IMG/VR virus record: IMGVR_UViG_3300022698_000267
Span: 186,001 to 250,000 of that record
Direction: 5' to 3' (one strand)
DNA: 64,000 nucleotides
Made by a program: the position numbers and the translations under genes. The notes under the pieces were generated by a model. That model had not been told where the DNA came from. It made no database searches and was given only the letters and a program-made list of their open reading frames with translations. Below, piece after piece: positions 1-64,000 of the stretch. Each line of letters opens with the position of its first letter. Position 1 is the first letter of the stretch.

Positions 1-4
1 TTTT

Positions 5-1045
5 TTGCCTAGTTTTGCTAACCCAGATTTTAGTATGGGTGTAGAAATAGAATCATTTCTTACTAGACCAATTTCTGAAATCACTCGTGGAATTCAACAG
101 AACTATGGTTATAATCTTAATCATATGGCTTTTAATGGAGAATTTAGTTCCCATAATGACCCATCCGTTTATGGTGGTGGTAAAGAATACATAACTCCGG
201 TTATGTCTGGACTCAGAGCTTTTAAAGCAGGATATCTTCTTGGGGAACAGCTAAAGTCTCTTGGAGATGTTCCTCCAATACATAGAGGTCCAGATAGATT
301 TGACACTTCAGGTTTACATGTAAATATAGGAACCATTCCAGCGTATAATAAAAAGAATGCTTTCAAATTTTCTACTGATATGTTGCGATTACAGGAAGAT
401 GTAATAAAACGAATGTCAGAACCGGATGTCAGATACAATTACTATTCTAGACCAAGTACGGGAGGTCAGTATTCCCCTTATAATTCTACAATAAAACCTG
501 AAAGACTTCCTCCAGATGCTCGTAGTTCTCCACATGAGGAACATGGAAGACAGTTTTGGTCTCAATCCATTTCTAAATTTAGGTCTGCTGGAAGAACGAA
601 TGAATATGATTACTACAGAAATAATGGAAAACATTATTCAAATGTAGCTCTTGAGATGTCAATGTCAGATGTTGGCAAATTGGCAAAGTACAAAACGTTT
701 GGTATGCATAAACTTCAATTAATGGGTTTAATGGAATACAGGTCTCCAATGTATGTTCCTGGTGGTGATCATGTTTTAGCATCTATGGCAATGGGAACTA
801 AATTAGCTGCAGACATTTTTCAAGCATCACAAAATCATGGTGCATTTGCTAGAACAAATAAATTGATTCCTCCTATTGGTGGTTGGTTTAATGGTGATAA
901 GAACGTGTTTAATAATATTGCTGAAAACTTCCTAAATATACGAAATCCAGTCAATCAGGAATTTATGTGGCAAATGCATCAAAAATGTGGACAGGTTACA
1001 ATGCCACCAGATGCAAATACTCTTAGAAGTCAAGGAATATATTAG
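5..1045 (+). CDS. Putative amidoligase (COOH-NH2 ligase, Amidoligase_2-like); probably 5'-truncated by the window edge
   Basis: Motifs GVEIES, EYITPV, SGLHVNIG and MEYRSP; the frame is open to the window start (TTG call only). Confidence 0.65.
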   Translation: MPSFANPDFSMGVEIESFLTRPISEITRGIQQNYGYNLNHMAFNGEFSSHNDPSVYGGGKEYITPVMSGLRAFKAGYLLGEQLKSLGDVPPIHRGPDRFDTSGLHVNIGTIPAYNKKNAFKFSTDMLRLQEDVIKRMSEPDVRYNYYSRPSTGGQYSPYNSTIKPERLPPDARSSPHEEHGRQFWSQSISKFRSAGRTNEYDYYRNNGKHYSNVALEMSMSDVGKLAKYKTFGMHKLQLMGLMEYRSPMYVPGGDHVLASMAMGTKLAADIFQASQNHGAFARTNKLIPPIGGWFNGDKNVFNNIAENFLNIRNPVNQEFMWQMHQKCGQVTMPPDANTLRSQGIY

Positions 1046-1051
1046 TTTACT

Positions 1052-2497
1052 ATGGATCTTCAGAGAATAGCTTCTTATACCAAAGATCTTTTAGACAAAC
1101 ATGGTGTTTACCTTAATGTTGACCCAGATGTTTTGGCATCTGTTTCACGTTCTGATCCGAGTGAAGTAAAAAAGATTTCGCAGAAGGAGACATTCGAAGC
1201 ACCTGGAGGCTTAGATTTTAAGATTCCTAGACAAGCTACATCTGTTCCATTTATAACTGGAATAAATGGAAATAATCTAAGTTTGATGACCTATCAACCT
1301 GGTTTTAAACAATATAGACCAGAATCTTGGGCATTTGGCCCTTCTACACATGGGGCTATGACACCAACCAGATTACATGACTTTAGATCTGAAGTAAATA
1401 GAATCAATAGAAGCCGGTTTCCAAATGGTTTGAATATTGATAGTATGAATTTAATTAATATTAGAAATGAACCATTTGACAGAGAGGGCTTGCAAAGGGT
1501 TCTTCAACATGGAGCAATAGTACCTTTAAGCTCTAATAGAGGAGCCTTCATTCCTAATTTTGGAATATCATCAAACTTTTTTTCCTATGAATATGAAGGT
1601 CGATTTAAAACTGATCTTGATCTTGGTTATGGACCATCTGAACAAGGAAAATTCGATTCTTTAGTGACCAATCCAATTGAAAAGAATTTTGGAGTTAATG
1701 TAAAAAATCTTCTCCCCTATGATTTTGGAAGCCAGAACTCTTACAAAGCATACAATGATGGTTCTATTTCTGAGAAACCTGGTAGAAAATCACAGGAGGT
1801 TGTAGTTGGATCTGCTCCAATGTCTAATCTACTAATGGCTTCTGATATGATGTTTGGTGCTTGGCAGAAGGAAGGAATGTTACATCCAGATGACATACCA
1901 ATGGATAGGTCTGCTGGAATGCACATTAGTACAACATTGCCTAATCTTGCTGGTAGTGGAGCTTATGAAGTACAAAAAGGCATGTCTAATTACTTAAACA
2001 ATGTTGGTTTAGTTTTTGATATGTTAGGAAGACATGCTGATAGATGGAAAAGTACAGCACATCTTGGAGTGGCCGAAAATTATAGTTCTAATCGTAACAA
2101 TTACAGAATAGATACTGGAACTAGAAGACTTGAATTTCGGCATCCAGGACCAATACCTAGTACAGCTTATATAGCTTCGCAACTTTCTATAGTTGGAAAA
2201 TTATCAAATGATTTGATTGGATTTGGAAAAGAAGGATTAGTAGAACTTGGACAAAGATCTCACTCAGAAGCCTATGGTAATTTAAAGCTTTCTAGTCGCA
2301 GAGGATCAGCTTACCAGAAAAGTCCATTCTTTCCTTTACATGAACAAATGGCTGGAGGAAGTCATCCCGCTGCAGCAGAAATGCAAGATTGGTTTAATTC
2401 CTTTACAGATCAAGTAGGAATAACAGATCCTGCTCAGAAAAAATTCTTATTAATGATGAATAAATCTTGTATAAAAACACAATCCAGTTACTTCTAA
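1052..2497 (+). CDS. Second putative amidoligase with a ~170-aa N-terminal extension
   Basis: Motifs YEYEG, QEVVVGSAP, AGMHISTT and RLEFRHP in the same order as in the upstream ORF. Confidence 0.55.
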   Translation: MDLQRIASYTKDLLDKHGVYLNVDPDVLASVSRSDPSEVKKISQKETFEAPGGLDFKIPRQATSVPFITGINGNNLSLMTYQPGFKQYRPESWAFGPSTHGAMTPTRLHDFRSEVNRINRSRFPNGLNIDSMNLINIRNEPFDREGLQRVLQHGAIVPLSSNRGAFIPNFGISSNFFSYEYEGRFKTDLDLGYGPSEQGKFDSLVTNPIEKNFGVNVKNLLPYDFGSQNSYKAYNDGSISEKPGRKSQEVVVGSAPMSNLLMASDMMFGAWQKEGMLHPDDIPMDRSAGMHISTTLPNLAGSGAYEVQKGMSNYLNNVGLVFDMLGRHADRWKSTAHLGVAENYSSNRNNYRIDTGTRRLEFRHPGPIPSTAYIASQLSIVGKLSNDLIGFGKEGLVELGQRSHSEAYGNLKLSSRRGSAYQKSPFFPLHEQMAGGSHPAAAEMQDWFNSFTDQVGITDPAQKKFLLMMNKSCIKTQSSYF

Positions 2498-2509
2498 AGG
2501 AAGAAAAGT

Positions 2510-2986
2510 ATGGTTACAGATTTTCCAAACACACGACAGTCAACAGGTGCACATAAAAACTGTGATTATCTTCTTTTTAATGACTTTTATATCTTACCTA
2601 CGTGTGTTTCAACTGTTCAGAAAAAACCAATGAAATTAATATCAACATACTTTAAAAAATCTGAAGCTTCTTTACATGTTGATTTTTCACAATGGCTTAT
2701 AGAGCTTAATATCCCTTTCGAGCAGATGGATCAATTACAAGATTCAGAAATAGAATATGAAATGTTATCTCTTTTTAAAGATTTAGATCGGCAACATGTA
2801 CTAGTAACCAAATTGTTCCCTTATGGGTTTCAATTCAATGAGCATAATTGGAATTACATTTCTAGTAGACTAAAAGAGGTCGTTAGTAGGAAAAGAGGTG
2901 TGGATCAAAAATTCATAACTTTAGATGCTTTTGATGTACATTCAGATTTATTTTCTTCTAACTTTGAAGATTTATTGAGGATATAA
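2510..2986 (+). CDS. Hypothetical protein
   Basis: 158-aa ORF in operon; its stop overlaps the next start. Confidence 0.6.
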   Translation: MVTDFPNTRQSTGAHKNCDYLLFNDFYILPTCVSTVQKKPMKLISTYFKKSEASLHVDFSQWLIELNIPFEQMDQLQDSEIEYEMLSLFKDLDRQHVLVTKLFPYGFQFNEHNWNYISSRLKEVVSRKRGVDQKFITLDAFDVHSDLFSSNFEDLLRI

Positions 2987-3507
2987 TGGCTTCGGTTTTA
3001 TTGAAAGAGCAATTTCCAGTTTCGTTAGTCCAACAGGCAGAAGAAATACTTCCAAATTCTTATCTTTCTAAAGACTTGTATTTTTTGATCTACTATCTGG
3101 AAGGACATTTACTTTCAACTCTTAAAGATCCATTTAATTTTTCAAGATACTTCTGGAGACAAGAAGTTCAATACTTTCCAGAAAATGTGATGAACGATCC
3201 AGCTCTTTGGCTTTACTATACTATTCAAGATGTTGGCACAGATATATCTAAGGCATTTGTATACTCCAGATTACGAGATAAGAAGAATCTTGAAAGATTT
3301 CTTTCTGATGCCTCTTTCTTGTTATTTGTAGAAGGAAGTGTTTTAAACGAAGATATTGTGTTTGGACACTGCAAAATTTCCGATTATGGTTATTTGAAGT
3401 CTGTTCTATCCAATTCTGGAATTAACAAATTGGAAGTAGATTCTTTGATTAAAATAATGCTGCAAAGATCTAATACTATGGAAGCACAGAAAATCAGATT
3501 CTTATAA
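2986..3507 (+). CDS. Hypothetical protein
   Basis: 173-aa ORF, translationally coupled (TAATG). Confidence 0.65.
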   Translation: MASVLLKEQFPVSLVQQAEEILPNSYLSKDLYFLIYYLEGHLLSTLKDPFNFSRYFWRQEVQYFPENVMNDPALWLYYTIQDVGTDISKAFVYSRLRDKKNLERFLSDASFLLFVEGSVLNEDIVFGHCKISDYGYLKSVLSNSGINKLEVDSLIKIMLQRSNTMEAQKIRFL

Positions 3508-4527
3508 TTTATCGCTTAGATACTGTTCCTTCAAAAAAAGCAAGTCATCTTCAGAAATATCCAATGTTCCCTTCTTTAACTTTTGTTTTATGAATCTTCC
3601 AATTTTTAGGAGTGATCTTTCGGTGGATGTATAGAGTGCATCTGTACTAATGTCTATCTGTTGTAAGATTTTGGAGAGGATACTTTTTAATCTAACTTGT
3701 CTTCCTTCTTCACCTTCATTTTCTATTAGAATATCTTCTGGACTTTTTTCTTCATCCGTTACTACTTGTTCACCAGTTTCCTTCTCTAATCTTTGTATTT
3801 CTTCCAGTTTTTTTAATCTATTGTGTACAACGGCTTCAGAATTTGTTCTAATATCCTTGACCTTTTTCTTGTAATCCTGTCTAGAATTCACTGGTATGGA
3901 TAATGTTCCTCTATCCATATCTACTTCTAAATTGCAAGTGGTTGTTAGTTGTTTTCGAATCTCTCCAATTATAGATAAACCACATAACCAAAATGCCTGA
4001 TAGTAGTAAACTGAACACCTGGTTTTATTTGCATCAAATTTCAATCGATTTAATAATTGTATTGTCACTTCATTAAATTTTGAAGTAAACTTCTGTGAAT
4101 AGTGCATCCATCCATAAAATCTGGATTTCATAACTGATCCATACATTAGAAACATGAAATTGGCCATATAAGTAACTAATGCTGCCTTTTGCCTTTCGAT
4201 AGCTTCCAATGTAGTGATTATAACATCTAGACAACCAGAATTAATACCAATGTCTTCACAACAGCTCTCTTTTATTGTAGATCGAAGATACATTTCAGAA
4301 TATACTAAATACTCATATTGTCGATAAAGAATATCCCAGAACGGATCAATTTCTTTGGGATGTGTATAATCTTTTATTTTTCCGGTTACCAGAACATGCA
4401 TAACCCTTTCTCTGGTTGGCAGTGTGCATTTATGTGTTTTCTTTCCAGCTCTTTTTCTTCGTTTATTGTTTGTTACAGTCTGTATAAATATGAATCTTTG
4501 ATCACCGTCTGGTCCAGGTTTTCTCAT
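3502..4527 (-). CDS. Divergent sigma70-family-like transcription factor
   Basis: KFDANKTRCSVYYYQAFW...IRKQ resembles sigma region 2.3-2.4 (KFDPxxGxxFSTYAxWWIRQ); SPEDIL motif downstream; AGGAG RBS. Confidence 0.5.
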   Translation of the reverse strand: MRKPGPDGDQRFIFIQTVTNNKRRKRAGKKTHKCTLPTRERVMHVLVTGKIKDYTHPKEIDPFWDILYRQYEYLVYSEMYLRSTIKESCCEDIGINSGCLDVIITTLEAIERQKAALVTYMANFMFLMYGSVMKSRFYGWMHYSQKFTSKFNEVTIQLLNRLKFDANKTRCSVYYYQAFWLCGLSIIGEIRKQLTTTCNLEVDMDRGTLSIPVNSRQDYKKKVKDIRTNSEAVVHNRLKKLEEIQRLEKETGEQVVTDEEKSPEDILIENEGEEGRQVRLKSILSKILQQIDISTDALYTSTERSLLKIGRFIKQKLKKGTLDISEDDLLFLKEQYLSDKL

Positions 4528-4624
4528 TTTATCTCTCCTTATAACAACTCGAAAAAGTTTTGGAAAAAAGCTTCTTGTATTATATATGTAAATTCTTTTG
4601 GTACTTTTGTCAATAGTTCAAATT

Positions 4625-5422
4625 ATGAGAAAAAGAATTCTAGCTTATAGAGATGCTTTTGGTATAGGTGATTGGATTATGACAATGTCTGTTTTAAAGA
4701 TGTTGCAAATTACATATCCACAATTCGAGATTTCTATTAATATGAGTGGGAAATTAGGAACTGCATCAAGATTTATATATGAGATTGTTAATGGATTTGA
4801 CGTAGAATTCTCTGAAATTCTTTGTACAAATCTTAAACTTATACAACAGAATTACGATATAATTACAGGACATATTGTTTACACTATGAGAACTAATGAA
4901 AATTTGATTTTTAGTATGCTAAGCAATTTGAATAACAAAACGGACCTAGCTGTAGAGTATATTCCAAATTTTTACTCCACTTATGTTGGAAATATTCAGA
5001 AGTTAACCGTTCCGGATAATTACATTTTAATGCCATCTTGTGGAAAAGAAACAAAATTATCCAAACGTAAGGATTGGGGATTCGATAATTTTAATTCTTT
5101 GTGCACTTTGTTGGTGGAATCTGGTTATTCTGTAGTACAAATTGGAGTTTCAACTGATCCTAGATTAGAAAAAGCTAGTTTTGTTTATTTCAATGTATCT
5201 TTGTCACAGTTACATTTTTTAATGATTAATTGCTCATTTTTTATTGGATTACTAAATGGTTTGACAGTTTATGCTGGACATCATGGTATAAAGACATTTC
5301 TATTACATTATCAAAATCGTTCATCTTTTGATGCAACTAACTACGACAAACAGTTTTCAATAGACGTTACCACTTTAAAACCCTTTGATGTAGTTGAGTA
5401 CATTAGAAGGACTGAATGTTAA
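4625..5422 (+). CDS. Glycosyltransferase family 9 (heptosyltransferase-like); start moved to ATG 4625
   Basis: N-terminal GIGD motif, KDWGFDNF, VVQIG and a FIGxxxGxxxYAG-like C-terminal segment. Confidence 0.7.
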   Translation: MRKRILAYRDAFGIGDWIMTMSVLKMLQITYPQFEISINMSGKLGTASRFIYEIVNGFDVEFSEILCTNLKLIQQNYDIITGHIVYTMRTNENLIFSMLSNLNNKTDLAVEYIPNFYSTYVGNIQKLTVPDNYILMPSCGKETKLSKRKDWGFDNFNSLCTLLVESGYSVVQIGVSTDPRLEKASFVYFNVSLSQLHFLMINCSFFIGLLNGLTVYAGHHGIKTFLLHYQNRSSFDATNYDKQFSIDVTTLKPFDVVEYIRRTEC

Positions 5423-5455
5423 AACATTGATAAATTACTTCATTGGAGGTTTTGA

Positions 5456-5854
5456 ATGGCAAAAAAAGGTGGTAAGAAAAAGATTGAAAAGTTAGTTCCA
5501 GTGAAGAAGGCTGTTACTAAACCTGAGCAAGGAACATTTCAGCAGACTTTTTACATTGACCCAAAGAAGAAAAAGCCTAAAGAGAAAGATCCTGCAAAAC
5601 CAGATGAAACTAGTTCTGGAAGGACCAAACATCCAGATGAAACTAGTTCTGGAAGGACCAAACATCCAAATGACGCTGAGGGAAATAGAACTGCTAGATC
5701 ACGCGAGGAATCTTCTGAGATTGGGAGAAAATCAGACAAAGATAGAATGATTCCAGAGGACACAAATCCACATAAAGATATCAAAGACTTTGAGGATTTC
5801 GGAAAAAAGGGAATTGATCCAGATTCCGCCAAACAATTTTTCTGTAATATGTGA
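5456..5854 (+). CDS. Lys-rich, charged hypothetical protein
   Basis: GGAGG RBS; 132 aa; internal duplication. Confidence 0.7.
   Translation: MAKKGGKKKIEKLVPVKKAVTKPEQGTFQQTFYIDPKKKKPKEKDPAKPDETSSGRTKHPDETSSGRTKHPNDAEGNRTARSREESSEIGRKSDKDRMIPEDTNPHKDIKDFEDFGKKGIDPDSAKQFFCNM
5600..5665 (+). repeat. Perfect 33-bp tandem duplication encoding PDETSSGRTKH x2
   Basis: ccagatgaaactagttctggaaggaccaaacat at 5600-5632 and 5633-5665. Confidence 0.95.
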
Positions 5855-7551
5855 TTATGCCTGAAGATCTTTTAAAAGGTTTTGACCCTTCCAGTCCGGG
5901 ATTAGTTCCAGTTCTTAGAGCTGTTAGAGGTCCAAATGGTGTTTTTGTCAGAAAGTATCATGTAGATTTAGATAAAGTCAAGAAGATGATACAAGAGGCA
6001 GAGCTGAATGTAATTCCTTATTTGACTAGAATTCCAGGAAATAAATTCTTGAAGAGCTATTTGGAGACACAGAATATAAAAGAACTTCTTCAAAATCTAT
6101 TTGCTAAAAGTCCCAGAGGGATTTATGTTATCTACAACAGATATAGTAGAGCTGATCGTATAGAAACTTATCAACATACAAGACAAAGATTCTTTCAGAA
6201 TCTTTACGCTTATTACTTAACAAAAAGCAAGTTTGTAGAATTAACTTTAAAATCGTATATGCAGCCATCTTTAAAGTATATGCAGGATGTGCATGAAGAA
6301 TCAGTTTCTTCTAAATCTGAACGTATTAATGAGCAAGTTGTTTTTAGAAAAGCTACTCGTAAAAAAACTCAGAGGAATAGACCTTGGAAAATTTCTCAAA
6401 GTCCTCTATCTGGTGATTACTTAAAACCAAAATCGTTGTCAAATACTATAGCAAATTTAGAGCCTTCAGAAGATTTAGGTAAAGCAGTTACCTATAGACA
6501 AAAATCAGTCAGAAAAGAAGATCATCCTAAATTTGCCGGACAATTATCTAGACTACTAAACTATTTACATTTGAATTCTAAAAAAGCAATTCTTATGGTT
6601 TCTAAAACCCTTCTATTTGGAGGATTAGCAGATAAAGATTACTTGCTTAGTAATTTGACATTGCTTCCAAATATGTTGTATCCGACCAAATCTGATTACT
6701 GGTCAATGATAATTTCAAGAACAATCTTAAATACAGGAAGTTTGTTTCGGCAGTCCAGTTTGTGTGATACTGACAAAAGATTCTATCAGTACTTGTTATT
6801 ACAAAATATAGACGCAGATTCTTTTGATTCTGTGTGTGCTGTTATTCCACCACCATTTAAAATTCCAGATTCTTTAGATAGTAGTTGGGATAGCTATTCT
6901 GTTAATCAAAGAATGTACATCCTGGCTGCTAGAGCTGAATATGGAGAGTTTGAAAAGCAAGTTCTTCAAAATACGCAGGATTTAGATGAATTTATTCGTT
7001 ATCTTTCCGCTTTAGCTCCACTTCTAACTTCCAATGAGACTTTTGAAGTGATAGAATCTAGATATCCAGATATTTTGGATTTAGAAACTATTCTATACAA
7101 TATTAAATCTGTTCAAACCGGAGAAAAGGAACCAGATTTTTTGTACTTTTTAATTCAGTTATTTGGCTCCAAATTATTTAAACATCATTATCTTCCATAC
7201 GATAGAATTGGTGATACTAAACATGGACCATTTTCACCCTACTTGAGTTTGCAATTGAGGAATCAATTTATTTCAAGAGTCAAAAAAGAATTAATACAAT
7301 CTATTTCATCTTCTAATTCTAGTGGTTCAAATACAACGAATATTATTCTTCCAATCCCATCTATTAGACCATTAGATAGACAGTTATTTGTAAGGGCAGA
7401 GCCTTTAATGGCTGTTTTTCCAGAAGATTCTAATATTGAAGGCATTAAACTATCTATACCAACTGATAGAATCGTATATTCCTTCAAAGATTGTCTAATA
7501 GTTGGAGATCTTATTAAATCTATTCAGTCCAAATCATCTGAAGCATACTAA
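5851..7551 (+). CDS. Hypothetical protein (possible virion-internal protein)
   Basis: 566-aa ORF; N-terminal LVPVxxAV..GxF motif shared with the upstream gene. Confidence 0.75.
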   Translation: MIMPEDLLKGFDPSSPGLVPVLRAVRGPNGVFVRKYHVDLDKVKKMIQEAELNVIPYLTRIPGNKFLKSYLETQNIKELLQNLFAKSPRGIYVIYNRYSRADRIETYQHTRQRFFQNLYAYYLTKSKFVELTLKSYMQPSLKYMQDVHEESVSSKSERINEQVVFRKATRKKTQRNRPWKISQSPLSGDYLKPKSLSNTIANLEPSEDLGKAVTYRQKSVRKEDHPKFAGQLSRLLNYLHLNSKKAILMVSKTLLFGGLADKDYLLSNLTLLPNMLYPTKSDYWSMIISRTILNTGSLFRQSSLCDTDKRFYQYLLLQNIDADSFDSVCAVIPPPFKIPDSLDSSWDSYSVNQRMYILAARAEYGEFEKQVLQNTQDLDEFIRYLSALAPLLTSNETFEVIESRYPDILDLETILYNIKSVQTGEKEPDFLYFLIQLFGSKLFKHHYLPYDRIGDTKHGPFSPYLSLQLRNQFISRVKKELIQSISSSNSSGSNTTNIILPIPSIRPLDRQLFVRAEPLMAVFPEDSNIEGIKLSIPTDRIVYSFKDCLIVGDLIKSIQSKSSEAY

Positions 7552-7616
7552 ATTATAGATATTCATAATGAAAGATTCATACGATTTGGATAACTAGGAA
7601 AAGAGGTTACTGAAAC

Positions 7617-7970
7617 ATGATTTACACATCTTATTTTGGAAATTGGAGAAATTTTCCAGATGATTTTAAGTTGATTGCTATTTGTAATGATCTTCCATTT
7701 TGGTCTAAAGAGTATGAATTATGTGAATTTGAAGAGGTTAGACCTTTTAAGATGTTGGTAACCTCTTATAAATCTGGAGATATCACAGAGGATTTGTATG
7801 AAGAATACTACTTACAATGTTTGAAGGATTTAAATATTGAAGAATTCATCAGAAAGTATGAAAAATCTATCCTTCTCTGTTATGAGAAGCCTACATTTTT
7901 TTGTCATAGACATTTACTTCGTAGATTCATAAATAATGCACTGGGAAAAGAGGTTATAAGGGAACTTTAA
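7617..7970 (+). CDS. DUF488-like protein
   Basis: MIYTSYF start and LLCYEKP..FCHRHLL motif. Confidence 0.7.
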   Translation: MIYTSYFGNWRNFPDDFKLIAICNDLPFWSKEYELCEFEEVRPFKMLVTSYKSGDITEDLYEEYYLQCLKDLNIEEFIRKYEKSILLCYEKPTFFCHRHLLRRFINNALGKEVIREL

Positions 7971-8600
7971 ATGTTAGTACAAGACTTAGATAGAGAAGAA
8001 CTGCTAAGATTACTAGATTTTTCTATGAAAAATCTTTCCAACCGTGCTTTGCCTGTCGTATATAATAGTAAACTTGTTATGTTGGAATTGAATTTAGGTA
8101 AAGCATTGTTAGAATTCTATAGAAGTTTAATCAATGTAGGTGCAGAAATCTACCAAGAACATTTTGGAACTATACAAAAGAAAATAATTGAATTAAAGCG
8201 TTTGGCTTTGGATAGTGGTAGATGTATGGCCCTTCCTCTAGAGGAAGATATAGAAGATCCAAGTGAAGAGTTGGTTGATATTTTCAAACGTTATTGTATG
8301 AGTAATCATCCTGACATATCTCCAAAGAATGAAACTTCATTCAGAGAAATGAAACATCTTTATGATGAAGGGAAGTTTTTCGATTTTTTAGACAATTGTG
8401 ATTCAGAAATTGCAGGGGTTCTGTATTTAAAATGGGTTCATTTACAAAAGGAATTGGATACAATTAAGGCAAAAATTGAGGTAAAATTAGCACTTACTAA
8501 AGGAAAGGATCCATTACAATATTCTAAATTGATAAGTGCAGAATGGAAATTACAGCGTAAGAAATTAGCAGAAGTTATACAACTGCTTAATAATGGGTGA
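7971..8600 (+). CDS. J-domain (HPD) containing coiled-coil protein
   Basis: FKRYCMSNHPDISPKNETSFREMKHLY. Confidence 0.5.
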   Translation: MLVQDLDREELLRLLDFSMKNLSNRALPVVYNSKLVMLELNLGKALLEFYRSLINVGAEIYQEHFGTIQKKIIELKRLALDSGRCMALPLEEDIEDPSEELVDIFKRYCMSNHPDISPKNETSFREMKHLYDEGKFFDFLDNCDSEIAGVLYLKWVHLQKELDTIKAKIEVKLALTKGKDPLQYSKLISAEWKLQRKKLAEVIQLLNNG

Positions 8601-9957
8601 AATGGCAGAATTAAAAATAGAGGTTGTTGATCCAGTTATTTGTAAGTTGCATGGAGATCAGAAGTCTATTAGATCTTGCATGCGTTACGAATCCGATTAT
8701 TGGGTTAGAGGACCAAAGAGAAATTACAGAAAAGCAAAAGTTCGATATGCTATTGTTCGAAAGAAGTTTCATACTGGATTACTTCCTAGAGTTCTTGCAT
8801 ATTGTAAAAGAAATAATATTCCTATTGAAGTAGAGGCTGATGATTGGCATTTAAAACCAGATAATCCTGAACCATTTCTTCCTGGAATTACCTTTCGACC
8901 AGATCAATTAGAATCTATACATGCAGCTGTAAAGCATCAAAGGGGTTTAATCATTGCTCCAACCGGTTCTGGAAAAACCATTGTAGCTTTTGGTATTTCT
9001 TCAATGTTTCCAGATGCCAGGATTTTGGTTTTATGTCATAACAAATCAATCATTAGACAAACGTTTAAAAAAGCTGCAAAATATAATTTTGATGATATTT
9101 CTCTTTTTGGTGGTGGCAGTAGGGATATTAGTGGTAAGATTGCTTTTGGAACTATTCAAACCCTCACTAATATGGATCCAAAAGATTATGGAGCAGAATT
9201 CGATATTGTAATAATTGACGAGTGTCATCATGTTGCTCCAGATGGTCAATATGAGAATGTGCTTTCTAAAATGTTAGCTCCAATTCGAATTGGTTTTACA
9301 GCTACTAGACCAAAGGATCCTCTTAGAGAATTGGTTTTAGAAGGTCTTACTGGTCCAATAATCGGTGAATTAACTATTCAGGAGGGAATAGAATTGAATA
9401 TCTTGGCACATCCAACAATAACTTTAGTTCCAGTTCCTTTTAATAGAACTCTAGATGATAAGTGTCGATCCTATCAAGATTATTATCAAAGATGCATTGT
9501 TAGTAATAGGGCTAGAAACAGACTTATCGTTAACGCGGCAAATTCTAGAGTTGAACAGGGAAAAAGTGTTCTTATTATGATAAAGGAATTGCTTCAGGGT
9601 GATAATTTAATTGCAATGGCTAAGAATTTATATGGGATGAACATTGCTTTTGTACAAGGTGCTACAGAAGATGATGCAAGGGAGGAACTTCAGGAAGCTT
9701 TAAATGCTAAAGAAATAAAATGTGTGATAAGCAGTGCTGTTTGGCGTGAAGGTATTGATATTCCATCTTTGAATTCTGTAATCTATGCATCTGGAGGAAG
9801 AAGTGATACAATGACTCTTCAGATCATTGGTCGTGGACTTAGAAGAACTGATGAGAAGGATCAAGTGGAGATTGTTGATTTTTTAGACTCCTACCGCTAT
9901 CTTTCAGCTCATACTGTCGATAGAATAAAGACTTATGTTGAGTCTGGCTGGCTTTAA
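8593..9957 (+). CDS. uvsW: SF2 DEAD/DEAH helicase (UvsW-like)
   Basis: APTGSGKT, DECHH, TAT, EGIDIP and QIIGRGLR motifs. Confidence 0.9.
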   Translation: MGEMAELKIEVVDPVICKLHGDQKSIRSCMRYESDYWVRGPKRNYRKAKVRYAIVRKKFHTGLLPRVLAYCKRNNIPIEVEADDWHLKPDNPEPFLPGITFRPDQLESIHAAVKHQRGLIIAPTGSGKTIVAFGISSMFPDARILVLCHNKSIIRQTFKKAAKYNFDDISLFGGGSRDISGKIAFGTIQTLTNMDPKDYGAEFDIVIIDECHHVAPDGQYENVLSKMLAPIRIGFTATRPKDPLRELVLEGLTGPIIGELTIQEGIELNILAHPTITLVPVPFNRTLDDKCRSYQDYYQRCIVSNRARNRLIVNAANSRVEQGKSVLIMIKELLQGDNLIAMAKNLYGMNIAFVQGATEDDAREELQEALNAKEIKCVISSAVWREGIDIPSLNSVIYASGGRSDTMTLQIIGRGLRRTDEKDQVEIVDFLDSYRYLSAHTVDRIKTYVESGWL

Positions 9958-9962
9958 TTTAA

Positions 9963-9972
9963 AATACTAAAA
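9963..9972 (+). promoter_or_regulatory. Putative phage promoter motif AATACTAAAA
   Basis: Intergenic, ~30 nt before primase; the motif recurs at 10 other gene starts. Confidence 0.6.
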
Positions 9973-10003
9973 TTAAAGGGTTGGAGGGACTAAGAGGGTT
10001 GGA

Positions 10004-10921
10004 ATGCTAGAATTCTTTGATGTTTATTCGTACTTAAACGATAGATCTATAGACTACAGTGAAAGTGGAACTAACACCTCTTTTGGTTGGGTCAATATCG
10101 AGTGTCCATTCCCATATTGTGATGATCATTCAAATCATCTTGGAATAAATTTGGAATCCAAAGTTTTTCATTGTTGGAAATGTGGAACAAAAGGAGGCAT
10201 AACCAAATTAATACAAGAATTAGAGTCTTGTTCTTATAAACAGGCAAGTAGAATTGTTGAAGAATTTCAAGACATTGATTCTATAGCTTCATACTCGAAG
10301 TCAAGAAAAGAAGCAACAGTTCCAAGCAGATCCAATTTTATATATCCACCGAAAGGTTGTGTAAAAGAATTTCCAGAAGTGCATTTGCAATATCTACGAA
10401 GTAGGGATTTTGATCCATCTATTATTATTCCAAAATATGAGTTAATGGCTTGTCATACTGCTGGTGATTTTAAATTTAGAATCATCATCCCAATTATAGA
10501 AGATGGTGAGGTTGTTAATTTTACAACCAGAACTGTTATAAAGGATATGGAGCCAAGATATAAAATGGCTTCTATCAATAAGTACAATCCTATTACAGAC
10601 ATTTACGATTTGCTTTACAATTTTGATTCAGTACAAGAAAGAGCTTTTATTTTAGAGGGTCCTACAGATGTCTGGCGAATGGGAGATGGAAGTACTTGTA
10701 CATTCGGTACAGCATTAAGCAAACCACAGATTTTAAAACTAGCATCTTTAGAATTAGCAGTTTTAATTTTCGATTCTGAAGCAGAAGAAGATGCAAGAAG
10801 ACTTGAATATCAAATTCGACCCTTTACTGATACAGAAATAATCTTGTTAGATCCTGGATTAGATCCAGCACAGTTGAGACAAGATGAAGTTGAAGAGTTG
10901 AAAAGGGAATTTTCAATATGA
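10004..10921 (+). CDS. dnaG: DNA primase (Zn finger + TOPRIM)
   Basis: CPFPYC..H...CWKC zinc domain; EGPTD and FDSE TOPRIM motifs. Confidence 0.88.
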   Translation: MLEFFDVYSYLNDRSIDYSESGTNTSFGWVNIECPFPYCDDHSNHLGINLESKVFHCWKCGTKGGITKLIQELESCSYKQASRIVEEFQDIDSIASYSKSRKEATVPSRSNFIYPPKGCVKEFPEVHLQYLRSRDFDPSIIIPKYELMACHTAGDFKFRIIIPIIEDGEVVNFTTRTVIKDMEPRYKMASINKYNPITDIYDLLYNFDSVQERAFILEGPTDVWRMGDGSTCTFGTALSKPQILKLASLELAVLIFDSEAEEDARRLEYQIRPFTDTEIILLDPGLDPAQLRQDEVEELKREFSI

Positions 10922-12534
10922 GTGATGCCATTAGCCGTTTTAGGAGAGGTAAGAAAGGTAATGTAGATACAGACTTATCTTCTGAAAAATTAATGTTATC
11001 TGCTGCAATACTCTCCACTAATTTTTGTAGAACTGTCTTTAGAAAGTATAAACCTGAATTTATACAAAATGAATTCATTAGAGATAGTATGAATTGGTGT
11101 ATGGACTATTTTCGTGAATTCGATAAAGCACCAAAATCCGATATTGAAAGAGTATTTGAGTATAAATCTTCTAAGTTAGATCCATCTAGTAAAGAACTTA
11201 TTGAATATCTTCTATTTTCCATATCACAGGATTCTAAGGGTTTAGTTGTAAGCGATCATAACTATGTTCTAAAAGAAACTTTAAAGTATTTCAGGAAAAG
11301 ACACTTAGATATAGCTTTGATGAAGTCTAGAGCTCTTTTAGATTCTGGAAATGTAGATAAGGCAGTAGAGTCTATTGCTGGTGAAAATTTTCAGGAAGAC
11401 CTAGCTTACGAAGGAAGATTAGAAGATATTTTTGACAGAGAAAGTATAGAATCTGCTTGGTCTAAGGTTGATACTGAGCACGTTTTTGCTTTTAGTGGAG
11501 GAGCAGCAACATTAAATAAACTAGTTGGTTACATTAAGAAGGGTTGGTTGATGGCTTTTTTAGCTCCTCCAAAGAGGGGTAAGACCAGTTGGTTATTAGA
11601 AACTGCCTGTCAAGCAATGTCTTATGGTGCAAAAGTCCTTTTTGTTAGTTTGGAAATGAATTCCAAAGCAATAAGACAGAGATTCTATTCCAGATTTTTG
11701 AATAAACCTTACGGTTCATTCCAAAGTGAAAGAAATTTTAAAACAGGTCCTGGAGGAGAACTGCTTTCTAGGATTCCATATATAGACTGTGAACACAATA
11801 AAAGTAATTCTTGTAAAAGAGAGGAAAGGACAAAATATAAGACAGAACATTACCCATCTGATGATGTGGAAGATACTGAAGCGCCTTGCTTTGGTTGCAT
11901 CTACAGTCCAGAGTCTGATTTTTCTTTTAGTGTTGAGTCCATATGGGTTGAAGTTAATTCAAATTCTTATGAAGCAGATCACAGAAGCTTGTTTGCTATA
12001 GGAAGGCATCTAAAAAGGTATCTTAGATTAGTCACTTATCCCAGTTTTCTTGGTGGGATTGATGATATACAACAGGATTTAGAGGTTGCAAAATCTCAAG
12101 GGTTTCGACCTGATGTGATTATAATAGATTATGCCGATATTCTAAAGCCACCAGGATTTGGAGGTGGTGATCCAAGACATAATCTGGATTTAATTTGGAA
12201 GACTCTAAAAGGTTTGGCGGAGGCAACTAATTCTGTAGTTATAACTGCTAGTCAGACTAATAGAAAGGCTGTAGAGGAGAGGAGAATAGGACAAAAGCAT
12301 GTTGCTGAAGATTTTAGAAAACTCGCACATGTTGATGTTTTTATGGCTATAAATCAAAACGATTTTGAAAAGGATATTGGAATAAAAAGAATTAATGTTA
12401 TAGCCCATAGGCATAAAGATTTTTCTGAGAATGTAGAGTTGAATTTAACTGAAGCTTTACATATGGGTCAGGTTTGTGTTAGTTCCATTATTCCACCCAG
12501 AAAGAAGAAAAAGGAGGAAGATGAAGATGAGTAA
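10918..12534 (+). CDS. dnaB: Replicative DnaB-like helicase with a Cys-rich insertion
   Basis: APPKRGKT Walker A, SLEM, IIIDYAD, ASQTNR. Confidence 0.9.
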   Translation: MSDAISRFRRGKKGNVDTDLSSEKLMLSAAILSTNFCRTVFRKYKPEFIQNEFIRDSMNWCMDYFREFDKAPKSDIERVFEYKSSKLDPSSKELIEYLLFSISQDSKGLVVSDHNYVLKETLKYFRKRHLDIALMKSRALLDSGNVDKAVESIAGENFQEDLAYEGRLEDIFDRESIESAWSKVDTEHVFAFSGGAATLNKLVGYIKKGWLMAFLAPPKRGKTSWLLETACQAMSYGAKVLFVSLEMNSKAIRQRFYSRFLNKPYGSFQSERNFKTGPGGELLSRIPYIDCEHNKSNSCKREERTKYKTEHYPSDDVEDTEAPCFGCIYSPESDFSFSVESIWVEVNSNSYEADHRSLFAIGRHLKRYLRLVTYPSFLGGIDDIQQDLEVAKSQGFRPDVIIIDYADILKPPGFGGGDPRHNLDLIWKTLKGLAEATNSVVITASQTNRKAVEERRIGQKHVAEDFRKLAHVDVFMAINQNDFEKDIGIKRINVIAHRHKDFSENVELNLTEALHMGQVCVSSIIPPRKKKKEEDEDE

Positions 12535-13486
12535 ATCCATATGTCCGATTTGCGAGGAGAGATTCAGTGATGTTCTGTCCCATATACTTTCAACAGATGA
12601 TCAAGCACATGCAGATATTATAGCTAGTGTGCATGAGGTCATAGATGCTTTGGTTAACACCAGAACATATGTTGGTGAAGTGGTAGAAATACTTAAGGCC
12701 AAAGATCCAAGATTTTGGTTTGTAACATATGGTTTTGTTGCAAATTATGTGAAGAAAAAGATTGGTTCAGACAGAGTTCATGGCTTTTTGGATAGTGCAA
12801 AAGAAAAACAACCAACTCCAGAATTTCTTGCAACGATGGAAGAAAGTGTAGAAGATTTGAAAGCTTTGTGGATACCTGGAAGTTATGCTAAAGTATTATC
12901 TCAGATTTTGTCAGCAACTAGTGCTAATCCCACTGCTTATCTTTCACATTTCCAAGATTTGAGTTTTTGTAGTATTTGTGGATCTAATAAAGATGTTAGA
13001 GCAACATTTGTCGATGAGGATAGCCAGAATATCCTAATTTCAAACATGGAACCTTTATGTTCCGATTGTAAATCATTAGAAATTTTAGAAGGCGTCCTTC
13101 CATTTGCTACAATAAGTAAAGATTTTTCTTTTGCTGGAGCTCATAAACTTCCAGACTATGATGGCGATTGTAACTTCTTGCATGGACATGAATGGAAATT
13201 TACGGTATCTGTTCGAAAAAGAATTAATCCTATCACCGGAATGATAATTGATTTCAAGAAATTAAAAGCAATTGTTAATGCGAATATTGTTGATCTTCTT
13301 GACCATTCTTATCTCAATGACTTTTTTCCAAATCCTACTGCTGAGAACATTGTGGTATGGATGTGGGAGAGGTTGATGTTTGATGGTTTACTTAAAGGGT
13401 TGGAATCTATTAGACTATGGGAAAGTCCAACTAGTTTTATAACACTTACTAAACAAGATATGTTATCAGTCTTTGGGAGGATGTAA
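12527..13486 (+). CDS. queD: 6-carboxytetrahydropterin synthase QueD fused to N-terminal Zn-finger/degenerate HNH domains; start moved to ATG 12527
   Basis: FAGAHKL, CNFLHGH, DHSYLN, PTAENI and WESPTS in the C-terminal ~130 aa; AGGAGG RBS. Confidence 0.9.
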   Translation: MSKSICPICEERFSDVLSHILSTDDQAHADIIASVHEVIDALVNTRTYVGEVVEILKAKDPRFWFVTYGFVANYVKKKIGSDRVHGFLDSAKEKQPTPEFLATMEESVEDLKALWIPGSYAKVLSQILSATSANPTAYLSHFQDLSFCSICGSNKDVRATFVDEDSQNILISNMEPLCSDCKSLEILEGVLPFATISKDFSFAGAHKLPDYDGDCNFLHGHEWKFTVSVRKRINPITGMIIDFKKLKAIVNANIVDLLDHSYLNDFFPNPTAENIVVWMWERLMFDGLLKGLESIRLWESPTSFITLTKQDMLSVFGRM

Positions 13487-14160
13487 TGTTTTCACTTTAT
13501 AGCATTTTTGATTCAATCGATGGAGAAGTAAATGCTTTTCATCAAGGAGTTCTTACCACTTTTATTAGATTTTCTCAGTGTAATTTATCATGTAAGTGGT
13601 GTGATACACAATATGCCGCAAAGAGATCAGATGGTATGGAAATTAGTTTGTCTAATCTTTTAGAGGATCTCTTTGCTTCCAGAGGGGAAAAATTAAAGAA
13701 AGTGACAATTACTGGTGGTGAGCCTTTACTACAAGAGGAGTTATCTACTCTATTGCAGGAATTAGTTGCTAGAGATATTAAAGTTTCAATAGAAACTAAT
13801 GGAACTTTAGAACCGATTCAACAATTCGTAGGTATTCCAGAAGTTTGTTGGGTCTATGATTTTAAGTTGAAGAATTCTGGGCAGCGTAATAGAATGAATT
13901 TAAATGCTTTTGGATTCCTTTCGAAAAATGATTTTGTAAAGTTTGTTGTTGGGAGTTCTGATGATGTTAAAGAAGCTATGGATGTAGGAAAGGTTCTAAG
14001 AGAAAATGGTTGTGAAGCAAAGTTTGCATTTTCTCCAGTACATGACGAATTTACTCCACAACAGCTTTTAAGGGAGATTGAAATTTATGGTACTGGAGAT
14101 GAAATTATAAACCTCCAATTACATAAGTACATTTGGGGAATAACGAAGGAAGAACACTAG
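13486..14160 (+). CDS. queE: 7-carboxy-7-deazaguanine synthase QueE (radical SAM)
   Basis: SIDGE, CNLSCKWCDT, TGGEP, ETNG, QLHKYIW. Confidence 0.93.
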   Translation: MFSLYSIFDSIDGEVNAFHQGVLTTFIRFSQCNLSCKWCDTQYAAKRSDGMEISLSNLLEDLFASRGEKLKKVTITGGEPLLQEELSTLLQELVARDIKVSIETNGTLEPIQQFVGIPEVCWVYDFKLKNSGQRNRMNLNAFGFLSKNDFVKFVVGSSDDVKEAMDVGKVLRENGCEAKFAFSPVHDEFTPQQLLREIEIYGTGDEIINLQLHKYIWGITKEEH

Positions 14161-14177
14161 AGGGGAGGAATTTAAAA

Positions 14178-14885
14178 ATGGTTAGAGCACTGATTCGAGA
14201 ATCTTATCAAGCTTTATTGGAAACAAAATTGGTTCCAGGTGTAGAATCGAAAGAATTTGATATGGAGAACGATGATTTACAGAAGCTATGTGACAGTTTT
14301 CTAGACTCTGTTGAATTGGTTCCTATTGAAAAGGAACAATTAATTCCACCAAAAGTTATTGATTTATACAATGACATTGTGGATGGAATAGTTGTGGTTA
14401 CTGAAACTTCTACGGCTGCTGAGCCATCAAAAGAGGAAGAGAAGAAGCCAGAGGTATCAGAGGAGGATGAAAAGTTGATCTCTTCTGCTCAAGAGAAAGT
14501 TGCTAAAGAACTTCTTGAAGATAAAGATGGATCAAAACCTGAACCAAAGAAGGCTGAATCAAAGAAGGCTGAATCAAAACCTGAACCAAAGAAGGCTGAA
14601 TCAAAACCTGAACCAAAGAAGGCTGAATCCGATTCTGACACTGGTATTAATATTTTTGGTAGAAGAAAGAATAGCAAGTACGGATTCATTGATGAAAAGC
14701 TTTTAGAAGGCATTACAATGGATAGTTTGGTTTCTATAGTTTCCGAGAAATTTGATATGGATCCAAAGAAAACGTTGGGAACTATAAAAGCTCATATTCG
14801 AAATGTCACAAATAAAAGAAACGAAGCCGATTGTTTGGAGGAAGAGGATGGAATTCTTCGTTTCGTCCAGAAGGAGGCTTCATAA
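14178..14885 (+). CDS. Acidic hypothetical protein with KPEPKKAES repeats; start moved to ATG 14178
   Basis: GGAGG RBS; low-complexity linker and helical C-terminus. Confidence 0.7.
   Translation: MVRALIRESYQALLETKLVPGVESKEFDMENDDLQKLCDSFLDSVELVPIEKEQLIPPKVIDLYNDIVDGIVVVTETSTAAEPSKEEEKKPEVSEEDEKLISSAQEKVAKELLEDKDGSKPEPKKAESKKAESKPEPKKAESKPEPKKAESDSDTGINIFGRRKNSKYGFIDEKLLEGITMDSLVSIVSEKFDMDPKKTLGTIKAHIRNVTNKRNEADCLEEEDGILRFVQKEAS
14532..14630 (+). repeat. Coding tandem repeat (27-bp unit tcaaaacctgaaccaaagaaggctgaa plus partial copies)
   Basis: Seen directly; encodes SKPEPKKAE repeats. Confidence 0.9.
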
Positions 14886-15688
14886 TGGATGAGTTGATGG
14901 ACGTACAAAAAACTAAACCTATTCATCAAATACCAATAGATTTTGTTGGGATTGGTGGATTCAAACTTCCAATTTGTGTTAGCACAAAGGCAGGACCATA
15001 TCAAAATACCATTGCAGATGTTACTGTGTATGGAAATCTTCCAGCAGACAAAAAAGGGATTGATATGAGTAGAATCCCAATAGCTATACAAAAGTTTTCT
15101 GGTCAAAGATTAGATGTCAGTGTAACGAATGAAGTGGCCGAACATATACGAAGAAAGTTGGAAGTAGATTTGTGTAAAGTGACTTACAAATTCCCTTATT
15201 TTCTACAAAAGATTGCACCTGTGAGTAGAGAGCCCGGAATAGTATCTTATGATGTAACATTTCATCTAATAAAGACAGAAGACTCTTCTGATTTTTATAT
15301 GTCTATAGTTGTCTTTGGCACTAGTTTGTGTCCATGTAGTAAAGAAATCAGTGAAAATTCGGCGCATAATCAAAGGGTTCGGGTTAAAGTAGGTTTAAAA
15401 CCATTTGCTGATCAATTCATATGGATAGAGGATATTATAACTCTTGTTGAGGCTTCATGCTCTGGACAAATGTACAGTGTTTTAAAAAGAGTGGATGAAA
15501 AGCATGTCACTGAAACAATGTACGATAATCCAAAATTTGTAGAAGATATTATACGGGAATGTGCTTTCCGACTATCTTTAGAAAAGTCAGTGGAAAAGTA
15601 CAATATTACTGTAAGTTCTCAAGAAAGTATTCATCAACATGATGCAATTGCTATTGTGTCTGGAAAGAATGGGGTCGATAATGACTGA
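14885..15688 (+). CDS. folE2: GTP cyclohydrolase I type FolE2; start moved to ATG 14885
   Basis: KGIDMSR, SLCPCSKEIS..SAHNQR, KRVDE, PKFVEDIIR, ESIHQHDA. Confidence 0.93.
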   Translation: MDELMDVQKTKPIHQIPIDFVGIGGFKLPICVSTKAGPYQNTIADVTVYGNLPADKKGIDMSRIPIAIQKFSGQRLDVSVTNEVAEHIRRKLEVDLCKVTYKFPYFLQKIAPVSREPGIVSYDVTFHLIKTEDSSDFYMSIVVFGTSLCPCSKEISENSAHNQRVRVKVGLKPFADQFIWIEDIITLVEASCSGQMYSVLKRVDEKHVTETMYDNPKFVEDIIRECAFRLSLEKSVEKYNITVSSQESIHQHDAIAIVSGKNGVDND

Positions 15689-16310
15689 ATGGAAAAGTGA
15701 GGTTCGAATTGAAAATTCACTTCCTGTACAAGGTTTGAAACTTCATGTTGGTTGTGGCAGAAGAATTCTGGAAGACTATATAAATATTGATATAACCAGA
15801 ACGCTTTTGAAAGACTTAGATCTTTTCCTTTCCGATTCTGAAGTCAATTACATAAATCAAAGTTTTATTGAATGCTCATCTGATGATATGCCTCTACCAG
15901 ACGAATGTGCTGCTGAGATTCTATGTGAACATACTCTAGAACATCAAACTCCAGAAGAGATATATGAAACTCTATGGGAGTTTGCCAGAGTATTAAAGCC
16001 TGATGGTATACTAACTGTTTCTGGTCCAAATTTCGCACACTTTGCTAAGACATTCGATAAGTACAAAAACAACTATCTGGATTCCATTGATGTTATGTAT
16101 GCAATTCTTTGTAATACCAGAAATGTTAAAAGAATGTCACCCCATAGAAGTTTATTGTGGGCAGAGTTTCTGGTTCCATTGGTTAGAAGGAGTGGTTTTA
16201 CTATCCTGGAGGTTATAGAAAATGATGAACTGAAAATTATAGCTTCTAGAGATAGTGATCGAGTTGTTAGGGTCCTTAATGTCCAAGGAGGTGAAAAAGA
16301 TGAAAGTTAG
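15681..16310 (+). CDS. Class I SAM-dependent methyltransferase (type 11-like); start moved to ATG 15681
   Basis: LHVGCG motif I, INIDI, EHTLEH, RVLKPDG. Confidence 0.85.
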   Translation: MTEWKSEVRIENSLPVQGLKLHVGCGRRILEDYINIDITRTLLKDLDLFLSDSEVNYINQSFIECSSDDMPLPDECAAEILCEHTLEHQTPEEIYETLWEFARVLKPDGILTVSGPNFAHFAKTFDKYKNNYLDSIDVMYAILCNTRNVKRMSPHRSLLWAEFLVPLVRRSGFTILEVIENDELKIIASRDSDRVVRVLNVQGGEKDES

Positions 16311-17262
16311 AAACTTTGCAAAAACCATAATGACAAATTTTAGTTATGGTGTACAAGAGATTTCAACTGATATTGATTTAGATCAAGCTTCGGAAATCTT
16401 AAATTGTATGATTGATATTAAGGAAAAACCGGAAGGTTTTGTTCCAAAATTGAATACTATGGATTTGAAGAGTCTGGGGTTGAATGAACGTGCTGACTTT
16501 GTTCTTCTGCTAACTGGAGGGTTAGATAGTACACTAGCCTACTTTCGTCTACTAGATGAAGGTTACAAATCTATTTTTCCAATCTACGTAGATTTTGGAC
16601 ACCCTTATGCAGAGAAAGAAATTAAGGCTTTGCATAAATTGAAAATAGATTTTTTCTATTACAAAGAAATTGTTCCAGTTCGATATGATGGTCCTTGGGA
16701 ACATATTATCCCAGCCAGAAATTTATATCTTCTTGGAATAGCATCTGAAATAGCCAGAGACGGTGGTGAAATTTGGATATCTTCCGTTGCCGGAGAGACA
16801 CCAGAATATGGTGGAGACAAATCTTTGACCTTTTACAAACAAGCTCATGATTTGATAAAAACAACTTCTGGGAAAGATATTTCCATAAAATGTATGAATG
16901 AAAGAACAAAGTCCGGTTGGGTTTCATGGTTTTTAAATGAATGCCTGATGGATGAATTGACATACGAAGATAAGGTGGGAATTTTAAAAACCACAGTTTC
17001 TTGTTTTTCAGGGCACAGTCATTTGAATTGTGGGAAATGTAGAGCTTGTCTTAGAAAATGGATATGTCTAACATACAATGATGTAGATTGTGACGATATG
17101 TTTGAAGTTCATCCATATCATGGTGCTGGTGAGTTAGTACAAGAGTACAAAGACAGAATGAGCGTTGCTTTACAAAACAGCGATTTCTCATACTTTACTA
17201 AAAATAGGTGTAAAGAGACTTTGTCGGTTTTCAAAAGATTTGAAGAAGGACTTCTTTCTTAA
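16300..17262 (+). CDS. queC: 7-cyano-7-deazaguanine synthase QueC with N-terminal extension; start moved to ATG 16300
   Basis: TGGLDST PP-loop, IPARN, and SC...CGKCRAC Zn site. Confidence 0.85.
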   Translation: MKVRNFAKTIMTNFSYGVQEISTDIDLDQASEILNCMIDIKEKPEGFVPKLNTMDLKSLGLNERADFVLLLTGGLDSTLAYFRLLDEGYKSIFPIYVDFGHPYAEKEIKALHKLKIDFFYYKEIVPVRYDGPWEHIIPARNLYLLGIASEIARDGGEIWISSVAGETPEYGGDKSLTFYKQAHDLIKTTSGKDISIKCMNERTKSGWVSWFLNECLMDELTYEDKVGILKTTVSCFSGHSHLNCGKCRACLRKWICLTYNDVDCDDMFEVHPYHGAGELVQEYKDRMSVALQNSDFSYFTKNRCKETLSVFKRFEEGLLS

Positions 17263-17288
17263 AATAAAAGATTTGGAGGGTTTTTCCT

Positions 17289-18419
17289 ATGAGTAAGAAA
17301 ATAAAAATTGCAATTATGGGCCTTGGAAACTGTTCGTGTTCTCTCATCCAAGGCATTCACTACTATTCGAAAGATGAACATATGCCAAAAAATCCAGAAG
17401 ATCCAAAAGATTTTGTACCTGGATTAATGCATTGGGATTTGGCTGGTTACAAACCAGGTGACATTGAAGTGGTTGCAGCATTTGATGTTGACAGACGAAA
17501 GGTTGGTCGTGACGTATCGGAAGCTATTTTTCAAAGACCTAATTGCACGAAGGTTTTTGAGCCAGATATTCCTGAGTATGGGGTTACAGTTCATATGGGT
17601 GTAATTTTGGATGGAGTTGCTCCACATATGGCAAATTATCCAGAAGATTGTGCATTTTCCACGGCTAATGAAATACAACCTTCTAAAGAGCAGATAGTTG
17701 AGATTCTAAAAAAATCTGAAGCTGATATTGTCGTAAATTACCTTCCAGTTGGTTCCCAAAAAGCTGTAGAATTCTATGCTGAATGTACATTAGAAGCTGG
17801 TTGTGGTTTTGTGAACTGCATACCAGTTTTTATTGCAAGTGATCCAGAATGGGAAGAAAAGTTTGCTAAAGCAAATTTGCCCATTGTTGGTGACGATATC
17901 AAGTCTCAGGTTGGAGCTACGATTGTACATAGAATTCTTACAGATCTTTTCAAGAAACGTGGTGTTCCTTTGGACACGACTTACCAGATAAATTTTGGTG
18001 GAAATACAGACTTCTTAAATATGTTGAATCGAGATAGACTGGTTAGCAAGAAAATCTCGAAGACAGAAGCTGTACAATGTCAAGCAAAACACAGATTGTC
18101 CGATAGAAATATTCATGTTGGACCAAGCGATTATATTCCATGGTTAGATGACAATAAGATCTGTAATATTAAGATGAATGGTCGTCTATTTGGGGATGTT
18201 CCAATGGATATCGAACTTCGGCTTTCAGTGGAAGATTCACCAAATTCTGCTGGTGTGGTAATCGATGCTGTTCGTTGCTGTAAATTGGCTCTGGACAGGG
18301 AAACAGGTGGATGTGTGTATCCAGCTAGTGCTTATTTCATGAAACATCCACCCAAACAATATCAGGACGATGTTGCTTACCGATTGGTAGAATCGTTCAT
18401 TATAGGAGGAACAGAGTGA
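17289..18419 (+). CDS. ino1: myo-inositol-1-phosphate synthase
   Basis: GLGNC, NYLPVGS, GDDIKSQVGATIVHR, GGNTDFLNM, SKKISKT, EDSPNSAG. Confidence 0.96.
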   Translation: MSKKIKIAIMGLGNCSCSLIQGIHYYSKDEHMPKNPEDPKDFVPGLMHWDLAGYKPGDIEVVAAFDVDRRKVGRDVSEAIFQRPNCTKVFEPDIPEYGVTVHMGVILDGVAPHMANYPEDCAFSTANEIQPSKEQIVEILKKSEADIVVNYLPVGSQKAVEFYAECTLEAGCGFVNCIPVFIASDPEWEEKFAKANLPIVGDDIKSQVGATIVHRILTDLFKKRGVPLDTTYQINFGGNTDFLNMLNRDRLVSKKISKTEAVQCQAKHRLSDRNIHVGPSDYIPWLDDNKICNIKMNGRLFGDVPMDIELRLSVEDSPNSAGVVIDAVRCCKLALDRETGGCVYPASAYFMKHPPKQYQDDVAYRLVESFIIGGTE

Positions 18420-19183
18420 ACTTTTTCTTAGATAGTGGTGCCTTTTCTGCTTTTACTCAAGGTTCAGCCATAGATCTAGATTCATACATCTCTTTTATCA
18501 AACAAAATGAAAAGGATGTGACAGTTTACGCAAATTTGGATGTTATTGGTGACGTCGAGGCCTCTTGGGAAAATCAACGATATATGGAAAGCAAAGGATT
18601 AACTCCATTGCCAGTTTTTCACGTTGAAGATCCAATAGAATATCTATACAAATGTATGGATTATGATTATTTCTGTCTTGGTGGTATGGCTTCTGCTACA
18701 ATGGACCTTCGAATTAACTTTTTAGATAAATGCTGGTATATTATCTGTGATACACCAGACAACATGCCAAAAAACAAAGTGCATGGTTTTGGTATGACCG
18801 CACATAAATTGATGTTTCGATATCCATGGTATTCTGTAGATAGTACTAGTTGGTCGCAGACTGCAGGATTTGGAAACATTTTTGTTCCAAGAAAAACGGT
18901 GAATGCTGAATTTGATTTCACAGAACCTCCTTTCAAAATATCTGTTTCAGATGAAAGTCCCAGTAAATCCGAATACGATATTCATATTGAAACTGCAACT
19001 GATGCTGCTAGAGAACACATCTTGAAATACTTTGATTTGATAGGTATAACTGAAATTGGTGTGAAAACCAGTCATTGGAATAGACGATATGTGAATGTCA
19101 CTTTCTTTACTGGTGTTGCTAAGGCACTAACTTGGCCAAGGCCATTCAAACCAAAGTTGATTAATAAAGGCTTTGGTCTCTAG
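18416..19183 (+). CDS. dpdA: TGT-fold transglycosylase, DpdA-like (deazaguanine insertion); lacks the usual N-terminus
   Basis: FLDSGAFS, NLDVIGD, PLPVFH, CLGG, HGFG and PWYSVDSTSW; located in the que cluster. Confidence 0.7.
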   Translation: MNFFLDSGAFSAFTQGSAIDLDSYISFIKQNEKDVTVYANLDVIGDVEASWENQRYMESKGLTPLPVFHVEDPIEYLYKCMDYDYFCLGGMASATMDLRINFLDKCWYIICDTPDNMPKNKVHGFGMTAHKLMFRYPWYSVDSTSWSQTAGFGNIFVPRKTVNAEFDFTEPPFKISVSDESPSKSEYDIHIETATDAAREHILKYFDLIGITEIGVKTSHWNRRYVNVTFFTGVAKALTWPRPFKPKLINKGFGL

Positions 19184-19195
19184 GAGGAATTTCAA

Positions 19196-19435
19196 ATGAT
19201 TATGTATTTTGTAACGGATTTTAATCCAAAGGATGCCGATTTATTTCATAGAGCCGGATCTGAAGACATTCTGGTTTCTTACTGGGTTTTGCAAAGTGGA
19301 AGGGATCCTGAGGGGAAAATCAAGGCCTTTTATGATCAGCTACATGGGTTAAAAGAACCAAAATTGCAATACACTGAAACTGGGGAAGTAATAAAGTCTA
19401 AAAGGGGGAATTCAGATGAAATCGAAGACGATTGA
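19196..19435 (+). CDS. Small protein, possibly the detached N-terminal segment of the TGT-like enzyme
   Basis: MYFV....L..AG...ILVSYW pattern; GGAGG RBS. Confidence 0.5.
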   Translation: MIMYFVTDFNPKDADLFHRAGSEDILVSYWVLQSGRDPEGKIKAFYDQLHGLKEPKLQYTETGEVIKSKRGNSDEIEDD

Positions 19436-19595
19436 AGAAATTCGTAAAGAGATTCGTGAGCTTGAAGAATTAAGAGATTCTGGAAATCCTCCTTCTGATG
19501 AAATTTTTGAAAAATTGGATTCTTTATACAATCAAGAACTGAAACTGTTGGCTACACATATTGATAAGAAGGAGGATAGTTCTAATGAAAGTTAA
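19416..19595 (+). CDS. Small coiled-coil protein (59 aa; below the ORF-track cutoff)
   Basis: Hand-translated MKSKTIEEIRKEIRELEEL...SSNES*; fills the gap and overlaps both neighbours. Confidence 0.6.
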   Translation: MKSKTIEEIRKEIRELEELRDSGNPPSDEIFEKLDSLYNQELKLLATHIDKKEDSSNES

Positions 19596-20616
19596 GGACT
19601 TGAAAAGCATATGTCAGAAGTTACGTCCTGGTTTAGATAGACAGAAGTCTTTGATAGAGCATTTCAGACATATCTGTTTTACTGGAAAACGAATTATTAC
19701 ATTCAATGAAAGAATCTGTGTTGCATATCCATTTGAAACAAGTTTTTCATGTTCGGTTTCTGGACACGATTTTATTAATATGATTTCTAATCTTCCTCAG
19801 AATGAAGACATAGTTATTCGAATGGTCAAAGATATGCTGCGAATTCGTGGTGAAGGCACTAGTATTAAGATGTCTACTTACAATGACCAGAAACTTTCAG
19901 GTATATATGAAGATGCTTTCAATAAAGATTTTGAATGGCTGCCTCTTCCAGAAGATTTTATGGAAGCAATTAACCTATGTCATTTCACAGTTGCCAAAGA
20001 TTTAACCAGGCAATATCTTAACTACATCAAAATATCTGCTTCTGATGTAACAAGTTCTGATAATTTAAGAATTTCTAAATATAACTTAAAATCTGCAGTA
20101 GAAAAAGACTTTTTTATCCCAGGTAACGTTTGTAAACCTCTGCTACAGTACAAGGTTACTTCTTTTTGTATATCCGAGCCTTGGTTAGGATTTAAGACCG
20201 ACGATGATATTGAATTCTTTTGCAGAACTTCTGATATTGAATATCCAGATGTTTCTGCTCTATTTGAATTCGAAGGTGAAACTTTTAATCTGCCCACCGA
20301 ATTAAAAGCCATAGTTGAATCATTAACAGTTGTAACAGAGGAGGATTTTTTAACGGACAGACACATGACGGTGACTATAAAGGACAATATAGTATCCTGT
20401 TTTGTCGAGAAAGAGACTGTGTCGGCAAATAGGTGGGTTGAAACCGATATTAACAGGGAATTGTCATTTGTAATTAACCCAGTATTCTTCAATGAAATAT
20501 TGGAGAAAACCCGAACCATAAAGATTTCAGAAGGGAGAGCTCTCTTTATGGCGGGTAATTTCAATCATCTTCTAGCGCTTCCGGTTAAGAGTAAAGGAGA
20601 AAGTAATGATTCTTAG
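19585..20616 (+). CDS. DNA polymerase sliding clamp (beta-clamp-like); start moved to ATG 19585
   Basis: ~340 aa, alternating beta/alpha pattern, SSDNLRIS and EYPDVSALF segments typical of DnaN-like clamps; lies next to pol and clamp loader. Confidence 0.65.
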   Translation: MKVKDLKSICQKLRPGLDRQKSLIEHFRHICFTGKRIITFNERICVAYPFETSFSCSVSGHDFINMISNLPQNEDIVIRMVKDMLRIRGEGTSIKMSTYNDQKLSGIYEDAFNKDFEWLPLPEDFMEAINLCHFTVAKDLTRQYLNYIKISASDVTSSDNLRISKYNLKSAVEKDFFIPGNVCKPLLQYKVTSFCISEPWLGFKTDDDIEFFCRTSDIEYPDVSALFEFEGETFNLPTELKAIVESLTVVTEEDFLTDRHMTVTIKDNIVSCFVEKETVSANRWVETDINRELSFVINPVFFNEILEKTRTIKISEGRALFMAGNFNHLLALPVKSKGESNDS

Positions 20617-23347
20617 TACTGAAGGTTTCTTCTTTAAAGAACCAACCTTGGCGGAGAAAAAAGCGGCTAGGAAGAGGGATTACAGTAAAGGTAATTCATC
20701 CAAGCCAAAGAAAAAAAGAGCAGCTTCTGGAAGTACAAAAACTGTTGATCAAAAATTGAAAGATAATCCTTGTGAAGTTTGTGGTCTTTACAAGAAAGGA
20801 TGTGAATCTCCATTCATGCAGTATACAGGAGAAGGAAGAACAAAAGCCCTTATTATTGGGGAAGCTCCAGGTGCTGCAGAAGACGCAAAGTGGAAAAAAT
20901 TGGGATATGATGTTCCAACTCAGTTTATTGGTGATGCTGGACAACTTCTTAGAAAGGAACTTCGTCTTCTTGGGTATAATCTGGATAAAGATTTTTGGAA
21001 GGTAAATGCTTGTAATTGTAGACCTCCTGGGAATGCCACACCAACTACCAAACAATTGAAAGCCTGTTGGAATTTCATAGTAGAACCAACCATTAAAAAG
21101 TTGAAACCAAAGGTCATTTTTCTAATGGGAGGAGCAGCAGTTGCTCAATACTTTGCAAAAATCTCTGGAAGTAAGAATGTTCTTGGTATAAATAGATGGA
21201 GAAGGCTTTGTATTCCAGATTTGGATTACGATGTTTGGGTAGTTCCTCTATTTCATCCGTCTTTCATTTTAAGGAAAAGAAATGATGCAAATCTAAAATC
21301 GGTTTATCAAAGAGATTTAAAATTTGCAATTTCTGCCATTTCTAAACCAAAGATTGAAAGAATTGATTATGAATCTAAAGTAGAAATTGTAAAAGATTTT
21401 GATAGAGTCTGTGAGGTTTTAATAGAAGCTAGAAAACAGAAGTTTATAGTTTTCGATTTTGAAACCTCTGGAAAGAAACCTTATGATTCTAAACATAGAA
21501 TATGGTCTATGTCTTTAGCTTGGAACAGAGAAAAGGCCTATTCTTTTGCTTATCAATATCCTGGATGTTGGACAGATGAGCAATTAAAAACAATTCAGAT
21601 ATTAGTTGCTGAATTATTAAATGATGAAAATGTTTTAAAAGGTGCACACAACCTGAAGTTCGAGCATCTTTGGTCTTGTAAATTCTTTACGGAACCGAAG
21701 AATTGGATTTGGTGTACTATGTTAACTGCTCATATTTTAGATAATAGGGGTGGTATTAGTGGATTAAAATTTCAGGTTTTCTATAGATATGGAATTCCAG
21801 ATTATGGAGCTAGTCTACATCAACTTATGATAAAGAAGGATCAGAATGGATTAAATCTATTGTATAAAGCTGATCTGGATGAATTGCTATTATATGGTGG
21901 ATTAGACAGTTTGTTCACTTTCATGCTGTTTGAGGATCAAAAATTAGAGCTCAGACGTTATAAGAATACGTTAAATATGGCTCATCCATTTTTTCATAAA
22001 GGCATTCTGGCTTTAGCAAGGGCTGAAATGAATGGATTTAATGTATCCATGGATTTTTATGAAGAAAAAGATGGAGAGCTTGCTGACCAGATTGCAGAAA
22101 TAGAGCATCGATTAGTTAATGGAGATTATGGTTCCAAATTTAGAGAGATAGAAGGAAAGGATATAAATCCCAGATCTACTTCCGATATTAAAAAGTTATT
22201 CTTTGATATTCTAAATATGAAACCTTTGAGAATGACTGACAAAGGGAATCCTGCTTTAGATAAATCTTGTATGGAAGAATGGAATCTACCATTTACCAAT
22301 GACATTCTACAGTTGAGGATGTTGGAGAAGATAAAAGGGACATATCTGGCTCAGTTTAAAAGAGAGGTTAATGAAGATGGAAGAATACACCCAAACTTTA
22401 ATCTTCACATTCCAAGGACTTATAGATCTAGCTCCAATGAACCAAATTTTCAGAACATTCCGGTTCGCAGCAAATTAGCAAAGGAAGTTACTAGAGGAGG
22501 AATAATTCCAAGTCCTGGTAACAGACTAATGGAAGGTGACTTTGGTAGCCTTGAAGTTAGAATTTCTGCTTGTTATCATAAAGATCCCAATATGTTAACG
22601 TACATCAATGATCCCACTACTGATATGCATAGGGATAGTGCAGCTGATATTTGGCTGCTAGAAACAGATGAAGTTTCAAAAGATATTCGATTTTATGCTA
22701 AAAATGGTTGGGTTTTCCCACAGTTCTATGGTGATTGGTATGATTCTTGTGCAAGGGGATTATGGGGTAATTGCTTAGAATTACAAACGGAAAGAAATAT
22801 AAGTTTATATGATCATATTAGGTCTAAAGGAATTAAAAATCTGGAAGATTTTATTGCTCATTGTAAAGATGTGGAAGACAAATTTTGGAACGTTCGTTTT
22901 AAAGTCTATAAAAAATGGAAGGATAAGATTAATAAGCAGTATAGAGATCAGGGTTACATAGAAACATACTTTGGTTTTCGTCTCGGTGGATACATGGGGA
23001 AGAAGGATGTTACTAATTATCCTATACAAAGCAGTGCTTTCCATTGTCTTCTATGGTCATTCATTAGGGCAGATGAAATAGCTCGTAAAGAAAGATGGAA
23101 GAGTAAGTTGATTGGTCAAATTCATGATAGTATTATAGCCGATTTGCATCCTGATGAAACGTATCATGTCATTGACACTTTGAATAATATTATGAATGTT
23201 CAAATGCGAGAAGAGCTTCCCTGGATTATTGTTCCTTTGGAAGTGGACTTTGAACTAACTGGAATAGATCAACCATGGTCAACGAAGGACGATTTTGATC
23301 TATCGCAATTATCAATTAAAAAAGAGGAAGAGGAGATGATGCTATGA
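20606..23347 (+). CDS. polA: Family A DNA polymerase with N-terminal family-4 uracil-DNA glycosylase domain and 3'-5' exonuclease
   Basis: UDG: CEVC, GEAPG, CRPPGN, HPS; exo: DFETSG, HNLKFE; pol: DFGSLEVR, KNG..FPQFYG, QIHDS. Confidence 0.95.
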   Translation: MILSTEGFFFKEPTLAEKKAARKRDYSKGNSSKPKKKRAASGSTKTVDQKLKDNPCEVCGLYKKGCESPFMQYTGEGRTKALIIGEAPGAAEDAKWKKLGYDVPTQFIGDAGQLLRKELRLLGYNLDKDFWKVNACNCRPPGNATPTTKQLKACWNFIVEPTIKKLKPKVIFLMGGAAVAQYFAKISGSKNVLGINRWRRLCIPDLDYDVWVVPLFHPSFILRKRNDANLKSVYQRDLKFAISAISKPKIERIDYESKVEIVKDFDRVCEVLIEARKQKFIVFDFETSGKKPYDSKHRIWSMSLAWNREKAYSFAYQYPGCWTDEQLKTIQILVAELLNDENVLKGAHNLKFEHLWSCKFFTEPKNWIWCTMLTAHILDNRGGISGLKFQVFYRYGIPDYGASLHQLMIKKDQNGLNLLYKADLDELLLYGGLDSLFTFMLFEDQKLELRRYKNTLNMAHPFFHKGILALARAEMNGFNVSMDFYEEKDGELADQIAEIEHRLVNGDYGSKFREIEGKDINPRSTSDIKKLFFDILNMKPLRMTDKGNPALDKSCMEEWNLPFTNDILQLRMLEKIKGTYLAQFKREVNEDGRIHPNFNLHIPRTYRSSSNEPNFQNIPVRSKLAKEVTRGGIIPSPGNRLMEGDFGSLEVRISACYHKDPNMLTYINDPTTDMHRDSAADIWLLETDEVSKDIRFYAKNGWVFPQFYGDWYDSCARGLWGNCLELQTERNISLYDHIRSKGIKNLEDFIAHCKDVEDKFWNVRFKVYKKWKDKINKQYRDQGYIETYFGFRLGGYMGKKDVTNYPIQSSAFHCLLWSFIRADEIARKERWKSKLIGQIHDSIIADLHPDETYHVIDTLNNIMNVQMREELPWIIVPLEVDFELTGIDQPWSTKDDFDLSQLSIKKEEEEMML

Positions 23348-24288
23348 GCGAAGGACCATTACAGATTTCGTGTCGACCAGATACTTTCGAAGATTTTGCA
23401 GGAAACAAGGGAACTGTTGCTTCTTTAAAAAGCGTATTAGAAAGAGAAGAAGGAAAAATCCCAAAATGTCTTTTATTTCATGGTCCTAGTGGTTGTGGAA
23501 AAACTACTTTAGTTCGAATTATTAGGGACAAAATTGGAACTCACGTAGACGATTTTGTGGAAATTAATGCCGCTCAGAATAGAGGCATTAATGAGATGAA
23601 ACAGATATTGGTCGAAGCTCCCTATTTTCCATTGCATGGTAAAAGTAAAATATACATGTTTGATGAAGCACATATGCTTACCCCAGAGGCCCAAAATAGT
23701 TTACTGAAATTTTTGGAAGAGCCTCCCAAACATGTCTATATAGCTTTATGTACTACTGAACCTCAAAAGCTATTAAAAACCATGCGAACTAGAAGTACGG
23801 CTTTTGTGGTTAAAAAGCAACCACTTCCAACAATAATGAAATTGTTAATGTGGGCTTGTAAAAGAAATGATCTTGCTATTTCAAAGGTTATTCTTAGAAA
23901 GATAGCAACTGTTGCTGATGGTTGTCCAAGACAGGCACTTGTGATTTTAGATTCTATCTATTCTTTGACAGATGAAGAACAAATTTTGGATGTAATCGAG
24001 ACTTATAGCGAAGTTGGAGAGCTTTTGTCTGCTAATACCCTAGAACTTTGTCAAGCCTTACTGGCGCAAAGAAAGTGGGATGTTGTTTCAAAAATACTAA
24101 ATAATGTTGAGGGGGAACCAGAAAATATCCGTTATGGAATTCTAGCCTATATGACTAAAGTTTTGCTTGGTGGAGATGAGCCACTAGCAGCTGCAGTTAT
24201 TGAACAATGTAGAGGATCTTATATGTACACAAAGAAAGCAGGATTAGTGTACGATTGCTATATGATTACTACTCTTGGAGATGAATAA
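23344..24288 (+). CDS. Clamp loader AAA+ subunit (DnaX/RFC-like)
   Basis: GPSGCGKT, DEAHML, LLKFLEEPP, CTTE, GCPRQAL. Confidence 0.9.
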   Translation: MSEGPLQISCRPDTFEDFAGNKGTVASLKSVLEREEGKIPKCLLFHGPSGCGKTTLVRIIRDKIGTHVDDFVEINAAQNRGINEMKQILVEAPYFPLHGKSKIYMFDEAHMLTPEAQNSLLKFLEEPPKHVYIALCTTEPQKLLKTMRTRSTAFVVKKQPLPTIMKLLMWACKRNDLAISKVILRKIATVADGCPRQALVILDSIYSLTDEEQILDVIETYSEVGELLSANTLELCQALLAQRKWDVVSKILNNVEGEPENIRYGILAYMTKVLLGGDEPLAAAVIEQCRGSYMYTKKAGLVYDCYMITTLGDE

Positions 24289-24844
24289 AGTGGCAGATGT
24301 TGACACAGATTCCTACGAATTTATGCAAACTACCTATAAAGAAGATCTCTTTATAGATAAGTATAATTTAGATATCGAGTGGTTGAAACAGCCTATGTTA
24401 TTTGTTAAATGGGCTGAAAGGTGGGCGGAGGCTGTAGAAAGGAGGGATAGAGCCAAGCAGTACTTAGAAGTTATTAAAGCGGAGATGTATACGAAGATCA
24501 AGAAAGATCCAGATGTGTATGGACTTCCGGATAAACCAACGGAAGGTGCAACTAATGCAATAGTTACCAAAAGTAAAAAATACAGATCAGCCTTCGAAGA
24601 TTATTTGGATCTAAATGGTCAGGTTAATGTTTTGGCTAGCGCAAAAGAAGCTATGAACCATAAGAAAAGGGCTTTGGAATACGTTAGTCAATTGATGCTC
24701 GGAGGCTTTTATTCAAATCCGAATATTAAAGCCGAAGCAAGACAAAAAGTAGAAAATGAGAAAGGTTCAGAAATTAGAGGGCACATCAAAGACTCGAATA
24801 GGATGCAGGCGCGAAGCCAATTAACCGATACCGAGAATGAATAG
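24281..24844 (+). CDS. uvsY: UvsY-like recombination mediator
   Basis: Helical protein with DLFIDKYNLDIEW and KPTEGA segments; lies before the SSB. Confidence 0.55.
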   Translation: MNKVADVDTDSYEFMQTTYKEDLFIDKYNLDIEWLKQPMLFVKWAERWAEAVERRDRAKQYLEVIKAEMYTKIKKDPDVYGLPDKPTEGATNAIVTKSKKYRSAFEDYLDLNGQVNVLASAKEAMNHKKRALEYVSQLMLGGFYSNPNIKAEARQKVENEKGSEIRGHIKDSNRMQARSQLTDTENE

Positions 24845-24891
24845 TGTCTAGAAATTAGAAGAACCGAGAATTTTGAATAGGAGGTGCTACT

Positions 24892-25917
24892 ATGGCATCA
24901 ATTAGAGAAAAAATGAAGGAAAAGCTCGCCAATCGTGTAAAACAATCTTACAATAGAAGGGAAGGGCAAAATAAGTCCTACTTCAAATCAGACATTGACG
25001 CTAGCTTTTGGAAGGTGTCAGAGGATGATCATATTATTGATATTATCCCTTATCTGGCAGGTGAATTCGATCCATTAACCAAACCTGGCGATCCAACCTA
25101 TGCATTGGAAATTTATGCTCATCAGGGTGTTGGCACAGATGAACGTGCAATGATTTGCATGTTGGAAAATTATGGCAAACCTTGTCCAATCTGTGAGCAT
25201 CGAAAGGAACTGAGAAATCAGTATCCAGATGACAAAGATATGTGGAAACATTTGTATCCCAAACGTAGAATGGTTTACAATATTGTTTGTTACGACTCCA
25301 GAAAAGAAGAGGACAAGGGTGTTCAAATTTGGGAAGTGGCTTGGTGGTTCACTGAAAGGCACTTTGTTAAACTGGCCAGAGAATCGAAGAGACCGGGACA
25401 TGGCGACACTACTTATATTCCTTTCGCTGATCCAGATGATGGAAAAATGATCTCCTTTAGTCGTGAAGGTCAGGGTGCTCAAAATACTTCATTTGTTGCT
25501 CATAAATTTGTTGATAGAGATGTTCCAATTTCCAATGAGATTTTGGATGCAGCACATATCTTGGATGAACTTTTGTATCTACCAACTTACGAAGAAGTTT
25601 ATGAGTTGTATTACCAACAACCCCCTCCTTCTTCTAAAGAGGAAGAAAAACCAGATGGTCCAACTAGGGGAGGTTCTGTGAAACCTGAACCGAAACCTGA
25701 ACCGAAACCTGAACCGAAACCTGAACCGAAACCTGAACCGAAACCTGAACCAAAACCGGAACCGGAACAGAAATCTGAATCTACAACTTCCGATGGTGAA
25801 GAAATTCCTCAATGTCCTGGTGGAGGGGAGTTTGGAGTTCACACTGATGAACTAGATGCTTGTGAGAATTGTAGCCTCTGGCCACCTTGTGCGAAGAAGA
25901 ACGATCAGAACTCATAA
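24892..25917 (+). CDS. gp32-like single-stranded DNA-binding protein with PEPK linker and Cys-rich tail
   Basis: IDIIPY, C...CPICE Zn motif, YNIV, DPDDGKMISFSREG. Confidence 0.75.
   Translation: MASIREKMKEKLANRVKQSYNRREGQNKSYFKSDIDASFWKVSEDDHIIDIIPYLAGEFDPLTKPGDPTYALEIYAHQGVGTDERAMICMLENYGKPCPICEHRKELRNQYPDDKDMWKHLYPKRRMVYNIVCYDSRKEEDKGVQIWEVAWWFTERHFVKLARESKRPGHGDTTYIPFADPDDGKMISFSREGQGAQNTSFVAHKFVDRDVPISNEILDAAHILDELLYLPTYEEVYELYYQQPPPSSKEEEKPDGPTRGGSVKPEPKPEPKPEPKPEPKPEPKPEPKPEPEQKSESTTSDGEEIPQCPGGGEFGVHTDELDACENCSLWPPCAKKNDQNS
25681..25768 (+). repeat. Coding 12-bp tandem repeat (aaacctgaaccg)n encoding (KPEP)n
   Basis: Five perfect units plus degenerate units. Confidence 0.95.
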
Positions 25918-25931
25918 TTTCAAATGTTCTG

Positions 25932-25941
25932 AATACTAAAT
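25932..25941 (+). promoter_or_regulatory. Putative phage promoter motif AATACTAAAT
   Basis: Intergenic, upstream of the metacaspase. Confidence 0.55.
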
Positions 25942-25996
25942 AAATGGTGATATGTCTATTTTGCGTATCACCATTTTTATTTACGGGGGAATTACG

Positions 25997-26857
25997 ATGA
26001 AAAAGGCATTATTAGTTGGTATAAACGAATATCAAGGGTCTCCTTTAAAGGGGTGTGTCAACGATTGTTTGTTGATGTATAAAATGCTCACCGAAGAATT
26101 TGATTTTGAAACCAAGGACATTAAACTGCTTACAGACCATGAGGCCACACAAGACAGAATATTGCTTGGTTTGTCAGCTTTGACGAGTGATGTACAACCA
26201 GGCGACACTATATACTTCCATTACAGTGGACATGGTTCTCAGGTGGCAGTAAATGATTGGACAGATAACTTTGAACCTGATGGAAGGGATGAGATTTTAT
26301 GTCCTGTGAATTTAAATTGGGATTTTCCTCTTAGAGACCAGATGGTTGGCAGTTTTTTCAAAGATTTACCAAAGGAAGTAAATGTGGTTGTTGTTTTGGA
26401 TTGTTGTCATTCTGGTACTGGTCTCAGGGCTCCAATTAATTCAAATTTAGATGGACCAAAGTGGTTAGCAAACCGGTTTTTGCCACCTCCCCCATCTAAA
26501 CTTCTTTCTAATCCATTAATTCGAGTTGATGCAGACATGAATTTTATACTTCCAGAACCAACTGAGGATCTTAGATCTATAAAGCGTCCTTTCTTGGTTG
26601 ATACAGTAGAACAGGGACATGTCATTTTAATTACTGGTTGTCAAGACAATCAGACTAGTGCAGACGCATATCTAGCAGGTACTTATCGTGGAGCTTTAAC
26701 TTATTGTCTATACTACGTCCTTTCAAAAAGGAAATTTAACATGAGTTATGAAAAACTAGTCATAGAGATCAATCGTTTGTTAGATAATAAACGATATGAC
26801 CAAAATCCACAATTAGAATGTCTTCCTGAATACAAAAACAGAAAATTTTTGGGATAG
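25997..26857 (+). CDS. Caspase-like peptidase C14 (metacaspase); start moved to ATG 25997
   Basis: KKALLVGIN, LKGCVND, HYSGHG (His), DCCHSG (Cys), QTSADA, GALT, QNPQL. Confidence 0.93.
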   Translation: MKKALLVGINEYQGSPLKGCVNDCLLMYKMLTEEFDFETKDIKLLTDHEATQDRILLGLSALTSDVQPGDTIYFHYSGHGSQVAVNDWTDNFEPDGRDEILCPVNLNWDFPLRDQMVGSFFKDLPKEVNVVVVLDCCHSGTGLRAPINSNLDGPKWLANRFLPPPPSKLLSNPLIRVDADMNFILPEPTEDLRSIKRPFLVDTVEQGHVILITGCQDNQTSADAYLAGTYRGALTYCLYYVLSKRKFNMSYEKLVIEINRLLDNKRYDQNPQLECLPEYKNRKFLG

Positions 26858-26865
26858 GAGGACTC

Positions 26866-28020
26866 ATGGCAGAATCTAAATTAAAAAGAGATAAAAGGCA
26901 GAAGTTAAAAGAAGGCTTAGCCGGAGCAGAGGAAGTGACTAAAAAAGAAGAAGCTAAAGCAAAAGCGGCTATTGACAAAAAGACCAAAGAACAAATGCAA
27001 GAAATTGTTGATGAAGTCATTGAAACTTCTATCGAACAAGACATCAGCGATTTAAACGAACCCATACCTTTGGAAGAAGATTACTTAGTTTCTACTGGAT
27101 CCACTTTATTGGATCTTAATATTTGTGGAAGTAGGATTAGAGGTGGGGGAATACCTGCAGGTATTCTATGTGAATTCTTCGGTCCAAGTGGATGTGGAAA
27201 AACAGCTGTTCTTTCTGAAATAGCTACTAGTACACAAGTTAGAGGTGGAAGTGTACTTTATGCTGATCCAGAAGCTCGTTTGGATAGAAATTATGCTGAA
27301 ACGTATGGGTTGAAAATCAATGAAGATGAGTATTCACGTCCAGATACGGTTTCACAACTCTTCGAAGTTCTTTGGGGTTGGAAGCCAAAGAATCCGAATG
27401 TGATAAATACGATTGCTTCAGATTCTCTTGCAGCTCTTTCCACAGAATTAGAAATGGATTCAGCAGACAAAATGGGGATGAGAAGAGCAAAAGAGTTCTC
27501 AGAAGGTCTTAGAAAGACGTGTAGGATCATTAAGAACAAAAAGTATATCATAGCATGCTCGAATCAAATTCGGGGTGGTACAGGGGGTACAGTAACTCCA
27601 GGAGGAAATGCAGTGCCTTTCTATGCTTCACTTCGAGTTTCCATGTGGCCTTTACATTCTGAGAAAGTGCAAATAACCAAGGAACTTCCTAGCGGAAAAA
27701 GGGTTCCCAGAGTTATTGGTATTAAATCTTCCTGCGAAATTATTAAATCTTCAATTGATAATCCTTTTAGGACATGCGACATTTACATTATTTTTAATCA
27801 TGGAATTGATGACATTCGAGGAAATTTACAATGGAGGAAAGATGTTACTGGTGATACCAAGTATGATGTCTTCGATAAAGGTTATGTAGCAATGAATGAT
27901 GCTATTAGATACATCGAAGCTCAGGATTATGAAGACAAACTTAGAGAGGAGGTGATAGATCTTTGGGAAGAAATTGAAAAGAAATTTGTGATTACTCGGA
28001 AGAAAAAGAAACGTAGATAG
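26866..28020 (+). CDS. recA: RecA/UvsX recombinase
   Basis: STGSTLLD, GPSGCGKT, DSLAAL, NQIR, TPGGNAVPFYAS. Confidence 0.93.
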   Translation: MAESKLKRDKRQKLKEGLAGAEEVTKKEEAKAKAAIDKKTKEQMQEIVDEVIETSIEQDISDLNEPIPLEEDYLVSTGSTLLDLNICGSRIRGGGIPAGILCEFFGPSGCGKTAVLSEIATSTQVRGGSVLYADPEARLDRNYAETYGLKINEDEYSRPDTVSQLFEVLWGWKPKNPNVINTIASDSLAALSTELEMDSADKMGMRRAKEFSEGLRKTCRIIKNKKYIIACSNQIRGGTGGTVTPGGNAVPFYASLRVSMWPLHSEKVQITKELPSGKRVPRVIGIKSSCEIIKSSIDNPFRTCDIYIIFNHGIDDIRGNLQWRKDVTGDTKYDVFDKGYVAMNDAIRYIEAQDYEDKLREEVIDLWEEIEKKFVITRKKKKRR

Positions 28021-28059
28021 AAGTATGCAATCGACGGTACTTCAAAGATTGAGAAGGAG

Positions 28060-28521
28060 TTGATTATGGCAGTGTTTGGAATTGGTGCAAGATACGATAC
28101 TCAGTGGGTTCACGAAGATTTTATTAGGAACAATATTGCATGTATCGGTCATGAAGAAGAAAATGCTCCAGAAATATATCGAGATTTTCGAAGGATTACC
28201 AATGGTGATATCATATACATGAAGTCATTGGGTCCTAGATCCGATAAATTGTGTATCATGGGAGTAGGAATTGTTACAAACTCTAAAGTTCAAGAATTTT
28301 ATGAGGGCAAAGGCAAAGATAAAATCTACTGGGGAAATGGTGTTAAGGTCTGGTGGATTTGGACAGAAGAGATTTACTTTAAAACAAATCCAGAACGTGA
28401 TTATCATTGGCATAGGCGATTAGGCACTTTTTATGAAGAATGTAACCCTAAAATTCATCGTAAAGTGATCCGACTTCTTTTAAAACCAAGAGGTCAATGT
28501 CCTAAAGGCTTATTCACCTAG
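28060..28521 (+). CDS. EVE/PUA-like domain protein (resembles N-terminal domains of McrB-type enzymes)
   Basis: NNIACIGH, FRRITNGDIIYMK, IMGVGIV, VKVWW pattern. Confidence 0.4.
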   Translation: MIMAVFGIGARYDTQWVHEDFIRNNIACIGHEEENAPEIYRDFRRITNGDIIYMKSLGPRSDKLCIMGVGIVTNSKVQEFYEGKGKDKIYWGNGVKVWWIWTEEIYFKTNPERDYHWHRRLGTFYEECNPKIHRKVIRLLLKPRGQCPKGLFT

Positions 28522-28532
28522 AACAGTAACTA

Positions 28533-28607
28533 GCCTGTACGTCATTACAACAAATGTAAAGGACGTACAGGCGTTTCCGTGTACAGAGGTATGTCATGGT
28601 ATGGGGA
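28533..28607 (+). repeat. Structured intergenic element, copy 1 (hairpin + conserved tail)
   Basis: gcctgtacgtc/gacgtacaggc 11-bp stem; tail 32/42 identical to 39350-39391. Confidence 0.7.
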
Positions 28608-28637
28608 TAGTTACAAACTCTAATAGAAATGGATTCT

Positions 28638-28647
28638 AATACTAAAA
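28638..28647 (+). promoter_or_regulatory. Putative phage promoter motif AATACTAAAA
   Basis: Intergenic, upstream of the resolvase. Confidence 0.6.
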
Positions 28648-28689
28648 CCTTTTGAAAGAATTTCTTGTAATACTTCAATGGAGTTTCTG

Positions 28690-29253
28690 ATGGCTAAAGG
28701 TGGACAATTTGAACGTGATGTTTGTAAAGAACTTTCATTATGGTGGACAGAAGGGGAAAGAGATGATATATTTTGGAGAACATCAGGTTCCGGTGCAAGG
28801 GCAAAAACTAGATCTAGACAGCAGAATAAAACCACAGCCTATTCATATGGGGATGTAACTTTTACCGATCCAATTGGTCAACCACTCATTGCTAAATGTA
28901 TATTAGAACTTAAAAGAGGTTATGGTAAGTGGTCACCTTTGGATCTGGTGGATAGACCAAAAATGCGTAAAAATGCTAAGAAAATGCCGTTACAAACTCT
29001 GGAATCTTTTATAGAACAGGTTATGGAGGATGTAACAAATGCTGGAGGCTTTCATCATCCCATTTTAATTTGTAGAAGAGATGGAAGAAGGAAGTTTATA
29101 GGAATTACAGACAGATTATTTCGAGCAATGGTAAATATGTTTGGATATCCTGAAACAACAATACTTAGAATTAACACCAATCCATCTTTTCGATTTATGT
29201 CCTACCGATTTTTTCTTGATTGGTGTCATCCAGATTTTTTCAAATCCTGTTAA
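28690..29253 (+). CDS. Holliday junction resolvase (PD-(D/E)xK, Hjc-like); start moved to ATG 28690
   Basis: KGGQFER, RTSGSG, GDV, ELKRGY. Confidence 0.8.
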   Translation: MAKGGQFERDVCKELSLWWTEGERDDIFWRTSGSGARAKTRSRQQNKTTAYSYGDVTFTDPIGQPLIAKCILELKRGYGKWSPLDLVDRPKMRKNAKKMPLQTLESFIEQVMEDVTNAGGFHHPILICRRDGRRKFIGITDRLFRAMVNMFGYPETTILRINTNPSFRFMSYRFFLDWCHPDFFKSC

Positions 29254-29293
29254 AAACATTCATATAATACTTGAAATAACAATAAAATTCTGT

Positions 29294-29303
29294 TATACTA
29301 AAA
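29294..29303 (+). promoter_or_regulatory. Putative phage promoter motif TATACTAAAA
   Basis: Intergenic, upstream of the ligase. Confidence 0.6.
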
Positions 29304-29335
29304 TTAAGTTATAAATATAAATGGAGGTTTTATTG

Positions 29336-31207
29336 ATGGGTATACATGAGAGTGTGTTACAAAATATGAGTGTAGAGCAACTAAGGGAAGAAATTAAAAA
29401 ACACGACAATCTTTATTGGAAAGAACAGAATCCCATTATTTCTGATCCAGATTATGACAGATTAGTCCGAAGACTACAAGAATTAGAACCGGATGACTCT
29501 TTGGTTAGTGAGTTTAAAGAAGAGGAAGTAACTTCTTCTGGAAAAATTGAACATGAAAATCCGATGTTAAGTTTGGATAAAGTCTACACTTCGGAAGAAG
29601 TTTTGAAATGGTGTAGAAAAGTAGCCAGAACAGTTAATGAGTGTTTTCTGCTACAAATTAAGTACGATGGTTGTTCTGCAGAACTTGATAATGACATTCT
29701 TTCCACTAGAGGTGATGGTCATATTGGAGAAGATATTTCAGATAAAATTCCACACATTCGAATTTTGACAGGACCAGATTTTATTCCAGCTATTGGATTT
29801 GAAGGCAAAATTAGGGGAGAATTGGTTTTACAAAAATCTGTTTTCTTACAATACAAAGATATTCTAAAGAGAAAAAGTGGAGAGCCTTATAAAAATTCCA
29901 GAAATGCTTGTGCAGGAATTTTAAATACCGATGATTTTGTCAGTCCTGTGAAAGAACCATTTTTAACCTTTGTTCCATTCGATAATTACACAATGTATAA
30001 GACTCTAAAGCAAATGGAGGATTTTATACTTAGTGGAGAATGGGATAAATTCGTTAAAGATTCTGAAAATCTAGATTATCCAGCAGATGGATTGGTTATA
30101 AAACTGGAAGATCAGTCTTATTGTAAAGAATTGGGAATGACCAAACATCATAGAAAATCAGAACTTGCTTTCAAATTTGCAAATCCGTCAGCTAAAACTG
30201 TTCTTAAAGGTGTGACTCTTAGTTGTGGTAAAGGTTGTGTTACACCAATTGGCAATGTTGAACCTGTTGAACTTGGTGGAGTTACAGTTAGCAATGTAAA
30301 TCTTCACAATTGGAAAAATATCTTGGATATGGGAATCTTCATTGGTGACACTTTGATAGTGGAAAGGGCGGGAGATGTAATCCCTTACGTTGTTGGAGTT
30401 ATTCCAGCTCAACATAGAGTTGCAATAGAAATGGATTACTGTCCAGTTTGTCATGGACCATTGACATATGAAGAACCTGTAAAAGTTTGTAAAAATCCTG
30501 AATGTGGTGGATCTAATCTTAGAAAATTGTCTGATTCCGTTGTACGAATCGGGATTGAAAGATTAGGTCGACCCACCCTTAAAGATATGATGAAAATTAT
30601 AGGTGTTGTAAATTTGATCGATATCTTCCATCTTACAGAAGACGATTTATTAAGACTTCCTAGATTTGGAAAAAGGAAGGCACAGAATCTACTTGAAGAA
30701 ATAGACAAAGTTAAAAAGAATGGAGTGTACGAATGGCAGATTCTTTCAGCCATGAATATTCCTGGAATTGGCAGTACACTAAGTGAAAAAATACTGGAAG
30801 TTTATAATCTCAGAGATCTTATCTTTTTGTGTAGAACAGAACCTGCAATTTCCGAATTAACTTCTTTAGATGGAATAGAGGTTGAAAGAGCCAGTATTTT
30901 AGTAGATGGTGTTTTGGATAATAAAGGATACCTTTTGAAATTGCTTTCTATTCTTCCTATTAAAGAACCGAAGAAGAAAGATTCGAAAGTTGTAAAGATT
31001 TGTTTCAGTGGTAAATTTCCTGATAAAAAGAAAGTATACTACCAGATGTTGGAAGGTAAAAATTTCGAGATTATGGAAAAAGTTGATAAAACCTTGGATA
31101 TTCTAGTTGTAGCAGATTCAACAAAAAATAGTGGTAAGCAGCAAAAAGCTGAAAAATTAGGAATTAAGGTCTTAGAACTAGACTCCCTACTAACTTCAAT
31201 TAAGTAG
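29336..31207 (+). CDS. ligA: NAD-dependent DNA ligase; start moved to ATG 29336
   Basis: PMLSL, KYDG, TRGDG, RGE, DGLVIK, AFKF, Zn finger, HhH and BRCT. Confidence 0.96.
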   Translation: MGIHESVLQNMSVEQLREEIKKHDNLYWKEQNPIISDPDYDRLVRRLQELEPDDSLVSEFKEEEVTSSGKIEHENPMLSLDKVYTSEEVLKWCRKVARTVNECFLLQIKYDGCSAELDNDILSTRGDGHIGEDISDKIPHIRILTGPDFIPAIGFEGKIRGELVLQKSVFLQYKDILKRKSGEPYKNSRNACAGILNTDDFVSPVKEPFLTFVPFDNYTMYKTLKQMEDFILSGEWDKFVKDSENLDYPADGLVIKLEDQSYCKELGMTKHHRKSELAFKFANPSAKTVLKGVTLSCGKGCVTPIGNVEPVELGGVTVSNVNLHNWKNILDMGIFIGDTLIVERAGDVIPYVVGVIPAQHRVAIEMDYCPVCHGPLTYEEPVKVCKNPECGGSNLRKLSDSVVRIGIERLGRPTLKDMMKIIGVVNLIDIFHLTEDDLLRLPRFGKRKAQNLLEEIDKVKKNGVYEWQILSAMNIPGIGSTLSEKILEVYNLRDLIFLCRTEPAISELTSLDGIEVERASILVDGVLDNKGYLLKLLSILPIKEPKKKDSKVVKICFSGKFPDKKKVYYQMLEGKNFEIMEKVDKTLDILVVADSTKNSGKQQKAEKLGIKVLELDSLLTSIK

Positions 31208-31225
31208 ACAAGGAGGTGTTTTTAC

Positions 31226-31561
31226 GTGATTAATTTAGATAAAAATGATGATATCGATATTAAGGTTTCGATTATTGGTTTACCACAGAGTGGGAAGTCC
31301 ACAATAATTTATCTGCTAACAAGAGCATTACAGGATATTGGGATGAAAGTGACTGCTTATGATTCAGAACCATTAAAAAATCATGATTCCAATATTCATT
31401 TGAAATGTGAAGCTCTAAGAGGAAAAAAGATTTCTATTCATACCATAGCTTTGAAAAGCAAGGATTTTAGTAGCATGGCACCGGAAATGCAAGGTGTAGA
31501 GGCTCTTCGTGAAAGAGTTCGAGATTCTAAACGTAGAAGGGGTCCAACTGATACTTTTTAA
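31226..31561 (+). CDS. Mini P-loop protein (paralog A)
   Basis: IIGLPQSGKST Walker A in a 111-aa protein. Confidence 0.65.
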   Translation: MINLDKNDDIDIKVSIIGLPQSGKSTIIYLLTRALQDIGMKVTAYDSEPLKNHDSNIHLKCEALRGKKISIHTIALKSKDFSSMAPEMQGVEALRERVRDSKRRRGPTDTF

Positions 31562-31602
31562 AAAGAACAGGTTACTTTAACTATTGATTCTGGGGGGACA
31601 AA

Positions 31603-32556
31603 TTGGGAAAAAACAATGGTAGAATTCTAAAAATTATTGATGGTTCAGCTAATACTCCTTTGGTTGATGACATCTGTTTCAATTCTAATTTAATTGGTTC
31701 GGAAGTCAAAGATGTTGTTAGTACATTTTCCGATAAAGAAACTCAAATAGAAATCGAAGAAAATATGCGAGGTTGTGATGTATTTGTGATTCAACCTACT
31801 TCTTCACCAGCCAATGAACATTTGATGCAATTATATTTCATACTAGATGCTTTAAAAAGAAGTAATTGTTGGCGGGTTACGGCAGTTATTCCTTACTATG
31901 GTTATGGAAGACAGGATAAAAAGTTGAAGCCCAGAGTTCCAATCTCTGCCAAATCTGTAGCCAGTTTAATTGAGTTTGGTGGAGTTAATAGAGTCCTCAC
32001 TATGGATCTTCATGCTAATCAAATTCAAGGATTTTTTAATTGTCCAGTTGACAATTTATTTGCATCTTCCATATTTTTGCCTTATATGCGTAAGCATGTA
32101 GACCCAAATTCTGTGATAGTATCACCAGATGAAGGTGGAATTGCCAGGGCGGTTCATTACTCTAAAGCTTTAGGACTTCCTGCAGCAATGATTCATAAAT
32201 CAAGACTCATAGCAAATGAAGTTGACAAGATGATACTATTAGGTTCTGTAAGAAATATGCACGCAATCATTATCGATGATATGTGTGATACAGCAACCAC
32301 ACTTTGTAAAGGTGCTGCTATTTTAAAAGATGCTGGAGCATTAAGTGTGGAAGCTTTTGTAACACATGGTGTATTTTCCGGTAAGGCTTACGAAAAAATA
32401 GCAGATTCTGCCTTCGAGGTTGTTAATGTGACAGATTCAATAAAACAGTCGACTATTTACACAGAAAAAATCAATGTCATCTCTTGTGCAGACCTTTTTG
32501 CAAAAGCAATTTTGAATATTCATGATGAAACTTCAGTTAGTTGTCTCTTCGAGTAA
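31603..32556 (+). CDS. prs: Ribose-phosphate pyrophosphokinase
   Basis: FSDKE, PYYGYGRQDKK, DLHANQIQGFF, SPDEGG, DDMCDT. Confidence 0.95.
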   Translation: MGKNNGRILKIIDGSANTPLVDDICFNSNLIGSEVKDVVSTFSDKETQIEIEENMRGCDVFVIQPTSSPANEHLMQLYFILDALKRSNCWRVTAVIPYYGYGRQDKKLKPRVPISAKSVASLIEFGGVNRVLTMDLHANQIQGFFNCPVDNLFASSIFLPYMRKHVDPNSVIVSPDEGGIARAVHYSKALGLPAAMIHKSRLIANEVDKMILLGSVRNMHAIIIDDMCDTATTLCKGAAILKDAGALSVEAFVTHGVFSGKAYEKIADSAFEVVNVTDSIKQSTIYTEKINVISCADLFAKAILNIHDETSVSCLFE

Positions 32557-32561
32557 CAAAA

Positions 32562-32571
32562 AATACTAAAA
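32562..32571 (+). promoter_or_regulatory. Putative phage promoter motif AATACTAAAA
   Basis: Intergenic, upstream of mini P-loop B. Confidence 0.6.
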
Positions 32572-32602
32572 TTTATAGAAATTAATTTCAATGGAGGGTA
32601 GC

Positions 32603-32854
32603 ATGGGGAAAAAGGAGTTACAAATACTGATAATTGGAGAAGCTGGTAGAGGTAAATCTACAATGGCTAGAATTATTCAACATGCTTTACAAGATCGTGA
32701 GTTTGATGATGTAACTATTAAAGATGAAATTGTAGAAGGTGTTCCAGATTCTTTCAATGAGGACGTCAGTATGAATCTTCGTTGTGAGGCTATAAAGGAT
32801 CTTTCAGTACTCATTAAAACCAAACAGTCGGTGAAAGGAGGATTCAATGTTTAG
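32603..32854 (+). CDS. Mini P-loop protein (paralog B); start moved to ATG 32603
   Basis: IIGEAGRGKST; aligns with paralog A. Confidence 0.65.
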   Translation: MGKKELQILIIGEAGRGKSTMARIIQHALQDREFDDVTIKDEIVEGVPDSFNEDVSMNLRCEAIKDLSVLIKTKQSVKGGFNV

Positions 32855-33518
32855 AAAATTTGTTACAAGCAATACATTTATAGCTATAGTTTTAACTGTT
32901 ATAGCTATGGGAGTCTTTGCAGTAATGGATTTTTTCCCACGATTGAGTGCTTCAGTTTCTGAGAATTCTATTGAGAGACCTGACATGCTCTCAGAGGTTT
33001 TTTTTGAATCAGAGGTTCCATTTAGGCAAATTGGACCTCTTAGACAACCAGAAACGGATGATCAGAAAATAATACGTTTTTCCTCTATTATAGAAAAAAG
33101 GCAGCCTCGTTTGGATCCAGCTATAGCAGAACAGATTGCTAAGTGTACATTGATATCTTCCAAACGTTATGGATTCCCTCCGGAAATGATTCTTGCTTTG
33201 ATGAAAAGGGAATCTACATTTATTCCAACTTTAGTTTCTAGTGCAGGTTGTAAAGGTTTGATGCAAGTGTACCCTGAAAAGCATCTGAAGAAATTAAAAA
33301 GAAGAGGGATTTCTAAAGATTCACCAAAGATTTTTTACATCGCTCCAAATATTGATATTGGATGCGAAATTCTTAGGGAGTATTATGATTCTGCAAAAGG
33401 GAATGTTAAACAAGCCCTAAAACAGTATGTTGGTGGGAAACATGATACGTATCTAACCGATGTCACTGTGGAATTTACTTCCTTAATGTTGGAAAAGTTT
33501 GATTCTTCCAACATGTAA
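32847..33518 (+). CDS. SLT-family lytic transglycosylase with N-terminal membrane anchor
   Basis: RES catalytic Glu, GLMQV, NIDIG, AL..Y.GG. Confidence 0.88.
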   Translation: MFRKFVTSNTFIAIVLTVIAMGVFAVMDFFPRLSASVSENSIERPDMLSEVFFESEVPFRQIGPLRQPETDDQKIIRFSSIIEKRQPRLDPAIAEQIAKCTLISSKRYGFPPEMILALMKRESTFIPTLVSSAGCKGLMQVYPEKHLKKLKRRGISKDSPKIFYIAPNIDIGCEILREYYDSAKGNVKQALKQYVGGKHDTYLTDVTVEFTSLMLEKFDSSNM

Positions 33519-33530
33519 TAGGAGAAAATC

Positions 33531-33848
33531 ATGAATACCGATCGTATGACAAAAGATGAGAAGTCAATTCTTCTATATCTAGAATCCTGTGCAACCGATG
33601 ATATTGGTAGAATAGATTCTAGAAAGATTAATGATATCGATCTGGAAATAATGAAAAAATGGAATAAAAGTGGTTTTATTTCATTTGGAAGATTAAGATC
33701 TGCCGATATTAAATCTGGGAGTTTCAAAGCCACATGGGTTAAACTGTCTGATGAAGCTTGGGAAACTGCTTTCAAATTGCGAAAGGAAAGAGCTTTAAGG
33801 ATGGAGAAGAATTACCCTTATGAAAGGAAAGAGATAGGTGTTCTATAA
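33531..33848 (+). CDS. Hypothetical protein
   Basis: 105 aa, GGAG RBS. Confidence 0.65.
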   Translation: MNTDRMTKDEKSILLYLESCATDDIGRIDSRKINDIDLEIMKKWNKSGFISFGRLRSADIKSGSFKATWVKLSDEAWETAFKLRKERALRMEKNYPYERKEIGVL

Positions 33849-34320
33849 CACACCAGAAAAATTGGAACCTCTACTTTGGGCTGTGGAACAGACATGGGAA
33901 ATAACTCAAAGAGAGGATTATCATCCCGAAATTTATGTGCATCTGCACCTTCTACAATGTTTCTATATAGCTGTTAAGGAAACCAGAGACATAGATATTA
34001 TAGTTGCTGCCCTAGTTCATGATGTTGGAAAAGTTGGTGGTAGCCATGGACATGAAAAACGTTCTGTTGATATGCTGGAATGTCACTGTTCTGAGAAGAC
34101 CCTTTGGTTAATCGAACAACATATTAAAATTTGGTCTCTTTTAACAGGACAAATGAAGAAAAGGTCAAAGGTTCAGAATCTAATGTCACATCCATGGTTT
34201 CTAGATTTAATACTTCTGGCTAGAATTGATAAGATGGGAAGGAATTTGGGCAGGACAGTTTACTATGATAAAGAAGAGATTATCAACACCATCCTAGAAG
34301 CAAAAATCCATAATTCTTAG
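33838..34320 (+). CDS. HD-domain phosphohydrolase
   Basis: YHPE..VHLH and AALVHDVGK. Confidence 0.8.
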   Translation: MFYNTPEKLEPLLWAVEQTWEITQREDYHPEIYVHLHLLQCFYIAVKETRDIDIIVAALVHDVGKVGGSHGHEKRSVDMLECHCSEKTLWLIEQHIKIWSLLTGQMKKRSKVQNLMSHPWFLDLILLARIDKMGRNLGRTVYYDKEEIINTILEAKIHNS

Positions 34321-34322
34321 TG

Positions 34323-34364
34323 AATTCAAAAAATATTTGAATTAAATTCAAAAAAATACTATAT
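34323..34364 (+). promoter_or_regulatory. Alternating AATTCAAA/TTTGAATT repeats followed by AATACTATAT motif
   Basis: aattcaaa 34323-30, tttgaatt 34336-43, aattcaaa 34345-52, motif 34355-64. Confidence 0.5.
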
Positions 34365-34390
34365 TTCTATAAAATAAATGGAGAATAAGA

Positions 34391-35575
34391 ATGTTAACTT
34401 ATCGAGATAAACCAAAAGACTATAAAATATTTGGAATTCCAGGTGTGGATTTTGAGTACGAAGCTCTTGAACAGATGAATAAAGTTATGTCCATTCCTGT
34501 TAGCTTAGAAGGGGCTGTAATGCCTGACGCTCACGTTGGATATGGTATGCCTATTGGTGGAGTAGCTGCTTTAAAGGATGCAGTAAGTCCCAATTTCGTG
34601 GGATATGATATAGCTTGTCGAATGACTCTTACTATTTTGGATATTGACATTCCAGAACTTTTAAAGAATCGAGAACTTATAGCTGGACATATGTTAGCTT
34701 CTTCAAGTTTTGGGGTAGGATCTATTTCTAATCGAAGAACAGATCATCCAGTTATGTATTCTCCTCTATGGAAAGAGCTTTCACATCTTAAAGAGTTGCA
34801 GTCTTTGGCTGAGGAACAATTGGGAACCAGTGGATCTGGAAATCATTTCTTCAATGCTATGATAGGTCAGGTAGTAAATGAAGCAGATTGGTTACCTTTG
34901 AATGTTGGTGACAAATTTGTTGCTATTATGACACATTCTGGAAGTCGTGGAGTTGGTCATAAATTAGCTACTCATTATATTAAATTAGCAAAACAAGAAA
35001 CTAAGGCTATTGCCAAAGGAATTCCAAGAGATTATGAGTGGTTAGATATCAGAAAAGATTCTGGTCGTGAATATTTGAAAGTAATGTCTTTAATGGGTGA
35101 ATACGCGGAAGCAAATCATCAGATTATTCACGATTCTTTTCTGAAAAAGTCAGGATTAAAACAGATTGTTCGTTATCAAAATCATCATAATTTTGCTTGG
35201 GAAGGACCTAATGGAATAGTTATACATCGTAAGGGTGCAACCCCTGCTCAATTAGGACAGATTGGAATAATTCCAGGTTCAAGTGGAACAGCTTCTTATC
35301 TTGTTGAAGGAAGAGGAGAGGTCACTGGTTTATGTTCCTCAAGTCATGGTGCTGGTAGAAAGTTCAGTAGGAATGAAGCAAAGGCAAAGTATAAAAAGCA
35401 TATTGTCGATGCTCATATGAAAGATTACGATATTCTTGGTATTGGGATAAACAAAGATGAAACTTTGATGGCTTATAAGGATATTGAGCACGTTATGGAT
35501 TTACAAAAAGATCTTGTTTCTCCAGTAGCAAGAATGCTTCCAAAGGTTGTCATCATGGCTGGAAAAAGAAATTAG
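34391..35575 (+). CDS. rtcB: RtcB RNA ligase
   Basis: MPDAHVGYG.PIG, DIAC, GSGNHF, HSGSR, HHN, HRKGAT, SHGAGR, AYKDI. Confidence 0.95.
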   Translation: MLTYRDKPKDYKIFGIPGVDFEYEALEQMNKVMSIPVSLEGAVMPDAHVGYGMPIGGVAALKDAVSPNFVGYDIACRMTLTILDIDIPELLKNRELIAGHMLASSSFGVGSISNRRTDHPVMYSPLWKELSHLKELQSLAEEQLGTSGSGNHFFNAMIGQVVNEADWLPLNVGDKFVAIMTHSGSRGVGHKLATHYIKLAKQETKAIAKGIPRDYEWLDIRKDSGREYLKVMSLMGEYAEANHQIIHDSFLKKSGLKQIVRYQNHHNFAWEGPNGIVIHRKGATPAQLGQIGIIPGSSGTASYLVEGRGEVTGLCSSSHGAGRKFSRNEAKAKYKKHIVDAHMKDYDILGIGINKDETLMAYKDIEHVMDLQKDLVSPVARMLPKVVIMAGKRN

Positions 35576-35612
35576 ATTTTTTTTCAATAATTACCCGATT
35601 AAGTAAGTGAAA

Positions 35613-35622
35613 AATACTATAT
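35613..35622 (+). promoter_or_regulatory. Putative phage promoter motif AATACTATAT
   Basis: Intergenic, upstream of the vWA/PurA-like module. Confidence 0.5.
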
Positions 35623-35676
35623 ATAGAATATAGATTTTTTATTTACTATTTTAAATGTAAACGAAAGGAGAGAATC

Positions 35677-36060
35677 ATGGAAGAAAAAGACAAAAATGGA
35701 GCAGTAGCAACCAGCAATCCCTCAGCAGTAGTGGAGGTTCCCGGTGCCTTTATGTATTCCTTGAAAAGGAACAACAAGCAGATTCGGGATGACAGGGCCA
35801 TGGCCATCGCTGAGGACACTCAGCTTATCTACAAGCGGACCATGGAAGACCTGGAAGTCGCATTGAAGAGAATGCGACGGGAACAGGAAAATATGCTGGA
35901 TTTGTCACCCACCGACGCCCGGAGCCTGGTTTTGGCAAGCGATTTCGATTCCAAGGAATACGTCAACAAAGACGTGGAATTGGGAGTAAAAATCCGCAAT
36001 ACCGAAATCAAATTGGAAATTGCCAAGGCCCGATATGAATACCTGTTCGGCGAAGTGTAA
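35677..36060 (+). CDS. Coiled-coil hypothetical protein of the vWA/PurA-like module (GC ~50%)
   Basis: 127 aa; AAAGGAG RBS; GC visibly higher than the flanks. Confidence 0.8.
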   Translation: MEEKDKNGAVATSNPSAVVEVPGAFMYSLKRNNKQIRDDRAMAIAEDTQLIYKRTMEDLEVALKRMRREQENMLDLSPTDARSLVLASDFDSKEYVNKDVELGVKIRNTEIKLEIAKARYEYLFGEV

Positions 36061-36064
36061 ACCA

Positions 36065-36208
36065 ATGAAACCTTTTCGCAACATTCTCATAAAGTTCAAA
36101 GAGTTTGTTGCGAAAAAGTGGTTTCAATTTCGTTGTCCACATCAACATTTGCATGTATGGCCTCATATGTATGTATGTGATCGGTGTGGAAAAACTTTTA
36201 AAGATTAA
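36065..36208 (+). CDS. Small Zn-ribbon-like protein (47 aa); start moved to ATG 36065
   Basis: CPH...CDRC. Confidence 0.45.
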   Translation: MKPFRNILIKFKEFVAKKWFQFRCPHQHLHVWPHMYVCDRCGKTFKD

Positions 36209-36222
36209 AAAGGAGGATTAAA

Positions 36223-37092
36223 ATGGGTGGTGGAACATATTCATCAACAGCCAGAGCTACCAGGGCATTTCATTCTGGATATCATACGAAGTCGGCCCAA
36301 GAAATTTTTACCCAAAGAAACATCAACAATGCCATGAGCCCCTATGGTCTTGGGATTCGGGAATCCAGGGATTCAGAAGAGCATCCAAAATCATATCCGA
36401 TTATACTAGGTCTTGACGTAACTGGATCGATGGGAAGCGTTCCTCATTTTCTGGTAAAGGAAGGTCTTCCGAAAATCATGGATGGTATTATTGAAGCCGG
36501 AATTCCTGATCCTCAGGTTTTGTTTTTGGGGATTGGTGATCATCAAGTCGATGATGCTCCAATTCAAGTCGGCCAATTTGAAAGTTCGGATGAACTTCTG
36601 GATAAATGGTTGACCGATATTTATTTGGAAGGTGGGGGTGGTGCAAATGCCGGTGAAAGTTACTTTTTGGCCTGGTACGTTGCAGCCAAACACACTGAAA
36701 CGGACAGTTTTATAAAACGTCAACAGAAGGGCATCCTTTTCACAATCGGTGATGAGCCAGATCTGCGTACTTTTTCTGGAAAGTCTGCAAAAAATATATT
36801 TGGTGCTGGTGAATATGCCAAAGAGTATTCGGACTTTGCATTGTTGGAAGAAGCAATGTTGACTTACAATGTATTCCATATCAATATCAATGAAACCAGT
36901 TCCGGTTCCAGAAGAATGGTCCAAGATGGATGGAAACAAATTCTGGCAGACAACGCTTTATTTGCGAATCGGAGGGAAGATGTTGTTGGAATCATTACCG
37001 ATAAGATTGTCGAAATTTACAAGGCCACAGAAACGGCGCCGACCATTGTACCGGAAGAGTACGTCGAAACATCAGTAGAGGAAATGCTGTGA
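36223..37092 (+). CDS. vWA-domain protein
   Basis: MIDAS-like DVTGSMG, GGGG, IGDE; MGGG start. Confidence 0.85.
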   Translation: MGGGTYSSTARATRAFHSGYHTKSAQEIFTQRNINNAMSPYGLGIRESRDSEEHPKSYPIILGLDVTGSMGSVPHFLVKEGLPKIMDGIIEAGIPDPQVLFLGIGDHQVDDAPIQVGQFESSDELLDKWLTDIYLEGGGGANAGESYFLAWYVAAKHTETDSFIKRQQKGILFTIGDEPDLRTFSGKSAKNIFGAGEYAKEYSDFALLEEAMLTYNVFHININETSSGSRRMVQDGWKQILADNALFANRREDVVGIITDKIVEIYKATETAPTIVPEEYVETSVEEML

Positions 37093-38240
37093 TATCAAAA
37101 GCCGTTATTGATTGCGGATTTGGAGATGCTGGCAAAGGAAAAGTTGTAAGTTACCTTTGTCAGCATTTCAGTAATCCTTTGGTAATTCGTTTTTCTGGTG
37201 GACAGCAGGCTGCTCATCATGTCGTGCTGCCTGACGGTCCAGACCACGTTTTTTCCAATTTTGGTAGTGGTACCCTCCAGGGAGTTCCCACCTATTGGGC
37301 TAAATATTGTACAGTGGATCCAGTAGGAATTTTAAATGAATTAGACGTTCTGAAAGAAAAAGGCATTGAACCGAAATTATACATTGATAGTCTTTGTCCT
37401 GTGACAACTCCGTTTGAGAAGTATTTGAATGTTGTTCAAAATCGGAGAAACGAACATGGCAGTTGTCAAGTCGGTGTTGGACCAACTTATCAACGAGAAG
37501 AGGACTTTTTTCATTTGCAGTTCAGGGATCTTTTCAATCCTACTGTTCTCAAAATCAAATTGGATATGTTTCAGAAACATTACTATCCAATGTCCAGATA
37601 TGCCCATTCTACATTACAGGCTGATGATTTTAAAAAAGCTGAAATTGAATTTTTCAGTTGTGTAGAAGAGTTGGTAAATTGTCCTAATGTAATTCGTGTT
37701 AGTCATTTTCCAAGTGGCTATGAAGATTACATTTTTGAATCTTCTCAAGGTCTTCTTTTGGATCAACATATTGGTTTTTTTCCTCATGTATCTAGGGGTA
37801 ACTTTGGAACTAAAAATATACTGAATATGGGGTTTAATAGTTTTTCAGTAACTTTGGTTACAAGGGCATATCAGACCCGTCATGGAAATGGACCAATGAC
37901 CAATGAGGACATTCCTCATAAAATAAAGGTAAATCCGTATGAAGAAAATCCCGATGACAATGCTCAAGGCAAATTTAGGATTTCTTTACTAGATTTGGAT
38001 TTACTAAAGTATTCTATATACAGTGACCCTTACATTTTGAGTTTTAGAACTGAAGTAGATTTAATAATTACCTGTTTGGACTTGATTGATGAAGATTACA
38101 GACTTACAGTAGATGGGAAAGTTTGTGAATTTAAAAATGAAAGGGATTTTGTTCAGTGTATAAAGTCTGAACTTGCGATTGACAAAGTGCGTCTCAGTAG
38201 GACACCATTTCCAGAAGTGGAGCTTTTCGACTCTTTATAA
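37089..38240 (+). CDS. Adenylosuccinate-synthetase-like (PurA-like) protein
   Basis: GFGDAGKG, RFSGGQQAAH, GVG, ESSQGLLLD, TRHGNGP. Confidence 0.85.
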   Translation: MISKAVIDCGFGDAGKGKVVSYLCQHFSNPLVIRFSGGQQAAHHVVLPDGPDHVFSNFGSGTLQGVPTYWAKYCTVDPVGILNELDVLKEKGIEPKLYIDSLCPVTTPFEKYLNVVQNRRNEHGSCQVGVGPTYQREEDFFHLQFRDLFNPTVLKIKLDMFQKHYYPMSRYAHSTLQADDFKKAEIEFFSCVEELVNCPNVIRVSHFPSGYEDYIFESSQGLLLDQHIGFFPHVSRGNFGTKNILNMGFNSFSVTLVTRAYQTRHGNGPMTNEDIPHKIKVNPYEENPDDNAQGKFRISLLDLDLLKYSIYSDPYILSFRTEVDLIITCLDLIDEDYRLTVDGKVCEFKNERDFVQCIKSELAIDKVRLSRTPFPEVELFDSL

Positions 38241-38254
38241 GGAGGGGGTTTTTA

Positions 38255-38407
38255 ATGGCGACAGCATGTGATTTCACATGGGATTTTTTAATCAAGGAAC
38301 TTAAACCAATCTTTGGGAATAGAAAAAATTGGAAAAGGTTCTATGCTGTAGCTTCACGATTACATTGGAAAGCATACACCTCCACTCTTTTTCTAACCAA
38401 AATATAA
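38255..38407 (+). CDS. Small protein (50 aa; not in the ORF track)
   Basis: Hand-translated MATACDFTWDF...LTKI*; strong AAGGAGG RBS. Confidence 0.55.
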   Translation: MATACDFTWDFLIKELKPIFGNRKNWKRFYAVASRLHWKAYTSTLFLTKI

Positions 38408-38426
38408 AATAATAGAGGATTTTACT

Positions 38427-38735
38427 ATGGCTGGTATTATCTGTGACGTTTGTGGTAAAGATGACCTTGACACATTCGTTTGTTCCTGTTCTTTGGGAGC
38501 AGCAAGTTTTGCATACTGTGGAGTCTGTTCTGCTATGGGAGCTGAACCACGTGCTGTAGTAGAAGGCACTGTTGGAATAGCGGGAGGTTTAGAGCATATA
38601 CATGAGAATTGTCAATTAACCTATTACGATCAATCATCTGATTCTTATATCGATATGAGAGAAGGACCCCAAAACATTAAATTAAAGGACGGTACGGAGG
38701 TTAAAACCAGATCAGAAGTAATAAAACTCATATAG
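38427..38735 (+). CDS. Cys-rich hypothetical protein
   Basis: CDVC...CSC...CGVC. Confidence 0.65.
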   Translation: MAGIICDVCGKDDLDTFVCSCSLGAASFAYCGVCSAMGAEPRAVVEGTVGIAGGLEHIHENCQLTYYDQSSDSYIDMREGPQNIKLKDGTEVKTRSEVIKLI

Positions 38736-38747
38736 AAGGATGATAAA

Positions 38748-38966
38748 ATGTCACATGGAGCTAGATTTCATAAATGCACTTGTCCAAGGTGTGGAGAAGA
38801 ACACAAAAGCAGAATTCATTGGACCTCCAAAAACAAACCCAGAATTTATTGCAAAAGTTGTAAAGGAATTGTGGAAAGAGCAGGAAGTTCTATGGGACCT
38901 TCCAATTATATTACACATGGAAGGATGATTCATTCAGGAAATAGAACAGTATTGGATTCAAAATGA
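38748..38966 (+). CDS. Small Zn-ribbon protein
   Basis: CPRC...CKSC. Confidence 0.5.
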   Translation: MSHGARFHKCTCPRCGEEHKSRIHWTSKNKPRIYCKSCKGIVERAGSSMGPSNYITHGRMIHSGNRTVLDSK

Positions 38967-39301
38967 GAAAGAAACCACTTCTAACATTGACAAAGAAAGA
39001 TTTTCGAATAGACACTTTTACTTCTGGTGGAAAAGGTGGACAACACCAAAATAAAGTGGCTACTGGAGTTCGAATTACTCATATTGAATCTGGGATTTCA
39101 GCAGAAGCAAGGGATACCAGGAGCCAAAAACGAAATAAAGATAATGCTTTTCGCCGTCTTGTGAATAAACCTGAATTTAAGAATTGGTTAAAAGTTGAAA
39201 GTATTCACAAGACGGAATTGGAAAAAAAGGTTGATGAACTGATGTCTCCTGAGAATCTTCTAATTGAAGTTCAAAAAGGAAACGATTGGGTCTCATTGTA
39301 A
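38963..39301 (+). CDS. Stand-alone class I release-factor GGQ domain (ArfB/PrfH-like peptidyl-tRNA hydrolase)
   Basis: SGGKGGQHQNK, VRITH, RSQKRNK. Confidence 0.9.
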   Translation: MRKKPLLTLTKKDFRIDTFTSGGKGGQHQNKVATGVRITHIESGISAEARDTRSQKRNKDNAFRRLVNKPEFKNWLKVESIHKTELEKKVDELMSPENLLIEVQKGNDWVSL

Positions 39302-39314
39302 GTGCTTAACTTTC

Positions 39315-39391
39315 ACGTCTGTACATCTTTCTGCCAACGTAGAAGGTGTTACAGGCGTTTCTGTGTATGAAGGTATATTCCTGTATTGGGA
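39315..39391 (+). repeat. Structured intergenic element, copy 2
   Basis: acgtctgta/tacaggcgt stem with inner extension; conserved tail. Confidence 0.7.
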
Positions 39392-39469
39392 ATATGAATT
39401 ATAGATTACAAAGAATATTTGACACTAGAGTGAACATGAAAATCTCAAAAATTTTATTCGAAGGATGAA

Positions 39470-39487
39470 TATACTAATATACTAATA
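39470..39487 (+). promoter_or_regulatory. Tandem putative promoter motif TATACTAATA x2
   Basis: Intergenic, upstream of pncB. Confidence 0.55.
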
Positions 39488-39513
39488 TTATTTAAACTTT
39501 TCTGGAGATTTTT

Positions 39514-40689
39514 ATGAAATCCTTTATTAAAAGCAAATTAGACAACGATGCCTACATTTTTACCATGGCACAAGCTATCCTCCATAATTATCCAAATGTG
39601 GAAGTTGAATATGAATATGTTTGTCGTAACTTCGATGAGACTTTTGGAAAATATGAAATAGATCCTCATAAACTTAGGAAACTCATTATTCCACAATTGG
39701 ATCATTTAGCAGGATTATCAATGTCTTCATCCCAAAAAAGTTGGATGAATAATATTAGATATTACAAACCAGACTTTGTGCAATTCGTTTACGATTTGAA
39801 ATTAAAGCCACAATTGTATATTACCTGCGTTGTTTGGGATGATCAATTAAAGATTAATATCAAAGGTCCATGGATACAAACTATTTGGTTTGAAGTTCCT
39901 GTTTTGGCTATAATTAGTGAGAGTTATACTAGATTAATACATGAACGTGGGAATACAGAGGCTCTCTATAAAAATTTGGAAGATAAAATAAATTTGTATC
40001 GTGGAAAGTATAGTCATTTTTTCTTTGGTGACATGGGTACCAGAAGAAGAGATAGTTTCGAATTTCAACATCATGTTTGTAAAAGACTGAAAGGGATTCG
40101 AACTTTCACTGGAACTTCTAATATGCATATAGCTCATGCTTTAAGACTTAAAGCTCTTGGAACAATTGCACACCAATGGTTTCAAGCTCATCAACAACTT
40201 GCTCCATTAAAAGATAGCCAAAAAGTAGCTTTAGAAATTTGGGCTCAAGAATTTCGTGGAGATCTTGGAATAGCATTGTCAGATACTTTAGGATTCGATC
40301 AATTCCTAATTGATTTTGATATGTACTTCGCAAAATTATTCGATGGGTGTCGACATGATTCAGGTGATCCATATGAATGGACCGAGAAACTTATTCAACA
40401 CTATCAACAATTAGGAATTGATCCTAGAACTAAAAAAGCAATTTACAGCGATGGATTAAATTTTGAAGAGGCCAATAAGATATACGAAGCTTTTCGAGGA
40501 TCAATTCAAACTTCATTTGGAATAGGAACCTGGTTAACCAACGATGGCATCATTACACCTTTACAAATTGTCATTAAAATGATTAGATGTGCTGGTGGTC
40601 CGGTTGCTAAGATATCAGATAATCCCATTAAGAAGATTTGTGTTGATGAAAATTACTATAAATATCTTTGCAATACCTTTGTCAAATAG
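39514..40689 (+). CDS. pncB: Nicotinate phosphoribosyltransferase
   Basis: DMGTRRR, GTSN, GTIAHQWFQAHQQ, RHDSGDP, SDGL, FGIGT, VAKISD. Confidence 0.95.
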   Translation: MKSFIKSKLDNDAYIFTMAQAILHNYPNVEVEYEYVCRNFDETFGKYEIDPHKLRKLIIPQLDHLAGLSMSSSQKSWMNNIRYYKPDFVQFVYDLKLKPQLYITCVVWDDQLKINIKGPWIQTIWFEVPVLAIISESYTRLIHERGNTEALYKNLEDKINLYRGKYSHFFFGDMGTRRRDSFEFQHHVCKRLKGIRTFTGTSNMHIAHALRLKALGTIAHQWFQAHQQLAPLKDSQKVALEIWAQEFRGDLGIALSDTLGFDQFLIDFDMYFAKLFDGCRHDSGDPYEWTEKLIQHYQQLGIDPRTKKAIYSDGLNFEEANKIYEAFRGSIQTSFGIGTWLTNDGIITPLQIVIKMIRCAGGPVAKISDNPIKKICVDENYYKYLCNTFVK

Positions 40690-40698
40690 GAGAAAATA

Positions 40699-41172
40699 AT
40701 GAATCATCTTCAAACTTATTGTGGAGCATACTTACGGTTAGATTTGAATGTTCGAGAAATTTCAGTAGAAGATTATCGATATTGTCCAGAACATTCGAAA
40801 CATAAGATTCTTGACACCATGATGTTATTTTGTCCCTTCTGTGCAAAAAAATTGGAAATAAAATATAAAAGAAAATTGGAACTTCCAAAGTACTGGCAAT
40901 TAAAACCAAAGAATTTTCCATCCGATGAATGGGAACAATTAGTCACAGTTCTTACGAAAGAAAACAGAATTATTTTAATCAGTGAACATGATCTTTTTAA
41001 CAAAGAATTCTCTGATGATAAAGAGATTTGTAAAGAAATAGATTCCAAATCTATAGAAGTAGCGAAATTTAACTTTCGAAATATTTATATGAATATTATG
41101 GAAGCTTTAGATACTTGTGGAGCAGTAGAAACCTTTTCTCTTCGGTTCGGAATCATACAATACTGGAATTAA
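40699..41172 (+). CDS. Hypothetical protein with Zn ribbon
   Basis: CPEH...FCPFC. Confidence 0.65.
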   Translation: MNHLQTYCGAYLRLDLNVREISVEDYRYCPEHSKHKILDTMMLFCPFCAKKLEIKYKRKLELPKYWQLKPKNFPSDEWEQLVTVLTKENRIILISEHDLFNKEFSDDKEICKEIDSKSIEVAKFNFRNIYMNIMEALDTCGAVETFSLRFGIIQYWN

Positions 41173-41188
41173 AAGAATAGGATTTTAA

Positions 41189-41198
41189 AATACTAAAT
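41189..41198 (+). promoter_or_regulatory. Putative phage promoter motif AATACTAAAT
   Basis: Intergenic, upstream of sbcC-N. Confidence 0.6.
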
Positions 41199-41236
41199 AG
41201 AAATGGACCATTTTATCTATTTTTAATAGGATTACT

Positions 41237-42430
41237 ATGATTAAAGAAATTGAAATTAAAAATTTTCAGTCACATGTATATTCAAAAATTCAATTACATC
41301 CTGGAGTCAACGTTATTACTGGATCTACAGATTCTGGTAAATCTTCTGTAATACGTGCGTCTAAATGGCTTATTCAAAATAGACTAAAGAAAGGTATAAA
41401 ATTATACAGATCTCATCTTGCAGGGAAATCTGAACCAATGAGTGTTACTATGACTTTTTCAGATGGCACAAAAATAGAAAGACACTCATCTACAGCTATG
41501 AATGCTTATATCATACATCCACATGAACCTCTAAAAGCTATTCGAAGTGAAGTTCCACAAGAGGTTTTCACAGCTTTAAGGATGAATGAAATTAACATCG
41601 AAGAACAACACGACCCTTATTTTCTTCTGGACGACAGTCCTGGACAAGTTGCTTCCAAATTCAATGAAGTGATTAAATTGGAGGCTATGGACGAAGTTAT
41701 GTCTATGGCCAATACAGATATTGATACAACCAAGAAAGAACTTGTAAAGGCTGAACAATCTGCAAAGGAAAAATTAAAGCAAATAGAAGAATTGGATTGG
41801 ATTTCAGAAGCTTCTGGACGCATGGAAGATTTGGACTTCTACATGAAGATAAAAACAGATTTAGAAACCAAAATTCCAGAAATTTCTTCTATTTTAGAAA
41901 GGATTAATATTCTTGAATCAGACATTTCTGTATGTAAAGCTGTTCTTGAATTGGATACAATACTAACAGAAATAGAACAAACGAACAGCAAAATTTTACA
42001 GCTTGAAAAGTTGTTGAAAACAATAGAAGTTTTACAGAACGATTTGCAGCAATTCGATGTGTTGTCAGAAATAGAAGAAAATTACAATGAACTTAAATCT
42101 AAGAATATTAAATACAAACTTCTTCGATCTGATATTGAAAATCTGGAGGGTTTTCTTTTCAAATATTCATCTTTGAAGAATGATTTAAATATTCTAAAGA
42201 AGTTTGATTCTATAGAAGATCCTCTTAAAAACCTGGAAAATTTGCAAGTCAAAATCTTATCTTTAAAAAGTAAGATTATTAAACTAGAGAATAATCTTGC
42301 TTCAATACTTGAATCACAGGATAGGATAGAATATTTAAAAGATTCTGTCTTGGAGATGGAAGAGAAATTACATAAAATCATTGGACAGTATGAAATATGT
42401 CCTCTATGTGGAAGACAAATTGATGACTAA
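41237..42430 (+). CDS. sbcC: SbcC/Rad50 N-terminal half (Walker A, Q-loop, coiled coil, ends at zinc hook)
   Basis: IKNFQSH, GSTDSGKS, terminal CPLCG. Confidence 0.85.
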   Translation: MIKEIEIKNFQSHVYSKIQLHPGVNVITGSTDSGKSSVIRASKWLIQNRLKKGIKLYRSHLAGKSEPMSVTMTFSDGTKIERHSSTAMNAYIIHPHEPLKAIRSEVPQEVFTALRMNEINIEEQHDPYFLLDDSPGQVASKFNEVIKLEAMDEVMSMANTDIDTTKKELVKAEQSAKEKLKQIEELDWISEASGRMEDLDFYMKIKTDLETKIPEISSILERINILESDISVCKAVLELDTILTEIEQTNSKILQLEKLLKTIEVLQNDLQQFDVLSEIEENYNELKSKNIKYKLLRSDIENLEGFLFKYSSLKNDLNILKKFDSIEDPLKNLENLQVKILSLKSKIIKLENNLASILESQDRIEYLKDSVLEMEEKLHKIIGQYEICPLCGRQIDD

Positions 42431-43412
42431 AGAAATCCTTAGACGTTATATAACAAGTTCAGATTGGCATGTTAGATTTAAAAATCCTAGAAGAAGAAAA
42501 GATTTCTTCTATGGATCTCAGAAAATGAAGGTGAGAAAAATCCTTAGGTTGTACGATGAACTTACTTGTGATGGACTTCTAGTAGCTGGTGACATTTTTG
42601 ATTCTAGTACTACTCCGTATCTTTGTGTAGGTGATTACATAAGTATGTTCCTTTCTAGAAGTAAAGTGAAATTTATTTCTATTTTTGGACAACATGATTT
42701 GCGATTTCATTCTTTAAAATCAAAAAAGAACACACCTCTTTGGTCTTTTCTAAAAGCCCTTCGAACCTCTACAATCGATCAAAATCCATTTCTGGATGAG
42801 AAGGTGGGTATTAATATTTATGGAACTAGTTGGTCCCAACAAATCCCTGTAATTAAGTCTGATGACGATTCATTCAATATCTTATTGATTCATACTATGG
42901 TAACTGAAGACAACCCTTTATTTCCGGGACAGGCTCCACGTAGTTATACAGAAGCTACTAAATTATTGAAAAAAGCTTCAGGGTTTAATGTGGTAATTTC
43001 TGGTGACAATCATCAATCTTTCAGTCTTTTTAAAAATAATAGGTTGTTGATAAATCCTGGAACAATAGTAAGGAAATCATGGTCAGAAAGACATCATCTA
43101 CCTAGAGTCGGGATATTAACAATCTACTCAGATTATTCTTTTGACTTCGAATGGAAATATATTCCAGTTGCTCCAATAGAATCAGTTTTTAAGGAAGAAA
43201 AAGCTGGTGCTGACGTAGACGATAGTACTTTTGATCCAGAATTAGAAGAGTTCCTAAAGTCTTTAAAATCACATACGTTAGTAAAACCTGATTTTGTCAA
43301 TGATCTGGTTTCTAGTTTAGATGTATTAGATGACCAGGAAGTAGTGGATATTATTCTTGACTTTGCCAGCAGGGTAAGGCAAAAATTTGGAGGTTCTTTA
43401 GATGCAGATTAG
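42423..43412 (+). CDS. sbcD: SbcD/Mre11-like nuclease; start moved to ATG 42423
   Basis: SDWH, GDIFD, GQHD, H, GDNH, NPG. Confidence 0.85.
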   Translation: MTKEILRRYITSSDWHVRFKNPRRRKDFFYGSQKMKVRKILRLYDELTCDGLLVAGDIFDSSTTPYLCVGDYISMFLSRSKVKFISIFGQHDLRFHSLKSKKNTPLWSFLKALRTSTIDQNPFLDEKVGINIYGTSWSQQIPVIKSDDDSFNILLIHTMVTEDNPLFPGQAPRSYTEATKLLKKASGFNVVISGDNHQSFSLFKNNRLLINPGTIVRKSWSERHHLPRVGILTIYSDYSFDFEWKYIPVAPIESVFKEEKAGADVDDSTFDPELEEFLKSLKSHTLVKPDFVNDLVSSLDVLDDQEVVDIILDFASRVRQKFGGSLDAD

Positions 43413-43674
43413 TACTGATACAGAAAAAACTGTTGATGAGAATGAGTTGTTAAAAATACGAAAGTTTGTTGATGACAAAAAACAAGAGATGACAAGAAAG
43501 GAAGGTCAATTGTCCGAACTCTTTAATCGACTAAAAACTGACTTTGATTTTGAAAATATTGAAGAGGCCAGAACTTCCTTAGAAAGTATGAAGGAACAAC
43601 TTTCTAATGTTACTAAGCAGTTAAGTGATGGAATTGTTAAATTAAAAGAGGAATTCCCACAAGTGGATTTATAA
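43402..43674 (+). CDS. Short coiled-coil protein (possible middle fragment of SbcC)
   Basis: 90-aa heptad pattern, coupled to both neighbours. Confidence 0.65.
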   Translation: MQISTDTEKTVDENELLKIRKFVDDKKQEMTRKEGQLSELFNRLKTDFDFENIEEARTSLESMKEQLSNVTKQLSDGIVKLKEEFPQVDL

Positions 43675-44342
43675 TGGATGCCATAAATCAAGAATTTGCG
43701 AAACTAAAGAAAAACATTGAAGACAAGAAGGTTGAAAGAGTCATTCTTAGAAAGCAGTACAGATCTAAGTTACAGGAGATTAGAAAGAAACAACATCTTC
43801 TGGAAAAGCAAATTCTTGCTAGAAAGTGGGTACAAAAAATTGTTAAACAAACTCAGAATAGGGTTTCAGGTGGTATTGAATCTTTAGTAACTAAAGCTTT
43901 AAAAACCTCATTGACCAACCCTTATGAGTTCAAATTCGAATTCGAAACACGAAGGAATAAGACGGAATGCGATTTATTCTTTCGTCGAAATGGACATGAT
44001 CTGGACCCTACCAATAGTAGTGGTGGGGGAAGTGCTGATGTAGCAAGTTTTGCTTTACGACTTACTTTTTGGGTTTTAAATTCAAACCTCCGTCCTGTTT
44101 TATTTATGGATGAACCTTTCAAATTCTTGAGTGTCGATTTGCAAACTTATTGTAGTGAAATGTTAGCTATGATGAGTGAGGAAATGGGAATTCAGTTGAT
44201 AATTGTTTCTCATCTTCCAAGGTTAATTGATCATGCAGATCGAATAATCGATATTCATCTTGAGGATGACATCTCTATATTGGAACAAGACGAGGTCGCA
44301 GAATGTCTTACGAAAACTCAGATCCCTGGCAAAAAACTTTAG
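43674..44342 (+). CDS. sbcC: SbcC/Rad50 C-terminal half
   Basis: SGGG signature, LFMDEPF Walker B, VSH switch. Confidence 0.85.
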   Translation: MDAINQEFAKLKKNIEDKKVERVILRKQYRSKLQEIRKKQHLLEKQILARKWVQKIVKQTQNRVSGGIESLVTKALKTSLTNPYEFKFEFETRRNKTECDLFFRRNGHDLDPTNSSGGGSADVASFALRLTFWVLNSNLRPVLFMDEPFKFLSVDLQTYCSEMLAMMSEEMGIQLIIVSHLPRLIDHADRIIDIHLEDDISILEQDEVAECLTKTQIPGKKL

Positions 44343-44716
44343 TAAAACTGTCTAAAGTTAATGGTAGTTTGGAAATTAAAACTGTCAAAGATAAATCTGA
44401 TCCAATGCAAAAAGTATTTCTGATTTTTATAAGAATTGCAGTTTTGGGACATAGAAAATCATTGGTACTTGAAAATGTAAAGAGATTTGAGAAATTAAAT
44501 CTATCGGAGGGAAGAATAACTTTAGAAATTTCTGATGAAGGTCGAATGGAGTTAGTAGGGATAATCAGACCAAAGAAAATAGAGCGTCTTTGGGTTATAT
44601 CTTTAGGACTCTTCAAAAAGATGTCCACATGTCTATTCAGTTCTGATAATATTGGGGGACCCCGAAATGAGAGAAGTACAAAAAGAATACGTCAATATAA
44701 AAATTCCAGCAAATAG
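44303..44716 (+). CDS. Hypothetical protein
   Basis: 137 aa, continues the operon. Confidence 0.55.
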   Translation: MSYENSDPWQKTLVKLSKVNGSLEIKTVKDKSDPMQKVFLIFIRIAVLGHRKSLVLENVKRFEKLNLSEGRITLEISDEGRMELVGIIRPKKIERLWVISLGLFKKMSTCLFSSDNIGGPRNERSTKRIRQYKNSSK

Positions 44717-45143
44717 CTTGCGACAACCCGGATATGCATTAGAACAAAAACCAAAACCCACCAGAATTAAATTGTTTATATACAAAGGGAATAGTATCAG
44801 TAGACAAGAGCATATCTTATTGAACAGGCTTATAATGGTCCGTTTAAAGATAAAGTTTATTGGAAATTTAAAAGCTTATGTTCCAATGGACTCTTTGATT
44901 ACAAGGGAAGTTATACAGAGTGCAGATGTGGATTTTAATCTAATAGATATGTTCTTTCGAAGAAAGCACAATAAATGGAGATGTTTAAAATTACTTGGAC
45001 CAATTAGAGAGAAATACTTTGGAGTTCAAGTTGGTGAGTATATTGGAACAGTATTTATGGATTTTGATGAATTCAGACAATTCACAGATTTCATTCGATA
45101 TTTGTTATACGAACCTCTGAGAAAGGGAGAGGACGTTCTTTAG
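44667..45143 (+). CDS. Hypothetical basic protein; start moved to ATG 44667
   Basis: Last + strand gene before the strand switch. Confidence 0.55.
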   Translation: MREVQKEYVNIKIPANSLRQPGYALEQKPKPTRIKLFIYKGNSISRQEHILLNRLIMVRLKIKFIGNLKAYVPMDSLITREVIQSADVDFNLIDMFFRRKHNKWRCLKLLGPIREKYFGVQVGEYIGTVFMDFDEFRQFTDFIRYLLYEPLRKGEDVL

Positions 45144-45331
45144 AACATTTTATCAGTCAACTTGGTCAGCAATGTTAAATTAGCTGGCTTCCCAGCTTTC
45201 ACCTTGCCTTTATTTTTAATCAAATGAGGAGGAGATCCAAACAGATCTTCTGCATGGTTACAGATGATCTGTTGAGCCATCTCCCTTTTACAATTTCTCA
45301 GAATTCGTAAAAAGCTTCGACTATTTCGCAA
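45140..45331 (-). CDS. Small basic hypothetical protein
   Basis: 63 aa; overlaps the upstream stop. Confidence 0.4.
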   Translation of the reverse strand: MRNSRSFLRILRNCKREMAQQIICNHAEDLFGSPPHLIKNKGKVKAGKPANLTLLTKLTDKMF

Positions 45332-46163
45332 TTTTAATATTCATAGTCAATGTTATTGCACATTGACCTGTGCTTCCAGAATTTAAAATCAATCCACTTG
45401 GAAATAGATCATTAGATACTGATGGATACCTAGATTTCAGCAATAATCTATCCATCAGTGTTGCATTTGAAACATCGAATGTTTTGGCGTAAATTCCAAC
45501 TCCTGTAATTGGATCTGTTTCAGCTCCAGAATAGGTGGTTGACATTTCACAAATGTAAATGTTATAGTTATTGTCTTCCATCCAATCCAAATTCACAGCA
45601 GAATATTCTAGACCTAACTTAGTTGTAAAGTCTGTCATATCTGTAGTGACTACTGAAGCATCAGTGGCTAAATCAAAGTAGATCGATGTTACTACTGTTG
45701 TCCCTCTATCAAAATCCAATGTGATAGCAGTGCCATCTTCTGGAGCGGTTGCAAACTCTAAAGCTAGAGTTCCATCCTGTGAAATGGTGCCAGATGTAAG
45801 TCCGGATCCCGTTAGCGAACCAACAGAATCTGCTGAAGCTGTTTTTGCTCCACTTTCAGTCCAGTTTAAAACGACAGAATCAATATCTATTGGAGCGAAA
45901 GCAGTGAGAGTTTTGTTGAAGGTTGTTGTTGCACCATCACCAATCCCAATTAACACATCTGTAAAGCCAGATCCAAGAATACTGGGATCTAAAACTTCTG
46001 AACCATTGGCAATTTTGTTGAAGAAAACATCTGTCATGTATTTACTGGTTTTGACTGAGTTGGACACTTTGTCTATTTGGAATTGTTTATCCCAAACCTC
46101 TTCCAGTGAAGCATCCTTTTGACAGACCCGAAGATAACTTTCTATATCTAGATTAAGTCTCAT
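45321..46163 (-). CDS. Probable tail/baseplate structural protein
   Basis: GIGDGATTTF...GTISQDGTLALEFATAPEDGTAI motif typical of tail/baseplate proteins; Thr/Gly-rich. Confidence 0.55.
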   Translation of the reverse strand: MRLNLDIESYLRVCQKDASLEEVWDKQFQIDKVSNSVKTSKYMTDVFFNKIANGSEVLDPSILGSGFTDVLIGIGDGATTTFNKTLTAFAPIDIDSVVLNWTESGAKTASADSVGSLTGSGLTSGTISQDGTLALEFATAPEDGTAITLDFDRGTTVVTSIYFDLATDASVVTTDMTDFTTKLGLEYSAVNLDWMEDNNYNIYICEMSTTYSGAETDPITGVGIYAKTFDVSNATLMDRLLLKSRYPSVSNDLFPSGLILNSGSTGQCAITLTMNIKIAK

Positions 46164-46206
46164 TAAACGTACCTCCCGTTTTAATATGCAAATCTATTTT
46201 TATAAA

Positions 46207-47145
46207 CTAATGTTTTAAAATTTTCTTTACAGTATCTTTACAAGACTTGGATATAATATCGTTCTTCGTTTCTAACGATTTAGAAAGACAAGTTGAATCA
46301 AATATTGAAACCAAAAGTCTTTGATCTATCTCTTTTCTATCTGGGTCTTCTCTCTTTCTCAGAGCTTTCTTTTGTGTATCTACAAGTTCACAAATGCACC
46401 CATCCAAAATGAAGAAATCTCTTGCAACTTGTACATCTGGTTCATCTAGTATCAATAGTGAGAAATCAGATGTTTTAGATTTGAATACGAATGAATCTTC
46501 ATCTAAATTTTCTGTCATATTGGAATCATTCACAATATTATGTCTGTTTACTAAATGATCCCAGAATAATTCTTCAATATTTCTACCTTCTCTTTTTGCC
46601 AACTCCTGACAGATTTCATAAAGTAGAAATAATGATAGTTTTGCAATGTACCCATCTTCTTGAAAAATTATATCTGAACAGAAAGAACCTTTGATAATGA
46701 TTTTTCTCATTTCATTGAAAAATTCGAAAGTTGCAGCTTTGTGTTCTGGATAATCATAAACTGGAAATTCTTGTCTTGATTCACTGATGAATGATAGTAT
46801 GTAATTTGTTTTTTCCTTATCGTTGCAATAAGATAGGAGTTTTTCTAATGTATTTTCCGAATACTCGTCATTTTTGATGGTTAAGTCTGTTGAGATATAA
46901 ATCATGGGAAAGATAAATTTCATTACATTCTTTCCTCTAATAGAATCTAATTCAATCATATGTCCATTTTCCAATTTGCTGCATATGGTTACAATGGAAG
47001 AATTTCTTTGTTTGGAAAATAATAATACTGATAAAACTTCTAAATTCCAATCATTCTCCATCATAAATTTTCTTCGAACGAAGTCCAAATTTTCATAAGA
47101 TATTTTCGATAATTCCATAGTCAGTACATCCTCCTGAGATTTCAT
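46207..47145 (-). CDS. Hypothetical protein
   Basis: 312 aa ORF. Confidence 0.7.
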   Translation of the reverse strand: MKSQEDVLTMELSKISYENLDFVRRKFMMENDWNLEVLSVLLFSKQRNSSIVTICSKLENGHMIELDSIRGKNVMKFIFPMIYISTDLTIKNDEYSENTLEKLLSYCNDKEKTNYILSFISESRQEFPVYDYPEHKAATFEFFNEMRKIIIKGSFCSDIIFQEDGYIAKLSLFLLYEICQELAKREGRNIEELFWDHLVNRHNIVNDSNMTENLDEDSFVFKSKTSDFSLLILDEPDVQVARDFFILDGCICELVDTQKKALRKREDPDRKEIDQRLLVSIFDSTCLSKSLETKNDIISKSCKDTVKKILKH

Positions 47146-47152
47146 TTAAAAT

Positions 47153-49831
47153 TTACCACGCATTTCCTTGTGACCAGTCTGGACCCAATGAATCTGTTAA
47201 TTGTGTTACAATAGTATCCAGACTGGAAACATGTCCAACAGGTTCCGGCCATGGATATGGTTGCCATGATGATTCGTAATGAGAATCTAAATTCCTTCGC
47301 AAGTCTATCCTTATTAAACCATCTGTTGTGTATGTTGTCAACATTTTATTGACCCCATCATAATGTAAGTGTGGTCTACACCACTTTTGACTTGTAAAAG
47401 TGGCAATTGAACTCATTTGTTTGCATGTAATTTCTAATTTAGTTAATACTAATGGCATCACTTGTAAACTGGAGTCGCTCTTATCTATATATAGTACTAT
47501 AGCGGTAGTACTATTTTGTTGTCCAAAATGCATTTTTTGAACACTCATAATAGACCCTATATCATTGCATCCAGTATCATTAAATGAAAAATTCACATCA
47601 TATACAAATTTAAATATTTCCATTTTAACAAATCCTGGATTATCTCTATACTGTGACCATTTTTCATAGAACCATCTGGATTTGTTATACAAATGGGCAG
47701 AGTTTTCCTCACCTTTTGGACCATAGTAAACGGATGGATAACTCATAACAGCTTTTGGATGTTCTACATACATGTAAGCAGAGCCTTGTTGCCTATGATA
47801 GAATTCTCCTCCTTTTTCTTGTTGTGTAACGACCATTCCATATAGATTTACTATAGCATTTCCATTCTCGCAAGGAGAATATGATTTAGGATTATTTTCA
47901 TCTAATGGCTCTAATCCAAGATAAGCCATAGATAGTCTATGTAATAGATAGTCTAAAGCTCCAGTTTGCATTGTTACGCCTACTAGAAAGTAGTCACCAC
48001 TCAAAAATTTTTCCAAACCACTACGTGCTGTTCCTGAGGTACCTTCCGCATTTATTCCTGAAGCGGAAGTAATTCCTGGGTCTTGCATAAATTCATTTGC
48101 TGCTTCTATTGTTAAATTTGTTCCATATATTGGAGGAAAATAATGACATGAATTACAAGAATTCCCATCCGTTATTGGATCATTGCCACCTCCACCACTA
48201 CCTGCTATATGATCTGGAATTTTACATTCGACATCTTCGTATATTTTGAGCGTTATACCACCAGACCCTGGATCCTCGACATTAAAAATTACATCCATAG
48301 CATTTAGAAGTATTTTTGGTGCTCCAGGTGGTCTGTACGTATTAAAATCCGGATTGTATTCGTACCCACCATAACCATACAATGCTTTCGCAAATAAACA
48401 GAAATCAACGCAAATGTATTCTTCAGGACAAGTGTTATTGTAAGCAAATAAAGTGCTACCTGAGCCATCTAATACTAGTGAACCCTTTCCATCAATAGCA
48501 TTCCCCCCATTTCCTCCATTCATAGCATCTCCAGGTAAGCAGATTTGGTTCATCCCCCTTACATCACCTCCTATTGTAAAGTAAGGAGGGGTTGGTGATG
48601 AATATAGATATGAAGCTTTGAAGCTGCTAAATACAAAATCGGAATTTGCGCTTACTAAAGATCCAAAAAAATTGGTTTTGTCAGTTTGTACTGGATAATA
48701 CATATATGATCCAACCCACGGGCGATTTGCATGTTGTGCAACACTCCATGCAGTTGTTAATGTTCCAATTAAAGTTGCACCAAAAGCTACTGGATCTAAC
48801 ATATATGTATCTATGGCTAATGAAAAATCATATACTGGAACTCCACATGTAAACATAAAATATCGTGAAAACCAAGGATCTTTTCCAACAAGACCATCAA
48901 GCCCCCCGATTCGTAAAAGGTCTGCTATGTGTTCAGTCATTTTAACTGGGTAACCAATTGAAATTCTATTTTTAAGAGTTCCTTCAAGTTGTGCTTGTGC
49001 TATTGATAAATTGCTTTGTTGCATTAATGCATCATGAGTCATAAATTCCGTCCATAGAGTTACACCAAGTATTGGAATTGCTTTAAAATCTTTTTGCCAT
49101 GCTTCTCCACCAAATGTTTCTGCTATGGTTTTTTTTGAAAAAGTTGCCGACCTCCCTTTTCCTACAAAGTTTTCAAAATATTTATATAAAGATTCTGCAT
49201 ATAAAGCTGGATAATCTGAGCAAACTGGACCTAAATCATTATAAGTGTAAGGTACTGATTCGAAACCAAATGGTTGTCCTCTGAATCCAGGGTATAGTGT
49301 TCCTCTTTTTCCACATACAAAAGCTCCAGTAAAACTGTCTTTTGGGGATGCTATTCCACCTCCAATTCCACTTCCAGCTTCTGTGTCTTTATCATCGTCG
49401 GTCACCCTACTGTTATTCGTTATATCTTGTACAGAAAATCGGTACATCTGGCCACCAAAATGTCCAGCTGATGAAGCAATAGTCCATCCAACAAAAACAG
49501 ATTTTCCAGTTATTCCATCTGGCATAGCACTTCCAAATGATGGTCCTGGAAGTGGTGTTGTTTGTTCACCACCTTGTACATAATTGATAGAAGTTTTACA
49601 AAATCCGGGACCATCTTGTTCTTCATCCCATGTTCCTCTATACATTTTAGCCATGACATATAAATCTAAAAATACAACTGGTCTCTTTGTAGGAGATTCA
49701 GAACTTATGCCAGCTACAATTAACCCATAGGGTTTTGGTAAAGGATCATCTCCCCATTCTGTTAGTTTTGGACTGCCAGTAGATGATATGTCATCTAATT
49801 CAGTTCCAGCAAAATTTGCATGATCATCCAT
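47153..49831 (-). CDS. Large Gly/aromatic/Cys-rich protein, probably virion-associated
   Basis: 892 aa; composition only. Confidence 0.6.
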   Translation of the reverse strand: MDDHANFAGTELDDISSTGSPKLTEWGDDPLPKPYGLIVAGISSESPTKRPVVFLDLYVMAKMYRGTWDEEQDGPGFCKTSINYVQGGEQTTPLPGPSFGSAMPDGITGKSVFVGWTIASSAGHFGGQMYRFSVQDITNNSRVTDDDKDTEAGSGIGGGIASPKDSFTGAFVCGKRGTLYPGFRGQPFGFESVPYTYNDLGPVCSDYPALYAESLYKYFENFVGKGRSATFSKKTIAETFGGEAWQKDFKAIPILGVTLWTEFMTHDALMQQSNLSIAQAQLEGTLKNRISIGYPVKMTEHIADLLRIGGLDGLVGKDPWFSRYFMFTCGVPVYDFSLAIDTYMLDPVAFGATLIGTLTTAWSVAQHANRPWVGSYMYYPVQTDKTNFFGSLVSANSDFVFSSFKASYLYSSPTPPYFTIGGDVRGMNQICLPGDAMNGGNGGNAIDGKGSLVLDGSGSTLFAYNNTCPEEYICVDFCLFAKALYGYGGYEYNPDFNTYRPPGAPKILLNAMDVIFNVEDPGSGGITLKIYEDVECKIPDHIAGSGGGGNDPITDGNSCNSCHYFPPIYGTNLTIEAANEFMQDPGITSASGINAEGTSGTARSGLEKFLSGDYFLVGVTMQTGALDYLLHRLSMAYLGLEPLDENNPKSYSPCENGNAIVNLYGMVVTQQEKGGEFYHRQQGSAYMYVEHPKAVMSYPSVYYGPKGEENSAHLYNKSRWFYEKWSQYRDNPGFVKMEIFKFVYDVNFSFNDTGCNDIGSIMSVQKMHFGQQNSTTAIVLYIDKSDSSLQVMPLVLTKLEITCKQMSSIATFTSQKWCRPHLHYDGVNKMLTTYTTDGLIRIDLRRNLDSHYESSWQPYPWPEPVGHVSSLDTIVTQLTDSLGPDWSQGNAW

Positions 49832-49835
49832 ACTT

Positions 49836-50204
49836 TTACTCCGGCAAAATCATCACAATACCATTCTCAAATTCCACTCTAATTCGTTTTTTTGTATCGA
49901 TGAAGCCAAAGCTAGCATGTTGAAAATCATCTACTGCCATAGACCCTATGAATTTTTGGAAGTATTCTATTCCAGTTAACCATTCTAAATCGCCTTTCAT
50001 AACACAAATGTGTTGATTATTGATAGTCAAAGCAACAGAAACCCATTGTACTTTTTCATCTTTAAAACTGGCTATTGTAAAGTCTCTCATGACTCTATAA
50101 GCCGTTTTTTCAGCAGTAGCTTTGTAATCTTTCAAATTATGCTGCCAGATTTTACTTTGTCCATTTTCATCGATAATAGAAATAGAGATAACAAAATCAT
50201 TCAT
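49836..50204 (-). CDS. Hypothetical protein
   Basis: 122 aa, coupled. Confidence 0.6.
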   Translation of the reverse strand: MNDFVISISIIDENGQSKIWQHNLKDYKATAEKTAYRVMRDFTIASFKDEKVQWVSVALTINNQHICVMKGDLEWLTGIEYFQKFIGSMAVDDFQHASFGFIDTKKRIRVEFENGIVMILPE

Positions 50205-51060
50205 TCTCAGACTCCAGTTGGTATTTAAAATGTTTGGATCTACAAATTAATAGAAGGAGATTACGTAACGATTTTTCAATCTTTTTATTTCCAGTGTATT
50301 CTATGAAATTTTTTAGAAATGTTTCTATTTGATACACTTTAAATTTTTTATCTCCTTTATTAGTGGCATTTCTTATAATGTATCCTAATAACAAAGCTCT
50401 TGTTAGACTTAATTCAAAATCCTTACCAGAAAATTGTGCCTCCAAGACCTGTTGTATAATGTTCCGTATATACCATTGTAATTGATTCATTCCAGCGTAA
50501 GACATTAATGAATTATATTCTGTTTTAATTTCATCATTCGTTAAAAATCGAAAAATATGAAGTATTTTGGCTTTTTTCTTCCACCAAGTGAAATAATTTT
50601 TAGAATGATACTCTTCTGTTTGTATAAGGTTTTCTTCATTCCAAGATGCTATGATGTAAGGAATCTTACTTTTCTTGGAAATTTTGTAGTTGATATATAT
50701 TGGTATTTTTTCTCCAAGACAAAAAATCGAAAAGATTAAGTATATTGGATAATATTTTCCATATCCAATAATTTCTAAAAAATTTTGAACTGCTGCACCA
50801 CGTTCTTTTCCAAAGGCATGTTTAGAAGAACAGTTTTGACAGAGGGTTTCAAAATAATTTTCTTGGCATTCTATTGGAAGTGCATTTGTAAACAAAGCTA
50901 CGTACATTCGTTTTTCACTTAAAGCGCATATTTCTTGCATTTCTTGATGATCAGGATCTTGTGTTACGTCTATTCCAGACCAATACCTGTCTAGATAATC
51001 ATAACATCTAGAGTCTTGACTTAATCTTATTCTTTCTATACATGATATTTCGTTTCCCAT
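50197..51060 (-). CDS. Hypothetical protein
   Basis: 287 aa; GGAGG RBS; promoter motif upstream. Confidence 0.7.
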   Translation of the reverse strand: MGNEISCIERIRLSQDSRCYDYLDRYWSGIDVTQDPDHQEMQEICALSEKRMYVALFTNALPIECQENYFETLCQNCSSKHAFGKERGAAVQNFLEIIGYGKYYPIYLIFSIFCLGEKIPIYINYKISKKSKIPYIIASWNEENLIQTEEYHSKNYFTWWKKKAKILHIFRFLTNDEIKTEYNSLMSYAGMNQLQWYIRNIIQQVLEAQFSGKDFELSLTRALLLGYIIRNATNKGDKKFKVYQIETFLKNFIEYTGNKKIEKSLRNLLLLICRSKHFKYQLESENE

Positions 51061-51082
51061 TATTTAGAAGCCTCCAACTTTT

Positions 51083-51092
51083 TTTTAGTATT
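51083..51092 (-). promoter_or_regulatory. Putative phage promoter motif AATACTAAAA (minus strand)
   Basis: ttttagtatt on +, 23 nt upstream of the 51060 start. Confidence 0.6.
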
Positions 51093-51163
51093 CTTGAGGA
51101 TTTATAATAGGAAATGTCTTAAAAACATTTCATATATTGGTAAAGTTCTGAAGGAGTTTTAAA

Positions 51164-51436
51164 ATTTCTATTACTAATGAGATACAACTTAAAGAATTCA
51201 CACAAGGTCTTTTAGAATTTTCTAGATCTGTAGAGGAGGGAGATTTAAATGTTAATTTATCTCCTAATGAAGATCTCAATGTTATTACGAATGAAGAAGT
51301 AGAAGAGTTTGTTGCTGTTAATTCTAAAGCTACATTGGAAAAAGGAAATCCTGATGAAATTTCTAGTGATTGGAGATCTACATTTGGGGAAGAGCTACTT
51401 TCCAATGCTAAGATTCGAGCAAAATCCAAACTTTAA
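51164..51436 (+). CDS. Acidic 90-aa protein with a possible ATT start (not in the ORF track)
   Basis: AAGGAG at 51151-56, then ATT 51164; open frame ISITNEIQLKEF...KSKL*. Confidence 0.4.
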   Translation: MSITNEIQLKEFTQGLLEFSRSVEEGDLNVNLSPNEDLNVITNEEVEEFVAVNSKATLEKGNPDEISSDWRSTFGEELLSNAKIRAKSKL

Positions 51437-52310
51437 CTTTGAAAAGTACAAGAATTTCTCTAATCTCTGGACCTCCAGATCTATAGACTACATAATGAAC
51501 GTTTTTGATCTAATAAATATCGAGTTTTCAAATCAAGATATAGAAATAGTATTCTTGGGAGATGTTTTGGATTCTGCAAAAACTCCTGAAGAAACAATGG
51601 ATCTGTATTTTAAATTTGGACTACTAGACAAGATGTTAAATAAGAATCCGAATTGTAGAATATCCATAGTCGTTGGGAATCATGATAAGAATACAAAACT
51701 TCAAAAGATAAATTCTTCTAAATTAAGCAGTTATCATAATTACAGAAGTAGAGTTGTCGTTTATGAAGAATCTTACATGAATGAAGAAAGAAATTTATTA
51801 TACGTTCCTTATATAAGATTTGACCTTTTATTCAAAAACCTATCGCAATACAGTAAACAAACTTTCAAAGAAATTATAATCTTTTCACATAATCGAATTT
51901 ACATCAATGATTTTTTTAGAAAATCAAGAACATACAGCAGATCAGAAATTCATAATTTGTTTTCTCAAACCAAAATAGTAATGTTTAACGGCCATATACA
52001 TAATCATTATTATGAAAAAGATTTCTTTCTGACTGGTTCTGTTTCTCCAACTTCGATGAAGGATGATTTTCAGTCTTCTGGATTGTGTTTTTACGATTCA
52101 GAAACTAAAGAATTAAGGACTTACAAAAACAATAAAATTTCTTTTCTGTCTATTTGGTCTAGAGATCATTTAGAATCTTTGTTTGAGATGTTAAATTTTG
52201 CTAAAGAATCTGGATGTCATATAGCTTTAAGATTATCTTCTGACTTAAAAAGAGATTTAAAAGGGTTATGTAAGAATTTTTCAGAAACTATCGTAGCATT
52301 TAGTTATTAG
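51354..52310 (+). CDS. Calcineurin-like metallophosphoesterase (Mre11/gp47-like); start moved to ATG 51354
   Basis: GDLHLG, GDVLD, GNHD, SHN, GHIH. Confidence 0.85.
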   Translation: MKFLVIGDLHLGKSYFPMLRFEQNPNFNFEKYKNFSNLWTSRSIDYIMNVFDLINIEFSNQDIEIVFLGDVLDSAKTPEETMDLYFKFGLLDKMLNKNPNCRISIVVGNHDKNTKLQKINSSKLSSYHNYRSRVVVYEESYMNEERNLLYVPYIRFDLLFKNLSQYSKQTFKEIIIFSHNRIYINDFFRKSRTYSRSEIHNLFSQTKIVMFNGHIHNHYYEKDFFLTGSVSPTSMKDDFQSSGLCFYDSETKELRTYKNNKISFLSIWSRDHLESLFEMLNFAKESGCHIALRLSSDLKRDLKGLCKNFSETIVAFSY

Positions 52311-52318
52311 GAGTTGTC

Positions 52319-52684
52319 ATGTTACAATTAAGGAAAGTTATAGAAAAAGTTATTTTTCCAAAGTTGCATGGAATTGAAGAATCACCGACTGTTACAATCT
52401 TAGGAATGTCCTCTGAAAATACTAGCAATCCTTTTAGTGGAACTGAACATAACGAAAGTTATGATGATTCAAAAACAGTAGATTGCATATTCAGTGAAGA
52501 ACCAGAAATCATCAGCTCTGGAAATAATGTTACCACTCAAAAAGTTATCTATTTCTATATAAAAGTTCCAGATTTTCCAGAGTTAAGTTTAAAAAATCGT
52601 TTTGTGTTTAAAGGTATTCGTTACAAAGCTATGGATGTACAAGATCTTTTCGGCTTATGGAAAGTTAAAGTCGTTAAGAGTTAG
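52319..52684 (+). CDS. Probable head-closure/connector-like structural protein
   Basis: 121-aa beta-rich ORF in a structural block; RFVFKGIRYK segment. Confidence 0.4.
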   Translation: MLQLRKVIEKVIFPKLHGIEESPTVTILGMSSENTSNPFSGTEHNESYDDSKTVDCIFSEEPEIISSGNNVTTQKVIYFYIKVPDFPELSLKNRFVFKGIRYKAMDVQDLFGLWKVKVVKS

Positions 52685-52697
52685 AAGGAGGTTCTAA

Positions 52698-53642
52698 ATG
52701 GGTATTTTTGGTGACGATCAAGAAGGTGGAAACCTTGATGGAATGCAATTTGTAGAAGCTAGAAAGTCATCAGATGGAACTATTACTATAAGTCTTACTG
52801 GTTTGCCTGGAGACATGCCTGGTGGAACACTAGGTATTGGAGGTTATAAATTCGTTAGAACATCTAGATCTGGAATGGGAACTCTAAAAGAATCTGCTAC
52901 ATATGTGGCAGAAAAATCATCTAATAACTTTGTTAAAATAAGCAATAGCTGTGTTTATAAAAATATCCCAAAATCAGTGTTAGATAGTTATAACAGGTCA
53001 ATAACTCCAAAAGCAATCCTGGCAGATATATCAAACCCAGATTCTGTTGTGAAATTAAAATCCGTAGACAGTCCCTGGACAGATGACCCAGATGGATGGA
53101 CTGCACAAGATATACTAAATGATTTAGATTTTGGTGGTGTTACATTGCCTTCCGGCATGGATTACTCTATTAATGAGGTTCAAGTGAAAGCTGGAACTCC
53201 TCTTGGTAGTTTTATAAAATCTCTCCTTCCAATTCCTGGAATAGTAATTGCAAATACGGCAGGAGGATTAATTATTAGCACGTCAGGAAGTGCAGGAGGA
53301 TTGGAGCCTCCTGGTACTCTTTGTTGGCAAAGTGGTGAATCTGAAACGAAACAAGATTTTTCTAATACCGTAACTGGAGGGAACTCATCACCAATTCAAA
53401 TAACTGGTGGTTGTACTACAGTGGGAGTTGGAGATGACTCACCTATTTTTGGAGGACCATTTAATGAAGACGCAGAGGTTATAGTACATATAAATCAGGT
53501 TGGTGGAATGTTTGGAGTTGAATCAGAAAACGTTTCTAGTTACTCTTCCGAATCTTTTATATCTCATATGTTTTCAATAGGTAGTTCAGTTGGGCCTGGT
53601 GGTGGTGGAGGTGGAGGGGGAAGTGGAGTTGGTCCTGCATAA
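52698..53642 (+). CDS. Gly-rich probable tail/baseplate protein
   Basis: Composition and context. Confidence 0.5.
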   Translation: MGIFGDDQEGGNLDGMQFVEARKSSDGTITISLTGLPGDMPGGTLGIGGYKFVRTSRSGMGTLKESATYVAEKSSNNFVKISNSCVYKNIPKSVLDSYNRSITPKAILADISNPDSVVKLKSVDSPWTDDPDGWTAQDILNDLDFGGVTLPSGMDYSINEVQVKAGTPLGSFIKSLLPIPGIVIANTAGGLIISTSGSAGGLEPPGTLCWQSGESETKQDFSNTVTGGNSSPIQITGGCTTVGVGDDSPIFGGPFNEDAEVIVHINQVGGMFGVESENVSSYSSESFISHMFSIGSSVGPGGGGGGGGSGVGPA

Positions 53643-53660
53643 AATAAAATGGGATAGATA

Positions 53661-56591
53661 ATGGCTTTTAATAAAGTAGAATCTTTAGATTTTAAAGTAG
53701 ATGTTTTTGTAATTAGAGACTTCGATATGGTTATTCGATTACAAAAACATCAACTAGTTCTATATGATATTGATATAAATGCAGAGGTTCCCTATTACAC
53801 TCTATATGATCATTTAACAACTGTCATTAGAGTAATGGAAACTACTGCAGACTTGAATGAATATGATAAACAGGACACTACTTCATTTTTTCAAGTTTTT
53901 GAATCAGAAGAACTTGTACATAACAGATATCTTTCCAGAGATTTACAAATCAGTGAAAGTCCATCAACTAGAATGAATACACCTCTTTCTAGATTTATGG
54001 AGTTGCAAAGTACTGAAGGTTCTGAATTTTCTGCAACTGCATCCCAGTTGTACTGTGTAGCAGATTTTTCTAATGTTGTTGATTTACATAAATTAAAATT
54101 TGGTGTTGAGGGATTTTTTCATGTAATTCTAGAAAATTCAGATCCATCATTAGTTCCCACTAATCATTCAGAATTCATCCAGAAATTTTCAAATAATGCA
54201 GTTTATTGTAAAGGGATTGTTCCTAACACTGAACCTTGGGATATTGCTTGGAGTAGCTATGCAGCAATGTATTGTGGATACATTTACATAGAGAACACAG
54301 GGAATTACTATTTTGGTTTAAAATGTCCAAAACCAGCTGAGATACAAATAGATGATATTTTAGTAGTTTATCAATATTCGAATTGTACAGACTCTATTAT
54401 ATGGGATTCTATTCAGTTGTCTACCGGTTTTCATTCTATAAAAATTCGATACGTTAAAGACGCTTCTGAAACTACCAGGTTGTACACTTATTTCAAATTG
54501 AGTGAGGGTGGATCAACAATAGATTTAAATGTTACTGAACTACAAAATGCTGGTTTAAATTTATATTCTATGGATTTTTCATCTAATGAGGAAATAATTT
54601 CTGATGAAAATTTTGTTAATGAACCAACTAAATTGTCAGAAATAGATCCAACTTTATTTCATATAAATAAACACCTTCCAATCACTATTTTAACTAAACC
54701 AGATAGTCTTCTATTATCCAGCTTTTTACAATATCTACATCAATTTTCTACCCCAGATTCTGTACAAGTAAATCCCAGTATAGCTTATGGTTCAGTTGAA
54801 TCTATGTTATCCTTTGATACATTTCCATATGGAGCAGTTGGTTTAGGAGTAGACATTGAAGAGGGTCATTGCGAAGAATCATCAATAGACCTGTATTATG
54901 AAAATCCAATCCCAATAGACACTTTAGAGATTATTGAGAGTGTTGGATTCACAAATAAATTAATGGAAGATTCTTATGCTAGAAGAATCGGTCTTACAAT
55001 AAGAGATGTTAATAATGAACATGTCTTGGGAAGGGATTTGGAAGAATTGATCGATTTGGAAAATTGTCAGAATATAGAAGAAATTCACTGGTCATCCACT
55101 TACAAGATTTTCTTCAATAAAATCGATGACACACAAGGGATCTTAGTACGATTTAAAAGGAAAATATCTCCAAGATTCATACAGGTTTCACCATTGGATT
55201 GTGAAGAACAAGAATCATGGGGAATTATCACTTTCTTAGGAACTTACGATTCAGATGCTGATATTCGATTTTTTAATAAACAACGAGGATTTTTGCATAA
55301 AAATGACTTTCTTTCATCTATTACAAATAACATTTTAATAGATTACTACAACATTTTTTCTATACCTTCTGTTTTTAATTCCAAAAATCTACCTTTTGAT
55401 ATAACGAAAGGATCAGATTTTATAATGTTTATGTTATTCGACTGTGGAGATATCTCTAACATAGAAGTTTACGGAAATTCATTTCTATTTGAGAATTCTT
55501 TAGAGGAGCCTGTCATTGATAAATCTGTGATTTGTAATGTTAAGTACATCAGTATTTCTGACAAAAGGTTCATTAATTTCTATGATGATTCTGAAAAAGT
55601 TACATTGTTAGATTGGGCAAGAATAGGATATGATAGAACAACAGAATCAATAATTCCTAATGACTTTTCCTATTTTACAATAACAATAGATAATACTGGA
55701 GGGTCTGAATTAACAGACTACTTAATAGATGCTTTAGTTTACAATACTGGATTTGGTTTTTCAGGAACACAAGAATCAACACCATTTCCTGTATGTGGAT
55801 TAAATACTGATGATATATTGGTTATGGATCCGGAAACATGGGATTCTAATGTGGTTAGAATGAAAATTCCAACTATTCCAGCGGATTCTACAACCACTGT
55901 TGTATTGGAACAGTCTGAACTATTTTCTAATCCAGCCCTTGAATTATCTGGTGGAGATTCTGGTGCTTCCCCAGAACCATCTGTCGTGGAAGATATAATG
56001 GGATTGGATTTGTGCGTTGCTTATATAGGAACAGTTTCTGAAAATAGCGTAGAAGACTTATTTTTAATGAGTTCAGATTCCAGTCAAATGAATACCAGTT
56101 TTTCCTATAACATTCCAAAACAATTAACAATTGCCAATATTCTTGTATCTGAGGCTACTGGTTCAGATATTGATATTGAAATACAAGTTGATATGAAATT
56201 AATCTTCGATGTATTTGGAAAATATCCAGTAGTTGTAATTGAATCCTCTAGTCGACAAGTACTTTCTACAGCTGGATTAACCTCTGGATCTTCTATTACA
56301 TTTAATTTTAAAGATTGGGATACGAACCAAATACGATTCCTAGCCTCTTTAAAAGGTGGAGAAACGAAGCAATTTTTTATTAGAATATCAGACTTCACAG
56401 GATCTGCTGGAGATTTTGGAACAAGAACTCTATTAGGAGGAGATGGTGTTCAAGTGAGTACAGCAAATTCCACTTTATTTCCATATAATAAAATAACTTC
56501 ATTAAAAGATTATAAAGGATTGACTTGTACACCGAAAATAGTTTACGCATATAGTGGAATCAATGAAAGTGTAATAGAAAACATTACGTAA
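53661..56591 (+). CDS. Large structural protein with PA14-like and DUF2341-like segments
   Basis: YCGYIYIENTGNYYF..IQIDD..LSTGFHSIKIRY (PA14); ITIDNTGGSELTDY (DUF2341 start). Confidence 0.65.
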   Translation: MAFNKVESLDFKVDVFVIRDFDMVIRLQKHQLVLYDIDINAEVPYYTLYDHLTTVIRVMETTADLNEYDKQDTTSFFQVFESEELVHNRYLSRDLQISESPSTRMNTPLSRFMELQSTEGSEFSATASQLYCVADFSNVVDLHKLKFGVEGFFHVILENSDPSLVPTNHSEFIQKFSNNAVYCKGIVPNTEPWDIAWSSYAAMYCGYIYIENTGNYYFGLKCPKPAEIQIDDILVVYQYSNCTDSIIWDSIQLSTGFHSIKIRYVKDASETTRLYTYFKLSEGGSTIDLNVTELQNAGLNLYSMDFSSNEEIISDENFVNEPTKLSEIDPTLFHINKHLPITILTKPDSLLLSSFLQYLHQFSTPDSVQVNPSIAYGSVESMLSFDTFPYGAVGLGVDIEEGHCEESSIDLYYENPIPIDTLEIIESVGFTNKLMEDSYARRIGLTIRDVNNEHVLGRDLEELIDLENCQNIEEIHWSSTYKIFFNKIDDTQGILVRFKRKISPRFIQVSPLDCEEQESWGIITFLGTYDSDADIRFFNKQRGFLHKNDFLSSITNNILIDYYNIFSIPSVFNSKNLPFDITKGSDFIMFMLFDCGDISNIEVYGNSFLFENSLEEPVIDKSVICNVKYISISDKRFINFYDDSEKVTLLDWARIGYDRTTESIIPNDFSYFTITIDNTGGSELTDYLIDALVYNTGFGFSGTQESTPFPVCGLNTDDILVMDPETWDSNVVRMKIPTIPADSTTTVVLEQSELFSNPALELSGGDSGASPEPSVVEDIMGLDLCVAYIGTVSENSVEDLFLMSSDSSQMNTSFSYNIPKQLTIANILVSEATGSDIDIEIQVDMKLIFDVFGKYPVVVIESSSRQVLSTAGLTSGSSITFNFKDWDTNQIRFLASLKGGETKQFFIRISDFTGSAGDFGTRTLLGGDGVQVSTANSTLFPYNKITSLKDYKGLTCTPKIVYAYSGINESVIENIT

Positions 56592-56605
56592 ATGGGGGAT
56601 TTAAA

Positions 56606-57352
56606 ATGCTCACTGCACAAGATATTGTAAATTACTATGCTGCTAATAAACCTTTTGAAATAACAGATGATACTCAATATTTGTCGATGTTACAGAATGT
56701 TGCACAAATGACAATTATTGAATTCTCTGAAAACGAACCAATTTTAGAAGAGAAAGAGATAACGTCTCCAGCTTCTACAGCTGGGAATTACGTTGAGATT
56801 GATCTATATACAGATATTGATGAAAATTTTATGAGCTTTGTTTTATTCGAACTCAAAGATCAAATTGAATTAACAACCAATAGATTAATTTCTACTTATC
56901 TAGGTTCTCCACAGGAACTTCCAGCTATCAGAAGGGCTTTAGATGGTGGTTCACTTCTTGAATTTTTGGCAGTCAGAGACTCTCTATATGCAATGGAAGA
57001 TTGGTTTTATCTTAAATCCAGGAAATTAATTTACAATAATTCGAAGATAAAAGTTCTTCCAGAGACAGATTACTATTGTCTATATAAAAGGTATAGAAAT
57101 TTAGATGAAATTCCACCATCTGCTGTAAATTCTTTTAAAAAACTGCTATTACTGAATTTACTATTGTCATCTTATCAATCTGACATTTATGCCTCTGAAG
57201 CTGGAATTAGATCAGTTTCAATTTCTAGCCTTTCTGTGTCGTTTAACGTTTCTAGTGCTAAAGATGTCACAGACGCTTTGTTAAAAGAGAAAGAGAAGTT
57301 GATGGGTGAATTAGCAATGGTTTACGACGAAGATATGGTGGGCATAATTTAA
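56606..57352 (+). CDS. Probable head-tail adaptor/neck protein
   Basis: C-terminal GIRSVSISSLSVSF; context. Confidence 0.45.
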   Translation: MLTAQDIVNYYAANKPFEITDDTQYLSMLQNVAQMTIIEFSENEPILEEKEITSPASTAGNYVEIDLYTDIDENFMSFVLFELKDQIELTTNRLISTYLGSPQELPAIRRALDGGSLLEFLAVRDSLYAMEDWFYLKSRKLIYNNSKIKVLPETDYYCLYKRYRNLDEIPPSAVNSFKKLLLLNLLLSSYQSDIYASEAGIRSVSISSLSVSFNVSSAKDVTDALLKEKEKLMGELAMVYDEDMVGII

Positions 57353-57379
57353 CCCGTGGGTTTCCCCACGGGTCTTTTA
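57352..57379. terminator. Intrinsic terminator between convergent genes
   Basis: acccgtggg-tttc-cccacgggt stem followed by ctttt. Confidence 0.75.
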
Positions 57380-57380
57380 T

Positions 57381-59666
57381 CTACGAACAGCTACTAAACA
57401 AACAATCTGGATTTATACAAGCTCCTCCTCTACATCCAACACTCTTAGTAAATGTGAACTTATTGCATTGAGGACAACGATCAAATCCTCCGGTTTCAGC
57501 TGTAAGTCCAGATAAGTTTGTGGTTACTGTTATTCCATTTTTCTCGAAGTGTTCATCTAAAATTGTGGCTATTAAATCAACAATTCCAGTTAATTTTCTG
57601 GAACGTTTTTCATTTTCATCCACTGTGAGAAACATTATCTCACCACCAGCACCTCTCATAGTGTCTGTTAATTTTTCTAATGGAACTCCCATCTGTAAAC
57701 TTTTACTAATCAATCTACCTATGGTATTCAACAACGTATTATCAAAATGTCCTTGATTTCCCATGGAAATAAAAACTTCCATGATTTTTTCATCAACATA
57801 ATTCCCAGTTACATAAATTCTTCCTCTTGGTGTATTTACTTCTAAAGTTTTGCCATAACGCAACATGGGTCTTTTTATTCCTTGAACTTCCACACCCTGT
57901 TTGCAATCTACAGAGGAAAAACTAACCGGCTGAGATTCTTTACTTCCATCTCTATATATGGTAATGCCCTTCAATTTCAAGTCATATGCTAATCTGTAGA
58001 TTTGATCTACATCTTCTTTGGTAGCTGAATTTGGAAGGTTTACTGTAGAAGATATTGATAACGTGATATTTTCTTGTGCTGCTGCCTGCATTTTTAATCT
58101 GTCTCGCCAGGAAATATCGTGTGCTACACAGAAGATTCTTTGTTCCTCTTCTTTAAATTCGTGAAGTCCTCTGATACTCCCATTGTTATTGCTGATCTTC
58201 TTTATTAAATCGTCTGTGATTTTAATCCCAGTTTTATTACAATATTTTTCGAATGTAGGATTCATAAAAGACCATTCTTCATCAGAATCGGATATAACTT
58301 TCCTCCAAGCTAGAGCAAATATTGGTTCAAAGGAGTAACTTGCATCCGCTGATATTGCCGTAGAACCGGTTGGAGCCAATGTTGTTACCGTACAATTGGC
58401 TATACCAGTTTGTTTTACTTTCTTGATGTCAGCTTCTGTCAACCCGTAATCTTTTAACAACTTATAAAATCGTTTAGCATCCTTTTTTGGTATACTAACT
58501 GTCACACCTTCTTCCTTTGCTAATTTTATGGAAGAACGAAAGGCTGTTTTTGTCATTATGGCTGTAATATTTCTCAACAAGTCCCTAGCATCTTTGGAAT
58601 TATATGGAATCTCCATTTTGTATAGAACATCTGAGAATCCCATAAGACCTAAACCAATAGGTCTATTTTTAAGCATTTGATCTTTAAACTTCTTGTTGGG
58701 AAAAGTATTTTTGTCGATGATTCTATTCAATAGACGAACGCCTACTTCAATATATTCTTCGAATTTTCCAAACAGCTCAAGATTTTTCGTCTCTTCATTA
58801 AAAAAACAGTTCAAATTTATATGTCCTAAATCACAGGCAGACCATGGAGGCAAACAAACTTCACCACATGGGTTTGTTGTTTCAATATCTCCTCTACTTG
58901 GAAATGGATTTAAACTATTGATTCTATCAATGAATAAGAGTCCAGGATCACCACTAGTCCAAGCAGAATCAACAATAGCTTCCCAAAGTTCTTTATACGT
59001 AAATTTCTCAATTTTTTTACCATCTAAAAGATCATTTGGAGACTCCAAAGGTATGCATTCATTGGAATCCACTTTTTCCATAAAATTTTTATCTACACAC
59101 ATAGAAATATTTATAGCACTGAATCTATCATTACAAACTTTACAGGTAGCAAAGTCTAAAGCATCTGGATGTGTGTATTTGAAAGAAGCTAGATTGGCAG
59201 CTCTTCTTGAACGTCCACCGGATTTGACTTGATCGGATATTGATTGTACTGTTTCTAGAAATGAGAGGGGGCCGCTGGAGTAGCCTCCTTCTTTAAGAGG
59301 TGATTTTGCTTCCCTAAGATTTGAAATTGGAATTCCAGCTCCACCTCCACCGGCATAGATTCTTGCACAAGTGGCCCACATTTCAATTATGGAATCCATA
59401 TCGTCTTCCAGACCTAGTAAAAAACAGGCTGCAAGATTGGGATTATCTACTATTCCTGCATTAACCATAGCAGGTGTATTTGGTCTAAAAATTTGATTTT
59501 GTAGCAGATAAAAGAATTCCTCTTCCTCTTCCTCCGTTATAGCTAAGAAGTTTGCAACTCTTCTATTACATTGTTCAATAGTTTCTACCGACTTCTGTGT
59601 CAATGGATCTCTTTTTAAATATAATTTTTCATAAGTTTTCTTGGCATTTTCTGAATATTCTGTCAT
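57381..59666 (-). CDS. nrdJ: Class II (adenosylcobalamin) ribonucleotide reductase with TSCPD-like tail
   Basis: FRPNTP, AACF, GGGAG, SGGRSRRAA, TNPCGE, CDLGHINL, LAPTGS, YRDGSK. Confidence 0.93.
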   Translation of the reverse strand: MTEYSENAKKTYEKLYLKRDPLTQKSVETIEQCNRRVANFLAITEEEEEEFFYLLQNQIFRPNTPAMVNAGIVDNPNLAACFLLGLEDDMDSIIEMWATCARIYAGGGGAGIPISNLREAKSPLKEGGYSSGPLSFLETVQSISDQVKSGGRSRRAANLASFKYTHPDALDFATCKVCNDRFSAINISMCVDKNFMEKVDSNECIPLESPNDLLDGKKIEKFTYKELWEAIVDSAWTSGDPGLLFIDRINSLNPFPSRGDIETTNPCGEVCLPPWSACDLGHINLNCFFNEETKNLELFGKFEEYIEVGVRLLNRIIDKNTFPNKKFKDQMLKNRPIGLGLMGFSDVLYKMEIPYNSKDARDLLRNITAIMTKTAFRSSIKLAKEEGVTVSIPKKDAKRFYKLLKDYGLTEADIKKVKQTGIANCTVTTLAPTGSTAISADASYSFEPIFALAWRKVISDSDEEWSFMNPTFEKYCNKTGIKITDDLIKKISNNNGSIRGLHEFKEEEQRIFCVAHDISWRDRLKMQAAAQENITLSISSTVNLPNSATKEDVDQIYRLAYDLKLKGITIYRDGSKESQPVSFSSVDCKQGVEVQGIKRPMLRYGKTLEVNTPRGRIYVTGNYVDEKIMEVFISMGNQGHFDNTLLNTIGRLISKSLQMGVPLEKLTDTMRGAGGEIMFLTVDENEKRSRKLTGIVDLIATILDEHFEKNGITVTTNLSGLTAETGGFDRCPQCNKFTFTKSVGCRGGACINPDCLFSSCS

Positions 59667-59678
59667 TTACGTCCCCCA

Positions 59679-60521
59679 TTATTTTCCCAATCTAGTTTTT
59701 AATACTTCAAGTTGAAATCCATAACAATGAAGACCTTGACTATCGAAAGTTAAAGGTCCCGGTTCCACCCCTTCAAGTTGAGCGGCAATATACTCATTCA
59801 AAAGAGTAAACCCTCCCATATTCTCAGGAAAACCACCGTATAAATCCCAACTTCTAAAGGTGATTCCCATAATTAATTTTCCACCTTTTATCTTTAGATC
59901 AATGCCTCTAAGACAAGGGGATGTTCCCCTCTCAAATTCTTCTTTCCATGGTCTATCATAAGACAGACAAGAATATCTGTCGCCGACTGTAATGTGACAG
60001 TGATTGTTGCCATATCCTTTGGTTTGGAAATGATTGATTACCCATTCCAATTGTGTATTGATTTTCCCGAGTGGACACTTCTTAACATATAGAATAGATG
60101 TTTTACTAATCATACAAATTGGGGAATCGTAAGCGCTGCCTTCACCTTCCAAATGCTCGCATTTCACACATCTACAATATTCTGGATAAGGGAGCATTTG
60201 CCCATTAATCCAGGTGGAATATCGGTATTCTTCTTCTGGTGTTAGATTGGGGTCCATTAAATAATTTGCAAAGTATTGCTCGATGGCATCATCATCGGTT
60301 GGAACTGGAAGTCCAGAACCCTCAGGAACTCTGGGGGCCAATGGCCTTTCATGCACTTTATGAATAAATCCGGAAACTTTATCGAATTCCAGCCTTGTAT
60401 CTCCTGCATAACTTCCTGCAGTAATTTCATATTTTCTCCCAACTTCATTAATGTTATATAATAGTTGGAACCAAGCATCATCTAATGTTGTTGCCTCTAT
60501 AAATCGTGGTTTAAATTCCAT
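59679..60521 (-). CDS. thyA: Thymidylate synthase, short archaeal/deltaproteobacterial type, with a Cys-rich insert
   Basis: SPCL, FRSWD...N (Asn177 equivalent), LHCY. Confidence 0.85.
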   Translation of the reverse strand: MEFKPRFIEATTLDDAWFQLLYNINEVGRKYEITAGSYAGDTRLEFDKVSGFIHKVHERPLAPRVPEGSGLPVPTDDDAIEQYFANYLMDPNLTPEEEYRYSTWINGQMLPYPEYCRCVKCEHLEGEGSAYDSPICMISKTSILYVKKCPLGKINTQLEWVINHFQTKGYGNNHCHITVGDRYSCLSYDRPWKEEFERGTSPCLRGIDLKIKGGKLIMGITFRSWDLYGGFPENMGGFTLLNEYIAAQLEGVEPGPLTFDSQGLHCYGFQLEVLKTRLGK

Positions 60522-60546
60522 AAGACTCCTCCAATTTTTTTATTTA

Positions 60547-60556
60547 ATTTAGTAGA
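60547..60556 (-). promoter_or_regulatory. Variant promoter motif TCTACTAAAT upstream of thyA-nrdJ
   Basis: One mismatch to WATACTAAA; oriented toward thyA. Confidence 0.4.
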
Positions 60557-60586
60557 TTAGTTTTAATTTCCAAACTAAGTAAAACA

Positions 60587-60616
60587 TTGACAAAACTTCT
60601 AGGGAAGTTCTAGATT
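60587..60616 (+). promoter_or_regulatory. Possible sigma70-type promoter TTGACA-N18-TAGATT with a palindrome in the spacer
   Basis: aacttc-tagg-gaagtt at 60594-60609. Confidence 0.45.
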
Positions 60617-60641
60617 CATTTTCGATGTTTTGGAGGCAGAC

Positions 60642-63600
60642 ATGACATTCAGCAACATCTTATCCAATGTGCCATACAATATTAAAAACAGAAGTAATTA
60701 TGGTATAACCAAAGTTGAGACAGAAGATATTGTAGATGTTCCATACTTTCCGGCACAGAACTTAGTAGATACATCTGGTACTATCAATGTGTACAAACCT
60801 ATTGGATACCCCATACCATTTTTGGATAGTAATTCTTTAGAAAGATTATTCTACCTTCATAATAGAAATGATGTAAGATTTTTATTTACTGAGTTAGCCG
60901 ATGATGCTAGATATCTTAGATATTCTTTTATCGGCAATAGTTTTCCGCAAGGAAGAGATTATTTCAGTTACTCATTCGATGGTACAAAATTGTACATTTT
61001 TGGTGGTGATGCCAATGGGAGATGTTCAAATGACTTGTGGGAATATGATATAAATTCAAACAGCTGGAAGAACTTAAATTTTAGTATTGCCACACTCTCT
61101 GCCAATACTTGTCCTTCTAGAAGAAGAAAATCTAGCTGTATTGTTCACGGAACTTCTATTTGGATTTTTGGAGGAGAAACTGATATCCTCACTGTAAATT
61201 CAGAAGAAACTCGAACACTGCTAACTTTGAATGATCTATGGGACTATGATTTAAATTCTGGAGCTTGGACAAATTACGATTTAGATAGAGCTTTCCCTCA
61301 TAGACAAGGAAATATAGTTCATATCGACAGTGCATCTGTCAAAGTCTTTATAGAAGGAGGCTTAAATACAATAGGGCAACAGGAGCCTTTAGCAATATGG
61401 ACTTTAGATATTGCAACTGATACAGTATCGTATGAAGAAATAACAGCTCAGTTCGAACCATCTTACGAAAATGTTGTTCTTCTTATAGATGGTGTTATTC
61501 ATATTCAAGTAGGAACAGATTTATATAAATGGAATAATTCCACTTCTTTATTCGAAGTAGTTAAACAGGGAATATCTTGTATTAATCCCAATGGTAAGAA
61601 TTACTGGGTTGTTTCCGATGTATCTAAGAATTTCGGTGAAAATGCCAATATGGGAACCATGGAAATTTCACAAGCAGCTTTGTATTCCTATGGAGATTCT
61701 TTGCTTTCTACCAAAACAATGACTCTTCCTCCAGATTCTGGTCAAAGTATTCCAAGAATTAATGTGGATAATGTGCAAACATTTTTCTTTGGTGGATTAA
61801 CAGACGAAAATACGTTTAATGAAAGCACATACATTTTAAATCATACAACTTTAGATGTAGAAAAATATGATTTTGATTCTGATGAACGTCCAACAGAAAG
61901 AGTGTATACTTCATTAGCCTACGACAAATACAGAGGTAGGATTTGGTTGTTTGGAGGTTCAGATGGAACAAAATTCTACAATGATTTATGGTATTTTGAT
62001 CTAGGATTAAAGACATGGACTGAAGTTTTCGAAAATCAAGAAAACACAGATGAAGAAAATCCTGATTTTCCACAACCAAGATTTAAAACTGGACTAGCTG
62101 TTGTTGCCACCAATTATCTATATTTCCTTGGAGGATATTCAGATGTTAGAAGTTTTAACGATTTTTGGAGTTACAACATAACAACTCAGGAATGGAAAAA
62201 GCTTTTTGTGGTAGATAACATACCTTGGGGATCTATTTACAAAATCTTCGAATGGAGGGATAGACTCTGGTTATTCAATGGACAAAAATTGTACAGATTT
62301 TTCTTCGATAGAAAGCAATTTGTGCACTCTCCATTTCTAACAGTAAAGACGGAAAAAACCACCAATGATGAAAAGGTTTCAACAGGAATTATAGCCATTC
62401 TTGAATCTAAATCTTATATGGATATTCCTATAAATTGTGCAGTTGTTAATGGAAAATTACTGGTTCAGAATTCCAAAATCTCATTCCAAGTGGATTTAGA
62501 AAGCAAGGTGGTTACTGACTTAAATTTAGAGTTTGGAATGTCTACCAATGTTATCTGGTTAGACTCTTATTGGGGGATTGGTTCTGATTTGTTATCTTCC
62601 TATTATGTAAATGTTAGTGCTTTACAACCTCTTACGAAAAATCAAGTTCCTAATAGTTACTACTGTTCACAATTAAATCGAGTTCTTCCATCTGGTTTAT
62701 TTTTCTATGATTGGGGAAATGTGTATCCAGATAGCAATTTTATTTATCAGGACAGTTCTGGAACATTTACAATACAAAACAGAACAGATGCTTTAAATAA
62801 AGCTAAGTTGTTAGTTAATAAAACTGTTTCCTTTTGTGGAAAACAAACTGATTTTCCAAGTTTCGACTTTGGTGATGAAGAAGCTCTATGGAATGAAACT
62901 GTTGATGCTATGATAGACCCAAGAGTCTACCCATATGCTCCATGGTTTTTATATTCTGGTTACAACGTGGTTGGAAAAAGCGATACCTATACTGGTGCAC
63001 AAAGGGTTGTTTTTAATGAAAGTCTAGGAAAGATTTACATCATATATGATAATGGAAACACAATGAAGTTAAATCCTGAAGATGGAACGTTCTTCACTTA
63101 TTTCACTAGTATTTGGCCAGGTTCTGCAATTGGATACCATAAGAACAGGAACATTTTTTATATCTTTGGGGGGCTTCGAGAAGACTCAGAAGGAAATGCT
63201 ACCAGAAAAACTTACTTACAAAATGGCATGGAAGCAGCACCAATAGTTATTCAAGGAGAAAAGAATACAAGAACTGAAGTATCTCATCCTGGATTAATGC
63301 AATTTGATATGAACATAAATGAAATGAATCTGGGGTCTGTGGAAAATTACCTAAGAGACAAAGAGGTTGCTTCTGTTGATTACACACAAACTAAAGAACA
63401 TTTAGTTTCATTGATTGAAAAATACATAGAAGATGCAAGTAGCAATATTCTACCCGGAGGAATTGATGAAGCAAAACAAAAGATATATGAAGCAACACAA
63501 CCTATAATTGATGATATGTCACAATTCGATTTTGCTTTTGAAAATGGAACACGTCCACTTTCCAGAGCTTATGCAGCTAGTACCCAAGTTGGAAATTTCT

Positions 63601-64000
63601 TGTACGTTTTTGGTGGAGCTGATAGCTACACAGACTCTTGTATAGTAGTACAAGAGCCAGAACCTTATCATTGTTCTAAACCTGGAAGTTTATATAATCA
63701 ATTCGTAACAGCTAATAATCCTGAGGCAGAACCAGTATTTGATGAATATGAAGAAGGAAGAAGAGCATTTTCTTTCAATATGGAAACTAGAACGTGGACA
63801 GAATTAAATTTCACTTTGTATTGGCAGTACTTAGGTTCCGCTATTCCAAGTCCAGATGAAAGATTCATCTATATAGTTGGTGGATTTAAAGGATCAGATT
63901 GTACACAACCTTCTTCAGATATAATGGTCTATGATATACAAACCAATACTTATGAAGAGTTGTCAGGAATTCCAGAAACGTATGCTGGAAGAGCAAAGCC
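60642..64000 (+). CDS. Giant Kelch-repeat (beta-propeller) protein, 3'-truncated, >1119 aa; absent from the ORF track
   Basis: GGAGG RBS + ATG 60642; same frame at both ends and no stop-terminated ORF reported for it; at least 9 GG motifs (YIFGG, WIFGG, WLFGG, YFLGG, YVFGG, YIVGG), several followed by NDLWxYD. Confidence 0.9.
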   Translation, partial: MTFSNILSNVPYNIKNRSNYGITKVETEDIVDVPYFPAQNLVDTSGTINVYKPIGYPIPFLDSNSLERLFYLHNRNDVRFLFTELADDARYLRYSFIGNSFPQGRDYFSYSFDGTKLYIFGGDANGRCSNDLWEYDINSNSWKNLNFSIATLSANTCPSRRRKSSCIVHGTSIWIFGGETDILTVNSEETRTLLTLNDLWDYDLNSGAWTNYDLDRAFPHRQGNIVHIDSASVKVFIEGGLNTIGQQEPLAIWTLDIATDTVSYEEITAQFEPSYENVVLLIDGVIHIQVGTDLYKWNNSTSLFEVVKQGISCINPNGKNYWVVSDVSKNFGENANMGTMEISQAALYSYGDSLLSTKTMTLPPDSGQSIPRINVDNVQTFFFGGLTDENTFNESTYILNHTTLDVEKYDFDSDERPTERVYTSLAYDKYRGRIWLFGGSDGTKFYNDLWYFDLGLKTWTEVFENQENTDEENPDFPQPRFKTGLAVVATNYLYFLGGYSDVRSFNDFWSYNITTQEWKKLFVVDNIPWGSIYKIFEWRDRLWLFNGQKLYRFFFDRKQFVHSPFLTVKTEKTTNDEKVSTGIIAILESKSYMDIPINCAVVNGKLLVQNSKISFQVDLESKVVTDLNLEFGMSTNVIWLDSYWGIGSDLLSSYYVNVSALQPLTKNQVPNSYYCSQLNRVLPSGLFFYDWGNVYPDSNFIYQDSSGTFTIQNRTDALNKAKLLVNKTVSFCGKQTDFPSFDFGDEEALWNETVDAMIDPRVYPYAPWFLYSGYNVVGKSDTYTGAQRVVFNESLGKIYIIYDNGNTMKLNPEDGTFFTYFTSIWPGSAIGYHKNRNIFYIFGGLREDSEGNATRKTYLQNGMEAAPIVIQGEKNTRTEVSHPGLMQFDMNINEMNLGSVENYLRDKEVASVDYTQTKEHLVSLIEKYIEDASSNILPGGIDEAKQKIYEATQPIIDDMSQFDFAFENGTRPLSRAYAASTQVGNFLYVFGGADSYTDSCIVVQEPEPYHCSKPGSLYNQFVTANNPEAEPVFDEYEEGRRAFSFNMETRTWTELNFTLYWQYLGSAIPSPDERFIYIVGGFKGSDCTQPSSDIMVYDIQTNTYEELSGIPETYAGRAK

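Follow-up and report, generated by a model that had tools for sequence, protein, structure and literature searches.

Why would a large phage carry a gene for myo-inositol-1-phosphate synthase (INO1) inside an operon for 7-deazaguanine DNA modification, and could inositol end up on its DNA? We addressed this question in a stretch of 64,000 nucleotides (the window; positions 186,001 to 250,000 of the 273-kb IMG/VR record IMGVR_UViG_3300022698_000267). A first-pass annotation had reported an intact INO1 gene between queC and a gene for a DpdA-like transglycosylase, within an otherwise continuous folE2/queD/queE/queC run, and had inferred that inositol may be attached to the deazaguanine 7-substituent, or to another base, as a bulky shield against restriction. 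The gene and its position were confirmed by our analysis. The proposed role is supported in part: the linkage to DNA-modification genes recurs widely, but nothing in our data tests the chemistry or a function as a restriction shield.

The INO1 open reading frame encodes a full-length protein of 376 aa. It matches Pfam PF01658 (E 9.7e-34; 116.2 bits against a gathering score of 27) and aligns end to end with M. tuberculosis Ino1 (PDB 1GR0, E 1.3e-117, query 2-373 against chain 13-367). The NCBIfam model TIGR03450 (mycothiol-type INO1 equivalog) is matched over positions 1-355 of 355 but below its cut-off (444.9 bits against 638); this model is tuned to actinobacterial INO1, and named non-actinobacterial INO1 are 65-69% identical to the query. 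All 109 columns that are invariant in 14 cellular INO1 from two deep clades are kept, and the enzyme is intact and canonical in sequence, although conversion of glucose-6-phosphate to inositol-3-phosphate was not assayed. It is possible, though unlikely, that the gene product acts in DNA modification other than as donor of the appended group, either by working on another sugar phosphate, as the MIPS-like Ari2 makes a five-membered cyclitol, or because inositol phosphate is a cofactor or regulator of the modifying enzymes. In line with this, the second-best solved structure is the five-membered-cyclitol-phosphate synthase 6K96 (E 5e-54), and divergent phage members such as those of Cr30 and RP13 have lost 20-30 of the 109 invariant positions. 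However, the window enzyme has lost none of them, resembles ordinary cellular INO1, and matches Ino1 far better than Ari2 (396 against 187 bits).

Reading of the junctions showed that the upstream QueC-like gene stops at TAA 17260-17262 and is followed by a spacer of 26 nt (not 27, as first annotated) that carries a GGAGG, after which the INO1 ATG lies at 17289. The INO1 stop TGA (18417-18419) overlaps the GTG start at 18416 of the DpdA-like gene (GTGA), such that INO1 is translationally coupled to it. The gene order differs from that first described, as the run includes an unknown low-complexity ORF and a class I methyltransferase (Table), and the gene annotated as queC encodes a strongly divergent QueC-like protein, not a canonical QueC. 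GTP cyclohydrolase, QueD, QueE and a DpdA-type transglycosylase are thus present together, as in phage Dpd-type systems; the nucleosides of the virion DNA were not analyzed for this metagenomic contig. A megablast search of the 8-kb cluster against 50,697 phage records found nothing.

Table. Genes in and around the INO1 locus (positions in the window). L084 is a relative of this phage at about 70% identity; L107 is an equally related locus.
Position	Strand	Feature	Observations
12476..13486	+	QueD (6-carboxytetrahydropterin synthase) with a Cys-rich N-terminal extension of about 210 aa	PF01242 at 1.5e-29 on residues 212-325; TIGR03367 above its cut-off; CxxxHGH signature present, so QueD and not DpdL
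13486..14160	+	QueE (radical SAM 7-carboxy-7-deazaguanine synthase)	phrog_2076 at 1.8e-38; TIGR03963 at 1e-46, below its cut-off
14133..14885	+	Unknown 250-aa protein, low complexity with KPEPKKAES repeats, conserved in relatives	No family hit; 46% identical homologues at the same place in L084 and L107
14831..15688	+	FolE2 (GTP cyclohydrolase IB)	PF02649 at 1.9e-75; NF010200 at 231.8 bits, above its cut-off of 215
15639..16310	+	Class I SAM methyltransferase; first gene of the three-gene accessory block	PF08241 at 1.3e-08; 55% identical in L084, absent from L107
16255..17262	+	Divergent QueC-like PP-loop ATPase (DK-type) with an N-terminal extension of about 80 aa; candidate ligase	PF06508 matches only residues 149-267, at 7.7e-12; finds only 19 of 50,697 phage records, of which 16 are INO1-bearing Menderaviruses
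17289..18419	+	INO1, myo-inositol-1-phosphate (inositol-3-phosphate) synthase	65-69% identical to cellular INO1; 72% identical to the L084 orthologue
18416..19183	+	DpdA-like DNA guanine transglycosylase (DpdA1-like)	No Pfam hit; phrog_887 (queuine tRNA-ribosyltransferase) at 1.3e-50; 37-39% identical to DpdA of Seuratvirus-type phages; tblastn 37-39% identity to annotated DpdA in 252 phage records; 76% identical in L084 and L107
19196..19435	+	Conserved 79-aa ORF of unknown function between DpdA and the sliding clamp	62-73% identical ORF at the same place in L084 and L107; no family hit
19561..23347	+	Sliding clamp (19561-20616) and family A DNA polymerase fused to an N-terminal UDG domain (20606-23347)	phrog_947; PF00476, PF03167 and PF01612
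59679..60521		Divergent thymidylate-synthase-like gene	

Whether INO1 is syntenic with que and dpdA genes in other phages had been put forward in advance as the test of the proposed role, and this synteny was found, more broadly than anticipated. INO1 lies inside que clusters in Menderavirus phages, in about 13 distinct metagenomic phage loci and in L084. A scan of IMG/VR found 437 viral contigs with INO1, of which only the best 80 loci were classified. Of the 79 loci other than the window, 73 have DNA base-modification genes within 6 kb: 12 are of the 7-deazaguanine (que) type, 61 are of the pyrimidine-hypermodification type and none has both, whereas the 6 exceptions are contigs of 4-10 kb. 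These counts carry no correction for phylogeny. The neighboring families of the pyrimidine type are PF18724 amino-acid:DNA transferase (19 of 24 members, best E 1.3e-52), PF18723 5-hmdU DNA kinase, P-loop kinase 3, Tet/JBP, thymidylate-synthase-like and C5 methylase. This recurrence in pyrimidine clusters fits the earlier suggestion that another base might be the target.

The INO1 of the window was captured independently. It is about 45% identical to the Menderavirus type, and in the tree the window and L084 INO1 are sister to those of Desulfobacterales, Marinimicrobia and Asgard (support 100/99), whereas the Menderavirus-type INO1 lies in the other deep clade, within which the que label needs at least 8 changes. 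It is also possible that INO1 is an auxiliary metabolic gene unrelated to DNA, which hitch-hikes in the operon and boosts the inositol pool of the host for lipids, osmolytes such as di-myo-inositol phosphate, or surface glycans during infection. The first-pass annotation had offered a similar alternative, a virion or host glycan or lipid, and this is weakened by our data. The closest cellular homologs are paired with IPCT/DIPPS-like genes, so the likely host phyla use inositol; no transferase is identified in the phage, and the authors of the Ps15 description treated INO1 as a stray bacterial gene. However, the neighbors of cellular INO1, examined as controls, are NTP_transferase plus CDP-OH_P_transf genes, or unrelated genes, and never DNA-modification genes, and the phage did not take the IPCT/DIPPS-type genes. 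Moreover, a metabolic role does not explain why 73 of 79 phage INO1 genes lie within 6 kb of DNA base-modifying enzymes of three different chemistries, often overlapping them, why two independent captures landed in que clusters, or the HAD-QueC-like fusion described below. Stenotrophomonas, Caulobacter and Ralstonia are not known inositol-lipid producers, although this was not tested here. We therefore consider a role unrelated to DNA unlikely.

In every que-linked locus INO1, together with its HAD gene where present, lies within about 0.8 kb of the QueC-like gene, while FolE, QueD, QueE and TGT change places. L084 keeps the block of methyltransferase, QueC-like gene and INO1 (the QueC-like protein at 67% identity), whereas L107, equally related by its DpdA and by its PolA (73%), goes straight from FolE2 to DpdA and lacks exactly these three genes. 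Loss of three adjacent genes could, however, be a single deletion that says nothing about shared function. We also hypothesized that the DK-type QueC-like subfamily occurs only with INO1, but this was rejected, as Bacteroides-phage and other que loci (L085, L086, L102-105 and L108 in our collection) have DK-type genes without INO1. The alignment of 12 QueC-like sequences was too divergent for the collection scan, and one of 4 sequences was used instead. INO1 is thus an add-on to QueC-like/DpdA clusters, not an obligatory part. The methyltransferase of the block is not DpdM, which is a DUF3109 protein with a CxxxCxxCC motif; it is only marginally similar (E 0.002) to the methyltransferase that fills the INO1 slot in L102-104, and has no tblastn match in the phage collection.

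The QueC-like protein was compared with the signature of canonical QueC, the preQ0 synthase (PMC13329287). It keeps the SGGxDS phosphate-binding loop (TGGLDS in the window, SGGLDS in other members), the VPxRN motif (IPARN, with R and N invariant) and the C(x)8CxxCxxC zinc motif (a Cys, 8 residues, then CGKCRAC). In contrast, the YPDC substrate motif, of which the Tyr is essential, aligns to GGDK; all 13 phage QueC-like proteins have x-D-K-(S/N/D) here, while the two canonical phage QueC in the same alignment have YPDC. The YxQxHxxE motif, also with an essential Tyr, is altered as well, with Y-V-D-F-G-H-P-Y where canonical sequences have Y-G/A-Q-R-H, such that the Q and H positions are not kept. 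Both motifs are required for preQ0 synthesis.

In 46 phage loci INO1 is accompanied by a small capless HAD gene of about 125 aa directly downstream. Sequence searches of this family against PDB and Pfam were uninformative, but the HAD fold is supported by a predicted model (pLDDT 92.5) with Foldseek hits to T4 Pnkp phosphatase, VSP and lipin/Nir2. A profile of 37 HAD sequences finds nothing in the 64-kb window, and neither the 250-aa ORF nor the QueD N-terminal extension is a phosphatase, one being of low complexity and the other Cys-rich, both without HAD motifs. In one que-linked locus (L038) an LNS2/HAD-like domain is fused to the QueC-like protein. This domain has a sub-threshold LNS2 hit in Pfam (1.7e-5) and is not significantly matched by the profile of the small HAD, so the fusion is probable but not proven to involve the same family.

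Taken together, our preferred reading, which we hold to be about as likely as not, is that the methyltransferase, QueC-like gene and INO1 form a three-gene accessory block plugged into a phage 7-deazaguanine DNA-modification operon. In this view FolE2, QueD and QueE make 7-carboxy-7-deazaguanine (CDG), and INO1 converts glucose-6-phosphate to inositol-3-phosphate, from which a host phosphatase may remove the phosphate, as the small HAD phosphatase that accompanies INO1 in most other phages is missing here. Inositol or inositol phosphate, possibly O-methylated, would be joined covalently to the deazaguanine, and DpdA would place that base in the phage DNA. The most likely joining enzyme is the divergent QueC-like protein, which would adenylate the CDG carboxylate and accept an inositol hydroxyl in place of ammonia. 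The gene identities, the operon junctions, the presence or absence of the block and the recurrent linkage of INO1 to DNA-modification genes come directly from our analysis, whereas it is by inference that inositol is placed on DNA, on a given base, through a given bond and by a given enzyme. There is no chemical evidence of any kind, no dedicated inositol transferase or activating enzyme is recognizable in the window, and raw nanopore or SMRT signal at G was not examined. The QueC-like protein may simply be the QueC of this lineage, or an ADG synthase, and an ester to inositol would be an unusual, fairly labile DNA adduct. Literature searches for inositol linked to phage DNA modification returned nothing relevant, and phage DLP6 is not among the INO1 hits.

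Alternatively, inositol could be attached to a pyrimidine and not to the deazaguanine, with INO1 in the que operon only because both are early DNA-metabolism genes. Sixty-one of the 73 linked loci are of the pyrimidine type, the nearest phage INO1 relatives in clade I all sit next to an amino-acid:DNA transferase, and the window has a divergent thymidylate-synthase-like gene. However, we searched the window for the partners that INO1 has elsewhere (small HAD, amino-acid:DNA transferase (ADDT), P-loop kinase 3, 5-hmdU kinase, TET/JBP, FkbM methyltransferase and the SGNH-like protein) and found none. As the analysis covered only 64 kb of the 273-kb genome, pyrimidine-modification genes that use inositol, including the kinase and transferase, could lie elsewhere; the whole contig was not annotated for kinase, transferase, phosphatase and IMPase genes. 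Nevertheless, que-type and pyrimidine-type markers never co-occur near INO1 in the 79 loci, and INO1 is coupled to DpdA and co-varies with the QueC-like gene, and we regard this alternative as unlikely.

More broadly, our data do not exclude that phages possess a widespread, undescribed class of DNA hypermodification in which a cyclitol (myo-inositol, its phosphate or a methyl ether) is covalently attached to nucleobases. A mobile INO1 donor cassette, with or without the HAD phosphatase, would then plug into at least three platforms: 7-deazaguanine clusters through a repurposed QueC-family ligase (this window, Menderavirus), 5-hydroxymethylpyrimidine clusters through a kinase plus amino-acid:DNA transferase (Cr30, RP13 and many metagenomic phages), and an SGNH-like plus kinase-like module. 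This remains tentative, and we consider it slightly less likely than not. Known phage DNA decorations are sugars, amino acids, polyamines and small deazaguanine substituents, so a cyclitol would be a new chemical class, and given the number of viral contigs with INO1 it may be common. It would extend the reactions of QueC-family enzymes and amino-acid:DNA transferases to polyol nucleophiles, give restriction-resistant DNA chemistry of use to enzymology and sequencing, and explain a gene that phage annotators have so far treated as a stray bacterial acquisition. Cultured phages with each module type exist, namely the Stenotrophomonas Menderaviruses, Caulobacter Cr30 on strain CB15 and Ralstonia RP13.

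Compared with described phage 7-deazaguanine clusters (FolE/QueD/QueE/QueC plus DpdA; dPreQ0, dADG, dG+, dPreQ1, mdPreQ1, fdPreQ1, dDG, dCDG; PMC6884629, PMC10516641), the window shares FolE2, QueD, QueE, a QueC-family gene and a DpdA1-like transglycosylase, and its DpdA-clamp-polymerase order occurs in dPreQ0 phages and matches that of Seuratvirus and Edwardsiella phage ZHS. It differs in carrying INO1 and a class I methyltransferase, neither of which is in any described pathway (the word inositol does not occur in the 2023 survey), in its remodeled DK-type QueC, and in having no QueF, Gat-QueC, ArcS, DpdL, DpdM or DpdN. In the que cluster of the Menderaviruses (Stenotrophomonas phages Moby, IME-SM1, Ps15, YB07 and others) the order is FolE-INO1-small HAD-QueC-like-TGT-QueE, with a QueC-like protein of the same DK type and an INO1 that is annotated in GenBank. 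This INO1, however, belongs to the other deep clade (44% identity) and has a HAD partner, the TGT is of a different 403-aa type, and the phage has a T4-like backbone; published descriptions call INO1 a horizontally acquired bacterial gene and do not connect it to the que genes.

The QueC-family ligases Cap9 and QatC of type IV CBASS and QatABCD (deazaguanylation) use a PP-loop ATPase scaffold with a zinc motif, activate CDG and join it to a nucleophile other than ammonia, and thus provide a precedent for the proposed ligase. Cap9 is among the few solved structures hit by the window protein (9nto, E 0.004), but the similarity is remote and no activity is shown; those enzymes modify a protein N-terminus in bacterial defense systems, whereas here the proposed nucleophile is a cyclitol hydroxyl and the target phage DNA. 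The thymidine hypermodification pathway (5-hmdU DNA kinase plus aGPT-Pplase/amino-acid:DNA transferase; PMC5889632, PMC8989533) supplies the enzyme set that flanks INO1 in the 61 pyrimidine-type loci, including Cr30 and RP13, and appends a nucleophile to an activated hydroxymethyl group. In phage ViI this is an O-nucleophile (serine). None of these enzymes is in the window, and the known appended groups are amino acids and polyamines, not cyclitols. Finally, in the cellular INO1-IPCT/DIPPS cassette (inositol phospholipid or di-myo-inositol phosphate synthesis), which shares with the window an INO1 of 65-69% identity, the next gene is an NTP_transferase plus CDP-alcohol phosphatidyltransferase fusion, whereas the phage took INO1 alone and put it between the QueC-like gene and DpdA.

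The 64-kb window is part of a 273.5-kb IMG/VR viral contig, IMGVR_UViG_3300022698_000267, has a G+C content of about 35%, and carries genes almost entirely on the + strand in this stretch. The gene of interest encodes a 376-aa protein that contains the Pfam INO1 domain (E 9.7e-34) and aligns end to end with M. tuberculosis Ino1 (PDB 1GR0, E 1.3e-117). It is 65-69% identical to INO1 of Desulfobacterales, Marinimicrobia, Caldatribacteriota and Asgard archaea, and it keeps all 109 alignment columns that are invariant across 14 cellular INO1 from two deep clades. The protein falls below the cut-off of the mycothiol-type NCBIfam model (445 against 638 bits), which we interpret as a sign of non-actinobacterial origin and not of lost function. 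A role other than that of donor, or an altered substrate, is considered the least likely of the alternatives to the reading developed below. The first-pass annotation had placed an intact INO1 between queC and a DpdA-like transglycosylase, and this observation is confirmed. The junctions are as it described apart from one base: the spacer after the upstream stop is 26 nt, not 27 nt, and contains a GGAGG, and the INO1 stop overlaps the GTG start of the next gene as GTGA.

The surrounding operon runs in the order QueD, QueE, a 250-aa ORF, FolE2, a class I SAM methyltransferase, a QueC-like protein, INO1, a DpdA-like transglycosylase, a 79-aa ORF, the sliding clamp, and a family A DNA polymerase with an N-terminal UDG domain. 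QueD has an intact CxxxHGH motif and an N-terminal Cys-rich extension of about 210 aa with paired-Cys motifs, whereas the 250-aa ORF is acidic/basic low complexity with KPEPKKAES repeats. Both are conserved in a close relative (L107; L-numbers denote individual loci), and the 250-aa ORF also in a second one (L084), but their function is unknown. The DpdA-like protein has no Pfam hit, though it matches phrog_887 at 1.3e-50 and is 37-39% identical to DpdA of many phages. Coordinates of the features discussed here are listed in the table.

Coordinates of features in the window and in other loci (L-numbers)
Location	Coordinates	Strand	Feature
Window	12476-13105		N-terminal part of the QueD ORF
Window	14133-14885		250-aa ORF between QueE and FolE2
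Window	17289-18419		INO1
Window	20606-23347	+	Family A DNA polymerase with N-terminal UDG domain
Window	29321-31207		NAD-dependent DNA ligase
Window	31603-32556, 34391-35575, 39514-40689		PRPP synthetase, RtcB RNA ligase and nicotinate phosphoribosyltransferase
Window	37089-38240	+	Adenylosuccinate-synthetase-like protein
Window	57381-59666	-	RNR
Window	59679-60521	-	Divergent thymidylate-synthase-like protein
L009	11062-11793		FkbM-family methyltransferase
L031	2991-3716		FkbM-family methyltransferase
L038	11688-12893		QueC-like protein with N-terminal HAD/LNS2-like domain
L074	8911-9987		358-aa protein with GDSH motif
L087 (MT836176.1)	6310-7605		Long-form INO1
L102	6840-8005		Class I methyltransferase and unknown 175-aa ORF in the INO1-HAD slot (same in L103, L104)
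L105	7090-7584		dCMP/cytidine deaminase

Whether ino1 is syntenic with que/dpdA genes in other phages had been put forward in advance as the test of the proposed link, and the linkage was indeed found. Among 50,697 phage genomes, INO1 occurs in 16 Stenotrophomonas Menderavirus records, in Caulobacter phage Cr30 and in Ralstonia phage RP13. In the Menderavirus Moby the order is FolE, INO1, a 123-aa protein, QueC-like, TGT, QueE. The paper describing phage Ps15 lists the que genes and, separately, calls INO1 a bacterial acquisition, without drawing a connection between them. A scan of IMG/VR found 437 viral contigs encoding INO1 relatives, of which the best 80 were examined, and profile searches show INO1 inside que clusters in about 13 distinct loci. 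INO1, with its small downstream partner where present, always lies within about 0.8 kb of the QueC-like gene, while FolE, QueD, QueE and TGT change places around them. A more distant sequence was found in a human faecal 'bacteriophage' contig (L087), a 431-aa long-form INO1 (PF07994 at 6.5e-103 plus PF01658) that is only 26% identical to that of the window; neither the viral nature of this contig nor the genes flanking INO1 were examined.

To look at INO1 neighbors without prior assumptions, we clustered all ORFs within 6 kb of INO1 and annotated the largest clusters. The commonest neighbors are hallmark DNA-hypermodification enzymes: an amino-acid:DNA transferase, PF18724 (49 loci; 19 of 24 sampled members match, best E 1.3e-52), P-loop nucleotide kinase 3 (43 loci), a thymidylate-synthase-like protein (27 loci), a Tet/JBP dioxygenase (18 loci), 5-hmdU DNA kinase-like proteins, a C5 DNA methylase and an FkbM-type methyltransferase. 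Cr30 and RP13 belong to this group. In all, 73 of the 79 IMG/VR loci other than the window have at least one DNA-modification marker within 6 kb, 61 being pyrimidine-type, 12 que-type and none both, and the six exceptions are contigs of 4-10 kb. A metabolic role unrelated to DNA is regarded as unlikely, though somewhat less so than the other alternatives. The FkbM-family methyltransferase lies directly next to INO1 in 13 transferase-type loci (L009, L031 and 11 others); as this family is known for O-methylating a cyclohexane-ring hydroxyl, this hints at a methylated inositol and parallels the methyltransferase in the block of the window.

A protein of about 125 aa follows INO1 in 46 loci, usually overlapping it by 1-11 nt. 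It has invariant DxDG, S/T, K and DD positions, and its model is confident (pLDDT 92.5), with HAD phosphatases without a cap domain as best structural matches (T4 Pnkp 3'-phosphatase, plant VSP and lipin/Nir2 LNS2). INO1 plus this enzyme would give free inositol. Alternatively, as capless HADs often act on large substrates, it could remove the phosphate after transfer to DNA. No such gene was found in the window. A third type of INO1 module, in L074 and 11 homologs, pairs INO1-HAD with a 358-aa protein that has an invariant GDSH motif and whose model (pLDDT 87) matches SGNH/GDSL esterases such as sialate O-acetylesterase; this module also has a protein with a 5-hmdU-kinase helical domain.

The INO1 tree has two deep clades with 100/100 support. 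In clade I the window and L084 are sister to cellular INO1 (100/99), and this clade also holds 23 phage INO1 that sit next to the DNA transferase and have no HAD. Clade II is Saccharibacteria-like and contains the HAD-associated phage INO1, with the que-type, transferase-type and third module type intermixed; the que label needs at least 8 changes on the tree. Saccharibacteria INO1 sequences (L088, L091) nest inside the phage clade II with 100/100 support, suggesting gene transfer between these bacteria and phages, in an undetermined direction. Thus, an INO1 gene has become attached to que clusters at least twice from different sources, and the cassette has also moved repeatedly between modification platforms.

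Within the lineage of this phage, L084, a Logan contig with proteins 55-76% identical to those of the window, keeps FolE2, methyltransferase, QueC-like, INO1, DpdA, clamp and polymerase. Its INO1 is 72% identical, as well conserved as DpdA and the polymerase. L107 is an equally close relative (DpdA 76%, polymerase 73%, FolE2 73%) that has DnaB, QueD, QueE, the 250-aa ORF and FolE2, followed by DpdA 30 nt later; the methyltransferase, QueC-like gene and INO1 are absent together, and no close INO1 or QueC-like gene from that 55-kb contig appeared in the two collection scans. The distant relative L108 has a QueC-like gene alone in the same slot. INO1 is therefore an accessory that travels with the QueC-like gene and the methyltransferase.

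The QueC-like protein is far from canonical QueC: BLASTP against QueC of phage SeppeHuegi gives E 3e-4 over 124 residues, and PDB QueC 2PG3 scores E 0.046. A tblastn search of all phage genomes returned only the 16 Menderavirus records and three Bacteroides or faecal phages. When compared with the experimentally defined QueC signature, it keeps the phosphate loop, the RN loop and the zinc motif, but YPDC is replaced by x-D-K-(S/N/D) in all 13 phage QueC-likes and the YxQxH motif is changed. QueC-family enzymes with altered pockets, Cap9 and QatC, are known to ligate CDG to a protein amine instead of ammonia. In L038 the QueC-like protein carries an N-terminal HAD/LNS2-like domain (FDFDGT..., Pfam LNS2 at 1.7e-5, below threshold) and the locus has no separate small HAD, so this is a probable fusion of the INO1 partner with the QueC-like protein. 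These points make the QueC-like protein the best candidate for joining CDG to inositol, though the case is weakened because the same subfamily occurs in que clusters that lack INO1. In L102-104 the gene order matches that of the INO1-bearing loci L060 and L066 (QueE-QueD-FolE-TGT-x-QueC-like), but a class I methyltransferase and an unknown 175-aa ORF occupy the slot of INO1-HAD; this slot may take interchangeable tailoring genes. In L105, also a que cluster without INO1, a dCMP/cytidine deaminase gene sits between the QueC-like gene and QueD.

Other genes of the window bear on the possibility that a pyrimidine is modified. UDG-fused family A polymerases, co-occurring with a ligase, were reported in a 2026 paper for phages with hypermodified thymidine such as SP-15 and YerA41, and an NAD-dependent DNA ligase lies near the polymerase of the window; this phage may therefore also modify T. 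Next to RNR is a divergent thymidylate-synthase-like protein, matched by Pfam only in its C-terminal part (E 2e-5) but by a profile of the TS-like proteins found near INO1 in other phages at 1.4e-13, which could be a pyrimidine hydroxymethylase rather than ThyA. The UDG-polymerase fusion and the TS-like gene favor attachment of inositol to a pyrimidine by genes outside the window, an alternative that nevertheless seems unlikely. The window also encodes a 383-aa adenylosuccinate-synthetase-like protein (PF00709, 1.5e-39), with bacterial PurA as best solved relatives (about E 1e-20); phage PurA homologs include PurZ of 2-aminoadenine genomes, and the protein was not assigned to either. PRPP synthetase, RtcB RNA ligase and nicotinate phosphoribosyltransferase lie together downstream of the replication module and form a nucleotide/NAD salvage set typical of large phages.

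The best-supported explanation, which we hold to be about as likely as not, is that INO1 provides inositol or inositol phosphate that is covalently attached to the 7-deazaguanine base of the phage. In this view the methyltransferase, QueC-like and INO1 block would act as a tailoring module downstream of CDG, and DpdA would install the base. The earlier proposal of an inositol-decorated base is partly supported: the gene arrangement and its recurrence beside DNA-modification genes are established by the analysis, whereas the attachment is inferred, as the chemistry was not tested here. Our literature searches on inositol and phage DNA modification found no report of inositol on DNA. 7-Deazaguanine clusters in phages are already described.

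Among known systems, the dPreQ0 phage SeppeHuegi and Edwardsiella phage ZHS show the same layout of QueC, FolE, DpdA, clamp and polymerase, but without INO1. In contrast to the phage genes, the closest cellular INO1 genes are followed by an NTP-transferase plus CDP-alcohol phosphatidyltransferase fusion, and Saccharibacteria INO1 stands among unrelated genes.

What the first reader, a model, noticed from the sequence alone, without database searches (positions are those of the whole stretch)
28533..28607. Structured intergenic element occurring twice, 11 kb apart, each time just after an accessory gene (copy 1)
Seen: an 11-bp stem (gcctgtacgtc/gacgtacaggc) with an inner 5-bp stem, then tacaggcgtttccgtgtacagaggtatgtcatggtatgggga, which is 32/42 identical to 39350-39391. 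The hairpins keep their pairing although the sequences differ. There is no U-tract, so this is not a standard terminator. Both copies lie between a stop codon and the next WATACTAWA motif. Inference: an unknown cis-regulatory RNA, processing site, or cassette recombination site.
Basis: seen in the sequence. Interest (0 to 1): 0.65.

Follow-up and report, generated by a model that had tools for sequence, protein, structure and literature searches.

The report
Conserved hairpin-plus-tail phage intergenic element
A roughly 75-120-base structured sequence that occurs twice in this uncultivated 274-kb phage, and also in a few related phages, always sits just after the last gene of a gene block and most likely acts as a terminator-derived "end of transcript" signal; it is real and conserved, but a variation on a familiar theme rather than a new kind of system.

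Summary
Copy 1 (28533-28607) and copy 2 (39315-39391) are the only two copies in the 273,563-bp phage genome, are far beyond chance, and match no Rfam family. Searching contigs that carry the neighbouring RF-1-domain gene turned up homologues in related uncultivated phages. One (L069 group, four independent assemblies, 81-84% identical) lies between convergent genes. Another (L068) keeps the hairpin but follows it with a run of U, like a canonical intrinsic terminator. All four versions keep an -18 to -23 kcal/mol hairpin despite 8-16 changes (simulation p <= 0.02). G-U pairs favour folding of the + (mRNA) strand. The element is better conserved than third codon positions of adjacent genes (0.48-0.57). 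It always follows the last gene of a co-directional block, in a hyperplastic accessory region between RecA and SbcC homologues. Sequence blocks on either side of an invariant core give conflicting groupings, which points to recombination between element types. Best reading (about 0.5): a terminator-derived transcript 3'-end or insulator module whose U tract has been replaced by a conserved tail. As a by-product it marks cassette boundaries, much like T4-type PeSLs. No activity was tested, and covariation statistics on four sequences are not significant.

The parts
28526..28532 (+). Copy 1, 5' strand of the closing helix P0 (GUAACUA), pairs with 28608-28614
   Evidence: MFE fold. Analogous short closing helices can be drawn in copy 2 and L069 from direct reading of the sequence, but in different registers, so this is weak.
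28533..28572 (+). Copy 1, long hairpin P1: 11 bp, internal loop, 5 bp, 5-nt loop; -22.8 kcal/mol
   Evidence: The lower 7 bp are invariant in all four family members.
28573..28607 (+). Copy 1, conserved tail: G, UUUCC, then the weak imperfect helix P2. Invariant blocks are GGCGTTTC, TGT, AGGTAT, GTAT and GGG.
   Evidence: The element overall is 84% identical to L069.
28608..28616 (+). Copy 1, 3' strand of P0 and the shared TTACAA end of the homology
39296..39301 (+). Copy 2, possible 5' strand of P0 (UUGUAA, overlaps the stop codon), pairs with 39406-39411
   Evidence: Direct reading; weak
39315..39358 (+). Copy 2, hairpin P1: 9 bp, bulge, 6 bp, bulge, 4 bp, 4-nt loop; three G-U pairs; -21.9 kcal/mol
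39359..39391 (+). Copy 2, conserved tail / P2
39406..39411 (+). Copy 2, TTACAA end of the homology with L069 and possible 3' strand of P0
   Evidence: the copy 2-L069 alignment runs to 39411
28060..28521 (+). Upstream gene of copy 1: 153-aa ORF with no family match, variably present after RecA in relatives
38963..39301 (+). Upstream gene of copy 2: 112-aa RF-1-domain protein; my reading from general knowledge is an ArfB/peptidyl-tRNA-hydrolase-like protein. It is the last gene of a block that is syntenic in L068 and L069.
28638..28646 (+). Promoter-like motif AATACTAAA downstream of copy 1. The motif recurs 20-100 nt upstream of many genes and has no -35 element.
39470..39487 (+). Two overlapping TATACTAAT motifs downstream of copy 2
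   Evidence: compared
28690..29253 (+). Downstream gene of copy 1: PDDEXK_15 / RusA-like nuclease. In relative L073 it follows RecA directly.
39514..40689 (+). Downstream gene of copy 2: nicotinate/nicotinamide phosphoribosyltransferase family

Best explanation
The element is a terminator-derived 3'-end module of the sense transcript. RNA polymerase transcribing a co-directional gene block makes the long P1 hairpin 11-13 nt after the last stop codon (about 48 nt in L068). P1, with its G+C-rich base and the following GUUUC, then does one or both of two things. It may stop or pause the polymerase, as a weak or factor-assisted terminator. It may also form the stable 3' hairpin that remains after read-through RNA is trimmed, protecting the upstream message. 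Either way the upstream unit is insulated from the next one, which has its own AATACTAAA-type promoter 30-80 nt further on. In this lineage the usual U tract has been replaced by a conserved 35-45-nt tail. The tail can fold into a weak second helix (P2) that pairs the UUUC with a downstream GGGA, and it probably tunes the event or binds a factor. Shown here: the sequence, the fold, its conservation and its position. Inferred: termination, stabilisation and any role of the tail. Because short conserved sequences at gene-block ends are good crossover points, the two copies also mark, and over evolutionary time have taken part in, cassette exchange in this hyperplastic region.
For: (1) Position. 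In all four distinct occurrences the element directly follows the last gene of a + strand block. In the L069 group it fills the 109-nt gap between convergent genes. (2) The L068 orthologue has the same hairpin followed by UUUUAUUUU, with an A-rich run upstream. (3) P1 stays at -18 to -23 kcal/mol in all four versions, which differ by 8-16 changes. Random mutation of equal extent gives -6 to -10, and the fraction of simulations as stable is 0-0.024 in all 12 comparisons. Direct reading shows compensatory changes in lower-stem pairs (C-G to U-A in L068, G-C to A-U in copy 2) and different apical stems in each version. (4) Strand. All wobble changes give G-U on the + strand, and the minus strand of copy 2 folds no better than shuffles. 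(5) Constraint. The element is 81-84% identical between this phage and L069 over 82-91 nt, while adjacent genes are 66-74% identical overall and 0.48-0.57 at third positions. (6) Promoter-like motifs lie downstream of both window copies. (7) No coding periodicity, no tRNA and no Rfam family.
Against: The window copies and L069 have only 4-5 U in the 8 nt after the stem. The genome's clear terminators have G+C stems with real T tracts, and the simple scan flags none of the family, not even L068, whose stem is interrupted. So efficient intrinsic termination is doubtful. The tail is as conserved as the hairpin, which a plain terminator does not explain. If P2 forms, it sequesters the UUUC. Formal pair counting on four sequences is not better than shuffles, because the modelled lower stem is invariant and P2 varies on one side only. 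No RNA data could be obtained.
Confidence: 0.5

Rival explanations
1. It is an endonucleolytic processing site in long read-through transcripts, of the kind phage T7 uses for RNase III. Polymerase does not stop. A host or phage RNase cuts in or beside P1/P2, separating the messages and leaving a protective hairpin.
For: P1 is 16-19 bp with internal loops or bulges and lacks a U tract. The genes on both sides lie on one strand in a 38-kb co-directional array. The conserved tail could hold the cleavage or recognition sequence. The whole 90-120-nt region of copy 1 folds as one closed domain (z -5.3).
Against: The L068 orthologue looks like an ordinary terminator. In L069 the element ends a convergent pair, where no message lies downstream to be separated. 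Cleavage could not be tested. This reading overlaps the best explanation in outcome (3'-end formation) and differs only in mechanism.
Confidence: 0.2
2. Its primary role is at the DNA level, as a cassette recombination site. The two direct repeats and their relatives in other phages serve as homology patches, or sites for a recombinase, through which accessory genes are swapped, as proposed for PeSLs in T4-type phages.
For: Both copies sit where synteny with relatives breaks, inside a RecA-to-SbcC interval that holds about 12 kb of accessory genes absent from relatives L026 and L035. Each phage has different genes downstream of the element. Informative sites cluster in blocks with conflicting groupings on either side of the invariant core: the apical block groups copy1+L068 against copy2+L069, and the tail block groups copy1+L069 against copy2+L068. 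The two window copies are each closer to L069 than to each other.
Against: The longest identical run between the two window copies is 12 nt and identity is 77%, which is poor for homologous recombination now. No recombinase gene lies beside either copy. G-U pairs and hairpin maintenance point to selection on RNA, not on duplex DNA. There are only two copies, whereas PeSL-type cassettes are numerous. Boundary position is also expected for any terminator.
Confidence: 0.13
3. It is a leader, attenuator or riboswitch-like RNA controlling the downstream genes, which are NAD-related in both cases (NAD-dependent ligase after copy 1, NAPRTase after copy 2).
For: Both copies lie upstream of NAD-linked genes. 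The RNA is structured and conserved.
Against: L069 has no downstream co-directional gene. L068 is followed by a histidine-kinase-like gene. A promoter-like motif lies between the element and the gene in both window copies, and the spacing to the start codon is 83 versus 123 nt with no terminator or SD-sequestering platform. NAPRTase relatives in other phages have no such element upstream. There is no match to the NAD+ or any other riboswitch family in Rfam.
Confidence: 0.04
4. It is a double-stranded DNA binding site for a phage protein (replication, partition, packaging or transcription factor), with the inverted repeat as half-sites and GTAT-N6-GTAT in the tail as further contacts.
For: Copy 1 has a perfect 11-bp inverted repeat. 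The tail carries GTAT repeated at 10-nt spacing in copy 1, copy 2 and L069. The tail's sequence conservation exceeds what its weak fold explains.
Against: The inverted repeat is imperfect at the DNA level in copy 2 and L069 (G-T and C-C oppositions, a bulge), while RNA pairing is kept. The apical stem changes sequence yet keeps pairing, which a half-site model does not need. Its position after stop codons fits RNA 3' ends.
Confidence: 0.08
5. It is an independent small RNA gene or a decaying duplication without function.
For: There are only two copies and a narrow phylogenetic range.
Against: No promoter-like motif precedes it and no terminator follows it. Conservation above that of neighbouring coding sequence, seen across four independent assemblies of another phage, argues against decay.
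Confidence: 0.05

Closest known systems
Rho-independent (intrinsic) transcription terminators of bacteria and phages
   Same: A G+C-based hairpin placed 11-13 nt after the stop codon of the last gene of a unit (about 48 nt in L068), on the sense strand. The L068 orthologue has the full hairpin-plus-U-run anatomy with an upstream A run.
   Different: In the window copies and L069 the U run is reduced to UUU followed by C and mixed bases, and a conserved 35-45-nt tail follows. The stem is long (16-19 bp) and interrupted. Activity is untested.
PeSL / PmSL composite terminator-promoter cassettes of T4-type phages (PMC2839356, PMC4122927)
   Same: Both are short conserved intergenic stem-loop modules in hyperplastic regions, lying next to genes that differ between related phages and associated with recombinational shuffling. 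Here the element lies at synteny breaks and shows a mosaic signal.
   Different: PeSLs are defined by a strong sigma-70-like early promoter joined to the stem-loop and occur in many copies. This element has no such promoter within it, sits at variable distance from a different promoter-like motif, and has only two copies. The genome does carry a separate, truly PeSL-like family of about 45 early-promoter cassettes elsewhere. This phage is not T4-type: it has a family A polymerase, and the best cultured relative is 25% identical.
RNase III processing sites of phage T7 early and late mRNAs (established knowledge, not tested here)
   Same: Irregular hairpins of about 20 bp without U tracts, lying between genes of co-directional polycistronic transcripts and leaving a protective 3' hairpin.
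   Different: No sequence similarity and no cleavage data. One family member lies at a convergent gene junction, and one has a U tract.
nut / put sites of lambdoid phages (two structured RNA sites per genome acting on RNA polymerase; established knowledge)
   Same: Two copies per genome of a structured sense-strand RNA with conserved structure and partly diverged sequence.
   Different: nut and put sites lie just downstream of early promoters and upstream of terminators. This element lies at the ends of gene blocks and upstream of promoter-like motifs. No N/Q-type or put-type features were found.

Membership tests
Intrinsic (Rho-independent) terminator | Stable G+C-rich hairpin on the transcribed strand | tested here: met
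   P1 is -18 to -23 kcal/mol in all four versions, with base pairs G-C, C-G, C-G at the foot.
Intrinsic (Rho-independent) terminator | Run of U (about 5 or more in 8) directly after the stem | tested here: not met
   Copy 1 has 4/8, copy 2 has 5/8 interrupted, and L069 has 5/8 after a leading G. None is flagged by the scan. Met only in the L068 orthologue by direct reading (7/8), though the simple scan misses that interrupted stem too.
Intrinsic (Rho-independent) terminator | Location at the 3' end of a transcription unit | tested here: met
   It follows the last gene of a co-directional block in 4/4 cases, including one convergent junction.
Intrinsic (Rho-independent) terminator | Stops RNA polymerase in vitro or in vivo | not testable with these tools
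   No sequencing run was listed.
PeSL (T4-type promoter-early stem-loop cassette) | Stem-loop joined to a near-consensus sigma-70 early promoter | tested here: not met
   No TTGACA-N17-TATAAT-type site lies in or beside either copy on the + strand. The downstream motif lacks a -35 element and lies 31 versus 79 nt away.
PeSL (T4-type promoter-early stem-loop cassette) | Many copies, concentrated in hyperplastic regions | tested here: not met
   Exactly two copies, although both lie in a hyperplastic region.
PeSL (T4-type promoter-early stem-loop cassette) | Lies at the ends of indels or replacements between related phages | tested here: met
   Gene content differs immediately downstream of the element in every relative. 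The 153-aa ORF plus copy 1 is absent from L073, where RecA and PDDEXK are 40 nt apart.
Any Rfam 15 family (including riboswitches, ribozymes, CRISPR repeats, known phage RNAs) | Score at or above the family's gathering threshold | tested here: not met
   There are no matches at gathering thresholds in the window. The best sub-threshold matches are E 0.9-9 to unrelated families.
Riboswitch / 5' leader | Sits in the 5' UTR of the regulated gene with an expression platform (terminator or SD sequestration) | tested here: not met
   A promoter-like motif lies between the element and the gene. No platform is present. L069 has no downstream gene.
RNase III-type processing site | About two turns of imperfect double-stranded RNA in an intercistronic region | tested here: inconclusive
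   16-19 bp with bulges, intercistronic in three of four cases. Cleavage is not testable here.
Diversity-generating retroelement TR/VR pair | Differences confined to adenines of one copy; reverse transcriptase nearby | tested here: not met
   The ten mismatches in the tail are of mixed types. No RT domain occurs in the genes scanned between and around the copies.

The most novel reading that the evidence does not exclude
A previously undescribed structured 3'-UTR RNA of a clade of uncultivated jumbo phages. In it an ancestral intrinsic terminator lost its U tract and gained a tail that is under purifying selection comparable to that on the neighbouring coding sequence. The result would be a conditional, factor-controlled terminator/anti-terminator or processing switch that lets the phage decide when accessory cassettes (NAD salvage, RNA repair) are read through from upstream or expressed from their own promoters.
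Probability: 0.2. Interest if true: 0.6.

Novelty: new variant of a known kind. Interest (0 to 1): 0.35.

Why it matters
If the reading is right, the element shows how a phage with long one-directional gene arrays partitions them into expression units, and how such punctuation marks double as seams along which accessory genes are exchanged. Here those genes include NAD-dependent ligase, PRPP synthetase, RtcB, an ArfB-like factor and NAPRTase. The contrast between the L068 form (hairpin plus U run) and the window/L069 form (hairpin plus conserved tail) is a natural experiment on what can replace a U tract. That contrast would interest people who study termination and phage gene regulation. It is not a new class of system, and its narrow distribution (one small clade, four distinct sequences) limits its immediate reach.

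Tried and rejected
- **Rfam.** Gathering thresholds on the window and E-value mode on both loci gave nothing meaningful. No tRNA or tmRNA was found.
- **Exact-pattern scans.** The core and tail were scanned in IMG/VR, JGI metagenomes and GTDB genomes. These returned only chance hits, or re-found the L070 contig.
- **Relatives reached through RecA and NAPRTase** (about 40-50% aa identity): no element.
- **Relatives reached through the 153-aa ORF** (52-59% identity): the ORF is there, the element is not.
- **48 IMG/VR loci with more distant RF-1 homologues:** none carries the element.
- **Coding hypotheses.** Mismatches show no 3-nt periodicity. The 54-aa minus-strand ORF over copy 1 has no counterpart at copy 2. 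Its tblastn hit to L069 lies in a different frame from the neighbouring convergent gene, and I read it as nucleotide similarity.
- **Tail as a sigma-70 promoter, or as a diverged copy of the genome's early-promoter cassette:** hexamers and spacing do not fit. Only a GGT(A)TGGGGA-like motif is shared.
- **Alternative pairing of the tail with the 5' arm (attenuator):** not conserved in copy 2.
- **DGR, integrase or invertase site:** no supporting genes or mismatch pattern.
- **d'Aubenton-Carafa-type terminator index.** I recalled the formula from memory. It scored L068 positive and the other three negative, but it also mis-scored two obvious terminators as I delimited them, so I use only the U counts from that call.
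- **Pair-count statistics on the four-sequence alignment:** not significant.

Full report
**Setting.** The window is bases 186,001-250,000 of a 273,563-bp IMG/VR virus record (about 97% complete, G+C about 34%). Its family A DNA polymerase is at most 25% identical to that of any cultured phage in the phage collection, and blastn finds nothing there. It is therefore an uncultivated jumbo phage. Genes from about 8 to 46 kb of the window lie on the + strand.

**The observation.**
- Copy 1 has an 11-bp stem (28533-28543 with 28562-28572) and an inner 5-bp stem.
- The 42 nt from 28566 are 32/42 identical to 39350-39391.
- A stringent local alignment puts the homology at 28535-28607 versus 39319-39391.
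- The 18-nt core occurs twice in the window against 0.04 expected.
- nhmmer and blastn over the whole genome find no third copy. A covariance model of the two copies (R1) also finds none, run with default filters and with filters off over all 273 kb.
- Both + strands fold better than shuffles (z -5.3 and -3.45). The minus strand of copy 2 does not (z -1.3), because three of its pairs are G-U.
- No Rfam family matches.

**Transcription signals in this genome.** The genome has near-consensus sigma-70-type promoters (TTGACA-N17-TATACT). It also has a second motif, AATACTAAA, without a -35 element, lying 20-100 nt upstream of many genes. Clear terminators in this genome have G+C stems followed by T runs. 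The two window copies lack such a run (4-5 U in 8) and are not flagged by the simple scan.

**Relatives that lack the element.**
- Exact-pattern scans of public collections gave only chance hits.
- Relatives reached through RecA or NAPRTase are too distant and lack the element.
- Homologues of the 153-aa ORF upstream of copy 1 (52-59% identity) sit after RecA in three contigs, but no element follows them.

**Relatives that carry it.** The RF-1-domain protein upstream of copy 2 has closer homologues (73-76% identity). Their contigs do carry the element.
- **L069 group.** L069 2422-2500 scores 71 bits (E 5e-14), and the same sequence appears in three further independent assemblies (L070-L072). 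The element lies after RF-1 plus one extra ORF, and fills the 109-nt gap before the stop codon of a convergent gene.
- **L068.** L068 6823-6903 scores 25.7 bits (E 6e-4). The element lies after RF-1 plus one extra ORF and before a kinase-like gene.
- Forty-eight IMG/VR loci with more distant RF-1 homologues have no element. The family is therefore confined to a small clade.

**What the four versions show.**
1. **The hairpin is maintained.**
   - The four P1 sequences differ by 8-16 substitutions and indels, yet all fold at -18 to -23 kcal/mol.
   - Random mutation of the same extent gives -6 to -10, and reaches the observed value in at most 2.4% of trials in all 12 comparisons (earlier version).
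   - Read directly, lower-stem pair 8 is C-G in copy 1 and U-A in L068, and pair 9 is G-C in copy 1 and A-U in copy 2.
   - The apical stems use different sequences and registers.
2. **The lower stem is invariant and P2 varies only by wobble.** The lower seven pairs and the following GCGTTT are the same in all four. The proposed P2 varies only through wobble-compatible single changes in the three tail-bearing versions, and it is not kept in L068. Formal pair counts are therefore no better than shuffles. I do not claim statistical covariation for P2 or for the short closing helix P0.
3. **L068 looks like an ordinary terminator.** It has the same hairpin followed by UUUUAUUUU, with an A-rich run upstream. 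That is a canonical, probably bidirectional, intrinsic terminator. The simple scan misses it because the stem is interrupted.
4. **The element is under constraint.** Between this phage and L069 it is 81-84% identical over 82-91 nt. The adjacent genes are 66-74% identical overall and only 0.48-0.57 at third codon positions. The element, tail included, is thus constrained about as strongly as the neighbouring coding sequence.

**Context.**
- More distant relatives (L026, L035) have RecA, one or two genes, then SbcC-like genes.
- L073 has RecA-PDDEXK-ligase-PRPP synthetase, with 40 nt between RecA and PDDEXK.
- In this phage the RecA-to-SbcC interval holds the following, in order:
  - the 153-aa ORF, then copy 1;
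  - PDDEXK, NAD-dependent ligase, PRPP synthetase and SLT;
  - HD, RtcB and an adenylosuccinate-synthetase-like gene;
  - small ORFs and RF-1, then copy 2;
  - NAPRTase and a 157-aa ORF.
- Copy 2 is the orthologous position, at the end of the w38427-w38748-RF-1 block shared with L068 and L069. Copy 1 is an extra copy after a variably present ORF.
- Whatever follows the element differs in every phage. It therefore marks module boundaries in a hyperplastic region.

**History of the copies.** Copy 1 and copy 2 are each closer to L069 (84% and 81%) than to each other (77%). Parsimony-informative sites also cluster. Four adjacent apical sites group copy 1 with L068 and copy 2 with L069. Four tail sites within a five-column stretch group copy 1 with L069 and copy 2 with L068. 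The two blocks lie on either side of the invariant core. This mosaic is best explained by recombination or gene conversion between two old element types. It fits the idea that such conserved punctuation acts as a crossover point. With four sequences it is suggestive, not proven.

**Interpretation.** Four lines of evidence point to a terminator-derived 3'-end or insulator module acting in the sense RNA:
- its position after the last gene of a block, in all four cases;
- the convergent-junction case in L069;
- the U-run orthologue in L068;
- the strand bias of G-U pairs.

The missing U run and the strongly conserved tail show that the window form is not a plain intrinsic terminator. It may be weak or factor-assisted, or it may act through processing and 3' protection, as with RNase III-type sites. 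I cannot separate these without RNA data, and no run was listed. A leader or riboswitch for downstream NAD-related genes is largely excluded by the L069 context and by the promoter-like motif that intervenes. A purely DNA-level recombination or protein-binding site is possible but less likely, given the selection for RNA pairing.

**Comparison with known systems.** The closest described concept is the PeSL/PmSL composite terminator-promoter cassette of T4-type phages (PMC2839356; PMC4122927). The element shares with PeSLs its location in hyperplastic regions, its association with gene-content differences and its evidence of recombination. It fails the defining features of an attached sigma-70-like early promoter and of high copy number. 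Interestingly, this genome has a separate family that does look PeSL-like (see noticed in passing). I file the finding as a new variant of a known kind: a terminator-type intergenic punctuation element with an unusual conserved tail.

**Limits.**
- Only four distinct sequences are available.
- There are no expression data and the host is unknown.
- All functional statements are inferred.
- The d'Aubenton-Carafa formula was recalled from memory and is not relied on.

Noticed in passing
Genome 111-157 kb (outside the window) and window 29251-29309: There is a family of about 45 intergenic cassettes. Each has a near-perfect sigma-70-type promoter (TTCAAAWAGTACTTGACA, 17-nt spacer, TATACT or TATAAT) and a conserved transcribed leader (TTAAGTGGTTGGGGA). 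Many are preceded by a G+C hairpin plus T run, so they look truly PeSL-like. One diverged copy sits just upstream of the NAD-dependent ligase gene in the window. The leader motif GGTTGGGGA resembles the GGTATGGGGA at the end of the element's tail.
   Followed up: partly
window 28060-41172: The RecA-to-SbcC interval is a hyperplastic region packed with auxiliary genes. These are NAD-dependent DNA ligase, PRPP synthetase, an SLT transglycosylase, an HD-domain protein, RtcB RNA ligase, an adenylosuccinate-synthetase-like protein, an ArfB-like RF-1-domain protein and a NAPRTase-family enzyme. Together they suggest NAD salvage and RNA or translation repair, possibly as counter-defence. Distant relatives have RecA and SbcC-like genes almost adjacent.
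   Followed up: partly
window 36066-36195: Two strong adjacent hairpins (together about -47 kcal/mol for the 162-nt gap) without T runs lie between a 127-aa and a 289-aa ORF. They have no similarity to the studied element.
   Followed up: no
window 25952-26857: A caspase-like Peptidase_C14 gene lies immediately upstream of the RecA/UvsX-like gene. The pair is syntenic in relative L048.
   Followed up: no
window 25668-25780 and 14510-14632: In-frame 12-nt (GAAACCTGAACC) and 27-nt tandem repeats lie inside + strand ORFs (Lys/Pro/Glu-rich linkers). The first is in the gene whose homologue in L073 has a weak gp32 match.
   Followed up: no
window 5600-5665: An exact 33-bp tandem duplication.
   Followed up: no
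Genome 1-2,500 and 255,000-273,563 (partly beyond the window): Both genome ends carry extensive diverged repeats (65-85% identity, up to 1.5 kb) rich in CTTGAA/CTACTT units, on both strands. They probably belong to very large repetitive structural or fibre genes, including one ORF of about 10.9 kb.
   Followed up: no
window 28495-28521: The C-terminal tail of the 153-aa ORF is 3-5 residues longer than, and unrelated to, the tails of its homologues in L048, L050 and L051. Its last codons show faint similarity to the sequence just upstream of copy 2. This suggests that arrival of copy 1 remodelled the 3' end of the gene.
   Followed up: partly

What the first reader, a model, noticed from the sequence alone, without database searches (positions are those of the whole stretch)
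60642..64000. Giant multi-propeller Kelch protein hidden from the ORF track
Seen: >1119 codons open to the window end, with Kelch repeats in at least three clusters separated by non-repeat spacers. I saw no signal peptide. Established: Kelch propellers are mainly eukaryotic/poxviral substrate adaptors or surface proteins and are uncommon in tailed phages. Inference: a large virion appendage or receptor-binding protein, or a host-protein adaptor.
Basis: partly seen in the sequence, partly recalled or inferred. Interest (0 to 1): 0.6.

Follow-up and report, generated by a model that had tools for sequence, protein, structure and literature searches.

The report
Giant multi-propeller Kelch phage protein
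A real 1820-residue gene of an uncultured 274-kb jumbo phage encodes several Kelch-type beta-propellers plus a family-specific C-terminal module; it is conserved across a small clade of such phages, sits with head and giant adhesin genes, and is most likely a virion-associated host-surface-binding appendage, a larger version of the small Kelch virion proteins already known in other jumbo phages.

Summary
An ORF starts at the ATG at window 60642, behind a GGAGG Shine-Dalgarno, and runs open to the window end. In the parent 273.6-kb virus record it continues to 1820 aa. It was missing from the ORF list only because it runs off the window.

Seven canonical Kelch repeats fall in clusters at aa 105-213, 420-521, 827-895 (weak) and 975-1108. 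AlphaFold models show at least three Kelch propellers, an inserted propeller-like domain and two C-terminal beta-sandwich domains. There is no signal peptide or membrane segment.

Twenty-two full-length orthologues (38-66% identity, constant length) occur in metagenomic phage contigs. None is in a cultured phage or a prokaryotic genome.

The gene travels with a 188-aa protein that is better conserved than it is. It lies near capsid, portal or protease genes and giant LamG adhesin-like genes, and shares an upstream motif with the capsid and portal genes.

My best reading (0.45) is a late, virion-associated adsorption accessory or appendage, analogous to PhiKZ gp298 and CBB_552. The evidence is circumstantial. 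Uniform conservation argues against a classical variable-tip receptor-binding fibre. I rate it a new variant of a known kind, of moderate interest.

The parts
60580..60587 (+). TAAAACAT, one copy of the upstream motif TAAAAC[CA]T, about 55 nt before the start codon
   Evidence: Of 56 genome occurrences, 18 are intergenic and lie 24-80 nt upstream of a same-strand gene. Composition-matched control words give a mean of 0.4. Carriers include the portal gene, the neighbours of the capsid gene, the capsid gene itself and the LamG giant. That it is a late promoter is my inference.
60587..60616 (+). Sigma-70-like site (TTGACA, 18 nt, TAGATT; 10 of 12 matches); weak and not conserved in the orthologous loci
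   Evidence: the region holds fewer such sites than shuffled sequence, so this is no evidence of function; the upstream alignment shows no conserved -10 element.
60632..60636 (+). Shine-Dalgarno GGAGG, 5 nt before the ATG
   Evidence: Read directly from the sequence.
60642..64000 (+). Coding sequence of the Kelch giant, residues 1-1119 of 1820. It continues beyond the window to L002:8104 (genome 252104).
   Evidence: There are 22 full-length orthologues.
60642..60776 (+). N-terminal peptide, aa 1-45. It is the most conserved stretch of the protein but is unstructured in the monomer model, so I take it to be a docking or anchor peptide.
   Evidence: Mean conservation is 0.80 over aa 1-40 against about 0.6 elsewhere. 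pLDDT is 26-34. No other protein of the genome shares it.
60807..61571 (+). Kelch beta-propeller 1 (about aa 56-310), with canonical repeats at aa 105-146 and 161-213
   Evidence: Pfam PF24681 and PF24981. The model is confident here, pLDDT 80-95. Foldseek matches LZTR1, KLHDC and KEAP1. Repeat HMM.
61599..62591 (+). Kelch beta-propeller 2 (about aa 320-650), with canonical repeats at aa 420-462 and 480-521
   Evidence: The partial phrog_16120 'virion structural protein' match covers aa 377-535.
62697..63521 (+). Middle region (about aa 686-960): beta-rich with one weak Kelch-like repeat (aa 827-895), then three long helices (aa 890-959). The model has low confidence here.
   Evidence: No Pfam match for aa 621-830. 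Secondary structure and pLDDT. Repeat HMM.
63522..64000 (+). Start of Kelch propeller 3 (aa 961 onward), with canonical repeats at aa 975-1056 and 1066-1108. Beyond the window lie the rest of this propeller, an inserted propeller-like domain (about aa 1176-1458) and two C-terminal beta-sandwich domains (about aa 1570-1700 and 1730-1815).
   Evidence: (Z up to 17.4 to KLHL7, FBXO42 and LZTR1; aligned ranges are discontinuous).

Best explanation
The gene encodes a late-expressed, virion-associated accessory protein of an uncultured jumbo-phage clade with a T4-type capsid. It is a large, acidic, monomer-like chain of at least three Kelch beta-propellers, one inserted propeller-like domain and two C-terminal beta-sandwich modules that may bind carbohydrate. 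I propose that the highly conserved, intrinsically unstructured N-terminal 45 residues dock it onto the particle. The propellers and C-terminal modules would then act as binding surfaces for host envelope components and assist adsorption, alongside the neighbouring giant LamG adhesin-like proteins. It probably works with the co-inherited 188-aa protein. Shown: the ORF, the propeller folds, the family, the synteny and the motif enrichment. Inferred: late expression, presence in the virion, N-terminal docking and host-surface binding.
For: (1) It is a real, conserved gene: 22 full-length orthologues at 38-66% identity and 1776-1942 aa, diverging at about the portal's rate (38-51% against 39-45%). 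(2) Position: on the circularised map it opens a rightward block made up of the Kelch gene, a 451-aa gene, an 80-aa gene, a 188-aa gene, a 176-aa gene, a 3620-aa LamG giant and a 3821-aa LamG giant. That block leads into the capsid, protease, terminase and portal genes. (3) Despite rearrangements, related contigs keep it next to virion genes. The portal is immediately upstream in L015. Capsid and portal lie 4-5 genes upstream in L004, with a LamG protein downstream. The prohead-protease homologue is nearby in L006. Giant genes lie adjacent in L024, L005 and L006. (4) It shares the position-specific upstream motif TAAAAC[CA]T with the capsid, the portal, their neighbours and the LamG giant. The strong sigma-70-like promoters are confined to the small-gene region at 112-155 kb. 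(5) Precedent: Kelch proteins are found in virions of other jumbo phages. CBB_552 was detected by mass spectrometry (PMC5259590). PhiKZ gp298 is a low-abundance virion protein required for adsorption to some hosts (PMC12676376). Fold matches include the 'virion structural proteins' of PhiPA3, Noxifer and Phabio, and there is a partial phrog_16120 match. (6) The conserved but unstructured N-terminus fits a docking arm. (7) The C-terminal tail gives leads to discoidin and CARDB/HYDIN-Ig adhesion-type domains.
Against: There is no direct evidence that the protein is in the virion or that it is expressed: no RNA runs and no cultured relative were found. Only a few genes carrying the upstream motif have a known function, so calling it 'late' is an inference. 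In this genome the immediate upstream neighbours are nucleotide-metabolism genes. Conservation is uniform along the protein with no variable tip, and the 1:1 orthology is unlike most host-range determinants. No tail genes could be located, so 'tail-associated' cannot be tested. The carbohydrate-binding assignment of the tail is below threshold. Kelch propellers are generic protein-binding modules.
Confidence: 0.45

Rival explanations
1. It is a non-virion, intracellular scaffold or assembly factor. The propellers would bind phage or host proteins inside the infected cell, for example as a chaperone or platform for assembling the giant LamG proteins or the head, or as a host-takeover adaptor.
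For: Kelch propellers typically mediate protein-protein binding; the closest solved folds are the substrate receptors LZTR1, KLHDC, KEAP1 and FBXO42. The whole length is conserved at a core-gene rate with no variable tip. The protein is strongly acidic, net charge about -92. An assembly factor would equally well explain the tight linkage to a very conserved 188-aa protein and the proximity to head genes and giants.
Against: There is no BTB, BACK, F-box or SOCS-type adaptor domain. At 1820 aa it is large for a chaperone. Kelch proteins of other jumbo phages have been detected in virions.
Confidence: 0.2
2. It is a classical receptor-binding tail fibre or spike: an N-terminal anchor with a distal, host-specific receptor-binding tip.
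For: It is large and sits in a cluster of adhesin-like giants. The N-terminus is conserved as in fibre anchors. The C-terminal beta-sandwich domains have discoidin- and Ig-like leads.
Against: The C-terminal 260 residues are as conserved (0.54-0.65) as the rest of the protein, and length is constant across 38-66% identity. There are no coiled-coil, beta-helix or collagen-like trimerisation elements apart from three helices at aa 890-959. The N-terminal motif is not shared with any other candidate fibre in the genome. The multi-LamG giants are better candidates for the variable RBPs.
Confidence: 0.15
3. It is a carbohydrate-active enzyme, either a sialic-acid mutarotase (as JGI names some members) or a galactose-oxidase-like enzyme, acting on host surface sugars.
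For: JGI names two orthologues 'N-acetylneuraminic acid mutarotase'. There are weak Pfam NANM and NCBIfam mutarotase hits. Galactose oxidase homologues appear among the fold matches.
Against: All mutarotase models score far below their cut-offs: 41 against 243, 30 against 416, 27 against 256 bits, and NANM 30.9 against 45. These hits reflect the shared Kelch fold alone. There is no Glyoxal_oxid_N match. Galactose oxidase matches (Z 10-14) rank below the protein-binding Kelch domains (Z 16-17).
Confidence: 0.05

Closest known systems
PhiKZ gp298 (PHIKZ298), a Kelch-domain low-abundance virion protein conditionally required for adsorption (PMC12676376)
   Same: It is a Kelch beta-propeller protein of a jumbo phage. 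It is annotated as a virion structural protein and implicated in adsorption or receptor access, which makes it the functional model for the reading I propose.
   Different: It has 335 aa and a single propeller, against 1820 aa with several propellers and extra domains here. Sequence similarity does not go beyond the Kelch motif: BLASTP E is 0.2 and hhalign probability 2%. It comes from a different phage lineage (a nucleus-forming phiKZ-like phage, against the T4-type capsid here).
Pectobacterium phage CBB Kelch-like proteins CBB_550/552/554 (PMC5259590) and the 'virion structural proteins' of PhiPA3, Noxifer and Phabio (phrog_16120)
   Same: These are Kelch propeller proteins in jumbo phages. 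CBB_552 and the phiKZ-like proteins were detected in virions. They give fold-level matches and a partial PHROG match at E 3.6e-9.
   Different: They are much smaller (about 285-700 aa). The similarity is confined to one propeller, aa 377-535. tblastn finds no hit at E 1e-5 in 50,697 phage records. They lack the N-terminal peptide and the C-terminal module of this family.
Eukaryotic and poxviral Kelch substrate receptors (LZTR1, KLHL/KBTBD, KEAP1, KLHDC2/3/10, FBXO42)
   Same: They are the best structural matches for each propeller, with Z up to 17.4 and Foldseek E about 1e-13, and the best PDB sequence match is LZTR1 at E 2e-19.
   Different: This protein has no BTB, BACK, F-box or BC-box, so nothing links it to a ubiquitin ligase. 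It is a bacterial virus protein with several propellers in one chain.
Galactose oxidase and NanM/YjhT Kelch enzymes
   Same: They share the Kelch propeller. Galactose oxidase also combines a propeller with discoidin-like and Ig-like beta-sandwich domains, as this protein may.
   Different: The domain order differs. Family models score far below their cut-offs. No catalytic signature was identified.

Membership tests
Kelch-repeat beta-propeller superfamily | Kelch sequence repeats scoring above the curated thresholds | tested here: met
   PF24681 scores 188.9 bits (cut-off 50), PF24981 119.9 (50), Kelch_1 86.7 (20.1), with others also above threshold. The repeat HMM finds 7 canonical repeats.
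Kelch-repeat beta-propeller superfamily | Beta-propeller fold built of four-stranded blades | tested here: met
   The AlphaFold2 models are confident at aa 41-570 and 970-1150. They match solved Kelch domains with Z 13-17 and rmsd 2.1-3.9 and Foldseek E about 1e-13.
BTB-Kelch / poxvirus Kelch-like substrate adaptors | An N-terminal BTB/POZ (and BACK) domain linking the propeller to a cullin ligase | tested here: not met
   No BTB or BACK family matches in the Pfam scans of the whole protein or its segments, even at E up to 1. The N-terminus is a family-specific peptide.
NanM/YjhT sialic-acid mutarotase (the JGI name for two orthologues) | A score above the curated family cut-offs for the single six-bladed enzyme | tested here: not met
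   TIGR03548 scores 41.3 against 243.2, PRK14131 30.2 against 416, TIGR03547 26.7 against 256.35, and Pfam NANM 30.9 against 45.
Galactose oxidase / glyoxal oxidase (AA5) | A copper-radical active site (Tyr-Cys cross-link, His/Tyr ligands) and a match to the family model | tested here: inconclusive
   There is no Glyoxal_oxid_N hit. Fold matches have Z 10-14, below the protein-binding Kelch domains. Active-site residues were not mapped.
Phage receptor-binding tail fibre | A conserved N-terminal anchor with a divergent distal (C-terminal) receptor-binding end | tested here: not met
   The N-terminus is conserved (0.80), but so is the C-terminal tail, at 0.54-0.65 and similar to the whole protein. 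Length is constant among the 20 orthologues.
Phage receptor-binding tail fibre | Homotrimeric fibrous architecture | not tested
   The monomer models show globular propellers and only three helices at aa 890-959. The single complex job went to a different question.
Jumbo-phage virion Kelch proteins (PhiKZ gp298, CBB_552, phrog_16120) | Sequence homology beyond the generic Kelch motif | tested here: not met
   Against gp298, BLASTP E is 0.2 and hhalign probability 1.95%. phrog_16120 matches only aa 377-535. tblastn against phages finds nothing.
Jumbo-phage virion Kelch proteins (PhiKZ gp298, CBB_552, phrog_16120) | Physical presence in purified virions | not testable with these tools
   The phage is uncultured. 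Only context is available.

The most novel reading that the evidence does not exclude
The Kelch giant, the ultra-conserved 188-aa protein and the fast-evolving 451-aa 'SER-repeat' protein together build a virion appendage that has not been described before. It would be a head-, neck- or tail-attached adhesion organelle made of tandem beta-propellers rather than trimeric fibres or beta-helices, specific to an uncultured clade of soil and environmental jumbo phages with T4-type capsids.
Probability: 0.15. Interest if true: 0.7.

Novelty: new variant of a known kind. Interest (0 to 1): 0.42.

Why it matters
Kelch propellers in phage virions are only now gaining a function: PhiKZ gp298 acts as a conditional adsorption factor. 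This family shows the same building block expanded into an 1820-residue, multi-propeller, core-like protein in a lineage with no cultured member. If it is a particle component, it adds a non-fibrous architecture to the known range of phage host-recognition or particle-decoration devices. Its conserved N-terminal peptide and its 188-aa partner give concrete handles for structural work. If it is instead an intracellular scaffold, it would be an unusual case of a phage using a eukaryote-style protein-binding fold for assembly or takeover. In either case it serves as a marker gene for this jumbo-phage clade.

Tried and rejected
(1) Complex prediction with Kelch aa 1-340 and the 188-aa protein returned 'no answer' (score 0.00). 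This counts neither for nor against binding.

(2) The C-terminal tail (aa 1555-1820) stayed unassigned. The profile search against PDB sequences found nothing. hhalign against a Kelch+HYDIN-Ig protein found nothing. Pfam scans of all 20 members gave only sub-threshold CARDB and F5/8-type-C hits. Atlas feature scores were 0.76-0.81, a lead only. Structure searches of the 921-residue model were dominated by the propellers, so the tail was barely tested.

(3) PHROG scans of the other genes carrying TAAAAC[CA]T were almost all blank, so their class could not be confirmed.

(4) Pfam searches of the genome for sheath, T4 tube and Terminase_6N found nothing. The large terminase was found by PHROG instead.

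(5) A literature hit with nine mentions of 'Kelch' near 'portal/neck' turned out to be an author's surname.

(6) The sequencing-run search found one soil metagenome with a word share of 0.07 and no RNA runs. Read laying was therefore not used, and no expression evidence was obtained.

(7) The sigma-70-like site upstream of the gene is not above chance and is not conserved.

(8) The PurZ reading of window 37089-38240 was rejected: 19 bits against a cut-off of 300.

Full report
**Observation**

The ORF is real. The frame is open from TTG 60630 / ATG 60642 to base 64000, which is 1119 codons counted from the ATG. ATG 60642 lies 5 nt downstream of GGAGG at 60632-60636.

The window is bases 186001-250000 of a 273,563-bp IMG/VR virus record that CheckV rates 97% complete, with GC about 34%. 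I fetched the downstream DNA as L002, where window coordinate = L002 coordinate + 58000. The ORF ends at L002:8104 and gives a protein of 1820 aa, P0002.

At this base composition the probability of 1820 stop-free codons is about 1e-60.

**Domain anatomy**

Kelch families score far above Pfam thresholds. Segment scans place them at about aa 100-270, 380-530, 975-995 and 1040-1135. Residues 621-830 and 1301-1820 match no family.

An iterative repeat HMM trained on the protein's own repeats finds seven canonical Kelch repeats. They lie at aa 105-146, 161-213, 420-462, 480-521, 827-895 (weak), 975-1056 and 1066-1108. The layout is conserved, with 6-8 repeats in all 20 family members.

I made AlphaFold2 models of both halves, each with a 20-sequence alignment.
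- aa 41-570 folds confidently into propeller blades, with pLDDT mostly 80-95.
- aa 970-1150 forms a third Kelch propeller. The aligned ranges suggest it is closed by a distant segment at about aa 1485-1510.
- aa 1176-1458 is an inserted domain that aligns with other propeller classes.
- aa 1570-1700 and 1730-1815 form two all-beta domains at the C-terminus.

The closest solved structures are protein-binding Kelch domains: KLHL7, FBXO42, KBTBD4, LZTR1 and KEAP1, with Z 15-17. Foldseek gives E about 1e-13, and by sequence LZTR1 scores E 2e-19.

No BTB, BACK or F-box domain is present. There is no signal peptide or TM segment, and the net charge is about -92.

The C-terminal tail has only leads. 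Atlas look-alikes with discoidin and HYDIN-Ig domains score 0.76-0.81. CARDB and F5/8-type-C matches are below threshold. The profile search against the PDB found nothing.

**Family**

The word-index search found 22 full-length orthologues of 1776-1942 aa, 38-66% identical and covering 100% of the query. All are metagenomic. Two fragments were also found.

Conservation averages 52% column identity and is spread over the whole length. The N-terminal 40 residues are the most conserved (0.80), and the C-terminus is no more variable than the rest. The monomer model nevertheless leaves this N-terminal peptide unstructured, with pLDDT about 30. No other protein of the genome shares it.

An exhaustive profile search with the unannotated C-terminal 520 residues covered 1.84 billion representatives and returned only 25 proteins. 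Nearly all carry the match at the C-terminus of a 1600-2170-aa protein, so the module is specific to this family.

No relative appears in 50,697 phage records by tblastn or in the prokaryotic species-representative genomes. The genome holds no paralogue, although one related contig carries two copies 4 kb apart.

**The phage**

The capsid protein is T4 gp23-like, at genome 8466-9569 on the minus strand. The portal is T4-like, at 22848-24599. The large terminase lies at 20684-22756 on the minus strand.

The capsid protein is only 25-27% identical to those of Salicola SCTP-2 and the RaK2-like jumbo phages, so this lineage has no cultured member. The window itself mostly encodes replication and nucleotide-metabolism functions.

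The last ORF of the record reads through the record junction once an 8-base terminal overlap is removed, for a total of 3821 codons. The record is therefore effectively circular or permuted.

**Context**

The Kelch gene is transcribed divergently from a thymidylate-synthase-like gene and a ribonucleotide reductase gene. It opens a rightward block consisting of the Kelch gene, a 451-aa gene, an 80-aa gene, a 188-aa gene and a 176-aa gene. Two giants of 3620 and 3821 aa follow, with 8 and at least 9 LamG domains plus DUF2341. The block leads into the head module.

Gene order differs among related contigs, but the associations persist.
- The Kelch, ~406-aa and 188-aa trio recurs in L005, L006, L014 and L015.
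- In L023 the Kelch homologue is only 26% identical, yet the 188-aa homologue (46% identical) follows it directly.
- The portal is immediately upstream in L015.
- Capsid and portal lie 4-5 genes upstream in L004, with a LamG protein downstream.
- The prohead-protease homologue is nearby in L006.
- Giants lie adjacent in L024, L005 and L006.

The 188-aa protein is 71-81% identical where the Kelch protein is 46-52% identical. The Kelch protein diverges at about the portal's rate.

**Regulatory signals**

K-mer enrichment in upstream intergenic regions reveals a strong extended sigma-70-like promoter, AGTACTTGACA ... TATACTAAA. It is confined to the small-gene region at 112-155 kb.

A second word, TAAAAC[CA]T, has 18 of its 56 occurrences in intergenic positions 24-80 nt upstream of a same-strand gene. 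Control words of the same composition average 0.4. Carriers include the portal, the 858-aa neighbour of the capsid gene, several genes around the capsid gene, the capsid gene itself, the Kelch gene and the LamG giant.

I read this as a shared, probably late, promoter element. That is an inference, because most of the other carriers have no known function.

**Literature**

Kelch proteins are already known in jumbo phages. CBB_550, 552 and 554 are examples, with CBB_552 detected in virions, and EL and phiR1-37 also carry such proteins (PMC5259590). Erwinia jumbo phages have them too (PMC7760394).

PhiKZ gp298 is a Kelch protein of low abundance in the virion. Transposon mutants lacking it fail to adsorb to particular hosts (PMC12676376). 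gp298 shares only the generic Kelch motif with this protein.

Fold matches in the viral library include the 'virion structural proteins' of PhiPA3, Noxifer and Phabio, and the CBB Kelch-like protein.

**Interpretation**

The most likely reading (0.45) is a late, virion-associated accessory protein. It would dock through its conserved N-terminal peptide and present propeller and beta-sandwich binding surfaces that assist adsorption, together with the LamG giants and probably the 188-aa protein.

The rivals are:
- an intracellular assembly or takeover scaffold (0.2);
- a classical variable-tip receptor-binding fibre (0.15), disfavoured by the uniform conservation;
- a mutarotase or oxidase-type enzyme (0.05), whose family models fail their cut-offs by a wide margin.

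The one complex prediction, Kelch aa 1-340 with the 188-aa protein, gave no verdict and is not used as evidence.

**Novelty**

Kelch proteins in jumbo-phage virions are a known kind. This family is a new variant of it. It is five times larger, carries several propellers, a family-specific N-terminal peptide and C-terminal module, is conserved like a core gene, and is restricted to an uncultured clade. Interest is moderate.

Noticed in passing
L002:9786-10352 (genome 253786-254352), just beyond the window: This 188-aa protein has no Pfam, PHROG or NCBIfam match, yet it is the best-conserved gene of the cassette: 71-81% identical where the Kelch giant is 46-52%, and 46% where the giant is 26%. 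It always lies downstream of the Kelch gene. Atlas look-alikes are viral hypothetical clusters only.
   Followed up: partly
L002:8111-9466 (genome 252111-253466): This 451-aa protein directly follows the Kelch gene. It has many short repeats centred on SER/TER/SDR-like triplets in a beta-rich sequence. It is orthologous across loci but fast-evolving (23-27% identity) and matches no family.
   Followed up: partly
Genome 254936-265798 (L011), and 266201 through the record end to 4111 (L003, L012): Two giant proteins of 3620 and 3821 aa carry 8 and at least 9 Laminin_G_3 domains plus DUF2341. The second reads through the record junction when an 8-base terminal overlap is removed, and a Ser-rich linker sits at the junction. 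The 'linear' record is therefore effectively circular or permuted.
   Followed up: partly
Genome 112-155 kb (outside the window): About 22 strong extended sigma-70-like promoters (AGTACTTGACA ... TGTTATACTAAAA) cluster in front of small genes. Many are accompanied by a second motif, TTTAAGTGGTTGGGGA. This looks like an early-gene region transcribed by the host polymerase.
   Followed up: partly
Genome-wide, e.g. window 60580-60587 and 28643-28650; genome 22818, 12219, 266158: The word TAAAAC[CA]T is strongly position-specific: 18 of its 56 copies lie 24-80 nt upstream of same-strand genes, against 0.4 for control words. Carriers include the portal, the capsid-region genes, the Kelch gene and a LamG giant. 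It is a candidate late or middle promoter element. The capsid gene also has the T4-late-like TATAAATA 23 nt before its start.
   Followed up: partly
Window 37089-38240 (+): This adenylosuccinate-synthase-like gene hits phrog_1211, the PurZ-type PHROG label. By NCBIfam it is far below both the PurA and PurZ cut-offs (PurZ 19 bits against 300), so there is no support for a 2-aminoadenine genome.
   Followed up: yes
Genome 12234-19934 (-) and 30826-38154 (-): Two further giant ORFs (2566 and 2442 aa) lie inside the head/packaging region. They have essentially no family match; the second has one sub-threshold LamG hit. The 2566-aa protein has a 42%-identical homologue near the Kelch gene in L006.
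   Followed up: no
Whole genome: No tail sheath (PF04984), T4 tail tube (PF06841) or Terminase_6N Pfam match was found. The large terminase was recognised only by PHROG, at genome 20684-22756 (-). The tail module of this lineage is too divergent to recognise, so the tail morphology is unknown.
   Followed up: partly
JGI contig of 115,282 bp carrying P0007 and P0015 (no DNA available): One related phage carries two full-length paralogues of the Kelch giant (1859 and 1942 aa) about 4 kb apart, separated by the usual small cassette genes.
   Followed up: no
Window 34391-35575, 29321-31207, 39514-40689, 57381-59666: The window encodes an RtcB RNA ligase, an NAD-dependent DNA ligase, a nicotinamide phosphoribosyltransferase-like protein and a ribonucleotide reductase with a C-terminal TSCPD domain. 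This is a typical auxiliary set for a jumbo phage.
   Followed up: no
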